From IMG/VR virus record IMGVR_UViG_3300020021_000011, positions 1 through 59,354 of that record: DNA of 59,354 nucleotides. One strand, 5' to 3'. Origin of the DNA: a virus. Lineage: Duplodnaviria > Caudoviricetes. Each line of letters begins with the position of its first letter. Position 1 is the first letter of the stretch. Below are positions 1 to 59,354 of this stretch, piece by piece. The notes under the pieces were generated by a model that was not told where the DNA came from, searched no databases, and was given only the letters and a program-made list of their open reading frames with translations. Both the position numbers and the translations under genes were made by a program.

Positions 1-204
1 ACATGGACTGCTAAATCTGTGATATATAATAATACACCTATTCTTATAACTACTATAGGTTTTATTATAAATGACTCAAAAGATTCTTTAGTAATAGCTT
101 CTACTATAGATCATGAAGATCATTGTATGAAAGGTGATTTGTGTATTATTAAAGCTACAATTAAGTCTATCAAGAAATTACCATTTATGTTTAAGTTTAG
201 GTAA
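1..204 (+). CDS. Hypothetical phage protein, 5'-truncated; probably continues the ORF starting at 59325 across the window junction
   Basis: Frame is open from base 1 (TWTAKSVIYNNTP...). An in-frame GTG start with an AAGGAG SD lies at the other end of the window. Confidence 0.55.
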   Translation, partial: TWTAKSVIYNNTPILITTIGFIINDSKDSLVIASTIDHEDHCMKGDLCIIKATIKSIKKLPFMFKFR

Positions 205-208
205 ATTT

Positions 209-427
209 ATGATAGATATAACTAACTTCACCATGAAGAATGATAAGATTGGTACTACAGTACTTATTAACTTAGTACTTGATATGGATACACATATTAT
301 TGATACAGTGGTATTAAATAAGCTCTATATAGGCTCTAATACTGAACATCTATTACTAATGGCTGAGTTAGAGGGTTATAAATATTACGTTAAGCAGGAT
401 AATAAACTTTTAGTAGGTGGGCAATAA
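209..427 (+). CDS. Hypothetical protein
   Basis: ATG at 209 follows the previous stop; its stop overlaps the polymerase start (TAATG). Confidence 0.55.
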   Translation: MIDITNFTMKNDKIGTTVLINLVLDMDTHIIDTVVLNKLYIGSNTEHLLLMAELEGYKYYVKQDNKLLVGGQ

Positions 428-2490
428 TGCGTATCATAGTGGATATCGAAACAAGTTGGGCTATGGTTAATGGTCGAAGGTATCCACTTCCATTTGAAAC
501 GTCAAACCGTCTGGTTACAGTACAATGGCAGACTGAGAATGGGGATAAAGATATAGTAGTATTCAATCATAATGAATATATTATACAGGGACATGAAAAA
601 GCCAGAGTACAGGCAATGCTTGATTCAGCTACCCTACTTATAGGACATAATATTAAGTTTGATGTTATGTGGCTTAGAGAATGTGGATTTGAGGTTAAAT
701 GTCCATTATATGATACTATGATATCAGAATATATAAGGGCTAAAGGGCTTAAGTTAGACCTCTCTTTAAGGGGGAGCGCCGAGCGTAGAGGACTTACACC
801 CAAGCTGGATATACTGTCTAAATATATGGATGAAGGCGTTAACACTGATAGTATTCCTTTAAAAGAACTATGTGAATATGCTTTAGGTGATTGTCAGACT
901 ACATGGGAGTTATACAAATGGCAACAGGAGAATCCTCTTGCGGGAACTGCTAATGTAGAACAAATGATGAATGAGTTTGTGGACGTACTAATAACTATGG
1001 AACGTAATGGTACTTGTATAGATTTAGAGAAGCTTAATGAGATACAGACACAATATGAGCAGGAGTTTGTAGTCCTTGAGGCTAAGTTACAGGAACAGGT
1101 AAGAGATGTAATGGGGGATATGCCATTTAACCTTAGCTCAGGTGAACAGCTATCTCAGGTTATATATTCTCGTAAGATAAAGAATAAGACTGTATGGCGT
1201 GACTTATTTAATATAGGTACGGAGCTACGAGGTGCTGTATATAAGAAGAAACGTATATTTAAGATGTCTGACAATAAGTTTAAAGAGATTATACGTGACC
1301 AGACTAATAAAGTATTCCGTACAACACAATATATATGTGAGACATGTCACGGTAAAGGATTTATACGTAAGGTTAAGAAAGATGGTACTGAGTTTAAGAA
1401 AGATAATAGATGTTCATCCTGTAATGCTACTGGCTTTTGGTATATCAACGATACTCGCGTTGCTGGTTTCAGGATTACTCCAAAGAATACTGATTATATA
1501 TCAGATGGTGGGTTTTCTACTAATAAGAAGTTATTGTTAACATTAATGGATGATTCTAAGATAAATGATAAAGCTAAAGTATTCTTAAAGAACTATATGC
1601 GTTATGGGGCTATAAGTAGTTATCTTACTTCATTTGTGGATGGTATAAAGAATAATTGTAAAGGAAATATACTTCATGTCAACTTCAATCAATGTATTAC
1701 TGCTACTGCAAGACTTAGCTCAAGTAATCCTAACTTTCAGAATCTACCAAGGGATAAACAATTTCCAATCAGACAGACAATCATATCACGTTGGAAATCT
1801 GGTACTATCCTTGATTGTGATCTGGCTCAGCTTGAGTTTAGAGTGGCGGCTATTCTTTCAGGGGATTTAAAGGCAAGACAAGACATACTAGATGGGGTAG
1901 ATGTACATTCATACACAAGTAAGGTATTAACTGATGCAGGACAAGAGACTAATAGACAAGATGCGAAGTCACACACGTTCAAGCCTCTCTTTGGCGGGTT
2001 ATCTGGGACTGCCGCAGAAGTGGCTTACTACACCGCATTCCTTGATAAGTACTCACGCATTAAGGCATGGCATGATGAACTGTCAGACGAAGCTATTGCA
2101 AATAAAGAGATTATCAGTAAATCAGGAAGAATATATGCTTTCCCCACTGCTACAAGACAGAAGAATGGGAAGTCAAGTCAGTTTACACAAATAGTTAATT
2201 ACTGTGTTCAGGGATTTGCTACAGGCGATATTACACCGTGCATCATGATAGAAATGCAGAAAGAGATTATAGAACAGGGACTTAAAAGCTTAATAATATT
2301 AACTGTACACGATTCTGTAACAGCAGATGTTTATCCTGGGGAAGAAGAAGAAATGATTAAATTGTTTAAGAAAGTATTTGACAAAATACCTGAAATACTA
2401 TATAATAGGTTCTCGATTAAGATAGATATACCTATTGGGTATGAGTTAAAGATTGGTAGTAATTGGAGTTCAACAAAAAAGGTAGCATAA
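427..2490 (+). CDS. polA: DNA polymerase family A with 3'-5' exonuclease domain and DnaJ-type zinc-finger insertion
   Basis: Exo motifs DIETS, GHNIKFD, YALGD; TARLSSSNPNFQN; motif A DLAQLEFR; motif B RQDAKSHTF; motif C TVHDS; insert CETCHGKG...CSSCNATG. Confidence 0.97.
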   Translation: MRIIVDIETSWAMVNGRRYPLPFETSNRLVTVQWQTENGDKDIVVFNHNEYIIQGHEKARVQAMLDSATLLIGHNIKFDVMWLRECGFEVKCPLYDTMISEYIRAKGLKLDLSLRGSAERRGLTPKLDILSKYMDEGVNTDSIPLKELCEYALGDCQTTWELYKWQQENPLAGTANVEQMMNEFVDVLITMERNGTCIDLEKLNEIQTQYEQEFVVLEAKLQEQVRDVMGDMPFNLSSGEQLSQVIYSRKIKNKTVWRDLFNIGTELRGAVYKKKRIFKMSDNKFKEIIRDQTNKVFRTTQYICETCHGKGFIRKVKKDGTEFKKDNRCSSCNATGFWYINDTRVAGFRITPKNTDYISDGGFSTNKKLLLTLMDDSKINDKAKVFLKNYMRYGAISSYLTSFVDGIKNNCKGNILHVNFNQCITATARLSSSNPNFQNLPRDKQFPIRQTIISRWKSGTILDCDLAQLEFRVAAILSGDLKARQDILDGVDVHSYTSKVLTDAGQETNRQDAKSHTFKPLFGGLSGTAAEVAYYTAFLDKYSRIKAWHDELSDEAIANKEIISKSGRIYAFPTATRQKNGKSSQFTQIVNYCVQGFATGDITPCIMIEMQKEIIEQGLKSLIILTVHDSVTADVYPGEEEEMIKLFKKVFDKIPEILYNRFSIKIDIPIGYELKIGSNWSSTKKVA
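2378..2406 (+). promoter_or_regulatory. Sigma70-type promoter inside the polymerase 3' end, upstream of the SSB gene
   Basis: TTGACA (2378-2383), 17 nt, TATAAT (2401-2406): exact consensus. Confidence 0.8.
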
Positions 2491-2492
2491 AT

Positions 2493-3308
2493 ATGAGTAA
2501 AGCAGCAGCTAAATTAACGGAATCAGAAGAATATCTACAGCGTAAAATGCGTAAGACTGAGGAAAACCTTAAGTCACCATCTAAGAAACTTATCATTAAT
2601 ACATCAGCTATTGATGAGAATGGGAAGTCTATTAAACAGCATGTAGGTACTTTTCATATTGTGGGTACAGACTTGTATTCTGAAACTATCAGGTTTCGCC
2701 CATTATCCGCACTTAATAAACTTATTAAGATGACTAAAGGTAAGACTAAAGAAGGTACTGATACATGGAATTATGTAAATCAGACTATATTGTTTAGTAA
2801 CTATGGTGAAGTTATCTATGATGCTAAAGGTGGCACAGCTTGTGGTAAAGTATTCGGTGATGCACGTAAAGCCTTATCTCCAGCACAGGCAGAAGCTAAT
2901 AATGAGAAAGCTAAAAGCTTCATGTATCTATTCGGACTTGCTCAGTTTCCAGGTGAGAAAGAATGGCACTTCGTAGATCTTCGTGTTGGTGGTAAGCGTA
3001 TTATGGTTATAAGTGATGCTATATCTAATAAGAATATAGGTAAAACACACTTCATGAGTCAGTTTATTTATGATATGACTTGTATTGCTCAAGCAGCTAC
3101 TATTCATCCTAATCTTGAAATGAGATTGGATCAGAAAGCTGGTATACAGGATATAGCTAGTATTATTGATTATGATAATCAGATTAGTAACTATGTAGAA
3201 GAGCATAACTCCAGGATTATGGCTACCTTTAAGAAGTATAGCACACAAGCCGGCGCTATTGTTGAAGATGAAGAAGAAATTAATATTGATATTGGTGATG
3301 ACGAATAA
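2493..3308 (+). CDS. Probable single-stranded DNA-binding protein
   Basis: Lies between polymerase and exonuclease; acidic C-terminal tail (EDEEEINIDIGDDE); own promoter. Start moved to ATG 2493. Confidence 0.65.
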   Translation: MSKAAAKLTESEEYLQRKMRKTEENLKSPSKKLIINTSAIDENGKSIKQHVGTFHIVGTDLYSETIRFRPLSALNKLIKMTKGKTKEGTDTWNYVNQTILFSNYGEVIYDAKGGTACGKVFGDARKALSPAQAEANNEKAKSFMYLFGLAQFPGEKEWHFVDLRVGGKRIMVISDAISNKNIGKTHFMSQFIYDMTCIAQAATIHPNLEMRLDQKAGIQDIASIIDYDNQISNYVEEHNSRIMATFKKYSTQAGAIVEDEEEINIDIGDDE

Positions 3309-3333
3309 TTAACATTTAATAAAAGGATTTAAT

Positions 3334-3645
3334 ATGGCTACTAAGAAAAAGACTGCTACTATTGTAGATAAACTTGCATGTAATGAAGCTGCTAATATTG
3401 GTATAGATGTAACTAATTCACTAAATAATACGTCTAATGACTACAGACGTAGTGAAGCTTTGTCTATTGCTGTACGACTATTTACAGACACACCATTCAG
3501 GGAGATGCTAGAACCTAGAGTAGTAGGTGGTGAAATCCCAGATGTGCCTTTCTATAGTCTAACTACAGAGATTTATGAATTCCTTAAAACTGGTAAGTTT
3601 ACAGGATATAATAAGTTTCTTGAAAAGCAGAAAGATGCTGCATAA
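3334..3645 (+). CDS. Hypothetical protein
   Basis: 103-aa ORF with AAGGA SD. Confidence 0.7.
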   Translation: MATKKKTATIVDKLACNEAANIGIDVTNSLNNTSNDYRRSEALSIAVRLFTDTPFREMLEPRVVGGEIPDVPFYSLTTEIYEFLKTGKFTGYNKFLEKQKDAA

Positions 3646-3718
3646 GAGATAGCCTCACTGGATAGGCTAAGTATGATGTGGTATTACCGTAGTAATTTAA
3701 AATGAGGAATTAGTCTTT

Positions 3719-4636
3719 ATGCCACATTATATTGAAGAAGCTATATATAAGTTTGTATCAAGCCCTAAGAAGCTTGACGATGATAAAGCATCGCTTATCA
3801 CGGGAAATAACAATATAAAAGATAGTTTACTAAAAGAACTCAGCTCAGAGTTTGCTGACAGAATCAAGGAAAGTACCATAAGACGGTACAGTAAGGATAA
3901 AGATGAGTCCTCTTTTAGTATTCGTATGTCTAATATTGGTCTGCCTATTCGCCAGCTGTGTCTCCAACGTGATAACGGAAGGGTCTCGAATCAGTCTTTT
4001 GCTATTAGTGGCTTTTATGGTGATATGCTTGAACATTTTACTTTGTTTCTATTAAAAGCTAGTGGTATTAATGTACAGGAAACTAATAAGAAGACTATAT
4101 TGGATGTTAATGGATACAAGATCCCCGGTGAACTAGATTTAATTATAGATGGTTCTGTATGGGATGTTAAGTCTGCATCTGATTACTCTTATGATATTAA
4201 GTTTGAATCTTATAAGTCTTTAGAAGATAATGATTCATTTGGGTATCTAGCACAGTTATTCGGATACGCAATGGCTGAGAATGTTCCTGTAGGTGGATGG
4301 ATAGTAATTAATAAAGCTAAAGGATTGATTAAAGTAGTACCAGTTCCTATTTCTATACAGAAAGCTTATAAACTCAAGTATATGCAAGAATTTGATGATA
4401 AGATAAAGCATATAACTACTGGCAAAGCTCCCCCACCATGTACTGGCGTCATTAAGGAGCAGTTTTACAAAAAAGATACAGGTAATTTAATACTTAATAG
4501 AGATTGTTTTTATTGTAACTATAAACAGCATTGTCATGAAAAATGCACACCATTAGATGATGTTAACTCTATTGCGCAAAAGAAAACACTTAAATATTAT
4601 ATAGGGGATATAAAATATCGTAATGCCAATGCTTAA
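3719..4636 (+). CDS. PD-(D/E)XK (Cas4-like) exonuclease
   Basis: IRMSNIG, GELDLIIDGSVWDVKSAS, GYLAQLFGY, C-terminal CFYCNYKQHC. Confidence 0.88.
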   Translation: MPHYIEEAIYKFVSSPKKLDDDKASLITGNNNIKDSLLKELSSEFADRIKESTIRRYSKDKDESSFSIRMSNIGLPIRQLCLQRDNGRVSNQSFAISGFYGDMLEHFTLFLLKASGINVQETNKKTILDVNGYKIPGELDLIIDGSVWDVKSASDYSYDIKFESYKSLEDNDSFGYLAQLFGYAMAENVPVGGWIVINKAKGLIKVVPVPISIQKAYKLKYMQEFDDKIKHITTGKAPPPCTGVIKEQFYKKDTGNLILNRDCFYCNYKQHCHEKCTPLDDVNSIAQKKTLKYYIGDIKYRNANA

Positions 4637-5024
4637 AGGTTATAAATATAAATATTGTAAACAAGGGCATTTAATGTCTGAGAATGCTAAATCTAGTGGA
4701 AGAAAACGTAGATGTAAAATTTGTAATACTAAATCGTCTAAAGCAAGTGCATTAAGACTTAATTATAATATGACTATTGCAGATTTAGAAGCTATGAAAG
4801 TTGCACAAGATAATAAATGTGCCATATGTAAAGAAGTATTTATATTATCAAAGAATTGTCATATAGATCATGATCATAATTATGGAACCATTAGAGGATT
4901 GTTATGTTCTCATTGTAATCAGGGCTTAGGACATTTTAAAGATAACCCCCTTACACTAAAGATTGCTATAAATTATTTATTAGATAATATGAAGGAATTA
5001 ACAGAATGTCACTTAGACCGCTAG
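4623..5024 (+). CDS. Endonuclease VII-like (HNH superfamily) endonuclease
   Basis: QDNKCAIC...HIDHDH...IRGLLCSHCNQGLGHFKD. Confidence 0.9.
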   Translation: MPMLKGYKYKYCKQGHLMSENAKSSGRKRRCKICNTKSSKASALRLNYNMTIADLEAMKVAQDNKCAICKEVFILSKNCHIDHDHNYGTIRGLLCSHCNQGLGHFKDNPLTLKIAINYLLDNMKELTECHLDR

Positions 5025-5361
5025 CTAAATCAATACAAGAGTTGTCTATTACCTTTGATCTACTTGGACTTGATTATCCAAGGCTGACAATAGATGTAGA
5101 TTCATATAGTAAACTATTAACTGAACTAGGCCTTAAGGGGTTACAAAGTCTGTACGGAATAGAAATAGAGGTGGTATGATATATAAGATAACATGCCTTA
5201 TAGGTAAGAAAGAGGAAACTAAGACTGTGTATACTAAAGGGGACGCAGTAGCTCATTATAGACTTAGACTAAGTGAAATGAGTTTTCCAGATGAAATATA
5301 TGTAGAAGAACTTAATGACGGAGAATAAGAATGTGGTGTAATTTAATAATGGAGGCGGCCT

Positions 5362-5562
5362 ATCCCAAGTCGTAGTCGTGCGCAGGCAAGATATATGGAG
5401 GAACTTCTTAACAATCCTCATAAAATTAAGCACTCAGGATTTACTCATGATGAAGTAAAGGAATGGGTAGAAGCTGATCGTGCTGGTGGTACTAAGAAGT
5501 TACCAGAACATACTAAGAAAAGTAGAAGTCCGAATTCTATTAATCAGCTATTGAAGAAATAA
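5362..5562 (+). CDS. Small conserved-type phage protein (PSRSRAQARYM...KKLPEH), apparent ATC start
   Basis: GGAGG at 5351-5355, 6 nt before ATC; in-frame stop at 5347; 66 open codons. Not in the ORF track. Confidence 0.6.
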   Translation: MPSRSRAQARYMEELLNNPHKIKHSGFTHDEVKEWVEADRAGGTKKLPEHTKKSRSPNSINQLLKK

Positions 5563-5680
5563 TATGCATTTCCCTTTATATTATATTTATATACCATTAA
5601 TCCTGTTATATATAAGTATCATGTGTTACTACTGGAATAGAGACTAATATTAATAATTAATAAATAGAAAGGTTAATTTT

Positions 5681-5827
5681 ATGGCTGCAATACAACGTGG
5701 AAACAAGGGAACTCCTAAAATGGTTAATAAACTCCCTAAAGCTCGCGCCCCAAAGGTTAATTTAAAAGTACCTAAAGCTGTAACTGCCTCTAAAGTAAGA
5801 CAGCCTAAACCTGAATTACAGGAATAG
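5681..5827 (+). CDS. Small Lys/Pro-rich basic protein (48 aa)
   Basis: MAAIQRGNKGTPKMVNKLPKARAPK...; AAAGG SD; stop lies 1 nt before the nrdB start. Confidence 0.6.
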   Translation: MAAIQRGNKGTPKMVNKLPKARAPKVNLKVPKAVTASKVRQPKPELQE

Positions 5828-5828
5828 T

Positions 5829-6821
5829 ATGTCATTATTAAAGGAACGAATTGGTTATAAGCCTTTTAAATATGATTGGGCATATGAAGCTTGGCGTACC
5901 CAACAGTCTATACATTGGCTAGCTGATGAAGTTCCACTAGCTGATGATGTAAAAGACTGGAATAGTAAATTGTCTGTAGAAGAAAAGAATCTTCTTACTC
6001 ATATATTCAGGTTCTTTACTCAGGCAGATATAGAAGTCAATAACTGTTACATGACTAAATACGCCTCTGTATTTAAGCCTACAGAAGTAAAGATGATGCT
6101 TGCAGCTTTTGCTAATGCAGAAACTATACATATTGATGCTTATAGTCACCTGCTTGATACAGTAAGTATGCCAGAAGTAGAATATTCTGCATTCATGAAA
6201 TATAAAGCAATGAAGGATAAGTATGACTATCTGCATAGAGATACTCCTGATACTATTAGTGACTTGCTCATTACGCTAGCTACCTTTGGGGCATTTACAG
6301 AAGGTGTATCATTATTTAGTTCATTTGCTATGCTACTTAACTTTACCAGACAGAATAAAATGAAAGGTATGGGGCAGATAATAGCATGGTCTGTAAGAGA
6401 TGAAAGCCTTCATTGTGAGAGTATTATAAAGCTATTCCTTACATTACTTAAAGAGAATAGTAAAGATATAGATAGAGATGTACTTCATATAAAGATACTT
6501 GAAGTAGCAGAAGCTATAATACAACAGGAAGATGCTTTTATTGACTTAGCATTTGAAATGGGTGGAATAGAGGGTCTTACAGCAGATGAAATGAAGCAAT
6601 ATATTCGTTTTATAGCTGATAGGCGTTTATTACAGTTGAAATATAAACCATACTTTAAAGTCACCAAAAACCCTTTACCTTGGTTGGAAGAAATATTAAA
6701 TGGAAAAGAACACGGCAACTTCTTTGAAACAAGAGTCACAGAATATAGTAAATCAGCAACAACAGGTACATGGGAAGATGCGTTTGACTTTGGATCACTT
6801 CAGAGACTCTCTGCTCACTGA
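5829..6821 (+). CDS. nrdB: Ribonucleotide reductase class I beta subunit
   Basis: HWLADEV, FFTQAD, ETIHIDAY, EGVSLFSSF, RDESLH, NFFETRVTEY. Confidence 0.97.
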   Translation: MSLLKERIGYKPFKYDWAYEAWRTQQSIHWLADEVPLADDVKDWNSKLSVEEKNLLTHIFRFFTQADIEVNNCYMTKYASVFKPTEVKMMLAAFANAETIHIDAYSHLLDTVSMPEVEYSAFMKYKAMKDKYDYLHRDTPDTISDLLITLATFGAFTEGVSLFSSFAMLLNFTRQNKMKGMGQIIAWSVRDESLHCESIIKLFLTLLKENSKDIDRDVLHIKILEVAEAIIQQEDAFIDLAFEMGGIEGLTADEMKQYIRFIADRRLLQLKYKPYFKVTKNPLPWLEEILNGKEHGNFFETRVTEYSKSATTGTWEDAFDFGSLQRLSAH

Positions 6822-8520
6822 TTTCGGAAAAGCTACTTTATTAGATAGATATGTGTTAGAGGGTGAACCCCCGCAGGAACTATTTAGTAGAGTAGCCTTA
6901 GCTTTTGCTGATAATAAAGAACATGCACAGAGGTTATATGATTATATTTCACAACATTGGTTTATGCCTTCAACTCCTATTCTCAGTAATGGTGGTACTA
7001 AGCGCGGGCTGCCTATTAGCTGTTTTCTTAATGAAACTGATGACTCTCTTCTAGGAATTGTTAATCTATGGAATGAGAATGTCTGGCTTGCATCAAGTGG
7101 TGGGGGGATTGGTTCATACTGGGGAAACTTACGAGGGATGGGTGAAACGGTTGGGCAGAGGGGGGAGACATGTGGCATCGTGCCATTCATCAAAGTCATG
7201 GATTCACAAACTCTTGCAATTAGCCAAGGTAGTCTTCGTAGGGGCAGTGCTGCTGTTTATATACCGATTCATCATCCAGAAATAGAAGAATTCATTGATC
7301 TACGTAGACCGACAGGTGGAGACCCGCGTAGGAAAGCACAAGATCTGCATCACGGTATCTGTATAGATAATAAGTTTATGGAGGCTGTAGAAATAGATGA
7401 TGAGTATGAATTACTTAGTCCTAAAACTAAACAACCAATTAAATCTATTAATGCCCGTAGTCTGTGGATTAAACTTCTTACTACTAGACTTGAGACTGGT
7501 GAACCATATATTATATTTACTGATACTGTAAATGAGTTAAGATCTGATATATATAAGAGACTTAATCTTAATGTTAAGATGAGTAATCTTTGTTCTGAGA
7601 TCATGCTTGCTACAGGTAAAGACTATAATAACATGGATAGAACTGCTGTATGTTGTTTGAGTTCAGTTAATCTGGATTATTATGATTCCTATAAAGACAA
7701 TGAACAGTTCTTTGAAGATATACTTAAATTCTTGGATAATGTACTTACAGACTTTATAAATAATGCTCCTACTACTATGTCTAAAGCTACTTATGCTGCT
7801 TGGTGTGAAAGAAGTATTGGTTTAGGAGTAATGGGATTTCATTCTTATCTACAGAGTAAAGGCTTACCATTTGACTGTGCCATGGCTAAGTCTACTAATA
7901 TCAATATATTCAAGAATATAAGTAATAAATGTAATAAACTTAATATAAAGCTTGGTAAAGAACGTGGGGCCTGCCCTGATGGATTAGAATCGGGCATACC
8001 TAAAAGGTTTGCTAATGTTACTGCTATTGCACCCACTGCTTCTATATCTATAATAGCTGGTACTACTTCTCCTGGTATTGATCCGTGGACTGCTAATAGC
8101 TTCACACAGAAGACACTTAGCGGAAGCTTTAATGTCCGCAATCCTCATTTAGTTAAGTTATTGCAATCTAAGGATAAAGATACTAAAGAAGTATGGAGTA
8201 AGATAACTAGGGATGAAGGTTCTGTACAGGATTTAAACTTCTTAACTCAAGAAGAGAAAGATTTATTTAAGACTGCCTTAGAGTTAAATCCATACTGGAT
8301 TATTGAACATGCTGCTGATAGGACTCCTTATATAGATCAATCTCAATCTGTTAATATATGGCTACCAGCTAATATTAATAAGAAAGACCTAAACTTTGTG
8401 CATTATCTAGCATGGAAGAAAGGATTAAAGAGCTTATATTATTGTCGTAGTACTACTATTCAATCAGCAGATAAGATAAGTAAACAGATATCTTATGAGG
8501 AGTGCCTAAGTTGTCAGTAG
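6778..8520 (+). CDS. nrdA: Ribonucleotide reductase class I alpha subunit, no ATP-cone
   Basis: STPILSN, PISCF, SNLCSEI, IAPTASIS, KSLYY, C-terminal CLSCQ. Start placed at ATG 6778 (MRLTLD). Confidence 0.96.
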   Translation: MRLTLDHFRDSLLTDFGKATLLDRYVLEGEPPQELFSRVALAFADNKEHAQRLYDYISQHWFMPSTPILSNGGTKRGLPISCFLNETDDSLLGIVNLWNENVWLASSGGGIGSYWGNLRGMGETVGQRGETCGIVPFIKVMDSQTLAISQGSLRRGSAAVYIPIHHPEIEEFIDLRRPTGGDPRRKAQDLHHGICIDNKFMEAVEIDDEYELLSPKTKQPIKSINARSLWIKLLTTRLETGEPYIIFTDTVNELRSDIYKRLNLNVKMSNLCSEIMLATGKDYNNMDRTAVCCLSSVNLDYYDSYKDNEQFFEDILKFLDNVLTDFINNAPTTMSKATYAAWCERSIGLGVMGFHSYLQSKGLPFDCAMAKSTNINIFKNISNKCNKLNIKLGKERGACPDGLESGIPKRFANVTAIAPTASISIIAGTTSPGIDPWTANSFTQKTLSGSFNVRNPHLVKLLQSKDKDTKEVWSKITRDEGSVQDLNFLTQEEKDLFKTALELNPYWIIEHAADRTPYIDQSQSVNIWLPANINKKDLNFVHYLAWKKGLKSLYYCRSTTIQSADKISKQISYEECLSCQ

Positions 8521-8711
8521 AAGATATCTTTAACTTATGCCTAAATAATAGATGGGCTACTCAAATTACTTATTTACCACACAAGGAAACACCTCATTTT
8601 ATATTTAAAGTAAAAGATGAGAAGTTACATAGAGATACCAGGTTAATAAAAGCCACTACATTAGAAGATATGTATATTTATTATTTAGAATTAGAGGAGA
8701 AATGGCAGTGA
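8502..8711 (+). CDS. Hypothetical protein
   Basis: GTG start with GAGGA upstream, overlapping the nrdA end. Confidence 0.55.
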   Translation: MPKLSVEDIFNLCLNNRWATQITYLPHKETPHFIFKVKDEKLHRDTRLIKATTLEDMYIYYLELEEKWQ

Positions 8712-8861
8712 ACTGGAGAGACCCTAATGCCTTGTATAAATGGCGTAATGAACTAGATGAAGATCATGCGTATTGCTGGGATGTACCAACTGGTGATATA
8801 GATGCTTTATTAAAGAATTATATAGAATTAATGTTAGAATGTCAGAAAAGAGGAATAATAT

Positions 8862-9050
8862 ATGGTTAAGGATAAAAAAGAAGTTGACAATAAACCTAAA
8901 AAGAAGTATAATGTTAATCGTAGAGGATTCCATACCTCCAATATGACACAGGATATGAAGAAAGATCAGTTTGCTCCTAAGAGAGTAATCACACTAACTA
9001 CTAACGCTGAAGCACCATCTGGGGAGCAGGGGTTACCTGATTTACACTAA
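8862..9050 (+). CDS. Hypothetical protein
   Basis: 62-aa ORF with GAGGA SD. Confidence 0.55.
   Translation: MVKDKKEVDNKPKKKYNVNRRGFHTSNMTQDMKKDQFAPKRVITLTTNAEAPSGEQGLPDLH
8884..8912 (+). promoter_or_regulatory. Sigma70-type promoter
   Basis: TTGACA, 17 nt, TATAAT: exact consensus. Confidence 0.75.
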
Positions 9051-9362
9051 TGAGATTGACACCTTACATAAACTTTAAATATAATACTCTACCTAATACT
9101 ACTTCTATTATATGTACAGAATGTAAGATGTTATTTAAAACAGATGTAACTAGAGAAGAAGTTTTAGCTGATGAAGCGTTATTTAATATTATAGTAACCT
9201 GTAAAGATCATGAGGTAGTCGAATAATGCAGAAATACTTATTTATGTGGCGCGGGAATGCTAAAATATATCTATTCCCAGATTATAAATCAGCAGAATCT
9301 CATGCTAATTATATACGAACTGAGTTTAAAATACCAGTAACATTTACTTTACATAAGAAATA

Positions 9363-9740
9363 ATGACACAGATTAAGAAGCCTATATCAGTACAGAGTCG
9401 TAAGCAGAAGGGAAGAGGCCTCCAGAAGCATGTGGTAGCTAGAATACTTCATTACTTTCCTGAACTTAAAGCACAAGATGTTACCAGTCGTTCAATGGGA
9501 GCTGCTGGTGAAGATGTGTTATTAAGTCCTAAAGCCACAGATATGCTTCCTGTAGCCGTTGAGTGTAAGTTCAATAAAGCTATGTCAATATATAAATTCT
9601 ATGAACAGGCTATAACTAATGCTAATGGATTTGAGCCTATAGTAGTAATTAAACAAAATCATTCTAAGCCTCTTGTATTAGTAGACTTAGATGTGTTTCT
9701 AGCCTTAAGTAAACGAGCTTATAATAAGGAATTTAAATAA
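9363..9740 (+). CDS. Holliday junction resolvase-like PD-(D/E)XK nuclease
   Basis: SRKQKGRGLQ, SMGAAGEDV, VECK, EPIVVIKQN. Confidence 0.82.
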   Translation: MTQIKKPISVQSRKQKGRGLQKHVVARILHYFPELKAQDVTSRSMGAAGEDVLLSPKATDMLPVAVECKFNKAMSIYKFYEQAITNANGFEPIVVIKQNHSKPLVLVDLDVFLALSKRAYNKEFK

Positions 9741-10183
9741 TGAAACCAATGACTAGGTTTGCTATGAAATTTGATATTACTAATAATGGGTGTTGGAATT
9801 GGTTAGCTTGTATATTACCTAGTGGATATGGGCAATTTTATTTAAATGGTAAACATTATGCTGCTCATAGAGCTTCGTGGGAATTATATAATGGGGTAAT
9901 ACCTGATAAATTATTTGTATTGCATAAATGCGATAATAGGAGATGTGTTAATCCAGAGCATCTATTTCTAGGAACTACTACTGATAATATGAGAGATATG
10001 GTAAAGAAAGGTAGATGGAAATGTGGAATAAAAAGTGCTATAACTGAATCTAACGTTATAGATATAAAGAAATTACGAAATGAGGGACTCACATATAGAG
10101 CATTGGCTAAATTATTCAATTTTAAGAGTCATAAATCTATAATCAATATCATTAACAATAAAACATGGATTTTCAATGATTAA
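9740..10183 (+). CDS. HNH homing endonuclease
   Basis: CWNW, GYGQF, AHRASW, VLHKCDNRRCVNPEHLFLGT; C-terminal HTH-like region. Confidence 0.93.
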   Translation: MKPMTRFAMKFDITNNGCWNWLACILPSGYGQFYLNGKHYAAHRASWELYNGVIPDKLFVLHKCDNRRCVNPEHLFLGTTTDNMRDMVKKGRWKCGIKSAITESNVIDIKKLRNEGLTYRALAKLFNFKSHKSIINIINNKTWIFND

Positions 10184-10967
10184 AAAGATATTAGTTATTC
10201 CAGATGCACACGCCAGTGAGAAATATTCTAACAGAAGATTCACATGGTTAGGTAAATATATAGTCGATGAGAAACCTGATGTTATTGTTAATATAGGTGA
10301 TTTTGCCGACATGGAAAGTTTATGCTCATATGATAAGGGTAAGCGTAGTTTTGAGGGTAGGAGGTATAAGAAGGATATCAATGCTGTAATAGAGGCACAG
10401 GAGCTGTTATTTGCACCTATTAATGAATATAATAAGCAACAGAGAGTTAATAAGAAAGCTCAGTATAAACCTAGACTAGTATTAACAAGTGGCAACCACG
10501 CCAACAGGATTACTAGAGCCACTGAATTACAGGCTGAATTAGAGGGTACTATATCTATTGATGATTTAAAGTATGAAGAGTTTGGGTGGGAGGTAATACC
10601 ATTTCTTACTCCTATTAATATAGAAGGAGTTAATTTCTGTCATTACTTTACTTCTGGTATAATGCAGAGACCTATTTCTGGAGAACATGCTGCATACTCA
10701 TTAGTAACTAAACAGTTAGCGTCTTGTGTTGCTGGACACTCACACCTGAGAGACTTTGCTGAGAGAACTAATGCGCAAGGTAAAAAGATTATTGGGCTAG
10801 TAGTAGGGTGTTATTTAGAAGAAGATCAGATAGAACATTATGCTGGTGAGGCTAATAAGATGTGGTGGCGCGGAATTGTGAATTTACATAATGTTAAAGA
10901 TGGTGAATTTGATCCTGAGTTTATCAATGTTAATAGATTAAAGGATAAATATAATGAAAAAGCTTAA
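10176..10967 (+). CDS. Calcineurin-like metallophosphoesterase
   Basis: PDAH, GDFAD, GNH, GHSH motifs. Confidence 0.9.
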   Translation: MIKKILVIPDAHASEKYSNRRFTWLGKYIVDEKPDVIVNIGDFADMESLCSYDKGKRSFEGRRYKKDINAVIEAQELLFAPINEYNKQQRVNKKAQYKPRLVLTSGNHANRITRATELQAELEGTISIDDLKYEEFGWEVIPFLTPINIEGVNFCHYFTSGIMQRPISGEHAAYSLVTKQLASCVAGHSHLRDFAERTNAQGKKIIGLVVGCYLEEDQIEHYAGEANKMWWRGIVNLHNVKDGEFDPEFINVNRLKDKYNEKA

Positions 10968-11169
10968 AGAACAAGTAGAGACATTCTTACAAGGGTTGCC
11001 TATTAAAGACCATATTAAAGAGTTTCATATATTGCATAATAGCTATATTAAACCAGCTAAGATGGGGGAGCTGGGCTTAGGTAAGTATGATATTAAGCTT
11101 CATACTCACTATATAGATGAAGCAGGTATAAATGTATATGTAGTTATAGGCATTATAGTAAAGGATTAA
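10954..11169 (+). CDS. Hypothetical protein
   Basis: Coupled ORF within the operon. Confidence 0.55.
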   Translation: MKKLKEQVETFLQGLPIKDHIKEFHILHNSYIKPAKMGELGLGKYDIKLHTHYIDEAGINVYVVIGIIVKD

Positions 11170-11171
11170 GA

Positions 11172-11486
11172 ATGAGAAAAGATAACTTAATTATTAAAGG
11201 TAGTGGATTAGTATATTGTGGATGGTGTTACAGAGAATCTCATAACTGTATATGTATTCATGGGGAACCTGTACAGGATGAAATACAGAAACCTATTCAT
11301 TATAATCAAGGCGAGATAGAATGTATTGATGCTATTAAAGCCAGCATGACTCCAGAGGAATTTAAAGGATACCTTAAAGGTAACGTGGAGAAGTATATCT
11401 GGCGATATTCGTATAAAGGTAAGCCTAAAGAAGATCTACAGAAAGCTGAATTTTATCTTAGACGTCTTATAAAGGATTTAAACTAA
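11172..11486 (+). CDS. DUF3310 protein (T7 gp1.7-like nucleotide kinase family)
   Basis: PIHYNQGEIECIDAI...GNVEKYIWR...EDLQKAEFYL. Confidence 0.88.
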   Translation: MRKDNLIIKGSGLVYCGWCYRESHNCICIHGEPVQDEIQKPIHYNQGEIECIDAIKASMTPEEFKGYLKGNVEKYIWRYSYKGKPKEDLQKAEFYLRRLIKDLN

Positions 11487-11980
11487 TGGCTGCTAAGACG
11501 TGTGCTAGATGTAAAGAAACTAAAGATGAGTTAGATTATTTTAAGGTATGTGGCGGCAAGAGTCTGAGAACTATATGTAAAGAATGTAGTAAATTTCATA
11601 GAAGGACATACACCACAAAGAATAGAGCTAGATTAACTGCCCAAGTAAAAGAAAAGAATAACAGATTTAAGAGAGAAGGAGTAGAATTATTAGGTAATAA
11701 ATGTCAAAGATGCAATATATTATTCCATATGTCAGCCATGGATTTTCATCATGTCGGGGCTAAGGATGGAAGACAAATTGCAGCTAAAGGATGGTCTAAC
11801 TTTCTTAAAGAGATAGATAAGTGTGTATTAATATGTTCTAATTGTCACAAATATATACATAATGAAGATAAAACATTCACTAACGATATAAAAGCTAAAC
11901 TATTACTTAATGAAATAACATTAGATGAAGCTAAACTATTAACTTTAACACATATGAAAGATACTTATGTCAACCCTTAA
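11486..11980 (+). CDS. HNH endonuclease with N-terminal zinc finger
   Basis: CARC...CKEC; GNKCQRC, DFHH, CVLICSNCH. Confidence 0.85.
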   Translation: MAAKTCARCKETKDELDYFKVCGGKSLRTICKECSKFHRRTYTTKNRARLTAQVKEKNNRFKREGVELLGNKCQRCNILFHMSAMDFHHVGAKDGRQIAAKGWSNFLKEIDKCVLICSNCHKYIHNEDKTFTNDIKAKLLLNEITLDEAKLLTLTHMKDTYVNP

Positions 11981-12410
11981 ACACAAACACGTTCTATTAA
12001 ACTTAAAAGTTGAAAATCCCCCCAGAGATCATGAAGAAGTAGAAGCATTTCTATCATTTCTTATTAAACGTGTTAATATGAAGATAGCTAAAGCTCCAAG
12101 TATATTAAAGAATCCAACCGGATATTACTGCAACACATTAGGTAATTCTGGGGCTACTGGTACAGGTATCTTAGAGACTTCACACACAGCTTTACATACT
12201 TGGGATGAACAGAATCCATGCAAGTTTGACTTCGATTTATATAGTTGTAGTGAGTTTGAAGTAGAAAAGGTGTTGACTTTATGCCAGTGTTTTGATATAA
12301 TAGAGGGAACTTATATTATTATTGATCGTGATGGAGCAGTCGTACCTGTTGAGATTGGTAAGGTGGGTAAGGATGGAGTTATCTTAAGTAAACAAACTTT
12401 AGGAGAATAA
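11967..12410 (+). CDS. speD: Pyruvoyl-dependent S-adenosylmethionine decarboxylase-like proenzyme
   Basis: HKH N-terminus, GATGTGILETSHTALHTWDE, DLYSC. Confidence 0.85.
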   Translation: MSTLKHKHVLLNLKVENPPRDHEEVEAFLSFLIKRVNMKIAKAPSILKNPTGYYCNTLGNSGATGTGILETSHTALHTWDEQNPCKFDFDLYSCSEFEVEKVLTLCQCFDIIEGTYIIIDRDGAVVPVEIGKVGKDGVILSKQTLGE

Positions 12411-12544
12411 TAATGGATAAATATACTTCATTAACTCAAGAAGAACTTAGTAAAGAACTACTTGCTCTTATAGCTAATTTAACTGAAAGAGTATATAATT
12501 TAGAATCTAACGTTAGAGATATAGAATCTAATATAGCTGGGGAG

Positions 12545-12760
12545 TCACTTTAACGAAATACAGACTCTTTGATAATCTTTATCTACCCACCTAATAGGGC
12601 TATCTGCTGGAAGTTTAGTAATTTCCTGTCCTATTAGGTGTCTTTCATCTACATTAAATTGATGACATCTCACTATAGTAGCAGAATCACAAGCACTCAA
12701 TAGTAATATACTATTTAGAATCCCAATAAGACTCTTCTTCTTTATTAGTAAGCGGAGCAT
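12545..12760 (-). CDS. Putative outer-membrane spanin (Rz1-like lipoprotein)
   Basis: Basic then hydrophobic signal ending in lipobox LSAC; last gene of the lysis cassette; overlaps the i-spanin candidate. Confidence 0.6.
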   Translation of the reverse strand: MLRLLIKKKSLIGILNSILLLSACDSATIVRCHQFNVDERHLIGQEITKLPADSPIRWVDKDYQRVCISLK

Positions 12761-12875
12761 TTGCTATTTCCTGTGTTTTCTTATTAACTGCGTACTGTTT
12801 TTCAAGAGCAACCGCCCACTGGACTAAACCAATAGAGCGGAGGATCAAGGTCAATATTGACAAATATATAGGCAT
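12711..12875 (-). CDS. Putative inner-membrane spanin (Rz-like), 54 aa
   Basis: MPIYLSILTLILRSIGLVQWAVALEKQ...YWDSK; N-terminal TM; start overlaps the previous stop. Not in the ORF track. Confidence 0.55.
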   Translation of the reverse strand: MPIYLSILTLILRSIGLVQWAVALEKQYAVNKKTQEIANAPLTNKEEESYWDSK

Positions 12876-13231
12876 TAAACTATGGCACCACTAGTAGGAG
12901 ATATAAGTTTGCCCGCAGCTACTAAATCAGCCTGAGCCTGTGCAAGTACAATAGCTTCAGCACCTTTAGCAATAGTAATACCAGCAGCCTCACCCTGAGA
13001 AACTATAGTAGCCCCAATGGTAGCCCATGAAGTACCAGTTGCAGCACCAGATAGAGCAGCAAGAGCAATGCTATACAGAGCAGTTAAGCCATTATGTTCA
13101 ATATATCCTAGAGCAGAAGCCCCGATAGCTCTTACTTCTACTTCAGTTTCATGTACTATAGGAGCAGACTGAAACTTATTATAGAAAGCAGTGAAGTCGT
13201 CTTTTAGTTCTTGTACAAATTTATTAGTCAT
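12875..13231 (-). CDS. Lysis-cassette protein, possible holin
   Basis: Between endolysin and spanins; Ala/Gly-rich hydrophobic segment. Confidence 0.4.
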   Translation of the reverse strand: MTNKFVQELKDDFTAFYNKFQSAPIVHETEVEVRAIGASALGYIEHNGLTALYSIALAALSGAATGTSWATIGATIVSQGEAAGITIAKGAEAIVLAQAQADLVAAGKLISPTSGAIV

Positions 13232-13253
13232 TGTTGTATACCTGTTTATTTAA

Positions 13254-13772
13254 TTAAGCTAATTCTTTTAATCTTCTTAACCAGCCAACTAAGAATTGCT
13301 CTTGAGAAGGATGACTGGTAGCTTGATTTACGTAGAAGCTTTTTCTTTGTAATAATATAGCGTTACGTAAGTCTTTAGTACCTACCATATGCATAGCATC
13401 TAAAGTATTTTCACCTATAGTACCATCTACAGCAATAGATTGCCCTAAAGTGTTAATAGCTTCTTGTACTATCTTACCAGCAGTGATAGGATTATGTTGT
13501 ACAAATGTATCAAATACTACATCTTGTATATCAGTAGGCATCTTATCAATATGATATTTATTCCAATATAACTTAGTATAAATATCTATAGCAGTCTGTT
13601 TAGGTAGATTCTTTATATCATTAACCGTAGCTAATGGATTTACAGACCTATAAGTATTAAGAGTAATACCCATATTAGTAGCACCACCAGCATCATTAGG
13701 ATTATTAACGTACCCACCTTCAAATGTGTCTATTACTCTGGCTATAGTAGCATCTTTACCTATCGTCTGCAT
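13254..13772 (-). CDS. Endolysin, glycoside hydrolase family 108 with peptidoglycan-binding C-terminus
   Basis: EGGYVNNPNDAGGATNMGIT; VDGTIGENT; FLVGWLRR. Start at ATG 13772 with AAGGA SD. Confidence 0.93.
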   Translation of the reverse strand: MQTIGKDATIARVIDTFEGGYVNNPNDAGGATNMGITLNTYRSVNPLATVNDIKNLPKQTAIDIYTKLYWNKYHIDKMPTDIQDVVFDTFVQHNPITAGKIVQEAINTLGQSIAVDGTIGENTLDAMHMVGTKDLRNAILLQRKSFYVNQATSHPSQEQFLVGWLRRLKELA

Positions 13773-13806
13773 AAGATTCCTTGTAATTAGTTGATATAAT
13801 GAGCTA

Positions 13807-16800
13807 TTATTTAGAAGTATTTGTTCCTCGTTTACCAGTGACGTTGGCAACATCAGAGTGTATATTAGAATTAGATGATGAAGCCTCATCCTTTTCTCCT
13901 TTCAAACTAGCAGCATAACGAGCTGATACAGATGCAAATAAGTCAGATACTGTACCATAGTTTTTATTCTGTAACGCTTGTACTACTTTCTGTGTGAATT
14001 CTTTATCTGTAAACATCTTACTTGCAAATTCATTATAACCTTTTGTGGTTAAATAGTCAACAAGTTTTTTACCAGAGCTTATTTCAATTAACCTAGCCCC
14101 CTGATTACCAGCTATACCACCAGCAGCAGAGCTTATTACTTTACCAGCTTTTTCACCTTTACTGAGAGTAGTGGGTACTTCTTGATTATATTGCAGCTTC
14201 TTGAGACTAGTAAGGGCATTACTTAAATCATCACCACCATCTGGGAACAATATATTAAGAGATTTATTAGCGTCTGTGCCTTTAGTAGAAGCTTCTTCAA
14301 TCCATTTAGAGGTAAACATCTTAGAGGCATTAGGCCCAGCTCCCTGATTTACAGCACTTGATACAGAGGTTAAATGATTAGCAACCATACCACGTACAGA
14401 ATCCACATCTACCCCATTCTTCTTAGCAAAGTCAAGGAAAGCAGATAACTTCTCTGGATTATCTATCAAATTCTGAACAGCTTCATTAGAGTTAGTCTTA
14501 TACTTTTTAAAGAAGTCATATATAGGAGCCGATTTAGTAGACTCTAATTTACTCTCTTTAATATCTATAAGTTTATCTATATCTTGCTGACTCTTAATAG
14601 CCTGAGAGACTTGTTTACGCACCATATTAGCATCTGGAGTAGCTAACTCTGAGATAGCTTTAAGATGGCCTTCTGGTGTAGTGAGTAATTTGTTAGCAAC
14701 ATCAGCGTTAAATTTACCACTAGAGTCAGTTGATTTAGACAATATATCTGATACAATGTGGTTACCAAATGATGTTGATATTGCTGGGTCTTTAGTAGCA
14801 GTTAACATTTCTTTCACATTCCTCGCCCCCTGGATACCTACAGTGGGAGTATATGTCTCTACAAACTTAGTAGCTGGAACTGTTTTAAGGTCTTGTTGAT
14901 CTTTTATGTAATCCCCATAAGATGTAGAAGAATAGCTCTTTGTATCTTTCAATACCTTATTAACATCAGCATCAAGAGTCGACTCCGGTAGACTAGACTT
15001 AGTAGTTACAGATGATGCCTGTTTCTGTATCTGGGGTAAGATATTAGTCTTATAATACTCCATACCTTCATTCAGTTTAGCTTGAGTCTCAGGAGGTAGA
15101 TTACTTACGGTGTCAGAGCGTATCTTAGTTATTTCATTCCTTATACTATCAAACTGTGCTCGTTCATCAGCAGTAGCTTCCATGTAACGTGGATCATGCC
15201 CGCTGGGAATAGTACTAGCTACATGATCTAAATCTGATAATGTATTAATAGGTACATCTAATTTAGCAGCATAAGCAGTAACAGCATTAGGAGCATTAGT
15301 TTGCCCACTTGTCCTGCCCACCATACTTAATGTGGTTGGGGATTCTGTTTCTATACTAATTGGTATCTTCTCAGCAGCAGAAGTTGAGTTAGCAAAGGCT
15401 TTATTCTTGAGTGTAATAAGGGATTCATATAGATTCTGATATCTATCACCTAAAGCAGCTGATGCTTGTTCTGTAGTCTGCCCAGCTCTAGGGGGCTGTA
15501 TACCATATACAGATGCGATAATATGTTGTGCTCTTGTATCACCATTCTTAGCAGCAGTTAAGTTAGCTAATACTGTATTAAGGCTCTCTACTTGAGAATC
15601 GTAGGCATTTTTAAGAGTACTAGTGGTAATCTTACCCTCATTAGCCTTAGCTTCATCAGTTAGAGCTGCTACAGAGCTATGTAACTTCTGTTCAGCCTCA
15701 GTATCCATGTTTATTACATTACCCTTAACCTCATTCTGTGTTTTAGATAACGTATTAAGTATATTCTGGTTAATTTCAGGATTCTCATTACTACCAACAG
15801 TAGCCATAGATGTAGGTATACCAGTTGATTTATCAAGCGCTTTACTAGCTTCTAATTCTGTATTCAACTTAGCTAATTGCTCAGGACTACCCCCACCAGC
15901 AAAACCTTTTACAATAGATTGACCTCTACGTGTTTCTGTGCTTAATAAAGCAGCAGTATCAGCAGTCTTACCCATTGCTCCTACGACTCCACCACCTAAA
16001 GCACCAGCTACAGGGCTTAATGCACCTACTTCAGCAGCATTAACAGCTCTATTAGGTATATCAGAGTTAATATCTGTACCACTATTATCTGTAATAGCAG
16101 CTGTAGCAGCCATTTGAGGAGCTTGTTTAAGCCCCGTACCCCATCCAGCTTTAATTAAGTCCATTCCACCTTTAGTAGCTATAGTAGCAGCATCACCAGC
16201 CATAGCAGCTTCACCGCCTATAGGTATAGCATAAGGTAACATACCAGTTATAGTCTGTGCTCCCTGAGCTAACCCTGGATTAGGAGCATTCTCAACACGC
16301 TGTTTCCCCATCTGAGCAGCAGAATTAAGTTCATTATAATACTCTTCAGCTTGTGGATTAGTCTTTTCAGTCTGAATGGGGGGTACAAATCCAACTCCAG
16401 AGCTTCCTTGAGTACCAGAAGTCACTGTATTATACGCAGATACTCCTAATTTACCTATGCCAGTAGTAATGTCTTCTAATCCTGATCCGATACCAGTACC
16501 CATAGATTCAATATCACCACTAAGAGTAGCATTACCCATAGTAGCAAGCTGTTTCTTACCTAGCTCATCTAATAAACCATGCTGATCAAGTCTAGCCATC
16601 TGGTCTCTAACATCAGAAGAAGTACCATCTACCTGTACAGAATGCTGTATAAAAGCTTTCTTATAATCGGTACTATCAACATTACTAGGTTTAGTTGGTT
16701 CAACTACTTTATCATAGTAACGAGAACGTACAGCTTCTTGATCACCTAAAGACAGAGTTTTAAATATATCTGAACCAGCTATATCAGGCCATTGTTGAGG

Positions 16801-16812
16801 AGTATCCACCAT
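13807..16812 (-). CDS. Large internal virion (ejection) protein
   Basis: 1001 aa, Ala/Gly-rich helical character, end of the structural block. Confidence 0.65.
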   Translation of the reverse strand: MVDTPQQWPDIAGSDIFKTLSLGDQEAVRSRYYDKVVEPTKPSNVDSTDYKKAFIQHSVQVDGTSSDVRDQMARLDQHGLLDELGKKQLATMGNATLSGDIESMGTGIGSGLEDITTGIGKLGVSAYNTVTSGTQGSSGVGFVPPIQTEKTNPQAEEYYNELNSAAQMGKQRVENAPNPGLAQGAQTITGMLPYAIPIGGEAAMAGDAATIATKGGMDLIKAGWGTGLKQAPQMAATAAITDNSGTDINSDIPNRAVNAAEVGALSPVAGALGGGVVGAMGKTADTAALLSTETRRGQSIVKGFAGGGSPEQLAKLNTELEASKALDKSTGIPTSMATVGSNENPEINQNILNTLSKTQNEVKGNVINMDTEAEQKLHSSVAALTDEAKANEGKITTSTLKNAYDSQVESLNTVLANLTAAKNGDTRAQHIIASVYGIQPPRAGQTTEQASAALGDRYQNLYESLITLKNKAFANSTSAAEKIPISIETESPTTLSMVGRTSGQTNAPNAVTAYAAKLDVPINTLSDLDHVASTIPSGHDPRYMEATADERAQFDSIRNEITKIRSDTVSNLPPETQAKLNEGMEYYKTNILPQIQKQASSVTTKSSLPESTLDADVNKVLKDTKSYSSTSYGDYIKDQQDLKTVPATKFVETYTPTVGIQGARNVKEMLTATKDPAISTSFGNHIVSDILSKSTDSSGKFNADVANKLLTTPEGHLKAISELATPDANMVRKQVSQAIKSQQDIDKLIDIKESKLESTKSAPIYDFFKKYKTNSNEAVQNLIDNPEKLSAFLDFAKKNGVDVDSVRGMVANHLTSVSSAVNQGAGPNASKMFTSKWIEEASTKGTDANKSLNILFPDGGDDLSNALTSLKKLQYNQEVPTTLSKGEKAGKVISSAAGGIAGNQGARLIEISSGKKLVDYLTTKGYNEFASKMFTDKEFTQKVVQALQNKNYGTVSDLFASVSARYAASLKGEKDEASSSNSNIHSDVANVTGKRGTNTSK

Positions 16813-16814
16813 TA

Positions 16815-18590
16815 TTAAAGCCCAAATTGTTTAAATGCATCATTTAATGCTGGGTTATCGTTAGAAGTATTAGCTGCTTTCTGCGCAGGTGTGCCACTAG
16901 AGTTACTAGAATATACAATAGTCTTGAGACTATCTGGCCTTGGCTGTTGAGTTATAGGATCTATAGTACTTGTACCATCAGGAGATGACTTAGCTTGCCC
17001 CGTTCTTTCTAACTGCCAGTTCTCAAATGATTTAGCCATTGGGTTAAGCATAGACTTAGGATCAGATGGATTATAGTTCTTATAATCAATTATAGGATTA
17101 GCCTGTTGATATTTATCTATTACTTCATCTGCGCCTCTAAATACACCATTAACTTTAGCATATTGCTCATATCCATTAGCCATTTCTAGCTGACGGGCAT
17201 TAACCGCTTTCATAAAGTTAATAATATTCTCTCTACCCTGTGGTGTTTGACCAGAATTAGTAATCATATTCTTAAAAGTATTAAACTCTTGATTAGTAAC
17301 TCGTCCTTTAGTATTACTAAACATATTACGCTGCATCGAAGCTTCAAAGTGAGACATTACATCATTAGATGAAGATATTTCTGTAGGTTCACCTGTAATA
17401 GTAGACACAAGTTTTGACATAGCCGACTTTTCTTTAGCCCCAGTACCCCCGTTAATAAAGGCATTAATAGATTCTTCTGAATTAAGAGCCATTAAATCAT
17501 TAGCAGCTTGTGTTCTAGGAGCATTTATAAGTAGTGACTGTCCTGACTTAGGATTGGCTGGGTCAAGATCCTGATTACGTCTATTCTGTTCATTATCAAG
17601 TTGATTCTTATCACCTGCTACAGCTCTAATATTAACCATTGGGTTACGTAACTGTAATGGATCAGGAGAGAACTTACTATCATTAATAGGAGCTACAGAA
17701 GTACCATCAGCAAGTTTACCATTTAATAAATTATATGCCTGAGCATTCTTATTAGTTTTAAGGAAATCTTCTGCTCCTTTATAATCTTTATCATCTATAA
17801 GTTGTGTATAGGTCTGCCTATCTTGCGGACTTGTACCAAGTGCTTGTAATGAACTATTAGCATTCTGTATAGACTGTTTCTGACTATCATTTAACTGAAT
17901 ACCATTAGCTGCTAAAATCTTATCTTCTACAGGAGCAGGTTGATTACCTATAACTTTATTTACTGAACTATTATTAATAGCCTGATTAGTTACAGAGGGA
18001 TGATCAGGTGATTGAGCGCCTTGTCCCATTGGCTGTGGCGTAGATGCAGTTTGTATTGGTGGCTGTGGCTGCGGAACTACTGCCTGATTATCTGCCATGC
18101 CATTAGGTAAAGTATTATTAGCTGCTGGGGCATTACCAGATGGTCTAGTACCTTGAACTGGAGCACCTGTCTGCTGTTGTGCTGGCATACCTTGACTATT
18201 ACCAGTAGCAGCATCAGTAGGAGCAGAAAGATTAGGCATCTGAGGAGAATTACTCATAGCTCCGTTAACCTGTGAGGCTATCTGATTTGGCTGCTGACTA
18301 GTAGCCCCTTGTATATCCCCAAACAAAGCTCTATCTCTAGCCTGTTGTGCAGCTTGTGCGTCTGCATTCTTACTGGCTGTATCCTGACGTCTATTAGCTT
18401 CAGCATGATCAGCTACTGCCATCTCACCAGTAGTACGTAATGAATTATTAAGAACCATATTTCTATATTCCTCATCTTTCTTCATCTGTTCTATCTTTAT
18501 CTGTTGTGCAAACTTAGCCTGTTGTTCATTATCTGATACAACTTGATTAGCTAATCCACCAAAGAAACTACTTGCCCAATTACTAGCCAT
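16815..18590 (-). CDS. Internal virion (ejection) protein
   Basis: 591 aa with Gln/Pro-rich linker; GRVTNQEF segment; position in block. Confidence 0.6.
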   Translation of the reverse strand: MASNWASSFFGGLANQVVSDNEQQAKFAQQIKIEQMKKDEEYRNMVLNNSLRTTGEMAVADHAEANRRQDTASKNADAQAAQQARDRALFGDIQGATSQQPNQIASQVNGAMSNSPQMPNLSAPTDAATGNSQGMPAQQQTGAPVQGTRPSGNAPAANNTLPNGMADNQAVVPQPQPPIQTASTPQPMGQGAQSPDHPSVTNQAINNSSVNKVIGNQPAPVEDKILAANGIQLNDSQKQSIQNANSSLQALGTSPQDRQTYTQLIDDKDYKGAEDFLKTNKNAQAYNLLNGKLADGTSVAPINDSKFSPDPLQLRNPMVNIRAVAGDKNQLDNEQNRRNQDLDPANPKSGQSLLINAPRTQAANDLMALNSEESINAFINGGTGAKEKSAMSKLVSTITGEPTEISSSNDVMSHFEASMQRNMFSNTKGRVTNQEFNTFKNMITNSGQTPQGRENIINFMKAVNARQLEMANGYEQYAKVNGVFRGADEVIDKYQQANPIIDYKNYNPSDPKSMLNPMAKSFENWQLERTGQAKSSPDGTSTIDPITQQPRPDSLKTIVYSSNSSGTPAQKAANTSNDNPALNDAFKQFGL

Positions 18591-18594
18591 TATA

Positions 18595-19062
18595 TTATGC
18601 TCCTGCCATTATGCCAGATTTAATAGGGGAACTATTATCTACTGTTGGACTTAAATTAATAGGTGATTCATCATACATCTGATCTTTATTAGCAGCCATA
18701 AAGTTAGCAAAGTCCATATCAGGGTTCTTAATCTTCATATTCTTAACGCCTTTTAATACACCAATAGCTACAATCTGTTTAACTAAGATCTTACCAACTA
18801 ATAGAGCACAGTTAATTTGTATAATTCCATGTATAATAGCTGTAAATAGTATAGTACGCGCAATATACTCTGCTGGCACACCTTTACGAAGCATAACAAC
18901 TAGCTTAACTATATGTTTATCATCACTATGTAGTTTATCCCAGAAATACTCAGCAGCTTGTTTAGGATCTGTAAGTAACGGTGGTTTCTCCATAGGTAGC
19001 GAACCCGGCGTCATAGTTAATGATTGGCCTGGTACCTTAGCATTTAATCCATTATTAGGCAT
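18595..19062 (-). CDS. Conserved-type virion-associated protein
   Basis: VPGQSLT...PMEKPP N-terminus of the kind seen in this phage group's structural block. Confidence 0.6.
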   Translation of the reverse strand: MPNNGLNAKVPGQSLTMTPGSLPMEKPPLLTDPKQAAEYFWDKLHSDDKHIVKLVVMLRKGVPAEYIARTILFTAIIHGIIQINCALLVGKILVKQIVAIGVLKGVKNMKIKNPDMDFANFMAANKDQMYDESPINLSPTVDNSSPIKSGIMAGA

Positions 19063-19087
19063 ATTTTAGTTCTTTCGTTGAAGATAT

Positions 19088-19471
19088 TTATCTTCCTGTT
19101 TCTGATACACCAGTTTCACGAGCAATCATAGCATATGTTTTTAATCTTTGATTCCATTGATTCTCTAATGCCATAGGATCAGCGCCTTCAGCAGCTTGAA
19201 ATTGATTATGAGAATGCGCAGCAACCTCTGTCTGTACTTTACCTAAAGGATTTAATGTATGCCCTTCTAGCATACTAGAGAATCGTAAACCTTTAACAGC
19301 TTGATTTTCACCAGCAGTAGTCATATTACCATTACCAGTAGCTCCTAAAGCTCCGCCTATAGCTAAAGCATCCTTCCCAACAGTGGCATAAGTACTTAAA
19401 GAATCATTACCACTAAAGAAATCACCTAAGTTATTACTTAAACTTGAGAATATACTACCAAAATCACCCAT
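19088..19471 (-). CDS. Putative internal virion protein
   Basis: Gly/Ala-rich 127-aa ORF with AAGGA SD. Confidence 0.55.
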   Translation of the reverse strand: MGDFGSIFSSLSNNLGDFFSGNDSLSTYATVGKDALAIGGALGATGNGNMTTAGENQAVKGLRFSSMLEGHTLNPLGKVQTEVAAHSHNQFQAAEGADPMALENQWNQRLKTYAMIARETGVSETGR

Positions 19472-19482
19472 TTTAATTCCTT

Positions 19483-20736
19483 TTATAATGCTACAGTTGT
19501 GCTTGGTTGCTTAGAGCTAGTACCAGTAAATAAAGTACCTAGTAAACTACCAGCTAAGGCTCCTACAGAAGCTGCGTTACCATTGCCAACTAAGTTAGAT
19601 ACGAAGTTTTCATTATTGGCTGTCATAGCACTATTAGCATCAAATATAGCCTGATTCTGAGACGCAGTAAACTGAAATGCAGCATTATCCCTGAACTCTT
19701 GCCATAGATTATTCATAGCAGTAGAACTTAAATTAAATGCATTCTGTACATTAACCTGATTAGCAGCATTAGTAGCTGCTGTATTAGCTGTATTTACACT
19801 TCTTTGCCATAATACATTAGATTGATCAATAGCAAAAGCATTCTGTGCATTAAATTGTTGTGTATTAAAGGCTAACTGAGAGTTAAAAGTATTAAGAGCC
19901 TGTATCTGTTGTGAGTTAAACTGTTGTGCTTGTTCACCTAATCCTGCCTGTTGAATAGAAGCTGTATTAGAAGCAGTAGCATTAAACTGTGTCATAGCAT
20001 TAACACGATCAACATTCTGAGACTGTATTGTGCTTATAAGATTGGAGTTAAATTCATCAGCCTGCTGTTGATTAGTAGCATTAAATTGAGCAGCAGCATT
20101 AGTAGCAGCCTGATTAGACAATAGTGACTGTTGCATATTCTGTACATTCTGCATTCCAGTCTGTTGCTGATTAGATAGATTCTGCATATCCATCTGAAAG
20201 TATGTAGCAGCATCAGGAGCAGCAATATTAATAGCCTGTTGTTGTATAGCCTGTGCTATAGCTGTAGTACCTATAGTAGACATACCTAATCCACGAGAAG
20301 CACTGGCATTATTAGCAGCAGTTACAGCACCTATAGCCCATGCCGGTACATTACCATTCTGGAATTGACTATACAAAGAACTTAACTGACCTTGTACTGT
20401 ATCAAGAGGATGAACTTGACCTTGAGCAGCAGTTCCTTGAGCAGCCCCTGTCTGAGCAGCATTATATCCAGTAGAATTAACTGTAGCAGCACTATTCTGT
20501 GTAGTAGCATTAGCTTGAGTAGTATTAATAGTAGGAGCAACTACTTGAGGAGCACCAGCAGCTTGATTATTAGATATATTATACTGCCCATTATTAGCTA
20601 GATTGGTACCAGTTTGATTAGCATCCTGTAAAGTAGGAGTAAGAGTAGTATTAGAAGTTAATGTAGGATTATTAACCTGCTGCCCCATATACTGATCTAT
20701 GGGGGTACCTGCTGCACCTGTTGTAGCGTCAACCAT
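19483..20736 (-). CDS. Gln/Asn/Ala-rich virion protein, DNA pilot/ejection-like
   Basis: Repeated QFNA units; VPAWAIGA; TVQGQL. Confidence 0.65.
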   Translation of the reverse strand: MVDATTGAAGTPIDQYMGQQVNNPTLTSNTTLTPTLQDANQTGTNLANNGQYNISNNQAAGAPQVVAPTINTTQANATTQNSAATVNSTGYNAAQTGAAQGTAAQGQVHPLDTVQGQLSSLYSQFQNGNVPAWAIGAVTAANNASASRGLGMSTIGTTAIAQAIQQQAINIAAPDAATYFQMDMQNLSNQQQTGMQNVQNMQQSLLSNQAATNAAAQFNATNQQQADEFNSNLISTIQSQNVDRVNAMTQFNATASNTASIQQAGLGEQAQQFNSQQIQALNTFNSQLAFNTQQFNAQNAFAIDQSNVLWQRSVNTANTAATNAANQVNVQNAFNLSSTAMNNLWQEFRDNAAFQFTASQNQAIFDANSAMTANNENFVSNLVGNGNAASVGALAGSLLGTLFTGTSSKQPSTTVAL

Positions 20737-20742
20737 GTTAAC

Positions 20743-20976
20743 CTATCTTGAAAGTAAATCTGTTGCCCATACTATACCTTTATGCCCAATAGCACCTAAA
20801 GTAAGTAATATAAGTCCGAATATCCATTTACCAGCTTTAATAGCACTTGTAAAAGTATTTAATTCTGTTAATATCTGTTTCTGTGTATCTATTAGTTCTT
20901 CCTGAGTATCTAATACTGCTTTCATCTGTTCTTGAAGACGAACTATATCGACTCTATTATCTATTTCTATTCCCAT
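20743..20976 (-). CDS. Small coiled-coil plus TM protein (holin candidate)
   Basis: N-terminal coiled coil, C-terminal hydrophobic WIFGLILLTLGAIG. Confidence 0.5.
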   Translation of the reverse strand: MGIEIDNRVDIVRLQEQMKAVLDTQEELIDTQKQILTELNTFTSAIKAGKWIFGLILLTLGAIGHKGIVWATDLLSR

Positions 20977-20978
20977 AT

Positions 20979-22871
20979 TTAATTACCTATAGCAATATAA
21001 TAAATACTAGCACTTAATCCACCACCAGCGAAAGTATTACACGCTAATTGAAACCCACTTACAGTAAGTGTATTTACAGCAGCTACACCACCAACAGGAG
21101 AATTACTATTTAATCCTATTACTACTGTATATATAGCTGTTGGAAATGCTGTGCCAAAAGTTACAGAACCAGTACCAGAAGTCGTAGTCCCCGTGCCCCA
21201 TTTGACAATAAGATTGCCAGTTGATGTTGGTATAGTAATAGTACCATTAGTAGTACCGGATTTTACTAATCCAAGATTACCTAAAGTAGTTGCTAAAGAA
21301 GCTAAATCGGATAAATTGTTTGCAGCTTGTAAACTCCCACCAGCAGCCGACTGTACAAAAGCAGTAGTAGCTATCTGAGTAGTATTTGTACCAAGCACGG
21401 CTGTAGGGGCTAATGGTGTTCCTGTAAAAGTAGGAGAAACAGCTAAAACATTAGACCCAGTACCAGTATTAGCAGTGATTGCAGTGCCAGCTATCTTAAA
21501 AGAATTACCTGTACCAGCAGTGTCAAAGGTTTTATTAGTAAATGTATCAGTAGTTGCTTTGCCTACAAGAGTATCAGTAGAGGTGGGTAATGTTAAAGTA
21601 CCAGTGTTTATTATAGCAGAAATTACTGGATTTGTCAAGGTTTTATTTGTTAAAGTATCAGTAGTTGCTCTACCAACATAAGTATCTGTACCTTGAAATG
21701 TAATAGTAGTAGCATCAGTACCAGCTAAAGTTAATGAATTATTTATAATAGCTGTTTTACCATTAGCAATAGTTAAAGTACCAGTAGAACTTGTTATAGT
21801 TAAACCATTTATAGTTTTATTAGTTAAGGCTTGAGTAGTACCAAGTGTAACTACAGTATCTGAACTAGATGGAAATGCAAATGAAGTACTATCAGTTCCT
21901 GTGAATGTAAGACTATTAGATACTGCATGTGTTTTACCATTAGCAATAGTTAAAGTACCAGTAGAACTTGCTATAGTTAAACCATTTATAGTTTTATTAG
22001 TCAAAGCTTCTACACCAGCTAATGTAGCTAAAGTACCAGTAGTAGGTAGAGTTAAACTAGTAGTTCCTGTAGCAGTTAAAGTAACACCAAATCCTCCAGC
22101 TATCGTTAAACTACCATTAACATTAATGTTTGTATTAGTAATATATATATTACCAGCACCATCAGTAAATATAACAGCGTAGTTACCTTTAGGAATAGTT
22201 AAACTAGCCCCTACAGTCCCGGCATTAATACTATCAGCAGCGTTAGGAGTAATAGTTAATGCTCCACCTTGCGCAAAAACTGATATATACCATAATGTAG
22301 TTAGATTAGTCGATTGGTCTATAGTATATGTAACAGCAGAACTGTTTACAAGTCGATACCCATATTGTCCTAATCCTATAGATTGACTAGTTCCAAATGT
22401 TTCTTCATACCCTGCTAAAGCTATATTAAGAGCAAGCCAGAATGATCCAGATGCAAAATACTGACATATAAGTGGGTAGCCTTCACCTACATCACCTAAT
22501 ACTACAGGAATATTACCAGTTAATGAAGCTTTTAGCAGTGGATTCGCTGGGCCGCCGTTAACTGATAATGTAACAGCATTAGTGTTAGTGCCAACTGGGG
22601 TAAATGTCAATAATTCACCATTACTCAGTGTAAAGTTAGTAGGTGATGTGCTAGTAACGGCAACTGCATTAACAGTACCACCAACAGTGGTAGCTATATA
22701 GATAACAGATGGTATAAGTCCACCCCCACCTACAGTACCATCGTGTATATGACCTACCGTAGAATCAAAAGCACTAGCTAAAGCATTAAATTCTGCATTT
22801 AAATCAGCTGCTGCAATTACATGTCCAGTTACTATATTACCACTAGCCTGACGAACGTAGCCCGAAGTCAT
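20979..22871 (-). CDS. Tail fibre protein
   Basis: N-terminal GYVRQ...LNAEFNALASAF...GHIHDG anchor; LTNKT repeats; PTFTGTPLAPT...TQIATTAFV; C-terminal KWG...VTFGTAFPT domain. Confidence 0.88.
   Translation of the reverse strand: MTSGYVRQASGNIVTGHVIAAADLNAEFNALASAFDSTVGHIHDGTVGGGGLIPSVIYIATTVGGTVNAVAVTSTSPTNFTLSNGELLTFTPVGTNTNAVTLSVNGGPANPLLKASLTGNIPVVLGDVGEGYPLICQYFASGSFWLALNIALAGYEETFGTSQSIGLGQYGYRLVNSSAVTYTIDQSTNLTTLWYISVFAQGGALTITPNAADSINAGTVGASLTIPKGNYAVIFTDGAGNIYITNTNINVNGSLTIAGGFGVTLTATGTTSLTLPTTGTLATLAGVEALTNKTINGLTIASSTGTLTIANGKTHAVSNSLTFTGTDSTSFAFPSSSDTVVTLGTTQALTNKTINGLTITSSTGTLTIANGKTAIINNSLTLAGTDATTITFQGTDTYVGRATTDTLTNKTLTNPVISAIINTGTLTLPTSTDTLVGKATTDTFTNKTFDTAGTGNSFKIAGTAITANTGTGSNVLAVSPTFTGTPLAPTAVLGTNTTQIATTAFVQSAAGGSLQAANNLSDLASLATTLGNLGLVKSGTTNGTITIPTSTGNLIVKWGTGTTTSGTGSVTFGTAFPTAIYTVVIGLNSNSPVGGVAAVNTLTVSGFQLACNTFAGGGLSASIYYIAIGN
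21753..22001. repeat. 72-bp direct repeat pair inside the tail fibre gene
   Basis: 21753-21824 and 21930-22001 differ at one position; spacing 177 bp (59 codons). Confidence 0.9.
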
Positions 22872-22904
22872 TGTATATCCTCAATCTTTTCTATATTATA
22901 TGTA

Positions 22905-24455
22905 TTATCTTCTACCATGTTCACCGAATTCAATAGTGTATGAGTCTATTCGATGGGGTGGATTATTATCTGTTCCACTAAATTGAAATGCTATTAAGAA
23001 TCCAGAACCTACGATAGCTAATTTAAGTACTGGTAATGATATACCACCATATATTGCTGTATCATATACAGCTGTACCATATAATGCTCCTGCACTCATA
23101 GTGGTAAGAGTTAAAGATGGTGGTTGTAAGGAATTCTGTATCTGTGTATCTGGCTGTACATTAAGAATAACATTAAGTGCGCCTTGTATCTGTGTATATA
23201 CAGTTAATTTCTGTACTACTTTCCTAAGTGTAGAATCACTAAATGTTAAATCAGGAGATCTATACATATATGAAACAGCTGCACCATCAAAGTCATTACC
23301 ATTCTCAAGTCTATATACAAATCCATTAGTAGGATCACCAATAACTACAACTTCTTGGTTATTAATATATTGAGAATGCGCACAATATGGTTGTATACCT
23401 AATAATGTACCCCATTCATATTTAACATTAATAGGGTCATCTATACGTTTACCTACTACCCCAAATGTACTAACTTTAGGTACAGAACTATCGTAGACCC
23501 AACATCTGAATTGATTCTTTTGAGCAATATGTACACCACTATATGAATCTACACTTCTACCAGTAGTAAAATCATTAGCTAGGAGTAGTGGTTGAATATT
23601 CTTAGATAAAAGACCTAATTGTAAATCGCCTATTCTATAAGTAGCTGCTAAACTTCTGAATCCATCAGGAGCTAAGTATATTAAATCCCCTCCAACTTCT
23701 TGTATAGTATCCTGTCCAAGACAGCCTAAACCAGTAGTAATGGTATTAATCTGATAAGCTGGAGTAGTACCAGTTAGAACTATTTCATATATACTATTAG
23801 TACAGAACACATATAAAGTCTCTCTAAAAGTACGAATACCAGTTATGATATCACCGAAGTTAAATTCTATAGCTCCATCAGCACCATTAAAGTCTGTGTC
23901 CGTTACAGGAGCAGATAAAGATAACTTATTACCATTGCCATATCCTGCTAAAGCTATGGATTCATTAAAATAAGCAGCAAACTTAGGGTTAGATGGGGCG
24001 CCAGTACCATTAATTAGAGTATAAGTAGTACCGTCCCATTTAGCAGCATAATAAATACCATCTGTAATAATTATAGCTGTTGTAGCCATAACATAGGGTA
24101 ATATTCTAGCTTTTATACTAGTTCCCCCACGTGTAGAAGTATTTATTTTAGTCCAGCCGCTACCACTGGAGAAATAGATGTCATTACTTGTAGTAACAGT
24201 AGAATGACGAACGCCAAATACTCCACCGAGAGCAGCCCCAACGCCGAGTACAGGTGCATTAGTAGTCCCAGGTACAACTGTCGAATCCCACTTACTATAT
24301 CCTTGTATCCTTGCATATCCCCCCGCTATTGATGGTTCATAATTCTGTAATATAGTAGCTGCCCCAGGTTCATTGGTACCTAAAGTAAGTTTATCTACTG
24401 ATAAATCTAATCCACCTTTACATACTATAGGAAGTGACGCCCACCTGTCAGCCAT
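22905..24455 (-). CDS. Tail tubular protein B / nozzle
   Basis: CKGGL, QNYEPSIAGGYARIQGY, TIQEVGGDLIYLAPDGFRS; beta-rich; follows the adaptor gene. Confidence 0.8.
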   Translation of the reverse strand: MADRWASLPIVCKGGLDLSVDKLTLGTNEPGAATILQNYEPSIAGGYARIQGYSKWDSTVVPGTTNAPVLGVGAALGGVFGVRHSTVTTSNDIYFSSGSGWTKINTSTRGGTSIKARILPYVMATTAIIITDGIYYAAKWDGTTYTLINGTGAPSNPKFAAYFNESIALAGYGNGNKLSLSAPVTDTDFNGADGAIEFNFGDIITGIRTFRETLYVFCTNSIYEIVLTGTTPAYQINTITTGLGCLGQDTIQEVGGDLIYLAPDGFRSLAATYRIGDLQLGLLSKNIQPLLLANDFTTGRSVDSYSGVHIAQKNQFRCWVYDSSVPKVSTFGVVGKRIDDPINVKYEWGTLLGIQPYCAHSQYINNQEVVVIGDPTNGFVYRLENGNDFDGAAVSYMYRSPDLTFSDSTLRKVVQKLTVYTQIQGALNVILNVQPDTQIQNSLQPPSLTLTTMSAGALYGTAVYDTAIYGGISLPVLKLAIVGSGFLIAFQFSGTDNNPPHRIDSYTIEFGEHGRR

Positions 24456-24500
24456 TATTCAACTTTCTCACTTGTAATTCTATATATATGCGCTAGATTC

Positions 24501-25454
24501 TTATTCAAAGCGCATGTACTCTGTTTGTGGAATTAATATTCTACGCATTTTATTAACATTCTTAGTATATCTATCTAACACAGAAGCAGCTTCTTCTACA
24601 TTATCACGAAACATATATGCATAATGTAATGCTTTATCTATAATAACCTGTTCAAATTGTACAGGAATAGTAGGTATATCTGTATATAATACTAAAGGGG
24701 CGGGTAAAGTAAATCCATAATAGTTTATAGTATATACTCTATCTGGAACTGGTGTAAGTATAATACTATTATCAGGCATTCTTACAACAGCAGCCGGTTG
24801 ATTAAAACTTGATGGAACTGCTTGTGGGGCTTTACCATTAATATCGTTTATTAATCCATTATCTTTATAAGTATTATAGTTAATAAGATTAATATTATTA
24901 GCTGGATATGCTGGCTGAACGGTAGGAGAAGTACCTAAAGAAGGAGTAGGAGCAGAAAAGGGAACTTCAAAAGTGAAGGAAGTAATAGTTGGAGTTGAGG
25001 CAACAGTCCATCCAGTAACAGCCCCAGCCCCTAAAGAGGCATTATAATATAGATTAGATCCAATAGAATCATTAATATTATATAGAGAGGCCGGATCACC
25101 AACTATTAATTGATGAGGTACAGATGTAATAACAGTAATTACTGTGCCTATTTTAGTAATAGAACTTATAGGGAGATATGGTTTAGGGATATAAAATGAA
25201 TCCCAGTTTATTGAGAAGTATGTAGATGGAAGAGTATAAGTCTGTTGACTTACTACTGTAGTAAATGTGTTTATCTGATAAGCAAAAGGCCAGTTAGTGT
25301 CCTCCTCTGTATAAATATCTAATATAGCTTGATTTACATAATTCTGTGCTTCAGCATAAAACCCATAAGCACTACTAAATGAAGTAGAAGTTAACTGAGT
25401 TTCATTAAACGGGCCAAGAACTTTATTAGTTAAATCAAGATAATTAGAAGTCAT
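24501..25454 (-). CDS. Tail tubular protein A / adaptor with inserted beta domain
   Basis: NYLDLTNKVL, NWPF, PVPDRVYTINY, PTIPVQFEQVI. Confidence 0.8.
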   Translation of the reverse strand: MTSNYLDLTNKVLGPFNETQLTSTSFSSAYGFYAEAQNYVNQAILDIYTEEDTNWPFAYQINTFTTVVSQQTYTLPSTYFSINWDSFYIPKPYLPISSITKIGTVITVITSVPHQLIVGDPASLYNINDSIGSNLYYNASLGAGAVTGWTVASTPTITSFTFEVPFSAPTPSLGTSPTVQPAYPANNINLINYNTYKDNGLINDINGKAPQAVPSSFNQPAAVVRMPDNSIILTPVPDRVYTINYYGFTLPAPLVLYTDIPTIPVQFEQVIIDKALHYAYMFRDNVEEAASVLDRYTKNVNKMRRILIPQTEYMRFE

Positions 25455-25478
25455 GTTTTATCCTATATTAAGAAATTA

Positions 25479-25506
25479 GTGAGTTTTATACTTGCCCACC
25501 ACAAGT
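25479..25506 (-). ncRNA. H-type pseudoknot in the 3' UTR of the capsid/decoration transcript
   Basis: Minus strand ACUUG-UG-GUGGG-CAAGU-AUAAAA-CUCAC: S1 ACUUG/CAAGU, S2 GUGGG/CUCAC. Confidence 0.5.
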
Positions 25507-25520
25507 TCGTTCACAGGAGA

Positions 25521-26009
25521 TTAAGACTGTGTAGTAGCAATAGGATCTGCACTTGCATCAAGAGTATATACAACAAATCGTATAGCTCCCTGAGTTGCAG
25601 TAGTATAAGTACCAGTGAGAGTAATCAACAGATTGTCAGCAGTTGAATAGAACCTAAGTGGATTAGTAGTCAAAGCCTGAGTAATTACAGAACCAGCAGT
25701 ATACGGAGTTGTATAAGCAGTAGTGTAACGGTTAGTTGAGCCTGCATCACCAATAACTAGACTGGTAGTACTAGTATCAAGAGTAGTAGTAATTACTGCC
25801 TGAAGACCTAGCAAGACAGTGCCTGCTGGGAAGTTCTGAATAGCAATAGCGTCACCAGTCGTAATAGCCTGAGCTGCTACGTTATTAGTCCCGTTAATGA
25901 TCTTATTAAGATCAATAACAGTCTTAGAGACAGTAATAGGAAGAGGTGAATTACCAACTCCTAATGGGCCTCCTGTACCACCTTTACGGTACTGTAGATA
26001 TGTAGCCAT
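25521..26009 (-). CDS. Capsid decoration / cement-like protein
   Basis: Directly after the major capsid gene; GDAIAI...PAGT...IGDAGSTNRY pattern. Confidence 0.65.
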   Translation of the reverse strand: MATYLQYRKGGTGGPLGVGNSPLPITVSKTVIDLNKIINGTNNVAAQAITTGDAIAIQNFPAGTVLLGLQAVITTTLDTSTTSLVIGDAGSTNRYTTAYTTPYTAGSVITQALTTNPLRFYSTADNLLITLTGTYTTATQGAIRFVVYTLDASADPIATTQS

Positions 26010-26027
26010 ATTATGTTATCCTTTCAA

Positions 26028-26951
26028 TTATACGTCAATGATATTAGCGTATGCAAGAGCAAGCGCACTAGGACGAAGAACTTTATCACCGTATACAAAC
26101 AGAGTACGATTAATATCGCCAAAACTGCTTGGACTACGGACAATTTCATTCTTCAAGATAGAGGCTGCTGTAGCAGTTGCCATTGTGTGACCTGCAAGAA
26201 CTACATTATTACCTGATGTAGCATTTATAGGTGTGTTATTAGACTTATACAGACGGAAGCCATGAACACGATATTTAGACCAGAGATTCTCATTAACTAC
26301 AATGGAAGATTCACCAGTACCAATTACCTGTGCTTCAATAAGTTTACTATCTTCACGACGCAAAGCTTCATAGAAACTAGGAGCTGCCACAATAAACCGT
26401 TTACCATCATCAGGTACATTCTGCACATCAAGAAGCGTACAGAGATGTGAAAGAAGATCAAGAGGCGTATAATCATCTGCTCCACCGAAACCTACATTCA
26501 ATTCTACTGAAGTAGTACCCATAGTGTTAGTAGAACTCACACCAGATACCATATCACTTAGAACACCTGAATCATACTTATCACGAATAGCATAAGCAGC
26601 AGCATCTGCTGTAAGATTCATGTAATCAATATGAGACTGACGAACTTCGATATCATCTAGGTAGAACTGACAAGTAAATGCCTGGTTAATAACTAGTGTA
26701 ATATCTTCATCTACAATATCCTGAGACTGGATAATTTGTCCACGAGTATAAGACTGAACAGTCATAAGTGGCTGTTTAATAATACGGACAGTATCGCCCA
26801 TGTTGGAAATTTCGCCCTGGAATTCAGTATTCGTAACTTCATCAACTACGGCTGTTTTTTTGAGGGAAAGCAAAACTCGCTTGGAGTAAATTACCGGAGT
26901 AAATACACCATTAGGAAGATTGCCATACCCTGCTGCACTTGGAAATGCCAT
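26028..26951 (-). CDS. Major capsid protein
   Basis: AFPSAAGYGNLPNGVFTPVIYSK; TNTEFQGEISNMGDTVRIIK; SFGDINR...YGDKVLRP; AAGGAG SD. Confidence 0.93.
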   Translation of the reverse strand: MAFPSAAGYGNLPNGVFTPVIYSKRVLLSLKKTAVVDEVTNTEFQGEISNMGDTVRIIKQPLMTVQSYTRGQIIQSQDIVDEDITLVINQAFTCQFYLDDIEVRQSHIDYMNLTADAAAYAIRDKYDSGVLSDMVSGVSSTNTMGTTSVELNVGFGGADDYTPLDLLSHLCTLLDVQNVPDDGKRFIVAAPSFYEALRREDSKLIEAQVIGTGESSIVVNENLWSKYRVHGFRLYKSNNTPINATSGNNVVLAGHTMATATAASILKNEIVRSPSSFGDINRTLFVYGDKVLRPSALALAYANIIDV

Positions 26952-26993
26952 TAGATAGACTCCTTTGTTATAGGGCTTTTATACCCTGTTAAA

Positions 26994-27881
26994 TTAACTA
27001 TTTTCATCATAACGTCCTTCAGACATTGCCTTTAGGATTTCTGCTTCATATTTACCATATTTACTCATTGGGATTGCTTTAACTTCAGAAGCTCTCCATA
27101 TCTTACCGCCGCCCTGTCCAACTTCGACAATATTATTAGTAGTTACTGCCATAGCAGCAGCTCTATTGTCATTATCCTTCTGTGTTTTAGTTTTCTTTAC
27201 AATCCCTTTATCCTTTTTATAGATATCAAGACCTCTGGCAACTTCATTAACATTAGGAGATTCTATTAGAGATTTAAGTGATGGTACTTGTTCTTTATAC
27301 CATTCTAGAAAATCAGGATCAGTCTTTAATGATTCTGCATCTGGATGAATCTGCAATAATTCAGTCATAGCTCTTATAGCTGCTAACTGCTTAATACTAG
27401 TTTCATTATCTGCAATAGCCTTTTGAAGTTCAGCGTTAGTGCTCTGATTTGAGGTCTGAGCTATGGTTTTTATCATATCATATAGATAACCATATTTATT
27501 TCTAAATTCTGCAACTTCAGCAGGGGTAGATGGTAGTTTTATAGGTTCTTTCTGTAAGGTATCAAAAGCTTTTTCCCTTTCAGCTAACAGGCGAGCTTTT
27601 TCTCCTAACTCAGCATCCTTGGCTTTAATCTGCTTGTCCATATGAGACTGCAAATCACTATACCGTTTCTGCCAATCATGATTAGGCTCTGAAGAGTTTT
27701 TCCCATCCCCCGGAGTACCAGTATTACCTGAGTCCTGTGGAACCGTATCATCCTCTTCTTCTTTGTGATGTTTCGGTTTGTTTAAGTATAGAGTTCTTGG
27801 CTGGCTTGCGATTACATTAGCAACATTGTTCTCGGAAGGTGCAGTAGAAAACATTACACTTTGGGTAGCATTATTAGTCAT
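26994..27881 (-). CDS. Capsid scaffolding protein
   Basis: WQKRYSDL coiled coil, HPD, C-terminal KYEAEILKAMSEGR; directly precedes the capsid gene. Start at ATG 27881. Confidence 0.82.
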   Translation of the reverse strand: MTNNATQSVMFSTAPSENNVANVIASQPRTLYLNKPKHHKEEEDDTVPQDSGNTGTPGDGKNSSEPNHDWQKRYSDLQSHMDKQIKAKDAELGEKARLLAEREKAFDTLQKEPIKLPSTPAEVAEFRNKYGYLYDMIKTIAQTSNQSTNAELQKAIADNETSIKQLAAIRAMTELLQIHPDAESLKTDPDFLEWYKEQVPSLKSLIESPNVNEVARGLDIYKKDKGIVKKTKTQKDNDNRAAAMAVTTNNIVEVGQGGGKIWRASEVKAIPMSKYGKYEAEILKAMSEGRYDENS

Positions 27882-27939
27882 AATTAATCCTTTAGAGTTG
27901 CAAAGCAAGTATCTAAGGTACATTTACCTTTGAAAGCCT

Positions 27940-28425
27940 CTATGAAGAGGGTGTTTCACTTTGTGTTGGTTGTGCAGCTTGAGAGGACTGAGCCTCAGCG
28001 GGTGCTTGATTTGCCGCAGAAGTACTCGTTGGAGTACTAGCATTCATTGCCTGTTGATCTTCCTGTAAAGCTTGTCCACCTTGTGGGACTGAACTACGTG
28101 GAACGATTGAGGCCATTTTAGTTGGGTCAGTTAATGGTTTGAAGTAATTATAAGCTTCGACTCCGCCTACTATACCCATTAATACTGCTGTTTCTGGTGT
28201 TAAATAATGATTTACAAACGCTTGTTGTATTGGTGGTAAACTATTAAGTCTTTGTTCAAGCTGTTGGTGTATCATCTGTTCTTTAGATATACCCATGCTA
28301 GGATCTGAAGCTCCTTGTGGCTGAGTAGCATCTGGGGCATTACTCTGATCTTGTGGCTGCTGATTACTCTGCATATTCATAGGAATAGTAGAAGCTTGAG
28401 TAGAGGGGCGCTGTGGAGAAATCAT
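27940..28425 (-). CDS. Hypothetical Gln/Pro-rich structural-block protein
   Basis: Start overlaps the previous stop. Confidence 0.6.
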   Translation of the reverse strand: MISPQRPSTQASTIPMNMQSNQQPQDQSNAPDATQPQGASDPSMGISKEQMIHQQLEQRLNSLPPIQQAFVNHYLTPETAVLMGIVGGVEAYNYFKPLTDPTKMASIVPRSSVPQGGQALQEDQQAMNASTPTSTSAANQAPAEAQSSQAAQPTQSETPSS

Positions 28426-29639
28426 TATGCTGCTTTTCCTGTTGGTGTATTGACTGGTACATTAAGAATACCTCTACCTTGAGTATTAGAGGTTGCTACA
28501 GTAGGAGTCATGAAATTATTTGTATTACCATTTTGACCATTAGCATATAATGACGTAGGATTAGCTATAGCATTCTGTAAATTAAAGTTAGGATCGTAGA
28601 ATGCACTACTATTTATATGATTTAATTGTTGTTTTAAAGCATCTGGTATATTATATTGCTGCATAACTTCTTTACTTACAGCATCATTTAATGATCCGCC
28701 AGTAGTACCGCTCTTAAGAGTAGAGTCATATTTAAGTCCACCATTAATTAAATCAGAACCTACTTTAATACCATCTCTCTGCCCTACTGTAACCATAATA
28801 TTACCACCTTTACCCTGATCTGTAGGTGTAGCACCATTAGCTAGAAGAAACTGTGCTAGATTTGAGGCTCCTATTTGTTCAGTGTTTCTAGTTGCAGCAT
28901 TTGTAGGGCTATATTCTGAACCAGTTCCACTCTGGGTTCTGGCATATACATCATTTACTTGTCCGGTGGATATATTAACACCACCATTTTGAGTCATATC
29001 AGATGGAGTATTATTACCAAATAGTCCGCCTATAGTAGATCCAACTACTATACCGATACCTCCACCTATTGGCCCACCAAAGATACTACCAATTGCACCA
29101 CCAATTGCACCACCTATCTGCCCACCTTGAGGATTTCCACCAGTCCATCCAGCTATCTGTCCTCCATATGAATACCCAGCATAAGCAAAAGCAGCAGGAA
29201 CAGCAAAATCAGATAATGTAGCACCAGTCCATGCTGGAGCAGTAGTACCAGCTGTGCTAGGAGCAGCTAAGAACGCATCAGAACCACCTACACCAGTACC
29301 AATAGACCCACTTAGGTTAGCAGTAGCACTAGCACCACTAGCAGTAAGAGATGTACCGGCAACTGTACCTAAATTAGTGTTACCCCATGCATTAATAGGA
29401 GCTGTAACATTACTTGAGAACCACCCATTATTAGTTATAGCACTAGTAGGTACGTGGTTAAGTACACTATCTGTAGCTTGATTACCTAATTGCTGCTGTG
29501 CTTGTACATTCTGATTAGAGATTTGTTGTTGAGCACTACTAGTCGAGGGAGTAGTTCCAGATATAGGACTTTGTGCCTGCATATATGGCAGTGCAGTTAC
29601 AGTAGGTTGATCAATAGGATTTAATATATTAGTCGCCAT
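28425..29639 (-). CDS. Gly-rich virion-associated protein
   Basis: Glycine-zipper segment GGAIGGAIGSIFGGPIGGGIG. Confidence 0.6.
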   Translation of the reverse strand: MATNILNPIDQPTVTALPYMQAQSPISGTTPSTSSAQQQISNQNVQAQQQLGNQATDSVLNHVPTSAITNNGWFSSNVTAPINAWGNTNLGTVAGTSLTASGASATANLSGSIGTGVGGSDAFLAAPSTAGTTAPAWTGATLSDFAVPAAFAYAGYSYGGQIAGWTGGNPQGGQIGGAIGGAIGSIFGGPIGGGIGIVVGSTIGGLFGNNTPSDMTQNGGVNISTGQVNDVYARTQSGTGSEYSPTNAATRNTEQIGASNLAQFLLANGATPTDQGKGGNIMVTVGQRDGIKVGSDLINGGLKYDSTLKSGTTGGSLNDAVSKEVMQQYNIPDALKQQLNHINSSAFYDPNFNLQNAIANPTSLYANGQNGNTNNFMTPTVATSNTQGRGILNVPVNTPTGKAA

Positions 29640-29859
29640 TATTTATAGCATCCTGCATACGATCTGGTAATTCTTTAATGATTCGCACTATGGCCAACTT
29701 CCCCTGACTGCGGAGCAGTTCCAACTCCGATGTTGCCACCTCCACTTCCCATAGTATCTCCAGGGTTAAATTGTCCACTAGGATTTTCAGAGCTGCTTGA
29801 ACCTCCGGCTTGAGGAGAGGACTGAGTTTGTTGGCTAGGATTCTGTCCATTTTGACCAT
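29629..29859 (-). CDS. Small protein downstream of (and overlapping) the portal gene
   Basis: ELLRSQGKLAIVRIIKEL motif typical of the post-portal gene. Confidence 0.7.
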   Translation of the reverse strand: MVKMDRILANKLSPLLKPEVQAALKILVDNLTLEILWEVEVATSELELLRSQGKLAIVRIIKELPDRMQDAINNGD

Positions 29860-31939
29860 TGGCGGCTCCTATAATATCTGCATATAATTTAGCAGTTGCT
29901 GGATCATTTATAATATCTTTAGGTTTAAGTCCAAGCGCTCTAACTAAATCAGTTAATACACCATCAAATTTAACAAATGGCGCTACATTAGGATTAGAAG
30001 CTACCTGAAGTAATGATAGAAGTCTCTGTGATTGCACTTCTTTCTGCATTAAGGCTTGAGTACCTTTAGCAACAATCTTTATATTACCACGTATTTCTGG
30101 TTTATCATCATTAAACTGCATATTCCAGTAGAAATAAGCTTTACCTAATGGTTCAATGATGAAATAATCAAAATTCTTAATTACAGTTTTAATATTTAAG
30201 TTAGCAGCCGACATAAGCATAGACATACCAGCGGCAGTACGACTAGTTCCAGTAACACCAGACTGACCATAAGAATAACTAGGTTGTCCAGCTTCTTCAT
30301 CAGCAATTTGACGTGCTTTATCATAAAATTGTACATGAGACTGTGCTGTATTAGGAATTGTTATACCGTACACACTTTGACCAGGTGCACCGCCTTGTTT
30401 ACGGAATATCTTACCTGGATAAAGAGTCATATCCTGTCCTGGAACAAGTTGATTCTCGTTAACTTCAAATATACAATTACCAGCAAATCTAAGATTATCA
30501 ATAGCCATACGCCAGTGACCATTCATAAGGTCTTGAGCATCACGGATATTCTCAGATAATCCTATACCCCATATTTGATAAGGGTGTTCTTCATACGGAA
30601 CTATATAGTATGGTAATCTATTAGGAGTAAATGGATTAAGAGCTACTCGTAATACTTCACCTTCAGCTACCCATACATTAACCTGTATCTGATCTTCCAT
30701 TTTAAGTAAAGTATCTTCATCAGCTATATCTAAGCCCCTGATCATTTCTTTATCAAGGAAACCCCAATATTCAAATACTTCATATCTACGATCATCAATA
30801 GTAGCTAAAGTCTGGTCACGTATTATGTTCTCCCAGAATTTACGTTCATGTCTGGCACCTTTACGTATAAGTCTATCTATAGCATCATGATCAAATAACT
30901 TCTGTTTCTTGAGTCCTCTAACAAGAGTTTCAGACATTAAATGTCGTTCAATAACATACGAAGCTTCAAATATATTCCTAGCATTAGGGTCTGGGTACAG
31001 AGACCACACAGATGCCCAGCTAACTCTTGGAGCTAACTTCTTCTCTGGATTATATGTTATCTTACCACTATCATCTCTATCCCACTTATGAATAGTATCT
31101 TCAATGGTAAATGGGCCTTTCATAGCTCCAGTACCAAAGATAACACACTCAAGTATAGCATTATTGAGGTGCCTATCTGCGTGTCCCTCAGTTAATTGAT
31201 CTTTAACTAGATCTTCAAGTGCTGAAGCAGCTAATTTAGCAGGATGTATTTCAGGAAACATCTTCTCATTAGGAGATGGACCATCTTGTACCTTCTTACC
31301 CTGAAGTAAGTTAGAGAATTTCTGTTGTAGTCCACCTAATAGAGTTTTCTGTGTAGCTCCAGGAGGTATTTGTTTATTATCACCAGCATAACCTATAATA
31401 TCAGCTGGATTAATATCTGGCATACTAGCAGGAGTTATAGTTACAGTATCCGCTATACCTTCTGGTTGATTTTCAGGTTCATAAGATATAGGGAAGTCAT
31501 CTTCTCCCCATAGTATTTCTCTTAATTGTCCATAAGCAGCTACATTCTTAGCTTTAGTAATCTTTACAAATGCTTCTGATGCTTGTGGATTACGTTCCTG
31601 TAACTTAGCAATCTTCTGGCGTTCAGCAGGAGAATATTCGCCACGATGCTGATAATATGATTTAATCCAGATATCTTCTGTAACACGTCTAGCAGTTTCA
31701 GCAAACTTGAATCTCTGGTTTACAAGAGCATAAATACCAGATAGATTCTTCTGTTTACCTACATCTGCTTCAGACATATTAAACATATTGGTTGCAGCAT
31801 CATTATCAGTTTTACCAACGCCAGCATCTTCAGGTTGCCCATTACCAGAATCTGTGAAACTAGATAAAGCTTTAGAAGCCTGGTTTAATCCAGCCTCTAA
31901 TCCTACACCCATTATATTACTATTACCAGAAATCGCCAC
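29675..31939 (-). CDS. Portal protein
   Basis: FVKITK, FGTGAMKGPF, YPDPNA, IERH, EYWG, NPFTPNRLPY, YPGKIFRKQGG, RTAAGMSML. Confidence 0.93.
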   Translation of the reverse strand: MAISGNSNIMGVGLEAGLNQASKALSSFTDSGNGQPEDAGVGKTDNDAATNMFNMSEADVGKQKNLSGIYALVNQRFKFAETARRVTEDIWIKSYYQHRGEYSPAERQKIAKLQERNPQASEAFVKITKAKNVAAYGQLREILWGEDDFPISYEPENQPEGIADTVTITPASMPDINPADIIGYAGDNKQIPPGATQKTLLGGLQQKFSNLLQGKKVQDGPSPNEKMFPEIHPAKLAASALEDLVKDQLTEGHADRHLNNAILECVIFGTGAMKGPFTIEDTIHKWDRDDSGKITYNPEKKLAPRVSWASVWSLYPDPNARNIFEASYVIERHLMSETLVRGLKKQKLFDHDAIDRLIRKGARHERKFWENIIRDQTLATIDDRRYEVFEYWGFLDKEMIRGLDIADEDTLLKMEDQIQVNVWVAEGEVLRVALNPFTPNRLPYYIVPYEEHPYQIWGIGLSENIRDAQDLMNGHWRMAIDNLRFAGNCIFEVNENQLVPGQDMTLYPGKIFRKQGGAPGQSVYGITIPNTAQSHVQFYDKARQIADEEAGQPSYSYGQSGVTGTSRTAAGMSMLMSAANLNIKTVIKNFDYFIIEPLGKAYFYWNMQFNDDKPEIRGNIKIVAKGTQALMQKEVQSQRLLSLLQVASNPNVAPFVKFDGVLTDLVRALGLKPKDIINDPATAKLYADIIGAANGQNGQNPSQQTQSSPQAGGSSSSENPSGQFNPGDTMGSGGGNIGVGTAPQSGEVGHSANH

Positions 31940-31946
31940 TTATAAC

Positions 31947-32102
31947 CTATTTCTTTTTATATTTAAGAATAGCTTTATCTACCTTCGTATCCTTCTTAGA
32001 ACCTTCTTTAAATCCAGTAGCTTTATCAACTACTTTATCTAGTTTAGAAGATTCAAACTTCTTCATGCCGTCCATCTTATCTTTCGATTTCTTAGCTTTC
32101 AT
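31947..32102 (-). CDS. Small Lys-rich protein (51 aa)
   Basis: MKAKKSKDKMDGMKKFESSK...; AGGA upstream. Not in the ORF track. Confidence 0.55.
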   Translation of the reverse strand: MKAKKSKDKMDGMKKFESSKLDKVVDKATGFKEGSKKDTKVDKAILKYKKK

Positions 32103-32104
32103 GA

Positions 32105-32620
32105 TTATTTATTCCTACTAGTAAAGATATTCGTACTAATCTTAACATTATCTGATGTTGGGTTCTTTCCTTGTCCACTTATTGGTAGGCTGCGCTTACC
32201 TTGATAATTAGCACCTTCATTACGCTCCTTTGATGCTTCATCTTTTTCAATGTTACCATTTACTTTCTTATCTTTATCCTTAGCTGCGAATCCACCAGAT
32301 CCGAATACACCATCATTACCCCCTCCTGGCATACCTTCAGCAGTAAATGAATAATCAACTCCAGCCCATACAGACTTATCTACGGAGTTATAATCTTTCT
32401 TACCAGCACCAACTGTATTACCAGTATATTCTATATTACCAAAGATTGATTCATCTTCAATACCCCCAGTAATTTCACCTTTACCTTTTTTAGGAGCAAA
32501 GTCATCGGCCCCCACTTTATTAGGTGTAGATCTTACTGCTGGGCCAAATGTATTATCAGACTCACCATCATTATTGAATCCCCATTTACTATCATTAGGA
32601 GTTCCTTTTGTATCTTTCAT
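32105..32620 (-). CDS. Hypothetical protein between terminase and portal
   Basis: 171-aa Gly/Asp/Lys-rich ORF with AAGGA SD. Confidence 0.7.
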   Translation of the reverse strand: MKDTKGTPNDSKWGFNNDGESDNTFGPAVRSTPNKVGADDFAPKKGKGEITGGIEDESIFGNIEYTGNTVGAGKKDYNSVDKSVWAGVDYSFTAEGMPGGGNDGVFGSGGFAAKDKDKKVNGNIEKDEASKERNEGANYQGKRSLPISGQGKNPTSDNVKISTNIFTSRNK

Positions 32621-32647
32621 TTACTTATTCCTTTAAATTAATTTTAT

Positions 32648-34315
32648 TTAATACCCGAATGATTCACTTACTACTACGTTATTAGTTCCATACCCACCAT
32701 TATCTGCTCTCCATAAATAATCATTAGCTACCTTAGGTCTAGTCATAATAGCATATCTTAAAGCATCATAAGCATGATCCTGAACATCAGTATTAACGTC
32801 TTCAGGATTTCTATCATCTACAGGAAGAGATGATAACTCACTTATAATCTCTTTACAAGTATCAAATACAAATAGTCTAGGTCTTTGTGTATATTTATCT
32901 TTAGCTAGATATTCATGAATTTGCATTTTACCAGCCACACGAGACCCGGCACTAGAATCTGACATTCTCCAATAGCACCCAACATTATGCATTTCTTCTG
33001 CAACAGAAGGGCCATCTTGCCCTCTTTTAGCCCAGGTAGAACAGTCCAGTACCCCGTATCTAACGCGTTCTCCAGCTTCCATCTCAAGTACTTTTTTACC
33101 GAATTGAGAGGCTACTAATTTCTCTTTAGCTTTATTACCATTCTCTACCATTTCTCTATAAACATAGAGATTATTATCATAATCTACTGCTACCCATACA
33201 CAAACAGCTAAACTTGAGTATCCCCAATCACAGCCCCTAAATCTAAGCCAGTTATTAGGAATCTTAAATGGTTGGACAACATGAGTTTTCTTATTGAACT
33301 CTGAGAATGCTGCACCGGAGGCTGTATCCCAATCGCCATAACGCCATTGTTTCTTTAGAGTTTCATTCTCTATAGCTTCTAAAGATACAATATAATCTGG
33401 ATCATTCTTCATAAGGATAGAGTTATCTTCTACCGTACTATGTATCCATTTACGAGTGATAGTTCTTTCAACTCCATTTACTATATACTTTAGAGTAATA
33501 CGAGTATTAGACTCACCTCTATCTACAAATCGTTCTTTAACCCACCTATGTCCTGGGCCACCGGGATTTCCAGTAAAACGTAACTGGCGTTTAAGAGTAG
33601 GATCTGTAGTACGCAATGATTGTTTTAAGGTTTCTAGTATGTAGTCTGAATCATACTGGGTTAACTCATCAACCCCTAGCCATACATATTCCTGGCCTAT
33701 ATATTGATCTAAATCTTGTTCTGTATCACAGTACCCGAATTCTATAGTAGCACCTGAAGGAAATACGAACATCTTCTCCTGTTCTTTCCATCTAGTACCA
33801 GGTATTGCCTGTAAGTAAATCTTTCTTGCTCTTGACATTAATTCTCGTAGGCGTTTCATTGTCTTACGTATAATTAAGCCTTTAAAATTACCATTATTAA
33901 CGTATCTTAGTGGGTCAGCTATAAGAGCATCTGACTTACCACTACCTCTACTACCAGCGAAGAATACTTCTTCTTCAGAGGCCTCAAGGAATGCTATTTG
34001 TGGCTTATTATTAGGATCAGGCTGCCATATAATCTTTCTTGGCTGTACTGGTTCCTGAATTTCTTCAATCTTAACAGGTACTTCTACTTTAACTTCTTTT
34101 ATTACTTCTACAATTCTATCTACAAAGATTTGCTGTGGAACTATAACTTCTTTTATTACTTCTATAGTTTTAATCTTTTTAGCTTTAGCCTGCTCTCGTT
34201 TGAGCTTCTTCTTTTCCTGAAGTAATTTCTGTCTCTCCTGAGACTGTATCTTTGACCGGCTTATAGGTGGAGAAATCAGTTGGGGTTTTGTAGATTCTGT
34301 GTCTTTCGTTATCAT
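32648..34315 (-). CDS. terL: Terminase large subunit
   Basis: Walker A AGSRGSGKS, Walker B LGVDEL, TGNPGGPGHRWVK, DWGYS, DHAYDALRY. Confidence 0.96.
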   Translation of the reverse strand: MITKDTESTKPQLISPPISRSKIQSQERQKLLQEKKKLKREQAKAKKIKTIEVIKEVIVPQQIFVDRIVEVIKEVKVEVPVKIEEIQEPVQPRKIIWQPDPNNKPQIAFLEASEEEVFFAGSRGSGKSDALIADPLRYVNNGNFKGLIIRKTMKRLRELMSRARKIYLQAIPGTRWKEQEKMFVFPSGATIEFGYCDTEQDLDQYIGQEYVWLGVDELTQYDSDYILETLKQSLRTTDPTLKRQLRFTGNPGGPGHRWVKERFVDRGESNTRITLKYIVNGVERTITRKWIHSTVEDNSILMKNDPDYIVSLEAIENETLKKQWRYGDWDTASGAAFSEFNKKTHVVQPFKIPNNWLRFRGCDWGYSSLAVCVWVAVDYDNNLYVYREMVENGNKAKEKLVASQFGKKVLEMEAGERVRYGVLDCSTWAKRGQDGPSVAEEMHNVGCYWRMSDSSAGSRVAGKMQIHEYLAKDKYTQRPRLFVFDTCKEIISELSSLPVDDRNPEDVNTDVQDHAYDALRYAIMTRPKVANDYLWRADNGGYGTNNVVVSESFGY

Positions 34316-34652
34316 CGAGCATAATCTCTTTAAATGGGAAACGATTAAGTAATAGTAATCTTAATCCTTCACTAGATATGGTATGACCAGTATTGGCCAC
34401 TAACCATGTTGATACTTCCTTTAAAGAACAATCTTTTAGATATTCACGAGTCTTAAATAATAGTCTTAATGCTTTAATATCAGGGATACACAATTGCTTT
34501 TTTATGTCAAAAGTATATCCCCAAGGAGTAGTATGTCTTATCATTATTACTGGAAGACCAAGTTGTATAGCCTTAAGCCTATCATGATCTGCTATAGAAC
34601 AGAATGATGGTTTAATCTTTCTAACACTGGCTTTAGTATCAACGTAAGACAT
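34185..34652 (-). CDS. Putative DNA-binding protein upstream of terL
   Basis: PWGY...SLKEVSTWL...GHTISSEGL HTH-like pattern. Confidence 0.6.
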   Translation of the reverse strand: MSYVDTKASVRKIKPSFCSIADHDRLKAIQLGLPVIMIRHTTPWGYTFDIKKQLCIPDIKALRLLFKTREYLKDCSLKEVSTWLVANTGHTISSEGLRLLLLNRFPFKEIMLDDNERHRIYKTPTDFSTYKPVKDTVSGETEITSGKEEAQTRAG

Positions 34653-34664
34653 ATTGAAGCTCTT

Positions 34665-35105
34665 TTACAAAGCTATTGGAAGAGTACGGAAGTAAATACG
34701 TAGCTGAATACTAGGAGCACCTGTACCTGTTACTTCAGCAGTTTTAGACTGCGCTACAATGGCTCCATTTACAGGAAGGACAGTAGCAGCTGCATCAGTA
34801 GAAGATGTAATAGCAGTAGTCTGATCTAAAAAGCCAGTAGTAGGTAAAGCAGTAGTTACTATAGCACCAGACCCATTAGTATATTTAAAATCTATACCAG
34901 CATTAGAACCTATTGTATAAGCAGTACCAGCAGCTTTAGTAGCATATATACGTTCTATAATATGTACAAAGCCAGCTGGGGGAGCAGCTATTACAGAAAT
35001 AGGAGTAGCATTAAGAGTTAACATCTGTGCATTAGTCAGAGTTACTTTTACATACTTCTCAATACGACGATTAGTTGATTTTCTATTAGTTCTTGATAGT
35101 GACAT
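34665..35105 (-). CDS. Putative structural beta-sandwich protein
   Basis: VTLTNAQMLTLNATPISVIAAP pattern seen in virion proteins. Confidence 0.55.
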   Translation of the reverse strand: MSLSRTNRKSTNRRIEKYVKVTLTNAQMLTLNATPISVIAAPPAGFVHIIERIYATKAAGTAYTIGSNAGIDFKYTNGSGAIVTTALPTTGFLDQTTAITSSTDAAATVLPVNGAIVAQSKTAEVTGTGAPSIQLRIYFRTLPIAL

Positions 35106-35143
35106 TTATTGATTCCTTAATGATAATGTACCCTACTAACGTA

Positions 35144-35533
35144 CTATTCTAGTTTCTTTGTTGGGAGAATAACAATACCTTTATCAGCTTTAACTTCAAT
35201 TTCCTGAGTTTCTTTTTTACCGAAACCAGCTCTATCTAGTAAACTATTAGCTGCTTTAATAATATTATCTGCCCCTAAAGTAGTAGGCGTTTCTATGACT
35301 TCTTTTAATTTATTAATAGCATCAGAACTATAGAGAGCCATAAATTCTAAGTTCTTCTCAACTATCTCAACTTTTAGAGTTTTTATAATCTGGTAAGCTG
35401 AAGTAGTATTAGAGTATCCCGCAGCTTCTTTAACAGCATTAATTCTAGCTACCATACCAATTGGTAAACCATCTGCATATATTAAGTCCAGGATAGCTTT
35501 TTGTTTATCGTTTAATTGTGTTTTATCAGTCAT
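35144..35533 (-). CDS. terS: Terminase small subunit
   Basis: LNDKQKAIL, AAGYS, AANSLLDRAG, GIVILP. Confidence 0.8.
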   Translation of the reverse strand: MTDKTQLNDKQKAILDLIYADGLPIGMVARINAVKEAAGYSNTTSAYQIIKTLKVEIVEKNLEFMALYSSDAINKLKEVIETPTTLGADNIIKAANSLLDRAGFGKKETQEIEVKADKGIVILPTKKLE

Positions 35534-35542
35534 AATTTAATT

Positions 35543-35585
35543 AGTATACACTATTTTTAAGTATTTGTCAAGTAAAATCTTTACT
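35543..35585 (-). promoter_or_regulatory. Late promoter with palindromic box abutting the -35
   Basis: Minus strand AGTAAAGATTTTAC-TTGACA, 17 nt, TATACT; 20 bp identical to 40092-40111. Confidence 0.75.
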
Positions 35586-35586
35586 T

Positions 35587-36726
35587 TTAATTAAATGTTA
35601 ATGCTTCATAAGAGGCTACTATAGAACCAGAAGAGTTTAGAGTGGCTGTAATAGTAGTAGCATTAGTTTGTGTTATATTAGGTAATATAGTAGCATGAGT
35701 TGTAGTTGCAGCAGTTGCAGTACTATACCCCAACCAATTACACAGGGTTTTAGTAGTATTAGCAGAAGTAATAGTAGCTGTATTAGATGTAGTAGCAGAT
35801 AAGGTTATGCTACCTCTCTGAGCTATCTGTGATAATACACCAGATACAAATTCAACTACAGAGAAGTTAACGACTATAGCAGCATCTCCCTGGGCAACTC
35901 CAGTTGTAGTAGTTACTGTAGTAGCATTAGTAAGAGTTATTCTTTGTTGATCAGTAGCATTTGTTTCATTTAAATTATTATCGCACCCGGCAAAGAATAA
36001 CATACTATTATTAGTAGTAACACTAGTTATAGCTTGTGTACTCGATACAGAATTATTAGTCCATGATTTACTGAATGCCTGTTTTGCCTGATTTAAAGCG
36101 GCTCCCTGAAATTCTATAACTACAAATCCTGCTATAGATGTACCACTTAATGTTCTAACAGTAGAAGTAACAGTAGTTGCATTAGTTAATACAAGAGTAG
36201 GAGTATTATTACCAAAGTTAAATGTGGCTAATGAACTAGTACACCCTAATAAATGTACTACAGCATTATTTGTAGTTACACTAGTTATAGTAGCAGTAGC
36301 ACTTGTACCAGAAGATACCGTAATAGTCCCAAATTGTACAGACTTAACTAAACTGGCAGTGGCATCAACTACAGCACAATTAACTACACATGCCCCGGCT
36401 GTACCAAGTGCTCTGGTAGCAGTAACTGTAGTTCCTGATATTGATACTCTACAGAATGCCTCTGATTGTACAGCAGTTGCACTTGTAGTATTACCTTGAA
36501 ATATTAAAAAGAATGTTCCAACTGCGGCAGTTACAGTAGCAGTAGCTGAAGTAGATAATGCAGGAATAGTAATACTTACCTGTTGTACAGAATTAATATA
36601 AGTAGTACCGCCAGCTACTTTATTCCAGAAGGTATTAGAAAAAGCTACTATAAACCCATCCTCATTCTTCCATATTCTATGGAGAGCAGTCTGTAAGATT
36701 GGTTTTAATATATTCAATATCTTCAT
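35587..36726 (-). CDS. Thr/Ala/Ser-rich repeated beta-domain virion protein
   Basis: Several internal repeats of VQ.gtIT....sAtATItsV...TNATTVT. Confidence 0.6.
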   Translation of the reverse strand: MKILNILKPILQTALHRIWKNEDGFIVAFSNTFWNKVAGGTTYINSVQQVSITIPALSTSATATVTAAVGTFFLIFQGNTTSATAVQSEAFCRVSISGTTVTATRALGTAGACVVNCAVVDATASLVKSVQFGTITVSSGTSATATITSVTTNNAVVHLLGCTSSLATFNFGNNTPTLVLTNATTVTSTVRTLSGTSIAGFVVIEFQGAALNQAKQAFSKSWTNNSVSSTQAITSVTTNNSMLFFAGCDNNLNETNATDQQRITLTNATTVTTTTGVAQGDAAIVVNFSVVEFVSGVLSQIAQRGSITLSATTSNTATITSANTTKTLCNWLGYSTATAATTTHATILPNITQTNATTITATLNSSGSIVASYEALTFN

Positions 36727-36727
36727 A

Positions 36728-39103
36728 TTAACTAAATGCTGCCTGACCTACTGCAAATATTGATGTACCATCTGATAAGAAAGTAATAATATCCACAGCT
36801 GAAGCTGCTGTGCTTAATATGAACTTAGTTCCACCGGCAAACTTATAAGCAGCTCCCCATGTTATAACTCTACTACCAGTACCATCTTGTGTTATAATTA
36901 AAGTATATGTACCGCCATTAACCATATTAGTAGGGTTACTTAATGTGAAGTTCTGTGCCGGGGTTAATGAGGCTGTTTGTTGTGTATTAAGATTCCATGG
37001 TACTGTAGTACCTGGAGTTAAAGCTGAAGTAGCAAAATATTGCTGCCCTGTCCAGGCATTTACATGAGTTAAATCAAGACTTATAGTACCAGTAGTAGTA
37101 ACAGGGCCTCCAGTTAAGCCAGCTCCAGTAGCTACACTTGTAACTGTACCAGTACCACTTATAGTAGTCCATGTTGGTAAAGAACTTGTGCCCTGATATG
37201 TTAATACTTGTCCGGCTGTTGCGCCAACTGTCGATACAGATTGTAAAGCTCCTGTACTTGTAGTACCACCAACAATAGGAGAATAGGCAGTTACAGATGT
37301 ATCTCCAGTACCTCCATGAGCAACATCTAATGTAGTACCATTCCATGTTCCTGAAGTAATAGTACCAACAGAAGTGAGAGATGAAGTTACTACTGTAGAA
37401 TTAAGTGTAGTACCAGTTAAGGTACCAGCTGGGGATATGACAACATTTCCAGAGGCTGCTGTTATTAATCCTTTACCATTAACTGTAAATGAAGGTATAG
37501 AAGTAGATGAACCAAAACTTCCTACATTACCATTTACTGTAGCTAAAGTTAACTGACCAGAAGAAGTAGGTGTATTAACATCCCCACCTTGAAAGGATGG
37601 ATTTGTGCTCCAGGCCGTAGCTCCAGAACTAAGAAATCTAATACTACCACCTACTGGAATAGTGTATGGAGCTGAGGCTGCCATTCCATTTATAGTATTA
37701 GTTCCATTTGGGTATACCAGAAGTGCATTTGCGCCTTGGTTAATGATAACATAGCCCCCGCGACTTGTATTAGTGACTGGCAATAACACGCCAGTTCCAG
37801 AAGGCGTAGATGTAATTGCAAAATACCCCGGCTGTGTTGACGCTGTTAAAACAGTAGCTGTAGCTTGGTTAGTCCCCGCAGCAGATACACTACTCATTGC
37901 TATATAACTTAAATTAAGACTGGAAGCGGCTGTAATTAACCCCTTACCATTGACAGTAATCACGCTCATTGCTGTTCCAGTACCAAATGAACCAACATTG
38001 GCATTTACTGTAGCTAAAGTAAGAACTGCACTACCAGGCCCAGAAGCTGTTCCATCTCCAGTAAGAGCAGTGATATAACTACCAGAAGCTTGATATTGTG
38101 GTATATTAAGTGTATCAGCAGTAAATGTAGCTGCCCCGGAAGTACCAGTAGTAGTAAGTGTAATAGGTACTTGATAATCTGTATCAGCAATAGCAGCACT
38201 TATAGCTGTACCATTCCCCTTAAGTATACCAGTTATAGTAGTAGATAAAGTAATAGCAGGAGTAGTAGTAGCAGTGGCCACAGTACCAGCAAAACCATTA
38301 GCAGTAACTACAGATACTGAACTTACTGTCCCCGATCCCCCACCTCCTGTAGAAGCTATAGTAATAGTAGTAGCAGTATGAGTAATTGTAGTATTAGCAC
38401 CAGCAATAAATGATTTAAGTTCTGCTACTCTTGGTTTAGCATGAGCTATTATACTAGTTCCTGAACCTATGGAAGTAAGTCTGAAACGATTCATACTACC
38501 AGCACCAGTAATAAAATCTTCTCTAAGACTATCTAATTCTTTAGGATTATATGAATCCCCTTTATCTCCCCTGTCACCTTTATCACCCTTTAATCCCTGG
38601 ATACCCTGCTTACCTGGGATTCCTTGTACACCCTGAATACCATTAGCACCAGTTAATCCTACTTCACCTGGTTTACCATCTCGTTCAATTACTGATTGTC
38701 TTACAATAATAACTGATTTATCTGGTAGCTTATATCTATCTGTATTACCAGTGTTATCTTCTGATTCTTTAAGATCTAAAGTACTAATATGTTTCCAGAA
38801 CTTAGTATTAGTAACTGGTTTATCCATATGATTCATTAAGGATTTATAAACTTTACCATTATTACTTACTACATCACCTTTTTGATAAAGCCCTAGCATG
38901 TTATAAGGTTCTATATCAAGATCTTCTATATCTTTATCAGTATCCTGACTAATTGTAGCTACATGCTCAGCTTCTGGCTCCCAGGCATTACTTATACCAG
39001 GTTCTTTACCCCAGGAATTATCCGCAGCTACCCATACTATATCACCATGAGTAACTATAGCATTTTTAGAATATAAATTATTCTTATTCCATTTATCTGT
39101 CAT
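36728..39103 (-). CDS. Fibre/adhesin: two CBM5/12-like modules, collagen segment, Thr/Gly-rich shaft
   Basis: WNKNNLYSKNAIVTHGDIVWVA and YQKGDVVSNNGKVYKS; 14 G-X-Y triplets; duplicated LTLATVN.NVGSFG...TVNGKGLITAAS; QDGTGSRVITW tip. Confidence 0.75.
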   Translation of the reverse strand: MTDKWNKNNLYSKNAIVTHGDIVWVAADNSWGKEPGISNAWEPEAEHVATISQDTDKDIEDLDIEPYNMLGLYQKGDVVSNNGKVYKSLMNHMDKPVTNTKFWKHISTLDLKESEDNTGNTDRYKLPDKSVIIVRQSVIERDGKPGEVGLTGANGIQGVQGIPGKQGIQGLKGDKGDRGDKGDSYNPKELDSLREDFITGAGSMNRFRLTSIGSGTSIIAHAKPRVAELKSFIAGANTTITHTATTITIASTGGGGSGTVSSVSVVTANGFAGTVATATTTPAITLSTTITGILKGNGTAISAAIADTDYQVPITLTTTGTSGAATFTADTLNIPQYQASGSYITALTGDGTASGPGSAVLTLATVNANVGSFGTGTAMSVITVNGKGLITAASSLNLSYIAMSSVSAAGTNQATATVLTASTQPGYFAITSTPSGTGVLLPVTNTSRGGYVIINQGANALLVYPNGTNTINGMAASAPYTIPVGGSIRFLSSGATAWSTNPSFQGGDVNTPTSSGQLTLATVNGNVGSFGSSTSIPSFTVNGKGLITAASGNVVISPAGTLTGTTLNSTVVTSSLTSVGTITSGTWNGTTLDVAHGGTGDTSVTAYSPIVGGTTSTGALQSVSTVGATAGQVLTYQGTSSLPTWTTISGTGTVTSVATGAGLTGGPVTTTGTISLDLTHVNAWTGQQYFATSALTPGTTVPWNLNTQQTASLTPAQNFTLSNPTNMVNGGTYTLIITQDGTGSRVITWGAAYKFAGGTKFILSTAASAVDIITFLSDGTSIFAVGQAAFS

Positions 39104-39106
39104 TAT

Positions 39107-39445
39107 TTAACTATATAGTATATTTACAGTAATAGCAGTTCCCTGAGCAGTACTTCCTAAAGCAGTAGTAGTCGCAGCTATCTTAATTGAATTAGTAGTT
39201 ATAAATGGGCTACTACCAAATACTATATTAATACTCTGAGCAGCTGGTATACCTATTGATAATTTAGGAACTGTACTGCCAACTGTTACAGAAGCTGAAT
39301 CAAATATCTGTAAGTAAGTAACTGAAGCATTAGGATTATATGCTGTTATAGTATATATAGAACCTCTAGTACTTTTTACAGTAGCAGCTACAGCTAACAT
39401 AGCAGCATTAAGGTATGGTGTAGTAGTAATCTTATATAGAGCCAT
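39107..39445 (-). CDS. Putative structural protein, first gene of the late block
   Basis: YNPNASVTYLQIFD...VTVGSTVP beta-rich pattern. Confidence 0.6.
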   Translation of the reverse strand: MALYKITTTPYLNAAMLAVAATVKSTRGSIYTITAYNPNASVTYLQIFDSASVTVGSTVPKLSIGIPAAQSINIVFGSSPFITTNSIKIAATTTALGSTAQGTAITVNILYS

Positions 39446-39514
39446 TATTAATCTTTCTTTATTATATTTTTACTGAACACATTTATAAACAGTTATATTA
39501 AGTACTTATATATA

Positions 39515-40062
39515 ATACTATATATAAATTATAGACGTAGTTCTTTTTCCGTACACCCCTGTCCCACCATATACCCTTAATAGAGATCTATTAGTATATG
39601 ATATAACATTTATACGGTATTAATAAGGGTATACGTAGATTAACTATGTTTAACTATACTGCTTGTTCTATATATCCCTGAAAGATATAATATGGATAGC
39701 CACTCCACCCCTGTCCTCAACTTCTATGAGAATTCATACTCTATTATTGTTTATAAGCCCTAATAGGTATTAGTAGGTTACAGTACGTCTTGTATAGATA
39801 TACCCCCAGCTACGTACAGCTTACGGGTGGAGCGGAAATACCTTATTGATATAATCAACAGGCCAAAGACTCCCATAGTGTTGGCACGGCACGCTAGTCC
39901 CCTGTATAATTTATTACCTTTAATATCTATGTCGGTTAATACAGGTTAGAGTAGTTTTTATTAAGACAGCGTTTACTCAGGCTGTTAGCTATATATTATA
40001 CCTTCTTCTAAGTTCTCCATTGCTGGCAGATGAGAAGTCCAATATAGTATATAATCTATTCA
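39515..40062 (-). ncRNA. Candidate large structured non-coding RNA / late-operon leader
   Basis: ORF-free; begins just downstream of a consensus promoter; many helices whose G-U pairs favour the minus strand (see findings). Confidence 0.55.
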
Positions 40063-40068
40063 ATGTGT

Positions 40069-40111
40069 ATTATATACTATTTTATATTAAATGTCAAGTA
40101 AAATCTTTACT
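40069..40111 (-). promoter_or_regulatory. Main late promoter with palindromic box
   Basis: TTGACA (40097-40092), 17 nt, TATAAT (40074-40069), preceded by the AGTAAAgatTTTACT palindrome. Confidence 0.82.
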
Positions 40112-40188
40112 AAAGTATAAATATTATACAGTCAAACCTAAAGCTTCGCCAGAGTACTTATAGTTCTATTACAGAAGAATTAATACTA

Positions 40189-40207
40189 TTCAGGTAGGGG
40201 TATAGCT
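40189..40207. repeat. 19-bp inverted repeat, left copy
   Basis: TTCAGGTAGGGGTATAGCT is the exact reverse complement of 52307-52325. Confidence 0.85.
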
Positions 40208-40405
40208 CCTTAGTTGTTATATCGTCTATAACAGGCATTAGAATTAATCCTAGAGGTACAAGTACACCTACTCTACACCTTCTCCTTACTTTAGTATGTT
40301 TGTATATAAAAATCATATAAGATTGTAGTAAATTAGCTGATATATTTCAATATTGACTTGTTGGGTTTTAAATTATAGCTGCTATTATATTGATGTATAC
40401 GCATA

Positions 40406-40440
40406 CCCCAGACCCCCCACATGCCCCTTCCCTTACCCCC
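40406..40440 (-). other. Five G-tracts (G-quadruplex-capable) at the late/early divergence
   Basis: Minus strand GGGGG-TAA-GGG-AA-GGGG-CATGT-GGGGGG-TCT-GGGG. Confidence 0.55.
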
Positions 40441-40530
40441 TTAATATATAAAAGAGTGCTTAAATAATAGGCAGCAATGAATATATGTAGATAAAACAAG
40501 ATGATAGTATTAATAGACAGGGATATATAA

Positions 40531-40546
40531 TGTTCCACGTGAAACA
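40531..40546. promoter_or_regulatory. parS: parS centromere-like site (ParB binding)
   Basis: TGTTCCACGTGAAACA matches the bacterial parS consensus TGTTNCACGTGAAACA exactly; intergenic. Confidence 0.85.
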
Positions 40547-40892
40547 ATGAGAATGATTCTTAATTGCAATATAAATGCTGCACTGCACAATAAGATAAAA
40601 TGATGTACATATAAAGTATATATCTGTAACAATCACTACACATTGAGCTAGGCATTATACAAGTTAAGAAGAGTGTGATAATAATACAACACAAGAGATT
40701 AATCATACATAACTTGTTATAAATAACTTGAAAGAACAATAAAATAGTATATTCGCGCACGTTCTATATAATATAGTATTGGCAAAACTATATATATAAA
40801 TAAAATGAATAATAATGAAAATAATAGTTGCATAAATAGAATATCTTGCTAATATGTATATAAGGTTAATAACACAAATAAGGAATATCACA

Positions 40893-41078
40893 ATGAATAG
40901 TCAAATCATCATACAGAATCTAGTTAAGTCTAATTCATTACAGCTATTACAAATATCTTATAGAAATGCTGTATTACATGATGATAAAGAGGAAATAACA
41001 TGGATTAAACAGGCTATTAGAATAAAGAAAGAACAAGTAGAAGCTAATAATTTATCTAATCATCATAAATACGCATAA
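40893..41078 (+). CDS. Hypothetical early protein
   Basis: ATG (MNSQII) after TAAGGA SD; TTGCAT/TAATAT promoter-like elements upstream. Confidence 0.6.
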   Translation: MNSQIIIQNLVKSNSLQLLQISYRNAVLHDDKEEITWIKQAIRIKKEQVEANNLSNHHKYA

Positions 41079-41084
41079 TATGTG

Positions 41085-41112
41085 TTGCACGAACAAAAGT
41101 ATTTGATAGAAT
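41085..41112 (+). promoter_or_regulatory. Early sigma70-type promoter
   Basis: TTGCAC, 16 nt including TG, TAGAAT; followed by the same ACAAATAAGGAATA RBS block as the previous gene. Confidence 0.55.
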
Positions 41113-41147
41113 GACTATATTGAATATAACAAATAAGGAATATAAGC

Positions 41148-41327
41148 ATGGTTAAGTTAAATAAAACCCAAACTATTATACTTAATGAAATACAGGAAAG
41201 GGGTATGATGTTACAATGCAACATTACTCAACCGTTCAGTCAGAAGCGTAAACAGGCTGATAAGTTAGTCAAACAGGGACTATTATCAAAGACTGAAACT
41301 CACTGGTTTACTACATATAAGGAATAA
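41148..41327 (+). CDS. Hypothetical early protein (59 aa)
   Basis: MVKLNKTQTIILNEIQERG...; TAAGGA SD. Not in the ORF track. Confidence 0.6.
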   Translation: MVKLNKTQTIILNEIQERGMMLQCNITQPFSQKRKQADKLVKQGLLSKTETHWFTTYKE

Positions 41328-41449
41328 GCCAATGACTGAATCAGAAGCTAAATATATAACTTACCGTGATATTGGATTAATGATAATATCAGCCTGTATT
41401 ATGGTAATAACATTTCATTCAATTAACTATATATAGATTGTACAAAGCA

Positions 41450-42109
41450 ATGATAACTAATAAAGAATACTCAAACTTACAACAGGCATATGATTACTTC
41501 AATAATCTATTGTTTGCTAATAAATTACCTCATGTTCTTATAACACTGCAACATGGTAAGAAATACTATGGTTACTATTGGCCTGAGAAGTTTGTTGAAA
41601 GGACTGATGATTCAAGCTCTGTAGGTGAGATAGCACTTAATCCTGACTTATTTGAAGGTAGAACTGATAAAGAAATACTATCAACTCTAGTACACGAACA
41701 GGTGCATGTATGGCAACAAACATATGGCGAACCGGGGAGGAAAGGTTATCATAATAAAGAATGGGGTAGCAAGATGAAAGAAATAGGCTTATATCCAAGT
41801 AATACAGGCAAAGAAGGTGGTAAAGAGACAGGCAGTAAGATGTCACATTATAGCATTAACCCTGGGGTTTTTGAGCGGTACTGTAATATACTATTAGGTG
41901 AGGGATTTAAACTTAACTGGCAGTCATTCATAGACAAGAAAGCAGATAAGAAAAAGAAACAAACCAGAGTTAAATACTGTTGTGCTGGATGTGGATTAAA
42001 TATGTGGGGTAAACCTGACTCTAATATTATCTGTGAAGATTGCTCAGATATCGAGGAACAGGTAATTGTTAAGCTAGTACCTGGTGATTTAGAAGATAAA
42101 GAGGATTAA
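41450..42109 (+). CDS. SprT-like zinc metalloprotease
   Basis: AYDYFNNLLF, EIALNP, STLVHEQVH, YHNKEW; C-terminal CAGC...CEDC. Confidence 0.9.
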   Translation: MITNKEYSNLQQAYDYFNNLLFANKLPHVLITLQHGKKYYGYYWPEKFVERTDDSSSVGEIALNPDLFEGRTDKEILSTLVHEQVHVWQQTYGEPGRKGYHNKEWGSKMKEIGLYPSNTGKEGGKETGSKMSHYSINPGVFERYCNILLGEGFKLNWQSFIDKKADKKKKQTRVKYCCAGCGLNMWGKPDSNIICEDCSDIEEQVIVKLVPGDLEDKED

Positions 42110-42110
42110 T

Positions 42111-42308
42111 ATGATAGCAATTAAAATAAAACAAGGTGATGTTTTGTACAAATCAACGGTTAAAAGTCCTCCAAAAGAATCTATTAAATTAGTAGAAAAG
42201 AACTTGACTAAGTTTATATCAGGCTGTAAGCTTGACGATGTTGAATTAACTCGATTCAACACGGAATATGATAGTAAGCGGTTTGTATTTGAACATAACA
42301 TAGATTAA
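42111..42308 (+). CDS. Hypothetical protein
   Basis: GAGGA SD; coupled to the previous gene. Confidence 0.55.
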   Translation: MIAIKIKQGDVLYKSTVKSPPKESIKLVEKNLTKFISGCKLDDVELTRFNTEYDSKRFVFEHNID

Positions 42309-43148
42309 GGGTTATTATATGTTTCCTAAAGATGAAAAAGAAGTTAATGCTTCATTGGTTGGTAATGCGCCATATATGAAAATATACAATATTAAATCAG
42401 AATATGGAACAGCTAATATAAGAATAACAGCGCAAGAAATAGTTATATCTAACAGTGATTTGCGTATTACAATTAATAATAAGAATTAATATAATATGCC
42501 TTGCTGTACTATAAGCAAGGTTAGTTAGAGCTTTGAGTCAAAGAGGATAGAAACAATAAGACGTAGTCGAAAAGGTCAAACATGCCTAGAAAGAATGTAA
42601 AAGAATATTATAAACAGAAGAAAGAAAACAATATATGCTTGTATTGTACTGAACCAGCTAAAGATGGAAAGAATAGGTGTGTTATACCGTGTTGAGTAAT
42701 CAACATCGTCAAGCTTTAGGCTTGAATACCACATATATAAATGAATACAACAAAGAATATAATAGGGGTTGACATAATGGATAGAATAGTATTTATATTT
42801 AATTTAAGCTGTTATTTCTTGGTAGGTATAGTATTAGCAGCCTTAATGCACTTGTATAATAATTTATAAGAGGGGATAGAATAAATGGTACATGCAATAT
42901 TATATACTTCTATGGTATGGATTATAACAGGGTTAACATTAGTAGGGATTTTGTGTTTTAAATATGAAATGTCTGTTAGTTTTCCTATAAATCAAATAAC
43001 TTCAAGAATTAAATAACTGTTGACAAATATGATTATTACAATTAATAAGAAAGGAAAGTTTTATACCCGGCTTACTTTTAGCTAGGTTAATTTAAGTCTT
43101 GAGTGCAGCTAAAAACAAACACAACAATTTAACGAGAGGGAGTTAGAT

Positions 43149-44249
43149 ATGCTTAATAGAGTTAATGATATCAGCCCGTATATGGGATGTGACCCTGAAT
43201 TCTTTTTCAGGAAAGACGGGGAAATAGTAGGGGCAGAAACGATGCTTGCACCCAGTGGATTAGACGTAGGGAACGGCTCTAGGTTTATTATAGATGGAGT
43301 GCAGGCAGAACTTAATCCAGCGCCTAGTTTTTGCAGGGCTAATTTAGCTAATAATATCAGGGTTTGCTTTTCTACCCTTATCAAGGAAATGGCTAAACAT
43401 AAAGGTTTCACTGCTGATTTCTCAACCACTGTTGAAATATCTAAAGAAAACCTGGCACAACTTAATGAAGCTGCTAAACGCTTTGGATGTGCCCCCAGTC
43501 AAAGTATATATAAGAAAGTGGGTGTTAATATAGCTGGTATCGACCCTATCAAGTATCGTAAACGTGCTGCTGGCGGGCATATTCATATCGGTATGGATGA
43601 GTATAAGTCCTTTGGTCTTAAACGAGCATTAAAAGAAGACTATGCTAAAGTAGTACAGATGCTAGATATTATCTGCGGGAATACATGTGTACTAATAGAC
43701 CGTGACGAAGGTAATATTGAACGTAGAAAGCTATATGGCAGGGCAGGGGAATACAGACTACCAGAACATGGAATAGAATATAGGACTCTATCTAACTTCT
43801 GGTTGACGTCTTATCCATTACTGTCAATGGCATTCGGGCTTGCAAGGTTAGCTGTACAGCTTATAGCAGATAAGAATTATGTAGTATTATATAATGAGTT
43901 TATTAGTGCTTCTAATCTAGCTAATGTCCATAAAGCTATTAATAACAATGATTTTGATTTAGCTATGGAAAACTTTAAGAATGTTGAGAAGTTAATTATG
44001 GAAGTGTCTAATACTGGTGATAGATACACTGTAACCAGTGCTAATATTAAAGAGTTTCATCACTTTGTATATAAGATTAAATCAGATGGATTGAAGTATT
44101 GGTTTAAAGATGAACCCCTTAAACATTGGACTAGTATAAGGGAATGTCATGCAGGGGGGTTCCATGACTATCTTCTTAATGTAGTACAACCTGATATGCT
44201 TAAGGATAATAAATCACTACAAACTAAGGCAGCTACGAAAGTCGCCTGA
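43149..44249 (+). CDS. phiEco32-like COOH-NH2 ligase type 2
   Basis: MGCDPEFF, DGVQAELNP, FGCAPS, RAAGGHIHIG, RRKLYGRAGEYR, GIEYRTLSNFW. Confidence 0.92.
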   Translation: MLNRVNDISPYMGCDPEFFFRKDGEIVGAETMLAPSGLDVGNGSRFIIDGVQAELNPAPSFCRANLANNIRVCFSTLIKEMAKHKGFTADFSTTVEISKENLAQLNEAAKRFGCAPSQSIYKKVGVNIAGIDPIKYRKRAAGGHIHIGMDEYKSFGLKRALKEDYAKVVQMLDIICGNTCVLIDRDEGNIERRKLYGRAGEYRLPEHGIEYRTLSNFWLTSYPLLSMAFGLARLAVQLIADKNYVVLYNEFISASNLANVHKAINNNDFDLAMENFKNVEKLIMEVSNTGDRYTVTSANIKEFHHFVYKIKSDGLKYWFKDEPLKHWTSIRECHAGGFHDYLLNVVQPDMLKDNKSLQTKAATKVA

Positions 44250-44371
44250 TTGCTCTATATACAAATGTTATTAATCACGCAGGTAGATATATGAAAACTA
44301 AATTAAGGTATTATATTATTAATAAAATTAACAACGTATAGAGCTAAATATACATAAGGAATTGAAACTAT

Positions 44372-44590
44372 ATGCAAATGATATTTAGTATAATATACTT
44401 TACTGGTATCTGTGCTGTTATGATACTTGCATGGCGTATTATATGGTGGCAAGAAGTAAAATATGAGAAAAATAATAAAATAATAGTTGACAATTGCGAT
44501 ACATTTGATACTATCATAATTAATAATAAGCCTGTAATAAGTTATAATAATACTCTTGTAGCTAAAATAAAGGATATAGATGATGTATAA
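44372..44590 (+). CDS. Hypothetical membrane protein
   Basis: N-terminal TM segment; AAGGA upstream. Confidence 0.45.
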   Translation: MQMIFSIIYFTGICAVMILAWRIIWWQEVKYEKNNKIIVDNCDTFDTIIINNKPVISYNNTLVAKIKDIDDV

Positions 44591-44741
44591 TATTATTAAT
44601 ATAAATACCGGTAAAACAGTAAGACAATACAACAGCTTAGATATTGCTTGTAATATAGTTGATATGCTTCATTCTACTGAACACCTTGACGAATCGGGCA
44701 AACTAGTGTCACAATATATAATAGAATTGCTGTAAAAGGAA

Positions 44742-45074
44742 ATGGGAATTAAGTCAATGATTAACATAGTACAGTCAGAAATACTTAATGCTGCGTGGCA
44801 AGAGTATCTATTATACAGAAATATGAGTTTAGATGTATATGACTCTGCTGTTGTTTTGTACAATTCAAGTCGTAATGATAAGAACACAGAAGTTGTAAAA
44901 CTAGAAGCATTTAAATTATATGATGAAGGTGATAAATTATATAAAATAAGTCTTGACTTATGGAAAGATGCAGTATATAAAATCTATGGTGAAATAAATA
45001 TAACATGGGAATATAAGTACGGCGGTTACTGTGCTATATTACCGGATAATATATATAAGTTTGAAAGATGGTAA
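44742..45074 (+). CDS. Hypothetical protein
   Basis: EGDKL...LWKDAV..IYG.I.I.W pattern seen in phage early proteins. Confidence 0.6.
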   Translation: MGIKSMINIVQSEILNAAWQEYLLYRNMSLDVYDSAVVLYNSSRNDKNTEVVKLEAFKLYDEGDKLYKISLDLWKDAVYKIYGEINITWEYKYGGYCAILPDNIYKFERW

Positions 45075-45266
45075 GGCTTTAATATGATATATGGACAAAG
45101 ATATTTAATCTATCAGGATATTGGTGATGTTATACCAGAAGATAAAGGTAAATGGTTCTATTATGATACATGGAGTAGACCAGATTCCGATGTCGGGGGG
45201 TTTAAGACTGAGAAAGCCTGTAAAGATGCAGTTAATAAACTGTCTATAAATTAGGGAATATATAGA

Positions 45267-45533
45267 ATGACAACTAAGTTGCAATTAACAACTGATAATA
45301 CTAAGATAGAATTTAGTGAGTTTATGCGCAGGTGTTGGGATAAACATATATATCCTGCTCCCATTGCATATGAAAACCCCGATGCTAAGTTTAGTAGTAT
45401 GGTTAGTTTCCGTGTTAAGATAGGGGAGATACATATACAGTTTAATAAGAGCGCAGACGGGCAAAACTTGTGTTATGTGGATATTAATAATCCAGCTACA
45501 CATAAAGCATTGCATGACATTAATTTTCTATAA
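45267..45533 (+). CDS. Hypothetical protein
   Basis: AGGGA SD; 88 aa. Confidence 0.6.
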   Translation: MTTKLQLTTDNTKIEFSEFMRRCWDKHIYPAPIAYENPDAKFSSMVSFRVKIGEIHIQFNKSADGQNLCYVDINNPATHKALHDINFL

Positions 45534-45547
45534 AGAGGACTTGAATT

Positions 45548-45997
45548 ATGCCAATAGATAATATTGAAATAGGGAAAGCTTATAAGACTAGAAGCGGGTT
45601 TAAAGTTATTATTACTCACATTATTGAAGGGGCTGAATATAGCCATAAAGTAATTGGGTATGCAGAAGGGTTTGCAACTGATATAAAATGCTGGTTAGTT
45701 ACTGGTAGGGTCAGTAGAACAGCTACTAATTCTCCCTTTGATTTAATGGATGAATGGATAGAGCCAGTTACTAAGCATATATTTATCAATGTGTTTGAAG
45801 GTAATGTATTAGGCTCTATCTGTAATACTCTTGAACAAGCTTTAGCATTTAATGGAGTAATTAAAACACTACATCAAGTAATAAATGTTAGCGAAGGTAG
45901 CATTATAAGAAGTACGTGGCTATTTCCAAATCGTAGACCTGTGACAGATGGTGAAATAATTGAAACGGAGGACGAAAGAGATGTCTTACTTAATTGA
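45548..45997 (+). CDS. Hypothetical protein
   Basis: IEIGKAYKTRSGFKV...DLMDEW pattern common in phages; GAGGA SD. Confidence 0.7.
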   Translation: MPIDNIEIGKAYKTRSGFKVIITHIIEGAEYSHKVIGYAEGFATDIKCWLVTGRVSRTATNSPFDLMDEWIEPVTKHIFINVFEGNVLGSICNTLEQALAFNGVIKTLHQVINVSEGSIIRSTWLFPNRRPVTDGEIIETEDERDVLLN

Positions 45998-46587
45998 GCA
46001 TATTAAATTAACTATAATAGTTTTTAAGGAATTATTCAAGAAATAAGTATTGACATTTAAAAGAAAGTATGATTTAACTATGAATAATATGGAGATTGCA
46101 GATAAGCGATAAGAGGGGGATAACCATATAAAAATACTTCCCAAAGTAACATATAAAAAGGCTTGACAAATGACATTATTTACTTTATATCTCTTTACAA
46201 GATTAGACCACTTATTTAACAGCTTATATAAGACATAAAGCAAGGCAGGACGCAAGAGGATGAAATTATATTGGGTTAAGATAAAAGTAAATAGTAGCAC
46301 TCTTATACAACATATGTATGCTATGAGTATCTTTGCTATAGTTGATAGACTACATAAAAGTTATAAACCATTGAATACTTTACCAGAAATAGAAATAGTA
46401 TCTTGTGTTAAGATTGCTCAATCAGAGGATTAATAATATGCGAAGTTATTTTATTAAGTATACCCATGCCCATGCTTTATTCGTAAGACGGGTAAAGTTA
46501 GTTAGTGTGTTTGATTTAGTTAAATGGCTTATTAAAGAATATAAGACTGATATTAATATAAAATTTATAAATATACTGGATAAATAA

Positions 46588-46833
46588 ATGACACATTTTA
46601 CCGAATACTTAATTGATAATATAACTCTGATAGCAATAGTATTTAATATTGTATGGACTATAATATTAGCTCTTAATTGGTATAAATTATTACATAAAAT
46701 AAACCAGGAAGATTTCAAGACGTTTTATTATACTCTTGTTTATAGTGATGCCAGAGATTTACATTATGATATTACCAGAATTATGGAAAAGCTTAATAAT
46801 AATACCTGGGTTAAGATAAAGTTAAAATATTGA
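46588..46833 (+). CDS. Hypothetical membrane protein
   Basis: Hydrophobic N-terminal segment. Confidence 0.45.
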   Translation: MTHFTEYLIDNITLIAIVFNIVWTIILALNWYKLLHKINQEDFKTFYYTLVYSDARDLHYDITRIMEKLNNNTWVKIKLKY

Positions 46834-47004
46834 AACACTTAATGAAAGATTGCAATATGAATAAGTATTATAAAGCTGGTTTCTGTGATGGTATATTAGG
46901 AAGAAACTCAAACTTTTTATCATGCTTTTATAATCAATCAAGATATTATATAGGCTATTATGACGGGCGCAGGGAAAGAATACTTAGAAATATAAATATA
47001 GAGG

Positions 47005-47481
47005 TTGACTATGTCTGTTAAACTATTTGTATATGGAACACTAAAAAAAGGACTTATTAATCACCGGTATTTACAAGGCGCAGAATACTTAGGCCGAGTA
47101 GATATAGCACATAGAAGATTAAGAATAGTTGAAGGCTTTGGTTATAACTTTCCTATAATAGAGAAGCATTGGGAACCGAGATATATATTTAATGGTACTG
47201 CTATTGATAGTGCAAGTATTAATCCTAATAAGTCCCCCTCTGTATCTGGGGAACTTTATCTGTGTGAAGATTCTCATATTATTGACTTGGATTATTTAGA
47301 AAAGGGCTATAGATTAGAATATGGGAATGATAATATATCTTATTATAGACCTCTATTTAGAACAGATAAATATACTTTAATGACGCCTGACGAAAATGCT
47401 ATATACAAATTTACAAAAACAGACCAGTTTAAGAAAGTTGAAACCAATGTCAAACCAAACAGAACCCAAAGCGCCACTTAA
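47005..47481 (+). CDS. Gamma-glutamylcyclotransferase (AIG2/GGACT-like)
   Basis: LFVYGTLKKGLINH, VSGELY, LDYLE. Confidence 0.9.
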   Translation: MTMSVKLFVYGTLKKGLINHRYLQGAEYLGRVDIAHRRLRIVEGFGYNFPIIEKHWEPRYIFNGTAIDSASINPNKSPSVSGELYLCEDSHIIDLDYLEKGYRLEYGNDNISYYRPLFRTDKYTLMTPDENAIYKFTKTDQFKKVETNVKPNRTQSAT

Positions 47482-47657
47482 TAAGCCAGTTCCAAACTAT
47501 TCTCAGTTTATTTTAGATTTAGACTTGACAGATAATGAATACTGTGATACAGATAATTTAAGGGATCAGGGACTAGAAATACCAGAACAGAGCGTATCTG
47601 ACTGATAATAAAGCATTATTTAAACAAATAGCATTTAATTTAAAAGAGGGGTCTCCT

Positions 47658-59354: not shown

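What the first reader, a model, noticed from the sequence alone, without database searches (positions are those of the whole stretch)
39515..40062. About 550-nt structured, ORF-free RNA heading the late operon
Seen: a perfect promoter (40097-40069) fires into about 600 nt with no ORF of 60 aa or more. Minus-strand helices: 5'/3' closing AUACUAUAU/AUAUAGUAU (40050-42/39523-15); ACAGC/GCUGU; CCUGUAU/AUACAGG (39945-39/39907-01); GGGACU/AGUCUU; long-range CCGCUCCACCC/GGGUGGAGUGG (39835-25/39710-00, G-U on minus but A-C on plus); CUAUUA/UAAUAG; UAUACCCUUA/UAAGGGUAUA (39633-24/39579-70); possible pseudoknots CCGUAUA/UGUACGG and AGACGUA/UACGUCU. Established: phages encode large ncRNAs of unknown function (ROOL, GOLLD) and phi29 uses a packaging RNA. 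Inference: a possibly new large ncRNA class co-expressed with morphogenesis genes.
Basis: partly seen in the sequence, partly recalled or inferred. Interest (0 to 1): 0.8.

Follow-up and report, generated by a model that had tools for sequence, protein, structure and literature searches.

The report
Long structured leader before phage tail genes
A soil phage has about 620 bases with no gene between a textbook-perfect promoter and its first virion genes; parts of this stretch fold somewhat better than chance, but no relative could be found, so it looks like a structured mRNA leader and not a proven new RNA class.

Summary
The sequence observations hold. A 12/12 sigma-70 promoter (40097-40069, minus) reads into about 617 nt with no minus-strand ORF above 32 aa, and all nine quoted helix pairs sit at the stated coordinates.

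Folding is moderately better than chance: z -2.55 on the minus strand against -1.34 on the plus strand. The stretch lies in the top 1% of 534 GC-adjusted genomic windows.

The signal comes from local pieces:
- Domain A (39835-39700): z -2.67, about equal on both strands.
- Domain B (39646-39538): z -3.95.
- A 5' hairpin: z -2.0.
- The middle stretch: z 0.1.

The proposed 5'/3' closing helix has pairing probability of only about 0.07. Both domains end in the same 11-mer, GGACAGGGGUG, which occurs nowhere else in the genome.

There is no Rfam match, no terminator before the first gene and no pseudogene signal. No homologue turned up in any collection I could scan, so covariation could not be tested. 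No RNA-seq run holds the sequence.

Best reading, at about 0.4: a long structured 5' leader of the first virion-gene unit. A "new large ncRNA class" is neither shown nor excluded.

The parts
40069..40097 (-). Consensus sigma-70 promoter TTGACA-17-TATAAT; the predicted start site is near 40062.
   Evidence: Read and scored 12/12. It is one of six 12/12 sites in the 59-kb genome, all co-oriented with the local genes. My own rough chance estimate is about 0.2 such sites per genome.
39446..40062 (-). ORF-free transcribed stretch of about 617 nt, read here as the 5' leader of the first virion-gene unit.
   Evidence: No ORF of 50 aa or more on either strand in 39446-40157. Leader ORFs of 32, 26 and 23 aa lack a Shine-Dalgarno sequence. 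No PHROG or Pfam hit above threshold for the nine longest (30 aa or more) of the 11 stop-free frames of 28 aa or more. Whole-fold z -2.55. GC-adjusted MFE is in the top 1% (5 of 534 windows at or below it).
39955..40062 (-). 5' hairpin domain followed by the small ACAGC/GCUGU hairpin.
   Evidence: MFE -22.5 against -16.4 +/- 3.0 kcal/mol, z -2.02, with 7 of 200 shuffles as good.
39841..39954 (-). Middle stretch without excess structure. It holds the CCUGUAU/AUACAGG and GGGACU/AGUCUU hairpins.
   Evidence: z 0.10, with 100 of 200 shuffles as good.
39700..39835 (-). Domain A: a multi-branch domain of four hairpins closed by the 11-bp helix CCGCUCCACCC/GGGUGGAGUGG.
   Evidence: The 146-nt segment gives -44.9 against -34.6 +/- 3.9 kcal/mol, z -2.67, with 1 of 200 shuffles as good. 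Closing-helix pairing probability is 0.52-0.98. The plus strand gives z -2.48. GC peaks at 0.435 against 0.27-0.29 in the flanks.
39538..39646 (-). Domain B: a long irregular hairpin with alternative pairings of the UAUACCC strand.
   Evidence: The 116-nt segment gives -33.6 against -21.5 +/- 3.1 kcal/mol, z -3.95, with 1 of 200 shuffles as good. The plus strand gives z -2.32. Ensemble diversity is lower than in all but 4 of 150 shuffles.
39706..39716 (-). First copy of the 11-mer GGACAGGGGUG, in the 3' strand of the domain A closing helix.
   Evidence: The 11-mer occurs exactly twice in the window, both times here. 0.18 matches are expected even with one mismatch allowed, and 1 of 100 shuffles gives two.
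39554..39564 (-). Second copy of GGACAGGGGUG, in the 3' strand of the domain B closing helix, 152 nt after the first.
39446..39534 (-). AU-rich spacer without stable structure, carrying the purine-rich AAAGAAAG just before the ATG at 39445.
   Evidence: The 105-nt stretch 39430-39534 folds worse than its shuffles (z +1.25, 185 of 200 as good). No terminator-like site lies here.
39107..39445 (-). First gene of the unit: a 112-aa small beta-sandwich (jelly-roll-like) phage protein.
   Evidence: AlphaFold model from alignment A1: pLDDT 88, all-beta. BFVD gives 60 matches at E <= 0.001, mostly uncharacterised phage proteins and some called 'virion structural protein'. PDB gives only weak jelly-roll capsid and Ena-fibre matches.
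35587..39103 (-). The 791-aa collagen-repeat tail-fibre-like gene and the 379-aa gene that complete the unit.
   Evidence: PHROG tail-fibre families match residues about 140-300 of the 791-aa protein; the 379-aa protein has no family. An 11/12 promoter-like site (35571-35543) follows in the 53-nt gap before the packaging genes.
39881..39910 (+). Opposing promoter-like site TTGGCA-18-TATAAT inside the leader. If real, it faces the 40097 promoter.
   Evidence: Scored 11/12. Nine 11/12 sites occur in the genome and I estimate about five by chance, so it is unproven.

Best explanation
The stretch is the long, partly structured 5' untranslated leader of the first virion-gene transcription unit of a lytic podovirus-like phage that uses host sigma-70 RNA polymerase. 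That unit holds the 112-aa jelly-roll protein, the 791-aa collagen-like fibre and the 379-aa protein.

Shown:
- A consensus promoter.
- About 617 nt without a credible ORF.
- No terminator before the first gene.
- Two locally stable domains (A and B), each ending in the same 11-mer GGACAGGGGUG.
- An unstructured AU-rich run just ahead of the start codon.

Inferred: the leader acts in cis. The two domains with their shared 11-mer would be recognition modules for a phage or host factor, or would fold co-transcriptionally. Either way they would set when and how much of the mRNA made from a constitutively strong promoter becomes productive. The route could be transcript stability or processing, elongation control, or access to the start region. 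The alternative pairings in domain B would suit a switch.
For: - Promoter: 12/12, and one of six perfect sites, all co-oriented with the genes.
- Related marine phages use the same promoter type upstream of TerS (alignment A3).
- ORF-free with no protein-family signal.
- Fold statistics favour the minus strand: z -2.55 against -1.34 for the whole, and -3.95 against -2.32 for domain B.
- The two most extreme GC-adjusted windows among 534 overlap this region on the minus strand.
- Ensemble diversity is below the shuffles: whole 4/40, domain A 12/150, domain B 4/150.
- More strands take part in helices of 8 bp or more than in the shuffles: 42 against 23 +/- 9, reached by 6 of 200.
- The unique 11-mer repeat closes both domains.
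- No terminator-like site lies between 39694 and the ATG at 39445.
- The last 90 nt are unstructured, as expected of a translation start region.
- The downstream genes encode virion proteins.
Against: - No homologue was found, so there is no covariation and no evidence of conservation.
- No RNA data exist.
- All z-scores are modest for one sequence.
- Domain A is equally stable on the plus strand, as a DNA inverted repeat would be.
- The middle 114 nt show no excess structure.
- Three partners for one strand is not significant (21/200).
- Beyond the 11-mer, the two domains are not clearly similar. The local alignment scores 53 against 29 +/- 5 for shuffles, and 22 of those points come from the 11-mer.
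- Terminator-like sites are not enriched in the late region (8 against 9.2 expected), so nothing points to a need for antitermination.
- The leader sits inside a 1.4-kb gene-poor divergent region that could work at the DNA level.
Confidence: 0.4

Rival explanations
1. It is a discrete, stable large non-coding RNA that acts in trans. The RNA would be cut out of the leader by RNases, or ended by a signal I cannot see.
For: A strong promoter and about 600 nt of non-coding sequence in an otherwise compact genome. Local domains fold better than chance. No known Rfam family matches, so it would be new. Marine relatives carry a promoter-driven, ORF-free, conserved element of about 370 nt beside their packaging operon, with some covariation. 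That shows the phage group can carry such units.
Against: No 3' terminator. The global closing helix is not supported (P about 0.07). There is no second member and no RNA evidence. The marine element is not detectably related: nhmmer best E 1.3-1.9, and CM R2 gives no minus-strand hit in the region (the one weak plus-strand row, 39519-39548, has E 8).
Confidence: 0.12
2. It is a DNA-level element of the divergent control region, such as operator or iteron-like sites or part of a replication origin. The inverted and direct repeats would then be protein-binding sites, not RNA helices.
For: The stretch belongs to a 1.4-kb gene-poor zone between the diverging early and late modules. That zone also holds a parS-like palindrome, a run of G-tracts and an 18-19-nt repeat shared with 52307-52325. 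Cumulative GC skew reaches its minimum near 40.5 kb. Domain A folds equally well on both strands. Four of the 13 TATACCC sites in the genome lie within 39570-40204. The 11-mer direct repeat is 152 bp apart.
Against: The consensus promoter transcribes the whole stretch. The minus strand is favoured in whole-fold and domain B statistics. DnaA-box-like sites are not clustered. The GC-skew turn coincides with the switch in gene orientation and so is not independent evidence.
Confidence: 0.2
3. It is a non-functional spacer, for example the remains of lost genes, and its fold statistics are a chance tail.
For: It is an orphan sequence with nothing to show conservation. The z-scores of -2 to -4 were obtained after choosing domain boundaries. 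Several quoted pairings are at chance level.
Against: It gives the most extreme GC-adjusted folding signal of 534 windows. The 11-mer is unique and lies at equivalent places in both domains. GC is enriched locally. There is no pseudogene trace. Phage genomes rarely keep 600 nt of useless sequence behind a perfect promoter (general knowledge).
Confidence: 0.25

Closest known systems
Nascent-RNA and leader elements of lambdoid phages: HK022 put RNA, and the lambda PR' leader with Q. For HK022 put I saw only the search listing and start of the abstract of PMC9378689; the lambda details are recalled.
   Same: A cis-acting RNA made just downstream of a strong sigma-70 promoter at the head of a long phage operon. 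It acts on expression of the genes behind it.
   Different: put is about 70 nt with two stem-loops close to the promoter, and it suppresses terminators. Here the structured parts lie 230-520 nt from the start, no terminators are enriched downstream, and no sequence or structure model of put was available to test against.
Leader-embedded immunity RNAs: P4 CI with seqA/seqC, and P1/P7 C4 (recalled from memory).
   Same: An untranslated leader in which one short strand can pair with more than one complementary site on the same transcript.
   Different: No Rfam family matched at all. The multi-partner pattern here is not beyond chance (21/200). Those systems control lysogenic immunity, and no lysogeny genes were seen here.
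ROOL and GOLLD large ornate RNAs and phi29 pRNA. For ROOL and GOLLD I saw only the listing and start of the abstract of PMC12286853; the rest is recalled.
   Same: Phage-associated, non-coding and several hundred nucleotides long, or (for pRNA) tied to morphogenesis.
   Different: No covariance-model match even at E <= 10. Those RNAs are conserved families with dense covariation and global architectures. This one is an orphan with two or three local domains, and it continues into an mRNA.
Conserved ORF-free element of marine HMO-2011-type phages, found here (HTVC033P and nine IMG/VR contigs).
   Same: It occurs in the nearest characterised phage group (TerL 42-47% identical). It is driven by an invariant TTGACA-17-TATAAT promoter, lies next to the packaging and structural genes, is ORF-free, and shares a short GGUGG..ACAGGGG motif found nowhere else in the 194 loci.
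   Different: It is transcribed away from the TerS operon, not into the late genes. It is about 370 nt long. There is no profile or CM similarity to the window. The shared 12 nt may be coincidence and was noticed after the fact.

Membership tests
Any Rfam 15 family. That ROOL, GOLLD, phi29 pRNA, C4, group I/II introns, riboswitches and small ribozymes are among its 4227 models is recalled, not checked. | A covariance-model match at the family's gathering score. | tested here: not met
   0 matches in the whole window at gathering score. At E <= 10 in 39000-41500 there were only two chance-level hits, both outside the stretch: a snoRNA and SIB at E 6-7.
Stand-alone sRNA or ncRNA gene | Its own promoter plus a defined 3' end (an intrinsic terminator) before the next gene. 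| tested here: not met
   The promoter is present. The only minus-strand terminator-like hairpin (39710-39694) is weak and lies inside domain A. Nothing lies between 39694 and the ATG at 39445.
Conserved structured RNA class | Homologues in other genomes with compensatory base changes. | tested here: inconclusive
   No homologue was found: 8 IMG/VR scans, 1 JGI metagenome scan, 2 GTDB scans, blastn against GenBank phages, and nhmmer/blastn/CM searches over the fetched loci.
Marine HMO-2011-type conserved element | A match to the profile or CM built from 10 copies. | tested here: not met
   nhmmer best E 1.3-1.9, none in register. CM R2 with filters off gives no minus-strand hit in 39446-40100 and a best E of 0.28 elsewhere.
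HK022 put-type antiterminator RNA | Two stem-loops that bind RNA polymerase in cis and suppress downstream terminators. | not testable with these tools
   No model was available. Indirectly, terminator-like sites are not enriched in 20000-39999 (8 against 9.2 expected).
Pseudogene or decayed coding region | Residual similarity of stop-free frames to protein families. | tested here: not met
   The nine longest (30 aa or more) of the 11 stop-free frames of 28 aa or more were scanned. PHROGs gave nothing below E 0.1. Pfam gave only sub-threshold noise: Wzy at 17 bits against a cutoff of 26.6.

The most novel reading that the evidence does not exclude
The leader is, or releases, a new riboregulator built from two modules of about 110-140 nt, each sealed by a helix ending in GGACAGGGGUG. 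The modules would recruit a phage or host factor to time virion-gene expression from a constitutive consensus promoter. It might be distantly tied, through the shared GGUGG..ACAGGGG motif, to the promoter-driven ORF-free element conserved beside the packaging operon of marine HMO-2011-type phages. If so, it would mark a previously unnoticed RNA layer in this abundant phage group.
Probability: 0.15. Interest if true: 0.6.

Novelty: new member of a known kind. Interest (0 to 1): 0.3.

Why it matters
If the leader really controls virion-gene timing, it would show how a phage without its own RNA polymerase delays late genes that sit behind a constitutive host-type promoter. That question is open for HMO-2011-like phages, which are abundant in the sea and, as seen here, also occur in soil and fresh water. 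As it stands, the evidence supports only a plausible structured leader in one orphan genome, so the value is moderate. The more promising lead for follow-up is the side observation: a conserved, promoter-driven, ORF-free element in the marine relatives.

Tried and rejected
Known RNA family: rejected. tRNA or tmRNA: none in the window.

Homologue hunts that found nothing usable:
- blastn of 39000-41500 against GenBank phages, no match.
- tblastn of the 112-aa protein against the same phages, no match.
- IMG/VR scan with the 112-aa protein: none.
- IMG/VR scan with its family alignment: 39 loci, all distant and mostly high-GC. The ORF-to-ORF gap upstream was at most 230 nt in 36 of the 38 loci where the gene's own ORF was found; the two exceptions (L022, L023; 524 nt) are 67% GC and were not looked at further.
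- IMG/VR scan with TerL: 6 loci. The two close ones are 4-7-kb fragments that stop short of the region.
- IMG/VR scan with the TerL alignment: 80 loci at 43-50% identity apart from the close fragment L003 (63%).
- IMG/VR scan with the fibre protein: collagen-repeat matches only.
- IMG/VR scan with the 223-aa early protein: 10 unrelated contexts.
- IMG/VR scan with the 379-aa protein: none.
- IMG/VR scan with a two-arm helix pattern: one chance hit in a 63% GC contig.
- JGI metagenomes with the 112-aa pair: 2 distant high-GC contigs with no gap.
- GTDB genomes with a 22-mer: none.
- GTDB genomes with the TerL alignment: 5 distant loci.
- nhmmer and blastn of the RNA against all loci held at the time: nothing.
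- Single-sequence CM of domain A over 93 sources (850,946 bases): only itself.

Sequencing runs: 7 DNA holders and no RNA holder listed. Laying 4 runs gave only short, near-identical low-depth contigs and one SNP in the leader (39678), so nothing on covariation or expression. The parts without cover mean nothing.

Tandem duplication of domains A and B: not supported beyond the 11-mer.

'One strand, several partners' switch: present in the sequence but not beyond chance.

Homology with the marine element: not supported.

DnaA boxes: not clustered.

Alternative genetic code: all three stop codons are frequent in all six frames of 39446-41437.

Literature: the paper search found nothing for 'HMO-2011' with 'noncoding RNA' (0 papers). 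'HMO-2011-type' with 'promoter' gave 3 papers, judged irrelevant from the listing and abstract starts alone. I read no paper beyond search listings and abstract starts. Supplements were not consulted.

Full report
What the window is. The 59,354-bp window is a complete IMG/VR virus record with 35% GC. Virion and packaging genes run on the minus strand from 39445 down to about 12875. In order they are a 112-aa protein, a 791-aa collagen-repeat fibre, a 379-aa protein, three small genes, the large terminase (32648-34315), the portal (29675-31939), and so on. Early genes run on the plus strand from about 40854. The terminase is 40-47% identical to those of HMO-2011-type podoviruses of marine Alphaproteobacteria, such as Pelagibacter phage HTVC033P, the Roseobacter CRP phages and Puniceispirillum phage HMO-2011. 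Near-identical fragments occur in soil and freshwater metagenome runs.

Checking the observation. The promoter TTGACA-17-TATAAT is present at 40097-40069 on the minus strand. It is one of six perfect 12/12 sites in the genome: 2378+, 8884+, 9056+, 55343+, 40097- and 21638-. All of them point the same way as the surrounding genes. My rough composition-based expectation is about 0.2 per genome, so these are very probably real promoters, and the phage evidently relies on host sigma-70 polymerase. Between the predicted start (about 40062) and the ATG of the 112-aa gene (39445) there is no ORF of 50 aa or more on either strand. The minus-strand ORFs of 32, 26 and 23 aa have no Shine-Dalgarno sequence. 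All three stop codons are frequent in every frame. The nine longest of the 11 stop-free frames of 28 aa or more give no PHROG or Pfam hit above threshold. All nine quoted strand pairs sit at the stated coordinates.

Is the fold more than chance?
- The 548-nt minus strand has an MFE of -140.6 kcal/mol against -125.6 +/- 5.9 for dinucleotide shuffles: z -2.55, with 1 of 100 shuffles as good.
- The plus strand gives z -1.34, with 10 of 100 as good.
- I calibrated against real sequence by regressing MFE on GC for 534 windows of 548 nt on both strands, covering positions 1 to about 49.4 kb (the scan was cut off by time). The target lies 2.1 sd below expectation, and only 5 of 534 windows are as extreme. 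The two most extreme of all are 39346-39893 and 39163-39710 on the minus strand, so they overlap this region.
- Ensemble diversity is also lower than in most shuffles: 4 of 40 as low.

So there is a real but moderate signal that favours the minus strand.

Where the signal sits. It is not one global fold.
- The proposed 5'/3' closing helix has pairing probability 0.05-0.08. UAUACCCUUA/UAAGGGUAUA has probability 0.0, because CGUAUACCCU/GGGGUGUACG outcompetes it.
- Sliding 150-nt windows pick out only 39850-39701 and 39650-39501.
- Domain A (39835-39700) has four hairpins closed by the 11-bp GC-rich helix. It gives z -2.67, with 1 of 200 shuffles as good.
- Domain B (39646-39538) is a long irregular hairpin. 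It gives z -3.95, with 1 of 200 as good.
- The 5' 108 nt form a hairpin with z -2.02.
- The 114 nt between (39954-39841) give z 0.10.
- The last roughly 100 nt before and across the ATG fold worse than the shuffles, at +1.25.
- On the plus strand domain A is about as stable (-2.48), while domain B is clearly less so (-2.32).
- GC peaks at 0.435 over domain A, against 0.27-0.29 in the flanks.

A new feature. The 11-mer GGACAGGGGUG occurs exactly twice in the 59-kb genome, at 39716-39706 and 39564-39554 on the minus strand. Even with one mismatch allowed, 0.18 matches are expected. In both places it forms the 3' strand of the helix that closes the domain. Beyond this 11-mer, the two 150-nt units are not convincingly similar. 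The local alignment scores 53 against 29 +/- 5 for shuffles, and 22 of those points come from the 11-mer. A profile of the two units finds no third copy. The UAUACCC strand of domain B can pair with three G-rich sites, but 21 of 200 shuffles reach the same multiplicity. The number of strands that can form helices of 8 bp or more is higher than in the shuffles (42 against 23 +/- 9; 6 of 200 reach it).

What it is not.
- No Rfam 15 family matches the window at gathering score.
- At E <= 10 the 2.5 kb around the stretch gives only two chance-level hits outside it.
- There are no tRNAs or tmRNA.
- No intrinsic terminator separates the stretch from the 112-aa gene. The only minus-strand terminator-like hairpin is weak and lies inside domain A. 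Transcripts from the consensus promoter should therefore run on into the virion genes.
- Terminator-like sites are not enriched in the late region (8 against 9.2 expected), so there is no sequence hint that antitermination is needed.

Relatives. This was the decisive test and it could not be completed. Its other relatives are distant domains in high-GC phages. In 36 of the 38 loci where the gene's ORF was found, the upstream gap was at most 230 nt. The two exceptions (L022 and L023, 524 nt) are 67% GC and gave no RNA match. I used all eight IMG/VR scans, the JGI metagenome scan and both GTDB scans. They gave either nothing, distant phages, or two close terminase fragments (L002 at 67% and L003 at 63%) that end before the region. 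blastn against GenBank phages found nothing. nhmmer, blastn and a single-sequence CM over the fetched loci found only the window itself. Public runs hold only near-identical fragments, and none is an RNA run. The element is therefore an orphan in the accessible data. Covariation, conservation and expression are all untested.

Context from the nearest characterised group. In HTVC033P and nine marine IMG/VR contigs, the 670-nt unannotated gap upstream of TerS is conserved at the DNA level. It holds two back-to-back invariant consensus promoters. One reads into a roughly 190-nt leader and then TerS. The other, on the opposite strand, reads into a conserved stretch of about 370 nt with no consistent ORF. 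An RNAalifold structure of 20 pairs has 8 pairs with changes on both sides, and no shuffle out of 500 reaches the observed measures for four of the five, 1 of 500 for the fifth. The caveat is that the structure was derived from the same 10-sequence alignment. This shows that the phage group carries promoter-driven non-coding units beside its packaging genes. The marine element, however, is not detectably related to the window's stretch. The only link is a short motif, GGUGG-N(0-3)-ACAGGGG. Among the 194 loci it occurs only in the window's domain B and in five marine copies. I noticed this after the fact and treat it as a lead.

What the leader controls. The 112-aa protein models confidently (pLDDT 88) as an all-beta sandwich. 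It has many uncharacterised phage look-alikes, a few of them named virion structural proteins, and weak jelly-roll capsid and fibre matches in the PDB. It is followed by the collagen-like fibre and the 379-aa protein. An 11/12 promoter-like site (35571-35543, with the TATACT -10 also seen before TerS in the marine phages) then precedes the packaging genes. The leader therefore heads a three-gene virion unit and not the entire late region.

Interpretation. The most economical reading (about 0.4) is a long, partly structured 5' leader acting in cis on this unit. The steps from structure to function are inference: factor binding at the repeated 11-mer, a switch in domain B, control of stability, elongation or start-site access. 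The rivals are:
- A DNA-level role within the 1.4-kb divergent control region (0.2). That region also holds a parS-like palindrome, a G-tract run and a repeat shared with 52307-52325.
- A chance tail in a functionless spacer (0.25).

Comparisons with lambda PR'/Q, P4 CI, P1 C4 and phi29 pRNA rest on my recall. For HK022 put (PMC9378689) and GOLLD/ROOL (PMC12286853) I saw only the search listing and the start of the abstract.

Verdict. The feature is real and the statistical support for RNA structure is modest. There is no family and no relatives. The claim of a new large ncRNA class is open, not supported. Interest 0.3.

Noticed in passing
L049:1095-1458 (HTVC033P, minus strand), and the same element in L138, L182, L133, L122, L119, L166, L144, L158 and L109: Marine HMO-2011-type phages carry a conserved ORF-free element of about 370 nt between the upstream gene's terminator and TerS. 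An invariant TTGACA-17-TATAAT promoter transcribes it, back-to-back with the TerS promoter. A 20-pair consensus structure shows 8 pairs with changes on both sides (no shuffle of 500 reaches four of the five measures, 1 of 500 the fifth). It is a candidate new phage ncRNA.
   Followed up: partly
window 2378-2406(+), 8884-8912(+), 9056-9085(+), 55343-55371(+), 40097-40069(-), 21638-21610(-): Six perfect 12/12 sigma-70 consensus promoters, all co-oriented with the local genes. The one at 21638 lies inside the 630-aa ORF.
   Followed up: partly
window 39881-39910(+) against 40097-40069(-): An 11/12 promoter-like site on the plus strand inside the leader faces the consensus promoter. If real, the two transcripts would overlap by about 145 nt (a convergent, face-to-face arrangement). 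It may be chance, since nine 11/12 sites occur in the genome.
   Followed up: no
window 40400-40450: A run of C-tracts on the plus strand, which are G-tracts (GGGGG, GGG, GGGG, GGGGGG, GGGG) on the minus strand. It lies about 300-350 bp upstream of the consensus promoter and could form a G-quadruplex.
   Followed up: no
window 40530-40546: A parS-like palindrome TGTTCCACGTGAAACA in the untranscribed part of the divergent region. An unrelated freshwater run holds this 150-nt neighbourhood with 2 differences.
   Followed up: no
window 40189-40207 and 52305-52325: The same stretch of about 18-19 nt, GCTATACCCCTACCTGAA, appears once on each strand at the two edges of the early region. At 52299-52316 it is part of a GGGTAT/ATACCC hairpin.
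   Followed up: no
window 52253-53005: A second large ORF-free gap (753 nt). It is extremely AT-rich with many TATA-type repeats, preceded by a G-rich block (52510-52550).
   Followed up: no
window 40868-40895, 41123-41150, 41307-41334: Three copies of a roughly 28-nt block ending in AAGGAATA..ATG. This is a repeated ribosome-binding region in front of three small early ORFs.
   Followed up: no
window 39107-39445(-): The 112-aa protein belongs to a widespread beta-sandwich family with the motifs YNPNA and AATTTA.G. In other phages the family is often the C-terminal domain of much larger proteins.
   Followed up: partly
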